Source: Lepidodermella squamata (Eukaryota > Animalia > Gastrotricha). From it: a stretch of 64,000 bases of DNA. Of the stretch, positions 1 to 64,000 are shown in pieces. Position 1 is the stretch's first letter; each line of letters opens with the position of its first letter. The notes beneath the pieces are model-generated. The model saw nothing but the letters and a program-made list of their open reading frames with translations. It made no database searches and was not told the DNA's origin. The DNA is taken from contig JBLDXI010000017.1 in NCBI GenBank assembly GCA_047495785.1, positions 1 to 64,000 on the forward strand, in the 5' to 3' direction. A program made the position numbers and the translations under genes.

Positions 1-122
1 ATTTGCTGAAGCCGCAACGCCCCAGCGGGCGTGTGAACGAATCTGTGCATTACTACACAATTAGCATATCATGGTTCAATAGGCATGCTGAAATTCAGCT
101 CGCGCGATAGAAACCGTGCAAA

Positions 123-1169
123 ATGGGATCAACAACAAATTTACTATCGGCCTTACTTCTGCTGACTTTCCCATCTCAAAATGTAGTCTGTCATGAGGAG
201 AATCCTTTTCTGGGACGCGGTTATCACCTTATCAAAGGCTTTCCTCTTAGTAGCCAAGACCCAGGCTACCGGAGGTCTGTACTCAACGGCAGATGGACTG
301 TGTTGGTATCCGATGGAGTCATCTATCAATCTAATGGTGAGCAGAAAACAACCTGCAATAGATATGGTTATGTCGGATCGGAGAGCTTGCAGAAGATCTT
401 GTTGGATTCATTAAACAACAGCCTAACAAACGAGCCTGAAAGGCAAGCGGCGTTTACACGAAACAGTATCAAGTTCGAGAAATATATGAGGTATGATCAG
501 CTCGATCGACTCTTGGTTTGGTCAAATGACCATTTCGACGGCAATCGGGCTCATATCAATATCAGTAATGGAGACACTTTATGGTCGGAAAAATTTAAAA
601 ATGGAATTCGCATGCTGGAAAATTCTACCGATTTGGCAGATTTCAATTTATTCATTGAGGGGTACGGCACCCACTTGGTCCAAGGGGTAGAAACTGGCTA
701 TAGGAAAGGAGGGCTGATGAAGATAACTTTGTTCAATGACAACACACCGGCACCTCAAATCGACGCTAACTGCGGTTATTCAGCGGATACCATTCAACTG
801 AGTTGTCTCATCAGAGAATCTGTCGAAGAATTCAACACTGAAACTGGCAATGCTCCTGCAAAGTTACACCTGGTTTCTTGGTTGGATGTGTTACGAATGT
901 TGTATCCTTCTAAGCTAGGAATGCATCAGCATTTGAAAACGGTTTGGGATAAGGTCTACGAGCCGCCTGTCAAAATTGAAGACAACAATGCAGATGCAAA
1001 GATCGATCCAGCGGTCATAGCTTGGCACACTTTGATTGCGTTATGTCGCTCAGACAAGCGACATCCAAAATGCAGACGCTTGGCCTATAAACCCAAAGAG
1101 ATCAATGCCCAAATAGCACAACTGGAAAGGTCAAAATATAGAAGCCGCAGTTTCGATTATGATCTGTGA
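123..1169 (+). CDS. Secreted MACPF-domain (perforin-like) protein, copy 1, 348 aa
   Basis: Signal peptide, FLGRGYHLIKGFP...DPGYRRSVL N-terminal MACPF motif, and FIEGYGTHLVQGVETG resembling the MACPF Y/W-G-T-H signature. Confidence 0.75.
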   Translation: MGSTTNLLSALLLLTFPSQNVVCHEENPFLGRGYHLIKGFPLSSQDPGYRRSVLNGRWTVLVSDGVIYQSNGEQKTTCNRYGYVGSESLQKILLDSLNNSLTNEPERQAAFTRNSIKFEKYMRYDQLDRLLVWSNDHFDGNRAHINISNGDTLWSEKFKNGIRMLENSTDLADFNLFIEGYGTHLVQGVETGYRKGGLMKITLFNDNTPAPQIDANCGYSADTIQLSCLIRESVEEFNTETGNAPAKLHLVSWLDVLRMLYPSKLGMHQHLKTVWDKVYEPPVKIEDNNADAKIDPAVIAWHTLIALCRSDKRHPKCRRLAYKPKEINAQIAQLERSKYRSRSFDYDL

Positions 1170-1886
1170 GCAACAAAAGCGAGCCATCATCTTAATCATT
1201 TTTTTGCGGAGTCAACATGAATAAATTGTAATTCATTTCATTCTCGCAGCATTCAGTGTCGGATCATGACTCCAGAAATTCACCGCCATGGACCCTTAGA
1301 TGTCAAAACTGTTATCAGGCGCTAAGGGCATTTGCTTAAAAGATGAAAAATGATTAGGTCCTGCCACTGCATTACAGCCGTACGTTTTCGAACATAGATT
1401 GTGATTGCGAATCTCCAACTTCATTTTTCAAGTTGAAAGAAGAATTGTTTTATAATAATGTCAACTCGCTCTAATATTATAATAAAGCATCTCCAAGTAA
1501 TGCTGTATTAGTCAACTGACAGTCATCGAAACTTCATTATGCCCTTCCCAGTGCATGCAGACATGAAATAAATAGAAATCGAGGTCCAGTGGCTCGTGCG
1601 GTTGATACCAAGTCTCTCGCTTAACTCGCCCAGCCATATCAGCTACTGTTGTTGGTACATTAAAGATAGTAATACCTCGGCGAAAACAAGCCGTTATCTC
1701 TATCATGACGCTGCACACGCACACATATCATTGAAAGTTTCCATTTTAGTCCATAAACTGCAAAAAGCACAACGAAACCATCTTAATTATGATGAATCAC
1801 TAATATAACATAATATAAGAGTAATCACAAGTTTTTCATCCCATTTTATCAGAGACCGAAAATCGGGTTCAGTTGAACGAAGCATC

Positions 1887-4250
1887 ATGGCCATAGACTT
1901 GTCACAAGCTATCGCTATCGCAAGGGTAAGATTTCCTTTCATCTTATAGGAGTAAGGTGGTTAATTTTTTGAATTGACCAGGTTATAATTTTTGTCCTAA
2001 GCTATTGTACTGCATATGGCTCAGCCAGCTGCGTGTTTCAAAAGCCTCGTTCTCCCTCTGCTCTCTATGAAAATAGTTATGCATTACTGAAAACCAAATG
2101 TAAGTTGCTAAATCGAGTCACGATATTTAATGTAAAAGGACTTCAATGTAATAATTTCTGAATTTGAGTGTCCCTGTAATATCGTGTGATAAACAAAATC
2201 GGAGTGACACCGGAACGATGGTCACCGGAAATTCGCCTAAATCGGGCGAAATTTTTCACAATTTTTTTATTTTGCTTCAGTGAGCGAATTTCTTATTCCA
2301 TTGTGAGAACTATTGACACAGTTTATTATAAATGCTATGCCTCCTTCTTACTTGAGGCCACCCTGGAAGTGATCGTTTCCGATGCTGCTCAAATGAGCAA
2401 GTCGCTGACGTTCTTTCTGATGCTTTTGAGTACAACGCCAAAATGTTCCCGCGTTCTCCTTCTTGCGTCGCCGCCCTCGATCAGGCAGTTTGTGAGATCA
2501 TCTGCTCTGGCAGCCAAAGCAAGTATATCGCTCGGGTGCTAATCCCCGGAACCAATAAAGTCAGATATCTGGTTTTCATGGACCCGAGCTACGCAAATGC
2601 CATCTACGATGCATGCAGCAAATCATATCAGCCGGTCTCGAATGTCTCCGTGGTGCGAACAATTTGCGTTAAAAGCAGAATAGAGGCAGAAGACACTAAA
2701 CTGGATTGTGACCTGAGACAATTTTTCGAGCAAACTCTCGGCAATCCCTTGGCAAATTACAGCCTTGTATTTTGCATTGCAAAGAATGGGCAGTACGTTA
2801 ATGAATGCCGCGTTGGAGGCAGTGCGGAAGTCCTACGAGCTCCGCCTTACAATAGGCCACAAACGTGCGATTCAAGTACAGCTCACTGCACAGATTGTTT
2901 ATCTGCTGAACGTTGCTCTGAGAGGATGAAAGAATGGAATGAAATCAATCCTTTAAGTGAATACGCTACGAGAGCCGCCGTGGTGTTGCCAACTTTCGTA
3001 GTTTCGGTTATTTTTTTGATGTGTGGTTGGATGATGTTTCCCAAGCATCAACAGAATCAGCAGAATGCCGAAGCTCTGCGTAATCAAGAAATATGGTTGT
3101 TGTACGTGAACTGGGTGTGTATCGTGTTCATGGAGTTCTCTTCATTTCTGGCGCCAGTAGCCTTATTATGGCTAAAACTGATTTCTGCAGCGACGCAATC
3201 AAAGCTATTGAGCAGTAAGTAAATACGTTTTCTGCATTGACTGCTATTACATTCGAATGTTCGTGTAGGAAATCGCCCATCTCGTTCAGCATTTTAATTG
3301 CTCGTGAAAAAGAGTCGACAACGTGCGCCTTTCTTGATGATGTAACTTGAATTCACCCTAATTAAAATTCCTAAATTGTTACATATTCTTAGCTCGATCG
3401 GTTGCTAAACAGTGATATGCGGCGTATAACAGCTAACCGCACTAAATTCGGGAAAATATGCGCAAGATCAAAAGCCACTGGTGTGTGCTTTGTGGAGAGT
3501 CCATTGAGTTACACGCAAAATAATCGAACCCTGCTCGACGATCTGTGTCGACCTGAGAACATAACCGCATTGATTCGCCATTTGCAAAGATGCGAACTGT
3601 AACCTTTCGATATTTCTCACGCTGTATCAACCATTTTTACCCTTCAATAGGTTGCCCGATCTAATCGAATGTCATTCAGAATTTCGGCACGTCGTTTTCT
3701 CCAATCAAATTTACTCAACATCAGGTTCTTATGCTTATGCAATGTTTCGACCTTTAAAATTTCTTCGAATTCGGCAATTAAAAAATTACGATATACACCC
3801 GCGATGAAGCGTTTGAATCACAACAGTTCTTTTTTTCTAGATGCAACAGCTCGAAGACTGCATACTGGTGACAAGCAAACCGTCAGAGCGACGATAAAAC
3901 TCGAGAAGCTACCCGGGACAAACGACTGGATAGAACAATTTCAACGACATCTTGACACTATGAAATACGCACATCTCAGGATTCTAGACTATGGCAGCGA
4001 CAAAGTATGACACAAATTAGTGTAGAATAACTGACTGCAGTTTCCCGTTCACAGCCGAAACAATTATCATCAACTGGGCTATCACGATTCACAGTAGCAC
4101 TTTTGATATGCAGAGGAATCCTTACGCTATCTGAAGGCATTGTCCTAGCTTGGTCATGGAAGAAAGCAAAATGTTCTAAACGGTCGTCCATTCAACAGCA
4201 TATTCTTTGGATTTTTTTCTCTGCATTCATCATAGTGTTTTTTGGCCAAA
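1887..4250 (+). CDS. Divergent NPC1-like gene 1, copy 1; multi-exon, truncated by the fold-back, 1-nt frameshift near 3133
   Basis: Inferred exons 1887-1925, 1982-2099, ~2357-3216, ~3393-3600, ~3842-4005, ~4054-4250. NPC1 N-terminal domain motifs CCSNEQ..RSPSCVAALDQAVCEIICSGSQSKY, SYANAIYDAC, HCTDC; two TM segments; middle-lumenal motif CFVESPLSYTQNNRTLLD. Confidence 0.7.
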
Positions 4251-6270
4251 CTTCTCGAGTTTTATCGTCGCTCTGACGGTTTGCTTGTCACCAGTATGCA
4301 GTCTTCGAGCTGTTGCATCTAGAAAAAAAGAACTGTTGTGATTCAAACGCTTCATCGCGGGTGTATATCGTAATTTTTTAATTGCCGAATTCGAAGAAAT
4401 TTTAAAGGTCGAAACATTGCATAAGCATAAGAACCTGATGTTGAGTAAATTTGATTGGAGAAAACGACGTGCCGAAATTCTGAATGACATTCGATTAGAT
4501 CGGGCAACCTATTGAAGGGTAAAAATGGTTGATACAGCGTGAGAAATATCGAAAGGTTACAGTTCGCATCTTTGCAAATGGCGAATCAATGCGGTTATGT
4601 TCTCAGGTCGACACAGATCGTCGAGCAGGGTTCGATTATTTTGCGTGTAACTCAATGGACTCTCCACAAAGCACACACCAGTGGCTTTTGATCTTGCGCA
4701 TATTTTCCCGAATTTAGTGCGGTTAGCTGTTATACGCCGCATATCACTGTTAGCAACCGATCGAGCTAAGAATATGTAACAATTTAGGAATTTTAATTAG
4801 GGTGAATTCAAGTTACATCATCAAGAAAGGCGCACGTTGTCGACTCTTTTTCACGAGCAATTAAAATGCTGAACGAGATGGGCGATTTCCTACACGAACA
4901 TTCGAATGTAATAGCAGTCAATGCAGAAAACGTATTTACTTACTGCTCAATAGCTTTGATTGCGTCGCTGCAGAAATCAGTTTTAGCCATAATAAGGCTA
5001 CTGGCGCCAGAAATGAAGAGAACTCCCATGAACACGATACACACCCAGTTCACGTACAACAACCATATTTCTTGATTACGCAGAGCTTCGGCATTCTGCT
5101 GATTCTGTTGATGCTTGGGAAACATCATCCAACCACACATCAAAAAAATAACCGAAACTACGAAAGTTGGCAACACCACGGCGGCTCTCGTAGCGTATTC
5201 ACTTAAAGGATTGATTTCATTCCATTCTTTCATCCTCTCAGAGCAACGTTCAGCAGATAAACAATCTGTGCAGTGAGCTGTACTTGAATCGCACGTTTGT
5301 GGCCTATTGTAAGGCGGAGCTCGTAGGACTTCCGCACTGCCTCCAACGCGGCATTCATTAACGTACTGCCCATTCTTTGCAATGCAAAATACAAGGCTGT
5401 AATTTGCCAAGGGATTGCCGAGAGTTTGCTCGAAAAATTGTCTCAGGTCACAATCCAGTTTAGTGTCTTCTGCCTCTATTCTGCTTTTAACGCAAATTGT
5501 TCGCACCACGGAGACATTCGAGACCGGCTGATATGATTTGCTGCATGCATCGTAGATGGCATTTGCGTAGCTCGGGTCCATGAAAACCAGATATCTGACT
5601 TTATTGGTTCCGGGGATTAGCACCCGAGCGATATACTTGCTTTGGCTGCCAGAGCAGATGATCTCACAAACTGCCTGATCGAGGGCGGCGACGCAAGAAG
5701 GAGAACGCGGGAACATTTTGGCGTTGTACTCAAAAGCATCAGAAAGAACGTCAGCGACTTGCTCATTTGAGCAGCATCGGAAACGATCACTTCCAGGGTG
5801 GCCTCAAGTAAGAAGGAGGCATAGCATTTATAATAAACTGTGTCAATAGTTCTCACAATGGAATAAGAAATTCGCTCACTGAAGCAAAATAAAAAAATTG
5901 TGAAAAATTTCGCCGATTTAGGCGAATTTCCGGTGACCATCGTTCCGTGTCACTCCGATTTTGTTTATCACACGATATTACAGGGACACTCAAATTCAGA
6001 AATTATTACATTGAAGTCCTTTTACATTAAATATCGTGACTCGATTTAGCAACTTACATTTGGTTTTCAGTAATGCATAACTATTTTCATAGAGAGCAGA
6101 GGGAGAACGAGGCTTTTGAAACACGCAGCTGGCCTGAGCCATATGCAGTACAATAGCTTAGGACAAAAATTATAACCTGGTCAATTCAAAAATTAACCAC
6201 CTTACTCCTATAAGATGAAAGGAAATCTTACCCTTGCGATAGCGATAGCTTGTGACAAGTCTATGGCCAT
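4251..6270 (-). CDS. NPC1-like gene 1, copy 2 (5' portion only)
   Basis: Reverse-complement copy of 1887-3908; includes ORF 4940..5716. Confidence 0.65.
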
Positions 6271-6987
6271 GATGCTTCGTTCAACTGAACCCGATTTTCG
6301 GTCTCTGATAAAATGGGATGAAAAACTTGTGATTACTCTTATATTATGTTATATTAGTGATTCATCATAATTAAGATGGTTTCGTTGTGCTTTTTGCAGT
6401 TTATGGACTAAAATGGAAACTTTCAATGATATGTGTGCGTGTGCAGCGTCATGATAGAGATAACGGCTTGTTTTCGCCGAGGTATTACTATCTTTAATGT
6501 ACCAACAACAGTAGCTGATATGGCTGGGCGAGTTAAGCGAGAGACTTGGTATCAACCGCACGAGCCACTGGACCTCGATTTCTATTTATTTCATGTCTGC
6601 ATGCACTGGGAAGGGCATAATGAAGTTTCGATGACTGTCAGTTGACTAATACAGCATTACTTGGAGATGCTTTATTATAATATTAGAGCGAGTTGACATT
6701 ATTATAAAACAATTCTTCTTTCAACTTGAAAAATGAAGTTGGAGATTCGCAATCACAATCTATGTTCGAAAACGTACGGCTGTAATGCAGTGGCAGGACC
6801 TAATCATTTTTCATCTTTTAAGCAAATGCCCTTAGCGCCTGATAACAGTTTTGACATCTAAGGGTCCATGGCGGTGAATTTCTGGAGTCATGATCCGACA
6901 CTGAATGCTGCGAGAATGAAATGAATTACAATTTATTCATGTTGACTCCGCAAAAAAATGATTAAGATGATGGCTCGCTTTTGTTGC

Positions 6988-8033
6988 TCACAGATCATAA
7001 TCGAAACTGCGGCTTCTATATTTTGACCTTTCCAGTTGTGCTATTTGGGCATTGATCTCTTTGGGTTTATAGGCCAAGCGTCTGCATTTTGGATGTCGCT
7101 TGTCTGAGCGACATAACGCAATCAAAGTGTGCCAAGCTATGACCGCTGGATCGATCTTTGCATCTGCATTGTTGTCTTCAATTTTGACAGGCGGCTCGTA
7201 GACCTTATCCCAAACCGTTTTCAAATGCTGATGCATTCCTAGCTTAGAAGGATACAACATTCGTAACACATCCAACCAAGAAACCAGGTGTAACTTTGCA
7301 GGAGCATTGCCAGTTTCAGTGTTGAATTCTTCGACAGATTCTCTGATGAGACAACTCAGTTGAATGGTATCCGCTGAATAACCGCAGTTAGCGTCGATTT
7401 GAGGTGCCGGTGTGTTGTCATTGAACAAAGTTATCTTCATCAGCCCTCCTTTCCTATAGCCAGTTTCTACCCCTTGGACCAAGTGGGTGCCGTACCCCTC
7501 AATGAATAAATTGAAATCTGCCAAATCGGTAGAATTTTCCAGCATGCGAATTCCATTTTTAAATTTTTCCGACCATAAAGTGTCTCCATTACTGATATTG
7601 ATATGAGCCCGATTGCCGTCGAAATGGTCATTTGACCAAACCAAGAGTCGATCGAGCTGATCATACCTCATATATTTCTCGAACTTGATACTGTTTCGTG
7701 TAAACGCCGCTTGCCTTCAGGCTCGTTTGTTAGGCTGTTGTTTAATGAATCCAACAAGATCTTCTGCAAGCTCTCCGATCCGACATAACCATATCTATTG
7801 CAGGTTGTTTTCTGCTCACCATTAGATTGATAGATGACTCCATCGGATACCAACACAGTCCATCTGCCGTTGAGTACAGACCTCCGGTAGCCTGGGTCTT
7901 GGCTACTAAGAGGAAAGCCTTTGATAAGGTGATAACCGCGTCCCAGAAAAGGATTCTCCTCTTGACAGACTACATTTTGAGATGGGAAAGTCAGCAGAAG
8001 TAAGGCCGATAGTAAATTTGTTGTTGATCCCAT
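6988..8033 (-). pseudogene. MACPF gene copy 2, split by a 1-nt deletion near 7717 (possibly sequencing error)
   Basis: ORFs 7668..8033 and 6988..7671 together equal copy 1. Confidence 0.65.
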
Positions 8034-8285
8034 TTTGCACGGTTTCTATCGCGCGAGCTGAATTTCAGCATGCCTATTGAACCATGATATGCTAATTGTG
8101 TAGTAACGCCGATTCAAAATCATTCAATGGTATCAGGGAACGGCTTTCAGCAAATATCACAGATGATGCGAGAGCCGCAACGCCCCAGCGGGCGTGTGAA
8201 CGAATCTGTGCATTACTACACAATTAGCATATCATGGTTCAATAGGCATGCTGAAATTCAGCTCGCGCGATAGAAACCGTGCAAA

Positions 8286-9331
8286 ATGGGATCAACAACA
8301 AATTTACTATCGGCCTTACTTCTGCTGACTTTCCCATCTCAAAATGTAGTCTGTCAAGAGGAGAATCCTTTTCTGGGACGCGGTTATCACCTTATCAAAG
8401 GCTTTCCTCTTAGTAGCCAAGACCCAGGCTACCGGAGGTCTGTACTCAACGGCAGATGGACTGTGTTGGTATCCGATGGAGTCATCTATCAATCTAATGG
8501 TGAGCAGAAAACAACCTGCAATAGATATGGTTATGTCGGATCGGAGAGCTTGCAGAAGATCTTGTTGGATTCATTAAACAACAGCCTAACAAACGAGCCT
8601 GAAAGGCAAGCGGCGTTTACACGAAACAGTATCAAGTTCGAGAAATATATGAGGTATGATCAGCTCGATCGACTCTTGGTTTGGTCAAATGACCATTTCG
8701 ACGGCAATCGGGCTCATATCAATATCAGTAATGGAGACACTTTATGGTCGGAAAAATTTAAAAATGGAATTCGCATGCTGGAAAATTCTACCGATTTGGC
8801 AGATTTCAATTTATTCATTGAGGGGTACGGCACCCACTTGGTCCAAGGGGTAGAAACTGGCTATAGGAAAGGAGGGCTGATGAAGATAACTTTGTTCAAT
8901 GACAACACACCGGCACCTCAAATCGACGCTAACTGCGGTTATTCAGCGGATACCATTCAACTGAGTTGTCTCATCAGAGAATCTGTCGAAGAATTCAACA
9001 CTGAAACTGGCAATGCTCCTGCAAAGTTACACCTGGTTTCTTGGTTGGATGTGTTACGAATGTTGTATCCTTCTAAGCTAGGAATGCATCAGCATTTGAA
9101 AACGGTTTGGGATAAGGTCTACGAGCCGCCTGTCAAAATTGAAGACAACAATGCAGATGCAAAGATCGATCAGCGGTCATAGCTTGGCACACTTTGATTG
9201 CGTTATGTCGCTCAGACAAGCGACATCCAAAATGCAGACGCTTGGCCTATAAACCCAAAGAGATCAATGCCCAAATAGCACAACTGGAAAGGTCAAAATA
9301 TAGAAGCCGCAGTTTCGATTATGATCTGTGA
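8286..9331 (+). pseudogene. MACPF gene copy 3, 1-nt deletion near 9171 (possibly sequencing error)
   Basis: Matches copy 1 (one H/Q difference) until KID, then frameshifts; the remainder is present downstream. Confidence 0.65.
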
Positions 9332-10047
9332 GCAACAAAAGCGAGCCATCATCTTAATCATTTTTTTGCGGAGTCAACATGAATAAATTGTAATTCATTT
9401 CATTCTCGCAGCATTCAGTGTCGGATCATGACTCCAGAAATTCACCGCCATGGACCCTTAGATGTCAAAACTGTTATCAGGCGCTAAGGGCATTTGCTTA
9501 AAAGATGAAAAATGATTAGGTCCTGCCACTGCATTACAGCCGTACGTTTTCGAACATAGATTGTGATTGCGAATCTCCAACTTCATTTTCAAGTTGAAAG
9601 AAGAATTGTTTTATAATAATGTCAACTCGCTCTAATATTATAATAAAGCATCTCCAAGTAATGCTGTATTAGTCAACTGACAGTCATCGAAACTTCATTA
9701 TGCCCTTCCCAGTGCATGCAGACATGAAATAAATAGAAATCGAGGTCCAGTGGCTCGTGCGGTTGATACCAAGTCTCTCGCTTAACTCGCCCAGCCATAT
9801 CAGCTACTGTTGTTGGTACATTAAAGATAGTAATACCTCGGCGAAAACAAGCCGTTATCTCTATCATGACGCTGCACACGCACACATATCATTGAAAGTT
9901 TCCATTTTAGTCCATAAACTGCAAAAAGCACAACGAAACCATCTTAATTATGATGAATCACTAATATAACATAATATAAGAGTAATCACAAGTTTTTCAT
10001 CCCATTTTATCAGAGACCGAAAATCGGGTTCAGTTGAACGAAGCATC

Positions 10048-12069
10048 ATGGCCATAGACTTGTCACAAGCTATCGCTATCGCAAGGGTAAGATTTCCTTT
10101 CATCTTATAGGAGTAAGGTGGTTAATTTTTTGAATTGACCAGGTTATAATTTTTGTCCTAAGCTATTGTACTGCATATGGCTCAGCCAGCTGCGTGTTTC
10201 AAAAGCCTCGTTCTCCCTCTGCTCTCTATGAAAATAGTTATGCATTACTGAAAACCAAATGTAAGTGCTAAATCGAGTCACGATATTTAATGTAAAAGGA
10301 CTTCAATGTAATAATTTCTGAATTTGAGTGTCCCTGTAATATCGTGTGATAAACAAAATCGGAGTGACACCGGAACGATGGTCACCGGAAATTCGCCTAA
10401 ATCGGGCGAAATTTTTCACAATTTTTTTATTTTGCTTCAGTGAGCGAATTTCTTATTCCATTGTGAGAACTATTGACACAGTTTATTATAAATGCTATGC
10501 CTCCTTCTTACTTGAGGCCACCCTGGAAGTGATCGTTTCCGATGCTGCTCAAATGAGCAAGTCGCTGACGTTCTTTCTGATGCTTTTGAGTACAACGCCA
10601 AAATGTTCCCGCGTTCTCCTTCTTGCGTCGCCGCCCTCGATCAGGCAGTTTGTGAGATCATCTGCTCTGGCAGCCAAAGCAAGTATATCGCTCGGGTGCT
10701 AATCCCCGGAACCAATAAAGTCAGATATCTGGTTTTCATGGACCCGAGCTACGCAAATGCCATCTACGATGCATGCAGCAAATCATATCAGCCGGTCTCG
10801 AATGTCTCCGTGGTGCGAACAATTTGCGTTAAAAGCAGAATAGAGGCAGAAGACACTAAACTGGATTGTGACCTGAGACAATTTTTCGAGCAAACTCTCG
10901 GCAATCCCTTGGCAAATTACAGCCTTGTATTTTGCATTGCAAAGAATGGGCAGTACGTTAATGAATGCCGCGTTGGAGGCAGTGCGGAAGTCCTACGAGC
11001 TCCGCCTTACAATAGGCCACAAACGTGCGATTCAAGTACAGCTCACTGCACAGATTGTTTATCTGCTGAACGTTGCTCTGAGAGGATGAAAGAATGGAAT
11101 GAAATCAATCCTTTAAGTGAATACGCTACGAGAGCCGCCGTGGTGTTGCCAACTTTCGTAGTTTCGGTTATTTTTTTGATGTGTGGTTGGATGATGTTTC
11201 CCAAGCATCAACAGAATCAGCAGAATGCCGAAGCTCTGCGTAATCAAGAAATATGGTTGTTGTACGTGAACTGGGTGTGTATCGTGTTCATGGGAGTTCT
11301 CTTCATTTCTGGCGCCAGTAGCCTTATTATGGCTAAAACTGATTTCTGCAGCGACGCAATCAAAGCTATTGAGCAGTAAGTAAATACGTTTTCTGCATTG
11401 ACTGCTATTACATTCGAATGTTCGTGTAGGAAATCGCCCATCTCGTTCAGCATTTTAATTGCTCGTGAAAAAGAGTCGACAACGTGCGCCTTTCTTGATG
11501 ATGTAACTTGAATTCACCCTAATTAAAATTCCTAAATTGTTACATATTCTTAGCTCGATCGGTTGCTAAACAGTGATATGCGGCGTATAACAGCTAACCG
11601 CACTAAATTCGGGAAAATATGCGCAAGATCAAAAGCCACTGGTGTGTGCTTTGTGGAGAGTCCATTGAGTTACACGCAAAATAATCGAACCCTGCTCGAC
11701 GATCTGTGTCGACCTGAGAACATAACCGCATTGATTCGCCATTTGCAAAGATGCGAACTGTAACCTTTCGATATTTCTCACGCTGTATCAACCATTTTTA
11801 CCCTTCAATAGGTTGCCCGATCTAATCGAATGTCATTCAGAATTTCGGCACGTCGTTTTCTCCAATCAAATTTACTCAACATCAGGTTCTTATGCTTATG
11901 CAATGTTTCGACCTTTAAAATTTCTTCGAATTCGGCAATTAAAAAATTACGATATACACCCGCGATGAAGCGTTTGAATCACAACAGTTCTTTTTTTCTA
12001 GATGCAACAGCTCGAAGACTGCATACTGGTGACAAGCAAACCGTCAGAGCGACGATAAAACTCGAGAAG
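10048..12069 (+). CDS. NPC1-like gene 1, copy 3 (5' portion only)
   Basis: Copy of 1887-3908; includes ORF 10603..11379. Confidence 0.65.
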
Positions 12070-14435
12070 TTTGGCCAAAAAAACACTATGATGAATGCAG
12101 AGAAAAAAATCCAAAGAATATGCTGTTGAATGGACGACCGTTTAGAACATTTTGCTTTCTTCCATGACCAAGCTAGGACAATGCCTTCAGATAGCGTAAG
12201 GATTCCTCTGCATATCAAAAGTGCTACTGTGAATCGTGATAGCCCAGTTGATGATAATTGTTTCGGCTGTGAACGGGAAACTGCAGTCAGTTATTCTACA
12301 CTAATTTGTGTCATACTTTGTCGCTGCCATAGTCTAGAATCCTGAGATGTGCGTATTTCATAGTGTCAAGATGTCGTTGAAATTGTTCTATCCAGTCGTT
12401 TGTCCCGGGTAGCTTCTCGAGTTTTATCGTCGCTCTGACGGTTTGCTTGTCACCAGTATGCAGTCTTCGAGCTGTTGCATCTAGAAAAAAAGAACTGTTG
12501 TGATTCAAACGCTTCATCGCGGGTGTATATCGTAATTTTTTAATTGCCGAATTCGAAGAAATTTTAAAGGTCGAAACATTGCATAAGCATAAGAACCTGA
12601 TGTTGAGTAAATTTGATTGGAGAAAACGACGTGCCGAAATTCTGAATGACATTCGATTAGATCGGGCAACCTATTGAAGGGTAAAAATGGTTGATACAGC
12701 GTGAGAAATATCGAAAGGTTACAGTTCGCATCTTTGCAAATGGCGAATCAATGCGGTTATGTTCTCAGGTCGACACAGATCGTCGAGCAGGGTTCGATTA
12801 TTTTGCGTGTAACTCAATGGACTCTCCACAAAGCACACACCAGTGGCTTTTGATCTTGCGCATATTTTCCCGAATTTAGTGCGGTTAGCTGTTATACGCC
12901 GCATATCACTGTTTAGCAACCGATCGAGCTAAGAATATGTAACAATTTAGGAATTTTAATTAGGGTGAATTCAAGTTACATCATCAAGAAAGGCGCACGT
13001 TGTCGACTCTTTTTCACGAGCAATTAAAATGCTGAACGAGATGGGCGATTTCCTACACGAACATTCGAATGTAATAGCAGTCAATGCAGAAAACGTATTT
13101 ACTTACTGCTCAATAGCTTTGATCGCGTCGCTGCAGAAATCAGTTTTAGCCATAATAAGGCTACTGGCGCCAGAAATGAAGAGAACTCCCATGAACACGA
13201 TACACACCCAGTTCACGTACAACAACCATATTTCTTGATTACGCAGAGCTTCGGCATTCTGCTGATTCTGTTGATGCTTGGGAAACATCATCCAACCACA
13301 CATCAAAAAAATAACCGAAACTACGAAAGTTGGCAACACCACGGCGGCTCTCGTAGCGTATTCACTTAAAGGATTGATTTCATTCCATTCTTTCATCCTC
13401 TCAGAGCAACGTTCAGCAGATAAACAATCTGTGCAGTGAGCTGTACTTGAATCGCACGTTTGTGGCCTATTGTAAGGCGGAGCTCGTAGGACTTCCGCAC
13501 TGCCTCCAACGCGGCATTCATTAACGTACTGCCCATTCTTTGCAATGCAAAATACAAGGCTGTAATTTGCCAAGGGATTGCCGAGAGTTTGCTCGAAAAA
13601 TTGTCTCAGGTCACAATCCAGTTTAGTGTCTTCTGCCTCTATTCTGCTTTTAACGCAAATTGTTCGCACCACGGAGACATTCGAGACCGGCTGATATGAT
13701 TTGCTGCATGCATCGTAGATGGCATTTGCGTAGCTCGGGTCCATGAAAACCAGATATCTGACTTTATTGGTTCCGGGGATTAGCACCCGAGCGATATACT
13801 TGCTTTGGCTGCCAGAGCAGATGATCTCACAAACTGCCTGATCGAGGGCGGCGACGCAAGAAGGAGAACGCGGGAACATTTTGGCGTTGTACTCAAAAGC
13901 ATCAGAAAGAACGTCAGCGACTTGCTCATTTGAGCAGCATTGGAAACGATCACTTCCAGGGTGGCCTCAAGTAAGAAGAAGGCATAGCATTTATAATAAA
14001 CTGTGTCAATAGTTCTCACAATGGAATAAGAAATTCGCTCACTGAAGCAAAATAAAAAAATTGTGAAAAATTTCGCCCGATTTAGGCGAATTTCCGGTGA
14101 CCATCGTTCCGGTGTCACTCCGATTTTGTTTATCACACGATATTACAGGGACACTCAAATTCAGAAATTATTACATTGAAGTCCTTTTACATTAAATATC
14201 GTGACTCGATTTAGCAACTTACATTTGGTTTTCAGTAATGCATAACTATTTTCATAGAGAGCAGAGGGAGAACGAGGCTTTTGAAACACGCAGCTGGCTG
14301 AGCCATATGCAGTACAATAGCTTAGGACAAAAATTATAACCTGGTCAATTCAAAAAATTAACCACCTTACTCCTATAAGATGAAAGGAAATCTTACCCTT
14401 GCGATAGCGATAGCTTGTGACAAGTCTGTGGCCAT
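12070..14435 (-). CDS. NPC1-like gene 1, copy 4 (probably the native locus), truncated mid-exon at 12070
   Basis: Contiguous with single-copy DNA to the right. The reading frame runs into the spacer (RATIKLEKLPGTNDWIEQFQRHL; KCSKRSSIQQHILWIFF), matching paralogue segments RLTIKLANKQESHAQEWL and DCKKRSRWQKSIL. Confidence 0.7.
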
Positions 14436-23616: not shown

Positions 23617-26600
23617 TCAGAGCTTCTTGAACATTTCGTCATAAGTGGTTCTCAGATTTCTGTAAAAGCAAACTTTGAAATTGAATAAAACTAAACCTGA
23701 CATATTGACATACTCAGCTATTGCCCCTTTGCCTTTGGCTTCCAAAGCATGTAGAAAAATCAGGAAGTTAGCATGGGACTTGCCGACATGATTTGTCAGT
23801 AGGTGACTAGTTCGACGATCGTCTGGCAACTGGGATCAGAAAAGTTATATAAAATGAACACGAGAACACCAAAAGCTCACTCACATCATCTAAAACTTTC
23901 AGCTCGTTTATGCTTAGAATTCCGGAATTCGTGAGGTCATCGTGTAAAATATCGTGTACCCGTAACACTATCAGTGAACTCATGGCAGCTCCGATAGTTT
24001 GATCGACTGCTTTCTTTACCTTTGCTTGCAATGCTAGCGATTGGAGACCAGTCACTGTAGGCTCTTCGTTCAGCATTCTGTCTGCCTCCACATTATAGGG
24101 TTGATCAGTCGCGACAGCAGTTTCAGCAGCCAGTTGATAGGCATTTTGATTTGCGGCTGCTATATTTCTACTATTCACTCCCAATGGATCAGGTAAAATG
24201 TTATTAGAGCTATCTGGTTCGTCTCCCGATTGTAGTGTCAATAAGTTATTTCCAGCGCCGGGTGCCATCGCAGAGTCATTTTGTGGCCCGAGGAAAGCCA
24301 TCGCTTCAGGCATAGGAAGATATTTTCTCGAAAATGTATTGCCGTTGATCCGTCTGATTGAAAAATTGAAGACGAAGCATATTGTTACGAACATGTACAT
24401 AACTGCCGTAGATATAAACCGTTGATCCAGAGGTCTGCTCAGCACGCCCCAATATAAACCAGCAAAATATTCAAATGCCAAGCCGATAGCTGCAGATTGA
24501 GAAGTGGACACAATCAACCATTGATCCCAACTGCTAGCATCTGGTTAGAGAAGTAATTAATTATATTCGATGTGTGAAAATTGGAAAATTGCGAACCGAT
24601 AATGCTTAACAATATGAAGACCGACACGTAAAACGGCCAAAGAATCAGGCCCCACGACTCAGCACTCCATGTTGTGATGTCGCAGTAATCGACGAAATCG
24701 TCACAAATAACTGTCCTGAAGTAATTTAGGTGTTGAGCCTTGAAAAACTCAAGCTCTTCGCGATCTCTCCGGAGCCGCTGATACAGCTCATGATTCGTTA
24801 TCCGTTTATGTTGCACCGTTATTACCAAAGCTATCAAATGATGAATCATTGGATATGGAAGCTTTTTAATCACATAGAATTGAATTTACCTTTAGATCCT
24901 TTCCACCACAATAAATCATGCTGAAAGTTGTATAGATATCTGAAATTGGTCAAATTTCAAATCATATTTCTTTTTTCAGAGAGCGTGGAAGGATTTCTAC
25001 AGGTTAATGGGAGCCTTACCCAGATTGATGATACTCGCATACTTCGTCATGGGACCAGAAATGATGAAAGGCTTCATCCGCAGGAAACGAGATATCAGAA
25101 TAATTACAGGCTCTGCATTCTGTAAGAAAATTTATATGCTGGATAAATTGAAGAAAAGTGAGAAAATAACCGGGAGGATCTGTGATGGTGCACTCCTCAA
25201 TTTTCCCACTGTTTATAGTACAGCAAGATGAGTCGACCCATGAGCGTACCGTGTTGAAGCCACTGTATGAAACACGTGATGAAGTAACGCTGCCATTTCG
25301 ATAAGCTTGCGATTGAAGAATGTCCAGCAGCGAATTCTGCGCACAGCCTGGCAGATTGCAAATTCTATCGATTACTGCCCGTGAATCGACCCCAGTTTGT
25401 GGAAAGATGAAAATACGGCGGAATTGACCCAAACCGGGGAAGTATTTGTCCAACGTGCTATCGTACTTGCTCAATTCCTAAATGAAGTGAGTATGTAACA
25501 AGAAAAGTCATGCCTGCCAGAACAAACATTTCCGAAGTATGACAATTGATCACCGTGTATATCGCGTTTCATAATTGGCAGAAGAACGACGATAGGAAGG
25601 GCGAGTAGTAAAAACAAAACCAGTATAACGCCCGCTGGTATTCTTGGCTTTCTCGTGCCCTGGCTGGCCCCAGATCGAGCATAGTATGACAGTTTTATAA
25701 AAGGTAGAGAAAAATCATGGTGCTTCGCGGCCTTGAGCACAAAAATGAATAGAATTTGGCGTAGCATCAACACAGGTAGATCAATCAATAGCTCTACATC
25801 TTTGATCACATCCAGAATTCGGCCTACCTCCACCATGAATGAGAATTATTTTAGAAATGTATGAAAAATAGACTCACAAATCAAAGCCATTGAAGTAACA
25901 ATAGTGAGACTTCGACATGGCGCCGTAACGTGACGACTCGCAAGATACTGCCATATGTCCCAATCAGCTGGGCAAATTAATGCAGCTTCCCGCTTATCGC
26001 ATGGATTCTTCGACTTGAACATCAGTTCAATTATCACATAAAACGTGAAGCCGGCCATGACAATTAAAGAAATGATTGTTCCAGTATGGATATTTTGTTG
26101 GTTGCCCCTCAAAAGTCCATTCATCTTGGGTATAAGTTGAATTATGTCCAGAACAAATACGAAGGTCACCGCCATTGCCAAGATACTTTTTTGCCACCGA
26201 GAGCGCTTCTTGCAGTCATGTCGAATTAACCAAATAACAAACCACAGTAAAATAATTAGCCCAACAGATATCAACACAATTGCCGCTATCAAAACAGCTC
26301 GTAAGGATGCTTCCAGAGAAGTATCAGCTTCTTTTGGCTGTCACAACTACAAGTCATAATGCCATAAAAGAAGGTTGAATAGTAACATGCCTCACTCCCG
26401 TGAGTGCGGATATCGAAAGTTTTGAACTTCCAAACATCCAGTTGACTCCGAAGCACATTGAGCCACTCCTGTGCGTGCGATTCCTGTTTGTTCGCTAGTT
26501 TTATGGTCAATCGCATCATTTTCGCATTAATTGGAGAATAAATCTGCTCAGGGAACACCACATGTGGGAAGTCAGACAAGCATTCCGGTGAATTTGCGAA

Positions 26601-28151
26601 TCTATAAATCACGTCGAAAGGATAGTCGAGGTAAAAGGCGGGACTCACAGTTTGCGGCAATTTTGAATGTATCGCCTCAAGTCCGATGATGAACAGATTT
26701 CTTCGAGTTTTGTTTGATTATTTTGAAAATAACTCATCGGGCCCTCGAAAAAGCATTTGTTTCTTGCTTTCGATTGGAGGCATAATGACTGCAATGTCAC
26801 ATAGCTTCCGCCCGGATTAAACGTAACCTCCGAGATCTTCGCTGACTGAAGTTCGTGAAGCTGTAAGTTAATTCATAGAGTTCGAGTTTTGGCAGAGCAA
26901 TTATAATTTGTACCTCTTTGAACAAGTCGCAATCCTTCGCGTCAGGTTTAGCCTCTAGTATGATGCTATAAGAAATTGGAGCAGTCCTAAGCAAGGAAAA
27001 ACGTCATCTAGGGTTTAAAGGCTGTGCCGGTAACTTGCTTATCTATCGTCTCCATCACATCGCGGCAAAAGCCCGGAGCCGAAAGTAAATTAGTATTGCC
27101 AACAAAATAAATGGTTATCATTGCAAGTATGCAGAAGCTGTTCAATTTGGCAATCGCACGTTGTTGTTTGGTCAAGGTTTTTTCTTTACCATCGGGCCTA
27201 AAAGCTGGCCTTCGAGCAGATTTTCGCCTATTAACGTAAATTATCCATGCAAATATAGATCTGAGGGCCGGTAGAATGGGTGGAACCATAGCCACTACAA
27301 TAGTCCATCGTTCGTCGGAAGACCCCGTCTCAGCCCACTTCAAACTGCGTTCGACACACTCGGATCTATTGCGACAGTCAGTGCATAGCGCTGTTGAAGA
27401 ATCGCATTTTTCCGGCGGGTTGTGCTGTGGCTCTCTCAATAATTCAACAGGATCGCTGACCATGCATTCAGCTGAGAGGTTAGAAGAGGGTCCAACGATG
27501 CAAAATTTGAAGTCCTTGTAGGTTATCCAAGTGCTGACGATGTTTAAAAGACATTGCGCATCGCACGATGATTTCTCAACCGAGCCGTTCCGCTCATTGC
27601 CGCTCATTGCCTTCAAGGTGTCAATGACAAGAGAATTAGATATCGGATCGTACCCATCTTCACAGGAAACTTTGATTGCCGCTGCATACTCTTCGGCGAT
27701 GACGACCGAATAGCTGTTAGACGTCCTCTTAATGAATAGCGCTTGATCGGCAGAGCAATGTATCTCGCACATCAACTGATTGAGAGCGTTAACGCACGAC
27801 GGTGAACGTTGAAATGTTGCTTCGATTCTTTCAAAAACAACTGGTAAGTTGTCTGCGATATCTTTGTTCGAACAGCAAGGGAAACCATCTTTTCCAGCTC
27901 GACCTAATTGCATGAAGAAATTGAAGTGATATCTGCTGAAATCTCTGCGAGCTTACATTTCCTATCGCGAAGATACTCAAGGCTTTCTTCATAGATCGAT
28001 TCTCGCGAGTTGAAATAGCAGCTTTGAGTGAAAGAGTAACAAATTTGCAGAAGCAAAATCTATTACATCAAAATGAATGTAATGGCAATTGTGTTTGTTA
28101 CAATTGATATACCATAGTAACTGCAGTTATCCATTTCGGCTTGTCATCCAT
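23617..28151 (-). CDS. Divergent NPC1-like polytopic membrane protein with C-terminal CARD-like domain (multi-exon)
   Basis: NTD motif CCSNKD..RSPSCVNALNQLMCEIHCSADQ, ALCTDC; hydrophobic SSD-region segments (25471-26292); C-terminal lumenal motifs ICNLPGCAQNSLLDIL and SWVDSSCC (cf. NPC1 VCGGMGCNNDSLVQQI, QSSCC). Intron 24541-24596 joins the last TM exons in frame to the linker and CARD exons (ending 23885, 23829-23714, 23659-23617). The 13-codon first exon matches paralogue 1. Confidence 0.75.
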
Positions 28152-28641
28152 GTGAAAAGCAAAGTGATCAACGAAATCAAACGTGGCGATAGATCAACTC
28201 AGTGTATACATCAAATGAATGCACTTATCGTCAATAATTTATATTCTACTTTTTAGCATTGTGAAAAACCTCGAAAAAACAAAAGAAAATTGGGCATCCG
28301 ATGCCTGATGATATTTCAGCTTAACTATGGTACCCACTTATATGGTTCGCAAGTCTTAACGGTTCCATTCGCTTCGGATGTGAATGAAGTATTTCTGGCA
28401 CCGGTATGACTTTCGCCCATATATAAAGGAATACGCGTACAAACAGCTGGCTACAGTGTATTCATATTAAATATGATGATTTATTATCTTCAACAATGAC
28501 TACCACGCAGCTTTGCCGGAGATAATGTCCAGTGTAGCAAAGATAGGGCTCGCCTTATCTTTCCTACTGGGTCCTCGTCATGTTTGCTTTGGCGATTTCG
28601 GTGAATCATTATTAATTATTAACACCTTACAAATTCATAAT

Positions 28642-30420
28642 TTATTTCGATTTATAACATAAGTATTGCTTTGTGTTAAGTCCGTAATTCTCACTCTTCG
28701 CAGCAGTGCCAACTTGTCCCACGAATAGCCGAGTGTATCCCGACCTGCAATCCGGGCTGTTTGAGGCAAATGGATTATTAACCGTAAATTCCAGATCGGC
28801 CGTGTTGGAACAGCTACCGTCTATACATTGAAAGCCGCCGTCAATTAGTTTATTGGCCTTGTTGAGGCAGATAACAAACTCCCAAGCTATGTACTTTCCG
28901 AAGACGTAGGGCTCGGTATCTCCTAAGCAAATTTGATTTCCAGTGTACGGATTGGCGCTATCTACCTGCATGTATCCTCCAAAGTAGCCTTCCATGCAAG
29001 ATTTCAAGTCCGACCCCTCACAGCCGCGAGCCTTTATGAAATCCTGCCCTAAAGCACTATTATAGCGAACAAAAGCACCTCCTGTTACATCCTTGTCATG
29101 TAGCGTGATAGGCATGCAAATTTGATTGCTTACAAAACACGTATCAGACGAATCAGGGAATATCCATCGACTTGAAGCAAATTGTGCTGCTTTGAACTTA
29201 TCCGGACAACTGAATCGATTTCGACTGAGAGAAAGCTTATTCATAACATTGGGGTATCTGGACTCGCACATCGACTTTTGGAACATCCCCCCGAAAATTG
29301 CCGTTACATTCACGGGGTTGCAGTCTTCAGCACGATCCTCGGATATCAAACAACCATTCTTAAGAACACGTTCAAAAACATGTTTCTTGGCTTCAATGTC
29401 CTGAATATTAGGAAATAGGCGCTTGCTCAGGAGAGTACTGATAGGTAAGACCTTTTTGATGACTGGAAAAGGGTCCTTAACCGTTTCAGAGTACCAGGAT
29501 TCAGCATTCAACAAGCATACATCCAAATTATCCGCAACTCCCTCTGATCGAAAATCAATGGCATTTGTTCCCGTGCATTCACATTTGTTCCTATTAAGCC
29601 GATCGGCCAGCTTGAAGGCTGGAGATCCTAACTCAATAGCTTCTAGCCATTGTTGCTCGTTATATGAACACTTGACGCCAAATACACTCCCGAGAACGAG
29701 GCCTGTGACGACATGAAAGCCGTAATCTTCTCTGAATTTTCGGTAAGCAGCCTTTTCGTCTTTCTTGTCTAATTTTGTTGGGAGGTTTGTAACTCTGTCC
29801 ATGAATTGCCGATTTAATCTGACGCTAGAAAGTAGATCCAAATCTGCACAATAGGTCTGGCAAATAGAGTAGGCGATTAGCTCGTGGCCTCGAAATAGCT
29901 CGTATTCCTTTGGTATTCCAAATTTGAATGTGGTCAAAGGTTCCGGGTAGGTTGGGTCGATCATTTCAATAAATTTAGCCGCAAAATTAAAGTAACTAGT
30001 TTCATTCTTTATAAGAGCTGGGCGAAATCGTTTGTCACAAAGTTTGCAGTCGTGGATCGACACGCCTTCGTATGCGTTTTGTAGATTCGCAGAACTCCTT
30101 AGTTTGATTTCAACGACCCTTAGGCGCCGGAAGCCTCCGTCTATGCTGGAGCCGCGGAGAAATGTGTCTGCTGATGCGACGTGGTAGCCAGTTCCCAATG
30201 CTTCAGCCATGCGTTTGAGTCTCCTCTCCACCTCAATTGGGCCAATTGTGGTCGTACTCGTAACCGGCCGAGCGGTTGAAGTGCTGCTAGCTTTCAGTCC
30301 ATCTAGCAGTCTCGCATACTCCTGTGCTCTACGATTGCTCTCATTTCTTTCTTCAGATCCGACGATTGAGGGTAAGCTTACTAGCAGAGTAATGGCTGCA
30401 AATGTAAAAAGCATGTTCAT
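28642..30420 (-). CDS. MPEG1/perforin-2-like secreted MACPF protein, 592 aa, no C-terminal TM
   Basis: Signal peptide; LGTGYH..IDGGFRR and FREDYGFHVVTGLVLG MACPF motifs; P2-domain-like repeats FGGMFQ..C, YFGGY..NPYTGNQIC, NNPF..CRSGY. Confidence 0.8.
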   Translation of the reverse strand: MNMLFTFAAITLLVSLPSIVGSEERNESNRRAQEYARLLDGLKASSTSTARPVTSTTTIGPIEVERRLKRMAEALGTGYHVASADTFLRGSSIDGGFRRLRVVEIKLRSSANLQNAYEGVSIHDCKLCDKRFRPALIKNETSYFNFAAKFIEMIDPTYPEPLTTFKFGIPKEYELFRGHELIAYSICQTYCADLDLLSSVRLNRQFMDRVTNLPTKLDKKDEKAAYRKFREDYGFHVVTGLVLGSVFGVKCSYNEQQWLEAIELGSPAFKLADRLNRNKCECTGTNAIDFRSEGVADNLDVCLLNAESWYSETVKDPFPVIKKVLPISTLLSKRLFPNIQDIEAKKHVFERVLKNGCLISEDRAEDCNPVNVTAIFGGMFQKSMCESRYPNVMNKLSLSRNRFSCPDKFKAAQFASSRWIFPDSSDTCFVSNQICMPITLHDKDVTGGAFVRYNSALGQDFIKARGCEGSDLKSCMEGYFGGYMQVDSANPYTGNQICLGDTEPYVFGKYIAWEFVICLNKANKLIDGGFQCIDGSCSNTADLEFTVNNPFASNSPDCRSGYTRLFVGQVGTAAKSENYGLNTKQYLCYKSK

Positions 30421-30801
30421 TGTGGATGTGGAATTGTGTTTAGTGGATGAATGCTGAACATGGATTTATTCATGCGGGACAATTGTTGAACTTCTCCCCT
30501 GTAAAAACTCCCTTGTACTCGCCAACAGGCCTGTTTACATCAAAAATCCACACATGAGGTACCAAGAATGATCTCTTGGCACATCCCGGAAAGAGCATTC
30601 TCAATGCGTACTTGTTTTCACATTCCCAATGATATTACATGGAAAAAAGCGTTATCGCCGGCAGGATTTATTTGCTCGAGGACGGAGATAACTTATTAGC
30701 TTATTATCAAAATTGACAAGTAACATCATCATTTCTCTTGAATTCAGAATTGATTGTTTAAAAAGGTGGTCGAAAAGCGACGAAGATACTTTTTGAGAGA
30801 C

Positions 30802-31507
30802 ATGAATGATATATTTTTACTTTTAGTATTAGTCTGCCTCACTGTATGCACTGTTTCAACAGAATCAGAGCCTGTAGCCCCGAAAGTCAGAAGCTGCTAT
30901 TACTGTAACCCAGCATCCGAGAACTGTACAAACCCGGCAATTAAATTGCTCACCAAGAAATGCGATCCTCACGAGGGCTTCGGATGTGCCATTTCTAAGC
31001 TCAAGTAAGACTGGACAGGATTTCAAATTCCATGATAACCTATGCTTTCATTTTCTTAGCGGAGGAAGATTTTGTGCAACTCTATATGAGACGAAAAATT
31101 CGAAGAATTGCGTTTTTTGTGACCAAGACGACTGTAATGGACGCGGAGGGCGGATTTTGGTGAGAGCTCTACAACTGGCAGTTCAAAAAATCAAAACAAC
31201 TCAAGTGATGACACAAGCTGAGTCTGCAGCTGCGATCTCATACCAAGATAAACCATTAGCTGAGGGCATGGAAAACAAGTCTTCGATTTCCAATGACCCA
31301 GAACTTCGCGACGATCGTCTAATCAAGATTTTGTTCCTATCAATTGTAGTGGTCGCTGTGGTAGCCGTCATAGCAGCGATCCCCATTTACATTTTTTGCA
31401 AAAGACGGAAACATAATAATATAAGGAGCAGGGGTCCAAGTGAATCGGAACGAGACAACAGCCCAAAGCTGAAGCCAACAGAAGATGACGCATTCACTTT
31501 TCCTTAA
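30802..31507 (+). CDS. Ly6/uPAR (LU, three-finger)-like type I membrane protein; exons 30802-31004, 31060-31507
   Basis: Signal peptide; RSCYYC...C...C...C...C...CVFCDQDDCN ending in the CxxDxCN signature; TM ILFLSIVVVAVVAVIAAIPIYIFC then basic KRRK; 55-nt GT-AG intron keeps frame. Confidence 0.7.
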
Positions 31508-31809
31508 GCCAGCATATATGGAAACTGAGAAACTGACATCGAAACATTGCAGTATTTTTCGTACAATTTGAAACTAAAATACTCATCAAGTTCATAAAAA
31601 AAAATGCCATAATCGTTATCGACAGACTTTATTACATGCAAACATGTGTCGCTGTGGCTCGTTGCAGATCAATCCGATTCAAAATCGAAAGGATGCACAA
31701 AAAGCCGATCTATATTAGCAAAGGAGAAGCTATTTGCGTAACATCGATAACTAAATTATACGCCGTGAGTTGTATCTGATCACGGTTTTTGCAGGTTCGT
31801 ATAGACTTG

Positions 31810-32652
31810 TCAGACGTACCATTCTCGGAAAAGGCCATTATCAGCCGTTTTCTTGTTCTCAGGCGAATCACCGCCATTCGACGAGCTAGAACTGTTAACG
31901 AGAGGAACAGGCTGCCAAATTTTAGTCGGGGTCGATAATTGGCTTGAAATGCTGGCGACAGCACATCCTTGGCTGATGATAACAGGGGTATAGCCATGAT
32001 GGCTGGGTTTGATTTTAACATTCTCCGATCTTAGCAGGGTGATATTCGGGCTCGGGATCAGCCCAGCAATTCTCCGACCATTCGCTTCATCCTCCTCGGC
32101 GTATGCTTTTGAATTTCCGTTATGTTTATTGAAAGAGTTAGTTCTAGTTCGAGATCGAGGCGAGTTGTTTGACGATGGCAGCAAGGCCGTCCGGCCACTT
32201 GTGTGGCTACTTGCGCTGTAGCTGTGCCGATGTCTCGAAAGATCAGCAAAGTTATTATTCGGGTGATTTGGCAAGAAACGAGTGGCTGCTCTGTCCAATT
32301 GCTTGGCCCGCCATCTTGTACAAATTATCGCTGTTCCGGCGACTAAGGCTAGTGATAGCAGTCCAGCTGAGACTAGCATCAATATCGAGGCGAGGGAGAA
32401 AGCGGCTGATAGTTCTTGTTGGCCAATAGCGAACGTATCGCCGACTATTTCAACTGATGAAGACGTAGTAGAAGCGGTGTTAGATACTAGCGTAGAAGAT
32501 AACGAGATAGGCATCACAGGCGTTGGGGTTGCTGTCGATGTGAGTAACCGTCGAGCCACTTGCGTTGATAAGGTGGATGTCATAAAATAGCCGACATTTC
32601 GAATCGTTGTCGCCCTCGCTCGACGAGGTGAGGCGCTCATTTTTTCAGTCAT
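31810..32652 (-). CDS. Single-pass membrane protein, Ser/Thr-rich, function unknown
   Basis: 280-aa ORF with one long hydrophobic stretch (FSLASILMLVSAGLLSLALVAGTAIIC) followed by basic residues; no recognisable domain. Confidence 0.5.
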   Translation of the reverse strand: MTEKMSASPRRARATTIRNVGYFMTSTLSTQVARRLLTSTATPTPVMPISLSSTLVSNTASTTSSSVEIVGDTFAIGQQELSAAFSLASILMLVSAGLLSLALVAGTAIICTRWRAKQLDRAATRFLPNHPNNNFADLSRHRHSYSASSHTSGRTALLPSSNNSPRSRTRTNSFNKHNGNSKAYAEEDEANGRRIAGLIPSPNITLLRSENVKIKPSHHGYTPVIISQGCAVASISSQLSTPTKIWQPVPLVNSSSSSNGGDSPENKKTADNGLFREWYV

Positions 32653-35600
32653 CGTCGGTCACAGACCATAATTTTTAATTAAGCAGGCCTAAAATTGAAC
32701 AATAGAATAGATAGAGGTGTTTGGAAATTCGCTCTTTTACAAGCAATCGATTGTCAAGAGTACAAGCGTATTTTTTACTCAATATTCAGGCGCGAAATAA
32801 GAGAACGTGGCTCGAATAATATTTACATTGATCTTAAAATAAATTGTATGCAATTTTTAATTTGTATCGAGTTGAGCGGGTTCATTTTTCATATCACTAT
32901 GTTGGCGCCTCCGGTTTTTTTCACTGAAATAACTTGACCGTAAAATTGTGTCGTTATCATTTTTTTCATAACCACGTGGCAAGAGACACTGTGGTGAAAA
33001 AATTGAATTATACCCATGCGCAGTGAGATGAATGAAGGCGAACGCATTGTTTCATTTGAAAGATCCATACCTATTATCTAACCTACATAAGTCGATGAAG
33101 CGTGAAAATTCCCACGATGAGTTCAAGTTTTGAGCATTGCAAAAGTGTAAAAATAGATTCACAGTATCCCTCTGGAAAATGCAGTAAATTGAGTCTAAAA
33201 AATGGGAAGTGCCTCTGAAAGGCATTAGTCAGTATTTATAGTAATCCACTTTATGCGAGAGAAATATATGTTTTATTGTAGATTTTTATTGGCTTAAAAC
33301 ATATAGTCACTCGCTCACTCCCGCTCGCTTGCTCTCGCGCTTATTCGCGCACAACAATAGCCGCGCGTCTAACAATAAAATGATATATGTGTGTCCGGCG
33401 CGCCGATCGCCGGGCGGGCCAAAGAAAGTTGTGCGTCTCGCTCGCTCATCACACGCTTTGTGCTATTTCAGCGTTATTTTTCGCGTTTTACCCATGTATT
33501 ATTGTTATTAAAGGCAACAATAATACGACGAAGCGTGCGGCACAGAGCGCTTTTCTTAAGGCAGTAGCCGCAGCGCGGCGACAAAACTTGCGGCTTAATA
33601 AAATAATCTCGTAAAAATGATTATTACTAATATTCTTAGCGTCCATTGATACGTAATGCTATAATATTCACACACGCATTTTGTAAATTGTAAATATTTG
33701 ACAAAAGATGCATGCTTGTGACCAGAGAGCAAGAAAGCAAGCTGCTCGGCTTATTTCCGCTTTTGATGCGTAGAAATACTACAAAATAAATATTGCCAGC
33801 TTAAGACGTTTTCTGCGAGCTAAACATCCGCCTTTTTACTATTCGAGTGTCCAATAAACAAAACACGGGTCAGACTAGCCGGGGGCAAACTTGTCGCGAA
33901 CGTTTGATTCACAGAATGGCATATAAAGTGACGTTTGTAATCTTAATATCAGGCATTTTTGGGAATCAAGCACGACACGGGCTTCCTGCGACTGCGACTC
34001 AAAAGTTTCCGGAAAAACTTTGAGACGGGTGACGTATGACAACATGTAAGCGCATAATGCAATCCTAAGCCAGTTGAAGACACAAGAAACTGACAATAGC
34101 GGAAACGATGGCTAGACGATGGCTAGAAACGAAGGTTGAAGAAGACAACGCAAGGAAGTCCGCGGTGCGAATCCATCAAATCCAGAGACTTTCGGAGAAA
34201 GAAATGATCGGACCAATAAGATTAATAAATTCGGAAAAGTGTTTAATAAAGAACTGAAGATGCCCCTACTTCGGGCGTCAACAAGCACCGCCGGCTTAAT
34301 ATCATAAAATTCGCCCAAATTACGCGCCGATTTATCATATATATGATGCAAAATAAGGCTCGCGAAAAATGATAACTTTTATTTACTCGAGTTTCAGTTT
34401 ATTACTGGTATATATTTTTTTAATATAATGTAATGAACTGGCTGACTGATGAAAATTGAGCGCGCGGCGTTGCTGGGCTGTGCATAAATAAACAAATTCG
34501 CGGAGCTACTTATTTAGTCCAGCATCCATCTTCGTTTTTATCGCAGGTATGCAATAATGGAGCACTTTCCGCTGCTGATGAAGGCAAAAAAAATTGATCG
34601 TGACGTGTTGTTTACGCGTGCCTTTGAGTTCCTGCGCGTTGCTCAGGATATGACTACTACTGTTTTATTAACAAACTCCCACCGTCTTAATGCGCGAGGC
34701 TAATGCCGTTTAGACACGACACGTCTGGCCTTTATAAAATGTAGAACTGTCCCGAGTGTCAAAATCAAGGAGAAGTAAACCGAGATGGGATAAGCGATGT
34801 CACGTCATGCTGATAAGGAAGCCTCCAGTCCTGTCGCCATATCCTTCTTCACGAATTTCGCCGGGTTTTCAATGGTTTCGAATTTCAGCTGAAAGATGAA
34901 GGCTCAGTGAGAACAATAAAATTCGAACTCTGAGGGGGCATTTTTTTGCAACACTCAGCCGGAAAGTGAATTGATTCTAGCGGCTTTCTTATGACGAAAT
35001 CTAGGTTGTAATGACCGCGCCGGAAAAGGTATGATGGTATCGCCAAGGGATGCGACACACGGCACTCACCAGTGCGCACTTTTTATTCATTACGCATTCG
35101 CAGTGGTGCGCAAAAAATCGCGGTATTTTTTTCTTGTGCGATTTAGCCAAGCTAATTTCATCACGAGCGGTGTATTGATTGGTGCGACTAAAAGTGGGTC
35201 CGTGATTTGATCATCAGCTCTCGCTTTTATCGGCCCATCATCATTCAGTTCGTTCCTACGCTATACGTACTCTCTTGATAGTGTGAAACGATTATCGGGG
35301 GCGAAAACGGAAAACGGGGGATTGAATGTTTAGGATTGACATGCTGCCAAAATGCCGCCGGTTTGGATCGGCACAACAATAGATTCTGCTGATCATTGTT
35401 TAGAAACTTTTTATAGCTCATTCAATTGTCTTTCATCCTGGCGAGAAAAACCCGCGGTTTAGTGTAGTGAACTGTTCATCTCAGGCTTAACTTTGGCGAA
35501 TAAAGTCGGAAAACATGACGACATCTGAATATGAGAGCGTTACCTTGTGGGCCGATGGTGGGCGAAAGAAAAGGAGCTCAGCTGATCAAACATTCAGATA

Positions 35601-35672
35601 TACCCATATTATGAGAAGCATTCAAAGAATTGTAAAAACGCAGGGCCTATATTTTATATTAAGCGAAAAACC

Positions 35673-35861
35673 ATGAATTACAGATTTTCAAACCAGCTGA
35701 TCTTAGCGCTTATCTTGATGATGAGCTTGATTTCAGCGATCATTTGCTCTACAGATGCTGATGATTTGTTCGAGCCCTACTACGAAGTGGAAATCACAGA
35801 TGGCTTGCCACTGGATCTCTCAAGCGTCCAGCCGTATAAATACTACACTCTAGCTGGATGA
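35673..35861 (+). CDS. Small secreted peptide 1 (62 aa)
   Basis: Signal peptide; acidic mature part with YYEVEITDGLPL; paralogue at 36220. Confidence 0.5.
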   Translation: MNYRFSNQLILALILMMSLISAIICSTDADDLFEPYYEVEITDGLPLDLSSVQPYKYYTLAG

Positions 35862-36219
35862 ATCAAGTCCACATAATTTGCATAATTTGCAATTTAACTT
35901 AAGGTTGTGGGTAATCTGCCATGAAATGTATACCGATATTATATATTTTTTCATCGTTCAATTCAATGCTGCACTTTGCGATGTTTTTCTTCGGTGGAAG
36001 GGAGCAACATAAATCTACTACCCGAATGTGAAATGGGTGCTAAGGGTTGTGAGTAATACGTGAGTAATACGTGAGTAGGTTTTTACTGTTATCCATTCCA
36101 TTCATAGAGCAGGTGGTTAAACAATGCCGCGCTCCCACCAACACTCGACCCTTATGTTCCTACGTCGCACTAAAATGCGTTTGCCATAATATCACTCATT
36201 GTATTAAGCAAGCTATAGA

Positions 36220-36375
36220 ATGCTAACAAACGTCTTGCGGATATTGTTTTTCTTCGTTCTTTCAAATCTCGTCACTGCTCTTCAATCTAATGAATCGTCT
36301 GAAATGATTGATACGTACCGCGAGATCGAAATAACTCATGGCAAAGCGCTTGGTGAAATCTACATCAACATGTGA
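36220..36375 (+). CDS. Small secreted peptide 2 (51 aa; not in ORF track)
   Basis: MLTNVLRILFFFVLSNLVTALQSNESSEMIDTYREIEITHGKALGEIYINM*; shares Y-x-E-[VI]-EIT-x-G-x-x-L with peptide 1. Confidence 0.45.
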   Translation: MLTNVLRILFFFVLSNLVTALQSNESSEMIDTYREIEITHGKALGEIYINM

Positions 36376-37351
36376 CACGGGAAACTGGAAAGAACTAGCT
36401 GACAAAAGCTGCAAACTTCTGTTATTCTAGCCATACCGCATTTATCACTATATGAACAAGATTATCCTGAACGTTTATTAAAAACTGAACAGGATTGAAA
36501 AGTGGCTCCTGAATCTTTTGTTAAAATGACTGTTGTTCTCAGCTGTCTTGAGGCATCCATCTTGATGGGTCCAATAAACTGTGACCGATTTCTTAGATCA
36601 TATCTTGAATCCAATAACTAATTATTTCTGCGAAGTCAGTGAAGGTAATTTCATCTCCTGGAGCCAAAGCCAATGGCATTAGCATCGATATTTAAGGTAT
36701 TTATCCAAGCCAAAAACCTTAATTGGAATTTGAACCTTAATTTAGGGTTAAATTCTGGTTTTTGGCTTGGTCACTTCCGGTTTACCCAGCGGTTCCCAAA
36801 ATTTGTGTATCGTATGACACAGTAGTGTTCTATGAGAATGGCTATTAAGAAAACTTGAATGAAATTTGGTTGGGAACGGATGGGCTACAAATTTATTGCT
36901 TGTTAACATTGATTTGTTTGGCTCGAAATTGAGAAAATCGCAGGTGAAATTTAAACTAGTCGTGTGAGCGAAGCGAGGACATTTTCGGAATTTGACACTG
37001 AAAACCGACGTATCAATATCCTCGGGGTCGTTGCAGTAATTCATTTTGGAATGCCAAAAAGTGTCATCGACATTCATTTATGGTAGAGTAGTAACAGACG
37101 TCGTGGCGGACAATTGGCCAAGTCAACAAGTTGTGACGATGGGCCCGGAAAAGCGGAAACATAATGTAAATTAAACAAAAAAAACGAAATGCTTTAAACT
37201 ACCAAAGACTTTAGACACTTCGTTAAAATCACCTTCTATTTGCATAGGGAAAATGTCAACGTCTTGAAGTGTAAAAATCCGATAATGGCTTTTAATTTTT
37301 CCAATATATAATCTTTCGGCCTGCAATTCAAAGTTTCGCAGTTGCACTTAA

Positions 37352-38681
37352 ATGCATTTGCCAGTCAATTTCATTTTCATATCAGCTGTTCTGATAGTCA
37401 CATCTGCCCAGGTGATGAACAACGAAAAGTTCATAACCCCTGAGGAAAATTTCACGACTTACATGGCGGAGAAATGCTGCCTACGCTGCCTCACCCGCCC
37501 TATCATGGATCCTAATGGTATAACAAACGTAACTTTCACTTTTACTCCGTTTCGATTTCAAGGTATCAACGATCGCGATCAAATGTTAGACCTATTTATA
37601 GATTAGCCAAGTAAGCAACATAATTAATCGCCTTTATATTAGATTCAAAGTCCTCGGCCAACTCGAAGCTGTATGGCAACATCCTTGCACGGTATGGAAC
37701 GCATCCCTTAATGGCGTCCCCCGGTTTGAGCTACCAATAGGCGACAAGTGGTTCCCAAAATTCGTCCTAAACAACGCACCCGATATGGAAAACTTTTGGG
37801 TGTTTGATAGGCAGGTTTCATATTTCGATTTTCGACAAAGATACTATTCCTTTTTTTATAAAGTTATATTAGGAAATTGGGAAATGCTCACTACTTCCCG
37901 AGTGGTGATGTCTACATGGCTCTTGTGATGACATACACTGTATTTTGCCAATTAAAGTAATTGCTGATTCCGAAGATTTTAGAAGTTCCTAAAATTGTCC
38001 TCTCTTAGGCTTAGAAAGTTTCCATTCGACGAACAAACTTGCGCGATTGAAATCGAATCATGGTTCAACATAAAATTTCAGAAGTTAATCGTCGAACCAA
38101 GGTCACCTCTAATCGACCCGAATGACCCGAAATTTGTTAGTCCAGGTGATATCTGGAGCCTCGTCAACACATCATCCCGATCAGGCTTAAACTTCTACGG
38201 GAATCAGCAGAGCGCTGTTAGCGGGAAAACCTATTCGACAGTCATTTTCGAATTCACAATGCAACGACGGCCAAGCATTTACATGATCAGCCTTTTCTAT
38301 CCCAGTTTGGCACTTGTAGTTTTACTACTGTCTGCTGGGTTCATACCACCTGAGAAAACAGATAGACCGGCCTTTTGTGTCACTGTTGTACTTGCTTATA
38401 CAGTTTTGCTATCCATGGTGACAGAAGCACTGCCTATGTCATCAGAAATTTGCTACGCTATGATTTTTATGGCTTTTCAACTCGGTGTAGGCGTCGTTTG
38501 TTCAATCTATAATTTGGTAGCATGCGGCATTGCGGCTAAGAAAAATGTTCGGAAGTCAAAATTTGCGTACTTCGGCCTCAGCCTTTCTCGAATTCGATGG
38601 TTTGATGTTGGATTTTATATCTCGTTGACACTGACTACTGTGATCGTAGACAGTCTACTTTTCTTTTTAATGATGAACTGA
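37352..38681 (+). CDS. Cys-loop ligand-gated ion channel subunit, type A (A1), 4 exons
   Basis: Signal peptide, RP motif, Cys loop CQLK|LRKFPFDEQTC, four TM helices. Confidence 0.9.
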
Positions 38682-39333
38682 CGAAACAATGAATAGGCTT
38701 TGCTTTTCGACAATTGAAGGTCATATTGTGCGTGGGAGATGATCGCACGGTTGAGTGCGCCCCCTCGATTATTGCACGGGGTCGGGGCTGTGGGTGGCTA
38801 CTTATCCAGGGATGAAGCTGAAGAGAGCTAGCGAGGAATCGTGAGTGCGTAGGTTTTTTCTCAGTTGCTAATAAGGAGACGTTGTTTTTAGTGGTAAGCC
38901 ATATCTAACCGAACTAGAATTCATTTGGTTAAAAGTATCCGAAGTTTATTAGATAAGAGCGTCCCCTACGAGTATTTTACGTTGGTCAAAAAAGTTCATT
39001 TCGACCGTCTTCTGGGTCAGTTATGTCTCAAGCCTAAAAAAAGCAGTGGCTTACCAAGCGTCGCTAATGAAGCTGTTTCGTGCATCATAATACATTTATC
39101 TCGTAAATAATTTATTCTTGCACTAATAAAAAAATTTTAATTACCAATTTTGAGGGGGTTGTAAATGAGTGGCAGCTATCGAGGGAAATGCGCGGCACTT
39201 AGCGAGACAGCACTGTGTGATACTTCACGATATTCCCACAGGTGCGGTGATTTTGAACGTTAATTAATGTCGGATCGATAAAAAAAAAATATCCAGTATA
39301 ACGGGGATAGCTAGTAATTCGCCTGTGGGAAGG

Positions 39334-40640
39334 ATGATTTCCACTGTTACAGTGATTTCCCTCGCCAGCTTCCACGCGCTGTTAGCATATAATGTACAGA
39401 ATACCTTTATTCCGGTTGAAGATCTTGTTGGTGAAACAATGAAGAAAAAGTGCAACCTTCTTAGCAAATCGCGTCCTGTCGAAAATTTCTACGATCCAGT
39501 CAAAGTAACTATAGGCCTGGTTCCGTTGCGTTTTCAAGGCATCAGCGATCGCGAGCAGCGGTAATAAGTTTTCTCTTATCACAACAGTCATTCAATCATG
39601 CTTACTAGGTTCAAAGTGTTCGGGGAGCTGGATGTCGAATGGGACCATCCATGTGTTGTCTGGAATGTTACAGAGTTCAACGTACCTCAGTTCACGATGA
39701 TAGGCACTGAGGGCTGGCATCCACCTTTCGTTTTGGCGAATGCTCCAGATGAAAGCACCTATTGGACAGCTGAGCGGTGAGTTTTTTCTCGAAAAAGAGT
39801 GACAAATCATCGGCTTTCCCAATCAGATACTTCCGAGACTACGGCAGTGTTGACTACAGGCATTTCGGCTCAGCATTCATCCCGATCATGGCCACTTTAG
39901 AAGCTATATGCCCCCTGAAGTAAGTAATGAGTTTGCTGGAACCCAAGTTTGTAATTTTTTATTTAAGCTTGATGAACTTCCCTTTCGATGAGCAAACTTG
40001 CGTTTTCGAATTGGAGTCTTATCTAACTACAAAGCGACAAATTTTCCACGTGGAAAACAGCTCCCAACTCGCTTCGCCAGATGACACTTCCTTCATAACA
40101 CCGACAGAAATCTGGCGTCTAGTCAGCTCGAGTGCAAAACGGACCAGTATAGTCTACGAGGGAATAGCTGGAGTAATGGGAAACGAGTTCCACAGAGCTG
40201 TGTTTGAATTCAAATTCCAACGCCGATCTTTGTTTTACATGATCAACACGTTCTTCCCGTGTTTCGCCCTTGTAATTCTCCAAGTGAATGTAGGCTTCAT
40301 GCCGCCGCACCACCCAGATCGGCCAGCCTTTTGCGTGACTGTCGTTCTAGCTTACACAGTATTGCTGTCATCAATCAAAGAAACGCTGCCCTCGTCTTCT
40401 GAATTGTGTTACGCTTTCGTTTTCATGGCTTTTCAGATGGGACTAGGCGTAGCATGCACCATCTACACAACTATAGCCTGCGCCCTCGCAAGCGAGACCT
40501 TTTTTAAAAAGACCAAAGTTTGGTTATTCGGCCGTTATATTACCCTCATACGATGCTGTGATCTGTCGTTTTTCACGTTCTTCAGTTTTTTCACGTTAAT
40601 TGTTGACAGTGCGCTATTTGCTCTTATGATAGACCTTTGA
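39334..40640 (+). CDS. Cys-loop channel subunit, type B (B1), 4 exons
   Basis: KKCNLLSKSRP; Cys loop ending LMNFPFDEQTC; 4 TM. Confidence 0.9.
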
Positions 40641-41610
40641 ATCAATTCCAGTCAGAAGGATTTACCGCCCGCAACAACAGTACGATTCGCCAACAAATTG
40701 GTTGAGATAGTTTTCAGATTATCATAATGAGAATGACTAACAAAATTACCGAAGCATATAGTAAAACAGATAACTATTGATGCACTGTTTCAACATTGAC
40801 ATGAAACATGCAATGGTGAAGTCCGGAACCTCCACATTTCTTTTCTCTTTCGATTGTCCCCGAAAAAGACAGATGCCTCATACTCTGACATTTTTCATCA
40901 CCATGCTCGACAAAAGACAAAAGACAATATAAATCCCGCTGATCCGATCCTGTTGTCGCATATTTTCATACAAAAATTGTATCGCCTCGCATGCAAGATC
41001 GCAACTTTTGTTTGCAAAAATATGTTTGCAAATATTTACTTTTTCTACGTGCTAACATCAGCACTTTACATATTGCCGTGGGTCAAACATTAGTTTACAA
41101 GCCTTCGACTCCAGCTTATAGAAATCCTCCATAGATCGGAATCCATAGAAAGATCGCGAAAATGCGAAAATGTCCGTCGCCTCTCCATTCTATCCAGTGA
41201 TACCGACTCAGCGCCCACTGATCAAATTTTATTTTATATGAAGGATTTTATAGGATTTTATATTGCTTGCAGAGAAAATTAAACTTCCATTGCTAAGCAC
41301 ATGACTTCGATGTTGCTTCAACTCTTCCAGTCGGTATTCTCCACTCCAATAATTTGAATTTTCAAATCCTTTCTTCAACCATCCTCAGGACAATATGAAA
41401 GTTGGAGATTGAGTGAAGAGGAAAGATGAACTTCTCTTAAAATTAGAAGTTGGGAACTTCTTTGTTACTTTTATAGTATAACTTATTTCAATATTTTGGC
41501 TTAGCAGTTTAGCAACTTTATAATATAAGGCTAAACAGCTAAGCCAAAAGCTTATATTACCAAATTGAATTCACTAATTTAGCTTTTCATCCAATTTCGT
41601 TGTAGTTTCA

Positions 41611-42916
41611 ATGCATCATTTTTCGTTCAAACTCCTTTTCCGCTCGGCATTCCTGGCAGCTGCATTGGCTCAGCTGACGCCCAGCGATAAGTTCAGCACC
41701 CTTGAAGAGGAGTTTACTAATGAAATGATTGAGAAATGTTGCCTCAGTTGCCGCACTCGCCCCGTTGCCGATCCAAAACAAAAGACGAATCTAACTCTAT
41801 CTTTTATCCCATATCGCTTTGGAGGCATAAATGATCGCGATCAAACGTAAGTATCAAACTGGCGCATGAATTTTTGGAAATATTGAATTTTTTAAGATTC
41901 GAAATTTTCGGCGAAATTGATGTATCATGGAAACATCCATGCACGATATGGAATGAAACAGAAAATGGTGTGACTCGAATCGAAATTAAATATGAGGATC
42001 AGTGGTACCCCAGATTCAGTTTATTCAACGCGCCTGACGTTGCAAACTATTGGGCTTTTGATAGGTTACTTATTTCGTACTAAGAAATTGCGCTCTCATT
42101 GTTTCCCGCAGTTACGTAAAGACAATGGGGAGTGTTGTCTACCTCCCGAGTGGCAACGCTTATATACTGTTTGTCATGACATTCACTGCATTTTGCCCAC
42201 TCAAGTAAGGTATTAACTAGACGGATAGTGCCCAATAATCGATTGTAAACATTACTAGTCTGCGTAAATTTCCCTTCGACCAGCAGACTTGCACAATTGG
42301 GGTCGAATCTTGGTTTAACACAAAGCTGCAGCAGTTCGTTGTAGAGAATCGATCTCCGCTGATCGACCCGGATGACGAGACCTTCATGAGTCCGGGGAGT
42401 GTCTGGAGTTTAGTAAATACATCAGCCCGGGCAGGAGTTAATTCTTACGGAAACTCGTCGACCTTGTTTTCAACCGCTCTATTCGAATTCACCGTTCAAC
42501 GCCGACCATCTGTATACATTATTAATATTTTTTACCCGAGCTTGGCTCTGGTAGTTTTGCTATTATCTTCTGGTTTCATGCCACCCCAACAACCGGACAG
42601 ACCCGCTTTTTCCGTTACTGTTGTACTGGCTTACACAGTCTTGCTATCAACGGTGACTGATGCTCTGCCTGCATCGTCAGAAATCTGCTATGTAATGATC
42701 TTCATGGCATTTCAACTTGGGATAGGCGTCATGGCTACAATATACAATCTGATAGCATGTGGCTTAGCGGCGAAGAAAGACTTTCGAAAATGTAGTATAA
42801 CGATCTTTAGATTTACCCTCTCTCGCATTCGATGCTACGATTATATCTACTACACTTTTCTAACGCTTATGACGTTTTTAGTGGACGTTATACTTTTCTA
42901 CATAATGGTCAATTGA
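41611..42916 (+). CDS. Cys-loop channel subunit, type A (A2), 4 exons
   Basis: KCCLSCRTRP; LRKFPFDQQTC; 4 TM. Confidence 0.9.
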
Positions 42917-42984
42917 TGGCCGACAATTATCAGCGAGTTAGAATCAGTTACAGAGTCCGTTTAGGACTGGATTGTTCTGTCAAC

Positions 42985-43179
42985 TGTAATATCCGGCACG
43001 GTACGGATACCACACGGGTTCGATATAAAGAGTAAATAACAGTCAGGCAGAAATGATCCAAAACTCCTCATTTTATTGTTATTGTGTTTCAGTATTTATA
43101 CTGCGGCACGCAGGCCGCTTATTGGTTGGTATGCGGACCAATCGCGCTCGACTTGCGTGTCGCGCGTCCGCATAGCACA
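42985..43179 (-). repeat. 3' LTR
   Basis: TG...CA direct repeat of 51760-51954. Confidence 0.97.
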
Positions 43180-43331
43180 TTCCCCAGGTGAAATAGTGCT
43201 TTACTCCTGGAAAGCGGGAAAAGCGAAAGGAGTGTAACGGCAAGAGAAAAATTCGAAAATGATATTGTGAGAGAATTTACAATAAATAAGATCACTGGTA
43301 AATATATATACAAACTTCGTGATTTTGATTT

Positions 43332-45458
43332 TCAATAGTAGAAGCGCTTTTTGCGCGGCAGTGGTTTTGGTTCCGCTTCATTGGCTTTGTCGAGCGGAAT
43401 GGCCGTTGACGGTGTTTCGTATCCTGGCGGTTGTGGGGCGGTTGGGACTTGAAGTGTCGGCATTATTGTCTGGATTTGGAGCGGATTTGAAGGGCGATTT
43501 CTATTGCAGATGAGGTAGATGATTGCGACGGTGTTCAGTGTCAGTATGAGAGAATTCGCTCCGGTTGGGAGAATCGATAGCAGCGCTGAGTGGGTGTCGT
43601 TGGAGGAGCCGATTTGTCCAACGTAGATACTCATCAGCTGCGTGAAGAGACCTAATTGGGCCGAGCTGGCGCTGATATTTTCGACGAGCCGCAGTGTTGT
43701 AGCATCATTCCGGTTGAACTCGTCACGCATGGTTGAATCCTTAAGGCTGGCGACGATTTTATCGATATTTTTGCTGTGTTGGGTCGGGTAGTCGCTGGTA
43801 TTGGGGTCAAGTAGCTTTAATCGACCCGACTCGGTGACCGTTAGTATCTCTTGGCGCAGATCCTCGTCGCATTCAAAGGCCGATGGGTGTAATTCGAGGT
43901 CGCCAATTTTAATGATGTGGTTGCAAGAGAGGTGGAAAATGTGGCCACTTTGCGAATATTTTCGGCTAAAAATTTGTTTTCTGGCGGTGCCATTAACGCG
44001 CCAGAGTGAGACAGTCGCCGGTTTTTGAAGGAGGAACGAGCTGTGGTTGAGTCGCACAACATCGCTGGCTTGTTCGCACCAGTTGAACTCGGCTTTCGAG
44101 CTGATAACGGGGTCGAGAGCTAAGGCGTGCTCGGAATCAGCGACGAGGCCGGTCTGTTGTAGCCAGTCTGGTGTCGTGGAAATATCGCAGAATTCAAGTG
44201 GGCAGACGATTTTGTGGGGTGAAATTGTGGTACAGGCGTCGAGACAGCTGGTAGGAAATAAGCGGACGGGCTGGTCTGAGCATTGGATGGCGGACATGCC
44301 GATGTAGACAGATCGCGGGGCCGTTAAACAGCTGCGGTTGCCCAGCAAGCTGATCGGGGACAAGGCGATGATGTTGCAGACCGAGTTTCTTATTATCGGA
44401 AGTTTCGCTCGAATTGTAACGTCGATGACATCGGGTTGATCGGCGCCGGTGATGGACATCCAGGCCGAGACAAACAATGGGACACCCTGGGTTAGTAATT
44501 TGACCGTTTCGTTGTGCCTGGGTGAGATTTGTAGCTGGCGGATGATTTTAGTCGCCATGGCCTCGGTCATTTCATAGGTACCGAACGAGCCATCGTTTAT
44601 GCCTACTCGGATGCGTTCGACATGCGCGAACTGGTCACGCATCGCTGCCTGCTTTGTGAAGTGAAAAGCAGTCAGTTTATTGAAGTTGTGCCACTTCTGC
44701 CGATCGCTGGTGTATTCGCTGGTCAAATTTATGAGCACATCTTCCACGGCTTGCAGACGTTGTCCTAGCCGGTGGGTTTGTTTCGCTAGCAGCATTGTGG
44801 CGTTGCCAATTTTTCTGATTTGAGTCTCATCCTCTTTTAAAGCAGCCGTCGCTGCGTAGAGGGCTTTCTTCGTATTTTCGTCAGTGGTCGAGCAACCGTT
44901 GTGTGAGAATAGTTCGTTGATGCCACGTAGAACTATCGAGGAGCAGATCCAGTCTAAGTCACGCCTGGCGCGGTATCGTTTCCCAGTCACTGTCGACGAG
45001 GCGGTCAGCTTCGCGGTCGACGGCTGGCACTGAGTGGCCCACTGCGACAAACAGTCGAACTCTGAGAATCCGAACGGCGGTATCGGCGTACACCATTTTC
45101 CGAGATAGGCGGCACATGATTTCAACTTGTCCCAAGGCGACGGAGCGAGCGATGTCCCAGTTTCCTCCCAAAAATCGAGTACGTGATGAACTTCCTCCGG
45201 ATAAAATTGGCGAATAAATTTCGGCTTTTGAAACTCAACTTGCATATTCAAGGCGGTTAAAATAACGTCGTCGAACATGTAGACCAGCTGTTTCTTAGTG
45301 CCTTTGAGCAATGCTTGCGGGAAAATTACGTGGTCAGAAGTGAAAGCGTCCGTGTTAAGTTCGATTTGCCGTTTTGAACGAGTAGAGGTGGCTGAAGAAA
45401 TTAGCGAAGCGGCGAGTGAGGCTACGGCAAGCCACAGGCGAAGGCCAGTAAGCGACAT
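43332..45458 (-). CDS. env: Envelope glycoprotein (class I fusogen-like), 708 aa
   Basis: Third ORF before the 3' LTR; signal peptide, furin-type sites RSKR and RYRARR, heptad-like helix, Cys-rich region, N-glycan sequons, C-terminal hydrophobic anchor and short tail. Confidence 0.85.
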   Translation of the reverse strand: MSLTGLRLWLAVASLAASLISSATSTRSKRQIELNTDAFTSDHVIFPQALLKGTKKQLVYMFDDVILTALNMQVEFQKPKFIRQFYPEEVHHVLDFWEETGTSLAPSPWDKLKSCAAYLGKWCTPIPPFGFSEFDCLSQWATQCQPSTAKLTASSTVTGKRYRARRDLDWICSSIVLRGINELFSHNGCSTTDENTKKALYAATAALKEDETQIRKIGNATMLLAKQTHRLGQRLQAVEDVLINLTSEYTSDRQKWHNFNKLTAFHFTKQAAMRDQFAHVERIRVGINDGSFGTYEMTEAMATKIIRQLQISPRHNETVKLLTQGVPLFVSAWMSITGADQPDVIDVTIRAKLPIIRNSVCNIIALSPISLLGNRSCLTAPRSVYIGMSAIQCSDQPVRLFPTSCLDACTTISPHKIVCPLEFCDISTTPDWLQQTGLVADSEHALALDPVISSKAEFNWCEQASDVVRLNHSSFLLQKPATVSLWRVNGTARKQIFSRKYSQSGHIFHLSCNHIIKIGDLELHPSAFECDEDLRQEILTVTESGRLKLLDPNTSDYPTQHSKNIDKIVASLKDSTMRDEFNRNDATTLRLVENISASSAQLGLFTQLMSIYVGQIGSSNDTHSALLSILPTGANSLILTLNTVAIIYLICNRNRPSNPLQIQTIMPTLQVPTAPQPPGYETPSTAIPLDKANEAEPKPLPRKKRFYY

Positions 45459-45539
45459 CGAAATTCGTTAATGAGTAAATATCAAGAAATATTTACAGTT
45501 CGGATAAATGGTTGGTTAAATTTTTCGCTCAAATAAAAT

Positions 45540-48500
45540 CTATACAGTAGGAGAAGAATCTGTATTGTTTGAAGATTGTTTCTTTCTCGACGTTCTGGTG
45601 ATTTGTGTTGTTCGAGTGTGTGCCTTGCCGGATTTCGGCGATGTTTGAACAACGGGGTTGGCGAAAGTTACACGCGTGCGAAGGTTATACGGCTGATGGA
45701 CGACCGTAGCGTCAAGATCTGACTTATTGAGCGAGTAGTTTCTGTCGGAGGTGACGCTAGTTGAGGACTTTTCAGGCGTCGTCACGCTTGATTGATTTTT
45801 CTCGGGTGACGAGGCTGGACGGTGTTGCGGGGCCACCGATTGCGGTTGGACAGGTGGTACAAGGCTAACCAAGTCCATGTCGAACTGGAATGGTGTTGGT
45901 CGTCGGTGGAATCCTGGCGATGCTGTCAAATGGCCAGTGTTTTGCATTCGAAATTTGTGGGCTGGTGTTGACGTTATTATTGGACTGAAATGGTCGATGT
46001 TTGACGGTGCTGACATGGAGGAATGGCGATTATCTTCGTGTGAGGTAGACGGTGCTGGCCCAGTTATTATTGGCGGTGAAGGCATTCTGGGCGGTGTTTC
46101 AGGCAATTCTGACGTGCTTGGGGTACGTCGTCGCGGTACCGGTGGCGTTGTTGGCGTCGTAGTCGCCGGCGTCGCGGTTGACGGCGTTGTACTTGCGGTC
46201 GTTGTAGTCGGTGTTGTACTTGTAGAAGTCGCCGTTGTAGTACCCGAACTGGCCGAGGTCGGCCTTTTCGAACTACGGAGTATGTACCCACCCGACGTGA
46301 AATTGTTGTCACGGGTTGGCTCATGAACAATCTGGCGGCTAAGCGTCTGGCGAAGATCAGGTAACGGCGACGCTGCGGCGGCGGGCGGTCGCGGCGCAGT
46401 CGACGCAGGTGTCGATGCGGCCGCAGCGCCGGGCGGCGCAGTCAACTTTGTAGCGCTCTTTGCCGACGAACGGGCCGACTGCTGCGCTTGCGAATATCGA
46501 TCAGCCGTGGGGAAATCGCGCAACCAGGCCAACTTGAGGCGGTTGCGATGGGCAAGGATATCACGACCGGACAGGTCAAAGAAGCGAATAGCGTAAGTAA
46601 CAGGCGAAACTCGAGCCACGACGGAATACGGGCCCTTGTAGCGAGATGCGAATTTCGGTATCACATCGGGCCGGTTACTGGGCACGTGGAGGTAGACAAG
46701 ATCGCCGATATCGAACGGCTCGCAATTCCCTGAACTGTGATCATAGCGCTCTTTCTCACGAGCACGCGCGAGTTGGAAACGAGCTCGAACGTCGTCGAAA
46801 GCGCGACGGAGTTTGTCATACAAGCCGTAGGCATGATTCTCACGCAACTCGTTCTGGGTCTTGGGCTGGGACGCAGGCTCCTCGGCGGAGCACTGCCAGT
46901 CCATAGCCAACTTGGGCATATGACCCAGCATAAGATACGCTGGTGGGTGGCGATGAGTCGAATGGTGAGACGAGTTGTAGCCGGAGCAGCAGGCCTTGAC
47001 GAAGCGGCACCAGTCGAGGTGCTGGCCGGGCACGACGTATTTCGCGATGCAGTTATTCATGACTAAATTCAAGTGTTCGCAATGGCCGTTAGTCTGCTGG
47101 TGATAGGCGGAGCTTTTAATACGACGAATCGCAAACGCATCAGTCACGTCCTCGATGAGCTTGGAGATGAAGTAGCGGGCGTTGTCATTGAGCAAAGCAC
47201 GCGGGCTACCGAAAATGTAGATCCAGTCGAGCAATTTCTCAATCACGGTTTCGGACTTAATATCCGGAATGGGCTCCCACAGCGTGAAGCCACTGAAATG
47301 ATCAGAAATGATGAGAATATAGCGCATTCCACGACGAGACGTAGGGTATGGACCGGCTACGTCCCAGGTGAGAAGCTCATTCACGTCATGCGAAAAGATG
47401 GGCTCCATCGGAGCACGCGGGTGTTTCACAGGGTGATCACGAATTTGGCACACCGCACATGATTTGACGTATTCAGCAGTAATTTCCTCGTAATTGCGGA
47501 AATAGAATCGATCTTTTAAGGTGGATAGGGTGCGTTCAACGCCGAAATGACATTTCTCGTCATGCATAGCGTGAAGCACGGTGACGATGAGATTCTCAGG
47601 TACGACGATCTGGTAACCCGATTCAGAGGCAGGGTAGTAGCGACACAACAAGCCATCAGGCGCTATGAAATACTTGCTACGCTGCTTTTGATTGTGACGA
47701 AGGCGGCGTTTCTTGGAGCGACAACGACGATCGGCGGCTTGCGCCGAAATCAAAACATCGCGAGTCAAGTTAACGCCACACGGCGTCAGGGAGCGGAACG
47801 GGTCGCCCTCGTGGTACGCGTTCTCGTCGACAACAACGTCGTCATCGAAAGTAAGATCGGACGTCATAGCGTTGATGCTGGCCGGGAGTGGCGTAGCTCG
47901 ATCAGGCATACGCGACATCGCATCGGCATTCGCATGAGTCGAACCTCGGCGCGTTATGATATTCAGCGGATATTGTTGTAGGATCATCAGGTAGTTGGAC
48001 AACCGACCACCGGTGTCCTTCCAGGTGTTCAAAGTACGAAGAGCAGCGGCGTCAGTAATGACGTCGGTGGTAATCGAATTCAAACCCGGCGAGATGTAAG
48101 GCTTAATCTGCTTTAGCCCGTACAGAACGGCAAGAACCTCTCGTTCACAACTAGAATAATTGCGCTCGGCCTTAGTCAGATTTCGAGAACCGAAAGCGAC
48201 TGGGCGCCGGGTACCGTCGTCCTGGTCTTGTTCGAGAACGTAGCCGAGACCGGACCCCGACGCATCAGTCGATAAAATAAATTTCTTGTCAAACTGAGGA
48301 AAGGCCAAACAAGGTGGCGAGATCAACGCCTTTTTAAGCTCATTAAAAGCGTTCTCGGCATCCTTATTCCAGTGAAAGTTGTTCTTACGCTGTAGCTCGT
48401 ATAACGGAGCTGCGATCATTGCAAAATTCTTGATAAATCGCCGATAATATCCGGCTAACGAGGTAAAAGCTCGAAGTTCGCTAACCGTCGTAGGGACGGG

Positions 48501-50231
48501 AAAATTCTGGACCTTCGAAACTCGGTCCCGAAAGATAGATAAACCATCCTGGCTAATAGTGTGGCCGAGATAGGTGATGGAACGACGAAAAAGTTGGCAT
48601 TTCGAACCCTTAATTTTCAAGTTCATTTTACGCATGCGCTCAAGCACGACGCGGAGATCATGAAAATGTTGTTCTTTATTCGGGCTGAAAACTAGAATAT
48701 CGTCGAAATAAGTGGCGACGATGCGGCCCAGTAAACCAGTCATGCAGAACGTGAGCAGACGGTTCCAATAGGCCGGGGCAGTTTGAGCACCGAAAGGCAT
48801 TCTATTCATGGTCCAGGACCCTTGGGATGATCTGAACCCTAAATATTGCTTTGAATCTTCGGACACTTTCATGTGAAAATAAGCCTGATTTATATCAATA
48901 GCTGAGAAAAGGCGTGCTTTCGACAATAAATCAAACTGGCTCCAAATTTGCGGTATTGGGTGTGAGCCGTCATTGACAGTCATGCTATTTAGGCGGCGAA
49001 AATCATGGGCTAGGCGCAGTGAACCATCCTTTTTCCTCAGGGCAAGGAGGCAGCTACTATATGGCGTAGCGGCCGGCTCAGCAATGCCGTGTTTAACCCA
49101 GTCTTGTATTTCTTTCTCAACCATTTCCCTCTCATGATGTGACTGACGCCGAAGCGGCTGAATGAACGGCGGGCCTTCGACCTTGACTTTGAACTCAAGG
49201 GCATCGCACAGGCCGATATCCAGCCTATGGCGCGCGAAACAATCCTTGAATTCGCTCAACAAACTACGCATCCTACGACGCTCATCGGCGGATAGCTCTG
49301 ACTTTTCCAAGTCGACATCGGGCTCCCAGTCATCGCGGGCGTCGGCCGGCGGCGGCGACGGCCGTTTGGATGACTGGCGGTTACGATCAGCGCCGATTAT
49401 GTCGATGTGGACACCCTCGACGAGAAAGGCGGCGACTTTTTGGCCTTTATAGATTTTCACAGGTGATCGCCCGGGGTTGAGTAACTCGACCCAAATACGA
49501 CCCTCATCATCTACCTTGGAAATTGAGCGTGAGACGACAAATTCGCGCTCATGATTTTGCGTGTCGCTAGGCTCGTCATGTAAATTATCACTAACGACGG
49601 TTTTTCCCGTAAGACCATGACCCGTAATGCGTGCACGGACGCGGATGGGCTTACCCGGCGGAAGAACTACATCATCCAAAGACGCTGCACGCAAATCCGG
49701 ATGCGTGACTGCGTTTATGGCGTACGGTGAATACGGCGCGGCGTGTAACGGAATAGAACCCGCGTTATCACGCAGAAAAATGACATTACGAGAATTGCTT
49801 ATACTGTCGGCGAACTTGTACGTAAAATCGTGACCTAACAAGCCGTCGGCATGCAAATTCCGAATGAAATAAAACTGGTGTAAAAATTCGTGTCCACCGA
49901 AGCGTATCGGGATAGTCGCCTTGCCCAAAACTTGCAAGGGCTGGTTATCAGGCCCGTTGGCTTTAGCGGGCTCAAGGCGAATACCAGGGTAAAGAAAGCG
50001 GGCATCGATGCAACTATGAGTCGCACCGGAATCGAGAAGCATGGCAACATGCCGAAGTGAGCAACTATCATTTTCAGCGACGTCAACTAAATCCATGTGA
50101 GCGACGAGGCCGCTCGGAGCGTGTGAACAAGAAGAAGACGGTAAAGTAGTGACAGATGAAATAATAGCGGGACAGGTGGCATCGGCGGAGGCGTGTCCGG
50201 TCCCATCGGACGGCCTCCTTAATAGTTTAAA
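45540..50231 (-). CDS. pol: Pol polyprotein (protease, RT, RNase H, integrase), entered by -1 frameshift
   Basis: LLDSGATHS protease, MPFG and YFDD RT motifs, TDAS RNase H, H-x4-H...CAVC and DDE integrase, in Gypsy order. Frame open from 50231. Confidence 0.96.
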   Translation of the reverse strand, partial: FKLLRRPSDGTGHASADATCPAIISSVTTLPSSSCSHAPSGLVAHMDLVDVAENDSCSLRHVAMLLDSGATHSCIDARFLYPGIRLEPAKANGPDNQPLQVLGKATIPIRFGGHEFLHQFYFIRNLHADGLLGHDFTYKFADSISNSRNVIFLRDNAGSIPLHAAPYSPYAINAVTHPDLRAASLDDVVLPPGKPIRVRARITGHGLTGKTVVSDNLHDEPSDTQNHEREFVVSRSISKVDDEGRIWVELLNPGRSPVKIYKGQKVAAFLVEGVHIDIIGADRNRQSSKRPSPPPADARDDWEPDVDLEKSELSADERRRMRSLLSEFKDCFARHRLDIGLCDALEFKVKVEGPPFIQPLRRQSHHEREMVEKEIQDWVKHGIAEPAATPYSSCLLALRKKDGSLRLAHDFRRLNSMTVNDGSHPIPQIWSQFDLLSKARLFSAIDINQAYFHMKVSEDSKQYLGFRSSQGSWTMNRMPFGAQTAPAYWNRLLTFCMTGLLGRIVATYFDDILVFSPNKEQHFHDLRVVLERMRKMNLKIKGSKCQLFRRSITYLGHTISQDGLSIFRDRVSKVQNFPVPTTVSELRAFTSLAGYYRRFIKNFAMIAAPLYELQRKNNFHWNKDAENAFNELKKALISPPCLAFPQFDKKFILSTDASGSGLGYVLEQDQDDGTRRPVAFGSRNLTKAERNYSSCEREVLAVLYGLKQIKPYISPGLNSITTDVITDAAALRTLNTWKDTGGRLSNYLMILQQYPLNIITRRGSTHANADAMSRMPDRATPLPASINAMTSDLTFDDDVVVDENAYHEGDPFRSLTPCGVNLTRDVLISAQAADRRCRSKKRRLRHNQKQRSKYFIAPDGLLCRYYPASESGYQIVVPENLIVTVLHAMHDEKCHFGVERTLSTLKDRFYFRNYEEITAEYVKSCAVCQIRDHPVKHPRAPMEPIFSHDVNELLTWDVAGPYPTSRRGMRYILIISDHFSGFTLWEPIPDIKSETVIEKLLDWIYIFGSPRALLNDNARYFISKLIEDVTDAFAIRRIKSSAYHQQTNGHCEHLNLVMNNCIAKYVVPGQHLDWCRFVKACCSGYNSSHHSTHRHPPAYLMLGHMPKLAMDWQCSAEEPASQPKTQNELRENHAYGLYDKLRRAFDDVRARFQLARAREKERYDHSSGNCEPFDIGDLVYLHVPSNRPDVIPKFASRYKGPYSVVARVSPVTYAIRFFDLSGRDILAHRNRLKLAWLRDFPTADRYSQAQQSARSSAKSATKLTAPPGAAAASTPASTAPRPPAAAASPLPDLRQTLSRQIVHEPTRDNNFTSGGYILRSSKRPTSASSGTTTATSTSTTPTTTTASTTPSTATPATTTPTTPPVPRRRTPSTSELPETPPRMPSPPIITGPAPSTSHEDNRHSSMSAPSNIDHFSPIITSTPAHKFRMQNTGHLTASPGFHRRPTPFQFDMDLVSLVPPVQPQSVAPQHRPASSPEKNQSSVTTPEKSSTSVTSDRNYSLNKSDLDATVVHQPYNLRTRVTFANPVVQTSPKSGKAHTRTTQITRTSRKKQSSNNTDSSPTV
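50187..50231 (-). promoter_or_regulatory. -1 ribosomal frameshift signal: U UUA AAC plus downstream stem-loop
   Basis: Slippery heptamer at 50225-50231 in gag codon register; 6 nt later GGAGGC-C-GUCCG-loop-CGGAC-AC-GCCUCC (50187-50218); the -1 frame is continuous with pol. Confidence 0.85.
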
Positions 50232-51682
50232 TGATCGCCACGCTGTTCACGCGCGTCATAAGACAAACGCGGCTGATAATCACGATCGCGCGACGGAGTA
50301 CGGCGCATGCCGCGCTGATGATAGGGCGAGTGACCAGAACGGTAGTCATCGCGAGAACGACACTGATCGGCATGATGACCAGGGCGGTGGCATTTATCGC
50401 AAACAGGGGTGCGAGGACGGCGATCGTCCCGCTGTTGTAGCAAATCGCGCATCTTGGAACGGCACTCGGCCTCGACATGGCCGGGCTTCGAGCAATAATA
50501 GCAGGACGGGCGCGAACCACCACGCCGATTATCATTATTAGAAGTGTTGTTATTATTATTACCGTTATCGCGGCTGCGGTAGGCGGGCCGGTTGTTGTAA
50601 TTACCACGGCCCTTGTCGTTGTAGCTCGGCTTGTTGCGACCAAGCTCCTGAACCTGCGCGGTCAGCGCGTTGACAGCTTGAATCAGCGCCGTTTCGGACG
50701 GCTCAGCCTTAACGACGGCGGCAGCAGCAGGCGGCGCCGCAGCGACGGGCGCAGGCGCAGGCGGTGCCAACGAGGCGGCCGCGCCAGGCGCGTAGTGCGG
50801 GGCGAGCGCGACCGGGGCCGGCGGCACATATAGAGGCGTACCTAACGAAGTCGCCGTCACGTGGGTGACCGGCGGCGGCGCGGCGCCAGGCAGGCCAATG
50901 GGAAAACCGGCATGGTTAAGGCCGAATGACGGCTGTGCATAGGGCTGTGGATACGAGGGAGTGTAAGAGACATGGCCGAATCCGGCCGGAAGCAGGGCCT
51001 GGGCGCCGGCAGGGCCGACGCGGATCGAGGTATCCGCGACCTCGGCGAGGCGCAATAACTCCTCGCACGTTTGAGGTACGCCAAGCATAGCCATACGCTC
51101 ACGAATAGCAGGCAAAATGCCGAAATAGACCCGATTAACGAGGTCCTTGCTAGTGTTTTCGGGTTCGCCACGCCCGGAATCAATCCACAAACGGCGAATA
51201 ACGTCATAATACTGGCGAACGGTCTCGCCAGGGTATTGAGGGCGAGAATAAAACTGCATCGAGGCTAACACGGTGTCCGGCGCAAGGCCGGACGCGGCGA
51301 GAAGCGCCTTCCGCGCCTCATCAAAAGTAGTAAATGCAGAATAGTCAATAGTCGCCCACACCCGCTCAAGTTTGTTCGACAGAAACAAGGGCAGCATGTG
51401 GAGGACATGTTGTAACGGGTGTAAGTGATTATCAGTGTCGCAAATGTAAGGCGCGACCTTAGCAAAACGACCCCAGGACGAAACGAACTCGTCGTAGGAA
51501 TCGCCAGAAATCTGGCCGACACGCACGAGCGCCAGCTCGATAGGCATGGCGAAGGCGGCGGCCGCAGTAGTAGGCGCCGGCGGCGCGGGACGGCCAGGCG
51601 TAGCGCCCGTGGCGGCCACGCCAAAACCGGGTACACCACCAGACAGAGCAGACCCAGCAGGGCCGGAGGAGCCGGATGCCAT
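50219..51682 (-). CDS. gag: Gag with two CCHC knuckles
   Basis: CYYCSKPGHVEAEC and CDKCHRPGHHADQC; QYPGETVRQY capsid motif; first ATG after the PBS at 51682. Confidence 0.92.
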   Translation of the reverse strand: MASGSSGPAGSALSGGVPGFGVAATGATPGRPAPPAPTTAAAAFAMPIELALVRVGQISGDSYDEFVSSWGRFAKVAPYICDTDNHLHPLQHVLHMLPLFLSNKLERVWATIDYSAFTTFDEARKALLAASGLAPDTVLASMQFYSRPQYPGETVRQYYDVIRRLWIDSGRGEPENTSKDLVNRVYFGILPAIRERMAMLGVPQTCEELLRLAEVADTSIRVGPAGAQALLPAGFGHVSYTPSYPQPYAQPSFGLNHAGFPIGLPGAAPPPVTHVTATSLGTPLYVPPAPVALAPHYAPGAAASLAPPAPAPVAAAPPAAAAVVKAEPSETALIQAVNALTAQVQELGRNKPSYNDKGRGNYNNRPAYRSRDNGNNNNNTSNNDNRRGGSRPSCYYCSKPGHVEAECRSKMRDLLQQRDDRRPRTPVCDKCHRPGHHADQCRSRDDYRSGHSPYHQRGMRRTPSRDRDYQPRLSYDAREQRGDHLNY

Positions 51683-51738
51683 GAGACCGTAAAAACGAGG
51701 AAATGAGTGTGATGTGGCGGTAAAAGCAACGAAAAAAA

Positions 51739-51753
51739 CCACTTCTGACACCA
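51739..51753 (-). promoter_or_regulatory. Primer-binding site TGGTGTCAGAAGTGG (tRNA-Leu type)
   Basis: 6 nt inside the 5' LTR; resembles the complement of the tRNA-Leu 3' end. Confidence 0.75.
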
Positions 51754-51759
51754 AAATAG

Positions 51760-51954
51760 TGTAATATCCGGCACGGTACGGATACCACACGGGTTCGATA
51801 TAAAGAGTAAATAACAGTCAGGCAGAAATGATCCAAAACTCCTCATTTTATTGTTATTGTGTTTCAGTATTTATACTGCGGCACGCAGGCCGCTTATTGG
51901 TTGGTATGCGGACCAATCGCGCTCGACTTGCGTGTCGCGCGTCCGCATAGCACA
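51760..51954 (-). repeat. 5' LTR
   Basis: Direct repeat of 42985-43179. Confidence 0.97.
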
Positions 51955-52340
51955 CAACCATAAGGGGTAAATTATTTTGTAGTTCTCGGAGTGCTCTTCC
52001 TATTCATGGACATTTTCAACACTGTTGTATTTGTCAAGCTTTCCAAGCTTTTTTTCAATACTTATTTCATTTAACGATTCGATTTCTCTACAAATACTGA
52101 TACCATTCGTCGGGGTTTTGCTCATCTTATCCATATGCCCTTGAGTTTTTTCAGGCCAGGGTGAGAAATTGATTATTGTTTCTTAGTTTTGTGGGTGTTT
52201 CGAATGATTCGAAATGATTCGACAGCTGTTGTATCGACAAATAAAACATCTGGATGTTTACTTTAGTCGCTCGATATAACTAAGATGTCGAGCACTATCG
52301 GCGCAATTAAATCTTTCACAGTTCAAGTTTTTGGGGAGAT

Positions 52341-53661
52341 ATGCACAGGTTTCTGCTGAGCTTCACCTTCATCGTCTTATCTTTCACGCAAGAAATCAAG
52401 TTGCAGGGGAGAACGCTGTTTACAACAGTTGAGGAGAACTTCACCAAGCGTTTGGTGGAAGAATGCTGCCTGAGCTGCCATGCTCGACCAGTGGCCGAAG
52501 CGAAAGATTCGTTGAATCTTACACTCAATTTGTTGCCACATAGATTTCGAGAGATAAACGACCAAGATCAAACGTTAAATCGCTACAAATAAGCTACAAA
52601 TTAGCAAAACTCTTGTTGTTTCAGATTTGTGGTCTTTGCACAACTTGAAGTTACTTGGACACATCCGTGCACGATATGGAACGCAGCTGAGAACGGCATA
52701 GAAAGCGTCGAAATTCGATTGACAGATAATTGGTATCCGATGTTATTGCTGAGCAACGCCCCAGATATGGAGAATTACTGGGCTTTTGCTAGGTTCGAAA
52801 AATTCAATTTTTCAAATGGAGATGCACGATGTTTTGATGATTTAGATACAGCAGGGAATTCGGATTAGCAAGATATCACGCTAACGGGCATGCCTCCACA
52901 GTTTATGAAATGTCATTTGTCGTGACATGCCCACTCAGGTAAATTATTTCCCCCTTCGTTTTGTTTTTAAACGCAATGCTTCCTGTTCCGATAGTCTGGA
53001 GAAATTTCCTTTTGACCAGCAAACCTGTGCGATAGTTATCGAATCGTGGTATAACGTAAAAACGCAGATAATTCATGTCAATTCCAATTCCAAGCTTGTT
53101 GATCCAAACGATGCTAGCTTTATTGACTCGTCGAACATATGGAGCCTAGTTAAATCCTCAGCTCGCCCAGGCATCACGTCGTTCGCAAGCTATGGATTAA
53201 CGAGGAATTACTCATCGGCTATCTTCGAATTCACATTCAAGCGACGTTCCTCAATCTATATGATAAGCCTGTTCTATCCAAGTGTGGCTTTGATTGTCCT
53301 TCTTCTGGCATCTGGATTCATCCCGCCTCACCAGCCAGATCGGCCAGCGTTTTGCGTTACCGTCGTATTGGCCTACGTGGTTTTGCTATCTACGGTAACG
53401 GATGCCCTACCAAAAACATCAAACTTGAGCTACGCTACCATATTCATGGCGTTTCAGCTCGGAGTTGGAGTGTTTTGCTCTATTTATACGCTGATTACTT
53501 GTGGCTTGTCGGCGCTGGAATACTACACAGATGATAAAGTCACATATCTTAGATTTACTATGTCACGGATTCGGTGGTATGATGCCATCTTTTTTCCGTT
53601 ATTGGCACTTACAACTTTAATTGTTGATAGCGTGCTATTCCATCGTATGACTACCGATTGA
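52341..53661 (+). CDS. Cys-loop channel subunit, type A (A3), 4 exons
   Basis: ECCLSCHARP; LEKFPFDQQTC; 4 TM. Confidence 0.9.
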
Positions 53662-54188
53662 AATAAAAATATACCATTGGGTTTGAGCTCAATTTTATCA
53701 TATTCCAAAAGATGGAATCTTCTCTGAATTTCAAGTTGATGTACTCATTCCGGTTTTAAACGCGCAAAATCCGATATCAAGTCTCCAAGTTTCGGCCCTT
53801 AGGGCCAAACAAGTAAATTATAGCTATCGAGCACGATCGAGCAGAACCTCATGAAGAGCTAAAATTTTCGTTTCGTGCGTGCCTATCTGAGTGAACTTCA
53901 CTGACTAACTTGCTACGTTTTTCCAGCTGCATAGCGAATCACTCCACATAAGCAAATATTTGATCGTAAGTGTGCACGGAAGTTTCGGTTTTTTAGCGGC
54001 GCTCATTGCAAACTTTGTATGAAATAATAATGAGCCAATATATCGCCTCTCACATTTTATAATTGAGTTATTTCCGAATCTCAAGTAGTAAACGCTGGTT
54101 GCACATTGATTTTCGTTTCTTACTTTTGTCTGAAATGAAATGAAGTGCCCATTGCAGTTATTTTGTTGTACAGAAAGCTGATTTGGAT

Positions 54189-55512
54189 ATGGTCCCGTTA
54201 TTTTGCCTGGTCTTGATACTTGGAACTGGTTTGAGCAATGGGCAATCAGGAGATGCCGATTTTCTACCCGTTGAAGACACAGTCGCTGAAGCTATGAAAA
54301 AGAAGTGCAATCTGCTAAGCACATCGCGCCCTGTCGCAAATTTTTTCGACCCCGTCAAAATCAAATTAACTTTCAGTCCTTTCCGCTTTCAAGGCATTGA
54401 AGACCGTGAGCAAAGGTTAGGTTATCACACTTCCGCACTGTAATGTTCATAATGCAGTCCTCCATTTCAGATTTTTAGTATTCGGCGAACTTGACATCGA
54501 ATGGGACCATCCTTGTGTCAGTTGGAACTTGACGGAAACTAATGTGCCCCAATTTACTATGAGCGCCCAGGTCGGATGGTGCCCTCAGATTGTTCTGGTG
54601 AATGCCCCGAATGAAGAGTCATATTGGACTACGGAGAAGTTCGCGCTTATCTGAAAGCTGATTTTATATATTGACATACTCTATTTCCTCTAGCTACTTT
54701 AAAAATTATGGTAACATTGATTACAGATATCTGGGATCAGCATTCATCCCGGTGGTCGCAACATTCGAAACACTATGCCCACTAAAGTAAGTTGACAAGA
54801 GGAAACTTAGGATCGATTTTTGACCGGCTTTTTCAGGTTGAAGAAGTTTCCTTTCGACGAGCAAACTTGCTCTTTTACCTTCGAGTCATTCACCACGATA
54901 TCCAGACAACAGTTTGAGGTGGCTAATGTATCCTACCTGGTTTCGCCATCAGATACGTCTTTCATTACTCCAACCGATGTATGGCGTTTAAAGAAATCAA
55001 GCGCTCGACTATCATCTATGGTCTACGAAGGCATGGCTGGCATTTTAGGCAACGAATACCACCGTGCCATTTTCGAATTCACTCTGATGAGAGAATCATC
55101 TTATTACCTAATCACCATGTTCTATCCATGCTTCGCCCTGGTCATCCTGCTGCTTAATGTCGGATTCATGCCGCCATACCACCCTGATCGGCCTGCGTAC
55201 TGCGTCACAGTCGTACTCGCCTTCACTGTATTAATATCGAGTATCAACGAGTCTCTACCCAAGTCTTCGGAACTTTGCTATGCCTTTGTATTCATGGCTT
55301 TTCAAATGGGAATAGGCGTTGCATGTACAATCTACACGACTGTAGCATGTGCTTGTGCGGAACTGAAGTATTTTAAAAAGAATACCGACCGCTCGATATT
55401 TGGACGCAAAATTTCGCTAATACGCTGTGTTGATCTGTCATTTTTCTCTTTTCTTCTCATAGTCACCTTGATAGTAGACGGTGCATTATTTGCTCTAATG
55501 GTGACGCCTTGA
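54189..55512 (+). CDS. Cys-loop channel subunit, type B (B2), 4 exons
   Basis: KKCNLLSTSRP; LKKFPFDEQTC; 4 TM. Confidence 0.9.
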
Positions 55513-56280
55513 ATAAAAAATATCCCAACTGAAAATCCATTAAGATATGCAAAAACGCTATTGTTCGATCATAAATATCGCGGAAAGAATTTTCGCCACT
55601 GATTTCTCCACCCGAATCCTATTCTAGGGGTAATAAGAGTGAGAAGTGGGGTTGATTGGACTCTCGGATGCAAGGTGGTTCTGCTGTCTGCTCGATTGGC
55701 TTTGGATGGCTATCAATTCGACTGTCACGAGGCCTTCAACACCTCGGTTTGCAGAGTGGCTTCAAAATCGATTCGCTGTATCTTCTAGCTTTCAATGTCG
55801 CAAGTGATGCCGTGTTGTGATTTCTGGGATCCAATGCTGCCCGGGCATCCTCGGCTTTCATCGAAAACTGGCCGATTGTTGATCTCCGCGACATACTAGA
55901 CGAAGTCTTCTCAGTTTTCGCGAATTCCTGGACAAGTTCTGCCCGATTTTCGCGAGCTCGTGGCTAAGTGCTGTTCGATTGGGGTTTGGGGTGAGTGCGG
56001 CTCGATTCGATACCTGTCGGTTGCTATTTCTCCCAAAATGCTGCCCAATTTTCACTCAATTTCTGTTGATTCTTAATACAATTCTTTTAGGAGTGTTTCT
56101 TTAACTGTTTTTGACGGTCTCTTGTGTGATTGGCAAGTGGGGTTTTGGTGATAGGTATATTTTTCCGGACAAATATCATTTTTGATATAAATATATCAAA
56201 AAATCTCTGCTTGTAACGCGCTACACGAGTGCTCGAAAAGTGTCGTACCCGAGGATTGAACCCGGGCTGCCTTTCTGAGA

Positions 56281-57336
56281 TTTTTGTGATTTTTGGACAG
56301 CTTGAAGTTTCTTGGAAACATCCCTGCACAGTACGGAACGCATCTAAAACAGGCATAGAAGGCGTTGAAGTTCGCTTGGCAGATAAATGGTACCCGAAGT
56401 TATTGCTGAGCAACGCCCCTGATATGGAGAATTACTGGGCTCTTGATAAGTTTGAGAAACTGCGGACTTCCGATTCAGATGAATCAATCATGATAAATTG
56501 ATTTAGATATAGCAGAGAATTCGGGATTGCAAATTACAGGGCTAGCGGTTTAGCTTTCACTGCTTATGAAATGTCATTTGTCGTAACATGCCCACTCAGG
56601 TATTACTATTTTCTCATTTCATTTCTCGAACCTCGAACAATTCAAATTTGCATTTGTAACTAGCCTGGAGAAATTTCCCTTTGATCATCAAACCTGCTCA
56701 ATAATTATTGAATCCTGGCATAACGTAAAAAAGCAGTTGATACTCGTCGATTCAAAATCAAAGCTTGTCGATCCAGAAGATACTCGCTTTGTCGAACATG
56801 TGGGGCCTTGTTAAATCCTCAGCTCGTGAAGGCTTCGCAACGTACTCAAACCTTGCGGGAATTCATAGCGGAATCAACTACTCTACGGCTGTCTTCGAGT
56901 TCACATTCAAGCGCCGTTCTGCAATCTACATGATAAGCCTGTTCTATCCAAGTGTGTCCTTGATTGTTCTTCTTCTCGCTGCGGTATTCATTCGGCCACA
57001 CCATCCAGATCGACCAGCGTTTTGCGTTACCGTCGTCTTGGCATACGTGGTTTTGCTATCAACAGTAACTGAAGCCCTTTTCCGAAAACATCTAACGTGA
57101 GCTATGCAACGATTTTCATGGCGTTTCAGCTTGGAGTTGGAGTTTTGTGCACAGTTTATTGCATGATGGCGCGCGGATTGTCGGCGCAGAATAAATACTA
57201 CAGATATCATAAAATTACATTTCTCAGTTACACTGTGTCACAAATTCGCTGGTATGATGCCATGTTTTTCCCGTTTTTGGCACTCACAACCTTAACAGTT
57301 GATTGCCTGCTATTATACCGGATGACTGCTGATTAA
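56281..57336 (+). pseudogene. Cys-loop channel type A pseudogene (closest to A3)
   Basis: Exon 1 not found; 8-nt deletion near 56790 and 2-nt insertion near 57078 relative to A3; conserved W replaced by R (TVRN). Confidence 0.8.
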
Positions 57337-58508
57337 AAAATATCTCAAAACTCGTAATCAATTTGTGATCGATAGAATGCAAATTATCTAATTATAATCA
57401 GCAAACTCACTTTGCCTAATTAAGCTAGATTTTATGCAGCCACGATGACTGAGAGAGAAAGTCAGACTGTCAGCATTCTTCACACAGTTGAGTTGTGAGT
57501 TGAGTTGAGTTGTGGAGTTCAGGAATCTCCACATGCAGCTTAAGGCATATTTTAGCTATTGGCACCTTCGGGGAAAATCAGGCAGAAGGCAGACCCTTCG
57601 GGATGTGGATATTTTTATAGCAAAATTTCGGACCAAGCGTATTCGTGTCTTGAAAATCATGAACAATAAGAACATTTGAATATGTCAGAGCATACTACGT
57701 GAGTGCCCATTTCCGATCTTTGCGTTACAATTGGAGAGTTTCGCATTATACCGTGAATTCATAGAGAATTTGAAATGCATAGCTACTGACAAAATGAAAT
57801 CAGGAAATTCCGATATTCAGGTAATTTATAATTTAGTCAGCATAACCCTATATCGTTTTGAATTTTTCATGAGCAAAAAATTGTGTACACAATTGTGTGT
57901 GGGGTGATCCCAGTACAGCGTCACATGACCAAGAGTGCCCCCCTGCCAGCCATCAGAACGCATGCCTATTGACGCAGGAATAAAACTTGAAAGTTCATTG
58001 TCTCGGAGGTCCATTATTTAGAGTTCGATTTTACTACTTGCCATCGCGCACAAAGCTGCACTTATGGGGTAAAAATTTGCTAGATTTTGTCCGAAGCCTA
58101 TCAGAAAGTTTAGTTGATCACTTTATCCAGTGGTTAAACAGTTTTTTCGCGAGAGGCCTTAACTTGCTAACAAAATTCCATCACTAAGTCCTGCTGTTGT
58201 AGTGAGAGCTGAGCTAATAAGCGAATCTCAATCCCAAGTATCAGTCGTCATCTCGCTACATTTGCCAGCTGTATAGCGAATCCAACCACGTGAGCAAATA
58301 TTTTGTCGTAAAATGTGCACTGAAGTCTCAGGTCTCATTCAAAATTATGAAATAATAATGAGCCAACATCGCCTATATCAATCTATAATTGAGTCATTTC
58401 CGAATCTCATATAGCACATTTATTTCTATACCTTACTTGCGTATCTCAATGATGAATGAAGTGCTTATATTATTACAGCCTGCTTGCTATCCAATAGCTG
58501 GTTTCAAT

Positions 58509-59829
58509 ATGGTTTCGTTGTTGTGCTTGGTTTTGATTCTGGAATCTGGCATGAGTCTGGGGCAATCAGGTAACGCTGAGTTTCTACCGGCTGAAGATAC
58601 AGTCGCAGAAGCCATGAAAAAGAAATGTAACCTGCTAAGCACATCCCGTCCTGTCGCGAATTTTTTCGATCCGGTCAACATAAAACTAATTTTCAGCCCA
58701 TTCCGCTTTCAAGGCATTGACGACCGCGAGCAAAGGTTAGATATTCACATTTCAACAATATAGCCTTTGAAATGCAGTCATTCATTTCAGATTTTATGTG
58801 TTTGGTGAACTTGACATCGAATGGGACCACCCGTGTGTCACATGGAACTTGACAGAAACTAATGTGCCCCAATTCACTTTGAGCGCCCAGGTTGGATGGA
58901 GACCACAGATTGTTCTAGTCAATACCCCGAATGAAGAGGCTTACTGGACCACAGAGAAGTTGGTTGAAGGCTGATTTGATATATATTTAGGTACCATGTT
59001 TTTGTCTAGCTACTTCAAAAATTATGGTAATATTGACTATAGATATATGGGATCAGCTTTCATCCCAATAGTCGCAACATTCGAAACACTTTGCCCACTG
59101 CAGTAAGTTGAAAAAAGAATATATTGAGGATCAATTTTAGACTGCCTTTTTAGATTGATGAAGTTCCCATTCGACGAGCAAACCTGCTCCTTTACCTTCG
59201 AGTCATTCACCACGATAGCCCGACAAATATTTGAGGTGGCTAATGTATCATACCTGGTTTCGCCATCCGATACGTCTTTCATTACTCCTACTGATGTCTG
59301 GCGTTTGAAAAAATCAAGCGCTCGACTATCATCTATGGTCTACGAAGGCATGGCTGGCATTTTAGGCAACGAATACCACCGAGCTGTGTTTGAATTCACT
59401 CTGAAGAGAGAATCTTCGTATTATCTAATCACCATGTTCTACCCATGCTTCGCCCTGGTCATCCTGTTGCTTAATGTCGGATTCATGCCGCCATACCACC
59501 CTGACCGACCAGCGTACTGTGTCACTGTCGTACTCGCCTTCACAGTATTAATATCAAGTATCAACGAATCTCTACCCAAGTCTTCGGAACTTTGCTACGC
59601 CTTTGTATTCATGGCTTTTCAAATGGGAATAGGCGTTGCATGTACAATCTACACGACTGTAGCATGTGCTTGTGCGGAACTGAAGTATTTTCAAAAAAAT
59701 ACTGACCGCTCAATATTTGGACGCAAAATTTCTCTCATACGGTGTCTTGATCTATTCTTTTTCTCCGCTCTTCTCGTAGTCACCTTGATAGTAGACGGTG
59801 CATTATTTGCTCTAATGGCGACACCTTGA
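58509..59829 (+). CDS. Cys-loop channel subunit, type B (B3), close paralogue of B2
   Basis: KKCNLLSTSRP; MKFPFDEQTC; last exon very similar to 54820..55512. Confidence 0.9.

Positions 59830-64000: not shown

Follow-up and report, generated by a model that had tools for sequence, protein, structure and literature searches.

A very divergent NPC1 relative with a probable divergent CARD on its predicted cytosolic tail in the gastrotrich Lepidodermella squamata

The window analysed here is a 64,000-nucleotide stretch of the Lepidodermella squamata assembly (GCA_047495785.1, contig JBLDXI010000017.1, positions 1 to 64,000). On its minus strand lies gene A, which our gene model resolves into 14 exons from 28151 to 23639 that encode 1259 aa: a signal peptide, three NPC1-type lumenal domains, about 11 transmembrane (TM) helices, a linker and a helical tail. 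An earlier sequence-only reading had placed a multi-exon minus-strand gene in 28151-23617, and this was confirmed by GT-AG introns of 41-82 nt and a reading frame uninterrupted by stops. In this model, exon 1 (28113-28151) carries the ATG and opens a signal-peptide-like segment, and exon 2 (27957-28059), flanked by GT-AG introns of 53 nt each (28112-28060 and 27956-27904), supplies its remainder. Exon 3 (27035-27903) encodes the NPC1 N-terminal domain (aa 48-250), assigned by Pfam and fold, together with TM1 (27295-27233) and TM2 (27157-27083), assigned by hydropathy. Exon 4 (26914-26952, 13 codons) is uncertain, with weak splice sites at its junctions on both sides (27034/26953 and 26913/26861), and lies on the sole frame-keeping path that we found. 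The middle lumenal domain has its core in exon 5 (26649-26860; Pfam NPC1_MLD, hhalign) and its remainder in exon 6 (26351-26601), the 3' boundary of which is uncertain, the donor at 26350 (junction 26350/26310) being weak.

Hydropathy places TM3, TM4 and TM5 in exon 7 (25878-26309) and TM6-7, a cytosolic loop and TM8 in exon 8 (25528-25823), with TM8 also identified by hhalign. Exon 9 (25020-25477) holds a Cys-rich C-terminal lumenal domain recognised by tblastn, phmmer and hhalign and covered by RNA, followed by exon 10 (24890-24939) and by exon 11 (24597-24830), which encodes the end of this domain and TM9 (24654-24598; gene model and hydropathy). A continuous open reading frame in exon 12 (23885-24540) then encodes TM10 (24517-24434), TM11 (24418-24362), the linker (24361-24050) and helices 1-3 of the CARD-type domain (24049-23885), and helices 4-6 are encoded by exon 13 (23710-23829), delimited by the family profile and a shared phase-0 intron. 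The splices from 25020 to the stop had been described as keeping frame to a stop at 23617; the frame is indeed open, but the coding sequence likely ends at 23639, after a further intron. The 50 nt at 23709-23660, ahead of the 23617 stop, are most likely this intron, with a probable exon 14 (23639-23659) contributing six codons and the stop. The position of the intron inside helix 6 is common to the CARD genes on two other contigs, C3 and C48. In a paralogue within the window the corresponding region differs by 8 nt and read-through meets a stop, whereas in gene A retention of the intron lets the frame continue to 23617. We found no RNA for or against removal of 23709-23660.

RNA contigs were mapped onto the locus. 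Contigs specific to gene A reach from the 5' UTR to the linker, matching without a mismatch over the start of exon 1 (28151-28219) and in exon 6 (26408-26470), and include two in the linker part of exon 12 (24247-24313 and 24127-24192). One spliced junction is supported, by a contig in exon 9 (25034-25120) whose loose end of 8 nt at 25020 is identical to the first bases of exon 10, backing intron 25019-24940. Exons 4 and 11 have no RNA contig, and 24466-24948 is uncovered. Joints between opposite strands in RNA run X1 were read as concatenated read pairs and set aside. A single transcript across 24596/24541 and 23885/23829, as the sequence-only reading had envisaged, did not emerge for gene A: no RNA support was found over its junctions 24596/24541 and 23884/23830, and the spliced contig, which skips 23830-23885, carries the bases of a CARD-only paralogue at 17.7-18.2 kb, not those of gene A.

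The fusion of membrane protein and tail was nevertheless upheld on other grounds, since exon 12 is unbroken, with no stop between TM11 and the CARD-type domain, the linker RNA is gene-specific, and the closest NPC1-like paralogue, on contig C3, encodes its TM helices, its linker and the first three CARD helices within a single open reading frame of 326 aa. The linker is, as had been noted, rich in Ala, Asn and Pro (13%, 12% and 9%, respectively) and is followed by a helical tail of about 100 aa. Alternatively, the locus could make two products, an NPC1-like part without a functional tail and a CARD-only protein made mainly from an internal start in exon 12. RNA depth of 9-20 over 23983-24465 compared to 0-3.6 upstream would also fit an internal start, the stretch without contigs at 24466-24948 lies just ahead of this rise, the linker holds in-frame Met codons, and there is a CARD-only gene that shares its origin. 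However, RNA contigs extend into exon 12 as far as its TM-proximal portion (bin 24305-24465), sparse RNA data often show 3' bias, and a comparable fusion has been kept in the single reading frame of the C3 paralogue, and we regard two separate products as decidedly unlikely. Gene A is a real, expressed gene, a very divergent NPC1 relative with a probable, divergent CARD-type domain at the end of its predicted cytosolic tail.

The NPC1-type lumenal motifs named in the sequence-only reading were borne out. Exon 3 alone scored 27.4 bits against NPC1_N (PF16414; cut-off 27) and conserves the motif CC...SC...C...C..Q, and the N-terminal domain shares six invariant Cys/Gln columns with NPC1 genes from the same genome. 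The exon for this domain was modelled with AlphaFold2 (pLDDT 66), and Foldseek returned NPC1L1, NPC1 or NCR1 as all of the model's best 12 PDB matches (E 2e-5). For the middle lumenal domain, exon 5 taken by itself scored 26.2 bits against NPC1_MLD (PF22314), below the cut-off of 27, and hhalign placed gene A on the NPC1 middle lumenal domain at the collinear position (E 5e-4). The C-terminal lumenal domain matched same-genome NPC1 genes in tblastn and in phmmer (E 7e-6 to 2e-5), and hhalign aligned TM8 plus this domain collinearly with NPC1 882-1070 (E 1.2e-3, 184 columns). The three domains follow the order of canonical NPC1.

Support for the proposed NPC1-like scaffold covers the TM layout and each of the three lumenal domains, but not the TM core. 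Hydropathy gives about 11 helices in an NPC1-type arrangement, and after the C-terminal lumenal domain it detects a segment at aa 976-994, a weak one at 1003-1030 and another at 1036-1054, in agreement with the roughly three terminal segments reported before. The 13-helix NPC1 pattern (1 + 6 + 6) is accordingly not recovered by hydropathy, which gives three terminal helices instead of five. No sterol-sensing domain (SSD, PF12349) or Patched (PF02460) match was found in gene A at E up to 1, while a genome-wide Patched scan returned strong matches to Patched-type exons at 34 other places. Local alignment of its TM helices to NPC1 TM regions, including the sterol-sensing region, gave scores at chance level (z -0.8 to 0.4). 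From the lack of sterol-sensing/Patched similarity and the absence of two terminal helices, we conclude that the protein is NPC1-derived but not a canonical transporter; with a membrane core diverged beyond recognition and three end helices rather than five, it is probably no longer an RND-type sterol pump. The opposing view is that gene A still encodes a working NPC1-type lipid or sterol transporter in which the CARD tail only regulates turnover or localisation. An N-terminal domain that has kept its fold and its pattern of cysteines, the retained middle and C-terminal lumenal domains, the order of the TM helices and an acidic residue kept in TM4 would all suit such a protein, but a membrane core that escapes the profile found strongly elsewhere in the genome, resembles NPC1 only at chance level and has lost two of five terminal helices, breaking the two-fold RND core, makes this quite unlikely.

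TM10 is only weakly hydrophobic, and an Arg/Lys-rich stretch directly follows TM11. NPC1 topology, the odd number of terminal helices and this basic stretch together suggest that the tail is cytosolic.

We investigated the identity of the tail through its relatives, as it belongs to a nine-copy family in the same genome. The sequence-only reading had called it CARD-like; Pfam finds no CARD match on the exon halves of gene A at E up to 10, and the assignment is supported by way of the family profile, the Pfam and Atlas CARD signals of relatives and an NB-ARC neighbour. A profile built from six other copies, with gene A left out, scored the gene A tail at 30.8 bits, a value that none of 5000 shuffles reached (maximum 15.6), compared with leave-one-out scores of 31-68 bits for accepted members of the CARD family. 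Two intron positions in the tail are common to gene A and other members; one, the phase-0 intron 23884-23830, sits at one and the same column of the alignment in gene A and in the remaining spliced CARD copies. Among the relatives, the contig C3 member scored 18.6 bits against Pfam CARD on helices 4-6 alone, a half domain, as the better of two sub-threshold matches (profile positions 42-83), and the contig C10 member had CARD as its sole Pfam match at 14 bits (positions 25-83); every family match lies below the cut-off for PF00619 of 23.9 bits. The protein language model placed the C10 member nearest to Atlas clusters of CARD (score 0.92, 190-197 of 256 features in common, 66 of the 100 top matches), and this member sits directly 5' of an NB-ARC open reading frame, as in Apaf-1.

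Direct searches with the gene A tail were largely silent. Genome scans with PF00619 and PF00531 returned nothing in gene A, and the best genome-wide PF00619 match, to a dynein heavy chain, was spurious. PDB sequence searches with the tail halves, the family profiles and the C10 reading frame gave nothing relevant. Atlas features on the two tail halves scored 0.77-0.80 without a CARD, and a homologue search with the linker plus half-CARD protein gave no match. Exon 12 searched against 1.84 billion representative proteins gave one marginal low-complexity match and no tail homologue. AlphaFold2 rendered helices 1-3 alone as one long helix of 54 residues, which for a half domain is uninformative on fold, and a joint ESMFold2 prediction of the two exon-encoded halves scored 0.00, with no bearing either way. 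Death-domain loci, caspase loci and six NB-ARC loci showed no similarity to the tail.

These results could indicate that the tail, together with its eight relatives, represents a helical domain peculiar to this lineage and outside the death fold, for instance one for oligomerisation or trafficking, whose CARD signals reflect convergent composition. That reading would account for the uniformly sub-threshold Pfam scores, for the lack of PDB matches even with profiles and of homologues in the large protein set, and for the single predicted helix of the first half. We consider it unlikely, as CARD is the best or sole Pfam match in two independent members, the contiguous member has overwhelmingly CARD clusters around it in the Atlas, and one member occupies the Apaf-1 CARD position before NB-ARC. 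At the level of sequence, the gene A tail is thus supported through its relatives as a divergent CARD.

The nine copies are distributed over two NPC1-like tails, CARD-only genes, an ANK-CARD-CARD gene and a CARD-NB-ARC gene, which are potential homotypic partners of one another. About 6 kb downstream of gene A, also on the minus strand, lies the CARD-only paralogue (17706-18214; exons 18214-17948, 17892-17773 and probably 17714-17706). It shares 73-95% amino-acid identity with the gene A tail at a dN/dS of 0.31, a sign of constraint, the intron being more diverged than the exons, and these two are the only copies of this tail subtype in the genome. Positions 23751, 23758, 23759, 23761 and 23885 tell gene A apart from the paralogue. 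The paralogue is the more abundantly transcribed of the two, and its spliced mRNA was found in RNA run X1. The arrangement recurs on contig C3, where the second NPC1-like gene, with a comparable tail, adjoins its own CARD-only gene (BLASTP E 5e-8 and 2e-7 between the two). Beside the ANK-CARD-CARD gene, contig C48 has no NPC1-like exons at 670-690 kb.

Taken as a whole, the explanation that we favour, and judge somewhat probable, is that gene A encodes a membrane protein descended from NPC1 that signals by ligand-clustered assembly of its CARD tail. The glycoprotein-like protein of 1259 aa would have retained from NPC1, NPC1L1 and NCR1 of the RND superfamily the signal peptide, the N-terminal domain with its cysteine motif and fold, two TM helices before the middle domain, a block of about five TM helices, TM8, the Cys-rich C-terminal lumenal domain and a cytosolic C-terminus. 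Unlike these proteins it has no recognisable SSD/Patched TM sequence, a shorter middle domain, three terminal helices and a cytosolic tail of about 200 aa, which would comprise a disordered linker of about 100 aa and then the divergent CARD. Its lumenal or extracellular NPC1-type domains may bind a lipid, sterol or protein ligand, ligand-dependent clustering may bring the CARD tails together, and the tails may then serve as nuclei for CARD-CARD assemblies that take in the CARD-only adaptor (or decoy) and the CARD-NB-ARC scaffold, with a death or immune signal as the presumed output. Gene A may accordingly be a membrane sensor that signals through CARD, and its architecture points to a membrane receptor coupled without an intermediary to cell-death or immune signalling.

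Patched-1 is a multi-pass membrane receptor related to NPC1. Acting as a dependence receptor, PTCH1 assembles DRAL/FHL2, CARD8/TUCAN and caspase-9 into a caspase-activating complex on its cytosolic C-terminal tail (PMC5864239), and gene A would be a hard-wired analogue of this recruitment. PTCH1 itself lacks a CARD and obtains one by way of an adaptor, whereas in gene A the CARD would lie within the receptor chain; also unlike the PTCH1 system, a search of the 1.5 kb flanks of caspase loci gave no caspase whose CARD belongs to the tail's family. In comparison with Apaf-1/CED-4-type systems, the gene A tail has homologues in the N-terminal domain of the C10 CARD-NB-ARC gene and in small CARD-only genes, but gene A has no nucleotide-binding module and its CARD is C-terminal and membrane-tethered. 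Death-fold domains joined to unusual partners also occur in the immune genes of amphioxus, sea urchin and cnidarians, where such shuffling rewires immune and apoptosis networks (PMC2575513), and gene A would follow the same principle; the terms Patched, NPC1 and sterol do not occur in that paper, and full-text searches of the literature found no NPC1-CARD architecture.

A broader possibility, which we put forward tentatively, is a small family of NPC1-derived multi-pass receptors that have lost transport and serve as membrane sensors at which CARD assemblies nucleate, with dedicated CARD-only adaptors relaying the signal to a CARD-NB-ARC-ankyrin scaffold of the Apaf-1 type. What they sense could be a lipid, a sterol, damage to the membrane or the neighbouring MACPF pore-former encoded upstream. 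If true, this would be the first death-fold pathway to start at a transporter-type membrane protein.

Apoptosis and innate immunity both use death-fold domains as pathway connectors, and the partners of these domains reveal what a lineage has chosen to monitor. In mammals, to our knowledge, lipid handling is linked to CARD signalling by indirect routes alone, one from Patched to CARD8 and one from cholesterol trafficking to the inflammasome. A CARD on an NPC1-type protein would make that link direct, whether the lipid handling takes place in endolysosomes or at the plasma membrane. With two receptor genes, the CARD-only copies of these and a single CARD-NB-ARC scaffold, the locus gives a compact, testable set of parts, and it would offer a clear case of a 3' gene fragment turned into an independent adaptor or decoy gene.

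The region of gene A, the NPC1-like gene of this window, is filled by a single minus-strand gene with short GT-AG introns (41-82 nt), whose frame-keeping chain starts with the ATG at 28151 and gives a final model of 14 exons and 1259 codons. Contig C17, from an assembly of 121 Mb and 151 contigs, begins with this window. One open exon (exon 12, 24540-23885, minus strand) encodes TM10, TM11, a 104-residue linker (Ala 13%, Asn 12%, Pro 9%) and tail helices 1-3, bearing out the sequence-only reading of an NPC1-like gene joined in frame to a linker and helical tail. Three upstream junctions (27034/26953, 26913/26861 and 26350/26310) have weak splice sites, with frame alone as support. Because CARD family copies described below have an intron at the same or an adjacent position in helix 6, we read 23709-23660 as a probable intron; the stop then falls at 23639, replacing the earlier placement at 23617.

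By hydropathy, the helices of gene A follow NPC1 order: two precede the middle domain, about five more form a block, and TM8 comes next. Only three helices, one of them weak, follow the C-terminal domain, as the proposal of about three terminal TM segments had it. The Sterol-sensing and Patched profiles suggested for this gene found nothing there: a Pfam search gave no SSD or Patched match in gene A, a genome-wide Patched profile matched 34 other exons and none in gene A, and local alignments to NPC1 TM regions scored no better than shuffles. Since NPC1 cannot be recognised in the membrane core, we describe the predicted protein as derived from NPC1 and not as a canonical member of the family.

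Several features surround this gene. Four NPC1-like fragment copies, in two inverted pairs meeting head-on (2365-5794 and 10525-13957), hold the N-terminal domain (NPC1_N, 45 bits), two TMs and part of the middle domain, match gene A residues 51-443 and contain stops or introns; either gene truncation or a palindromic duplication may explain them. MACPF ORFs (28645-30420 and 15156-16451, both minus strand; 37 and 19 bits) lie directly upstream on the same strand, one at gene A and one at a fragment, and thus a MACPF/NPC1-like gene pair is repeated. At 44000-52000 a block has 50-57% GC, compared to about 42% elsewhere, and strong GC skew. All 13 differences between the window and X2, a DNA run, fall between 26971 and 28270 (27035-28151 was compared with 23971-27034), six of eight exonic differences in gene A change an amino acid (signal peptide, N-terminal domain, loop after TM1), and the 3′ 3 kb of the gene is identical.

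Direct searches with the gene A tail were negative. Pfam, including the CARD profile (PF00619) advised earlier, matched neither exon half, whole-genome scans with PF00619 and PF00531 gave no match on the tail, and PDB sequence searches, Atlas features, a word search of 5.8 billion proteins and, for exon 12, a full HMMER pass against 1.84 billion representatives gave no informative match. Helices 1-3 folded alone were predicted as one long helix. The best genome-wide PF00619 match (C24:2664080-2664202) is a false positive inside a dynein heavy chain (AAA_9, 204 bits).

The tail was instead placed through its relatives. It has a CARD-only copy 6 kb away (17706-18214, minus strand) that is 73-95% identical, with a dN/dS of 0.31; the two differ more in the intron than in the exons. 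An exon on contig C3, matched weakly in the genome-wide PF00619 scan, encodes helices 4-6 of a small gene; CARD is the better of its two sub-threshold Pfam matches (18.6 bits, E 0.0019), and a genome search with this exon, followed by alignments, yielded nine family copies in total: the gene A tail and its paralogue on C17, a CARD-only gene and an NPC1-like tail on C3, two CARD-only genes and an ankyrin-CARD-CARD gene on C48, and a contiguous copy on C10. Six other copies were combined into a profile, leaving out gene A and its paralogue; it scored 30.8 bits on the tail and 31.8 bits on the paralogue, compared to a maximum of 15.6 bits for 5000 shuffles and 31-68 bits for its own members when each was left out. 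The intron after helix 3 is in phase 0 at the same alignment column in the other spliced copies aligned, and the second, within helix 6, occupies an identical or adjacent position. An NB-ARC ORF follows directly on the 3′ side of the C10 copy, which matches only CARD in Pfam (14 bits, profile positions 25-83) and has CARD families as its nearest Atlas clusters (score 0.92, 190-197 of 256 features shared; CARD clusters are 66 of the top 100 matches). Given these scores, introns, neighbours and matches, a divergent CARD is the best reading of the family, and the CARD-like tail proposed from sequence is supported in this way.

On C48 (669673-671695 and 689360-690166), a gene in which about 360 residues of ankyrin repeats precede two tandem CARD copies lies twenty kb from two small tandem CARD-only genes; no NPC1-like exon occurs within 10 kb of these CARD genes. 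NB-ARC ORFs occupy 47 places in the genome, mostly as single ORFs of 900-1000 aa, and two of six inspected (L045 and L050) have TIR-like motifs N-terminal of the P-loop, as judged by eye. The genome yielded only about three caspase loci and eight Death-domain matches.

The closest NPC1-like paralogue of gene A, on C3, proceeds from its N-terminal domain to a C-terminal lumenal domain and on to about five terminal TMs. Its next ORF, of 326 aa, contains TMs, a linker and weak ankyrin repeats as well as CARD helices 1-3, and the exon for helices 4-6 comes after it. Each half of this tail matches the CARD-only gene beside it on C3 (E 5e-8 and 2e-7); therefore an NPC1-like-CARD gene beside a CARD-only copy of its own tail occurs twice in this genome.

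In X1, a run behaving as RNA, gene A has mismatch-free contigs on its 5′ UTR and start, on exons 3, 6 and 9, and on its linker, and the 8-nt overhang of a contig at 25020 is identical to the start of exon 10. A single transcript across 24596/24541 and 23884/23830 was not recovered: no gene A contig in X1 spans these junctions, and none covers 24466-24948. The sole contig skipping 23830-23885 carries bases of the CARD-only paralogue (17.7-18.2 kb), as does most depth over the CARD exons, and therefore shows the junction for the CARD-only gene, not gene A. X1 depth is 9-20 on the 3′ side of about 24470 versus 0-3.6 upstream, which could reflect 3′ bias or an internal start. Diagnostic sites assign the paralogue about 97-135 of the 104-142 depth over shared exons, and it therefore appears to be transcribed much more highly than gene A. 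Between the two genes lies a 328-aa ORF (19064-20047, plus strand) with a weak zinc-knuckle (gag-like) match.

The fusion observed in gene A is confirmed at the level of its open exon, and its interpretation is supported. Full-text literature searches turned up no NPC1-CARD architecture, consistent with the earlier claim that none is known, and invertebrate death-fold shuffling has been described (PMC2575513). Among known systems Patched-1 comes closest, with DRAL, CARD8 and caspase-9 assembling on its tail (PMC5864239); no family CARD was found at the caspase loci examined in this genome. The gene A product would act as a receptor or scaffold and not as a pump, its tail engaging the CARD-only protein and a CARD-NB-ARC scaffold through homotypic CARD contacts.
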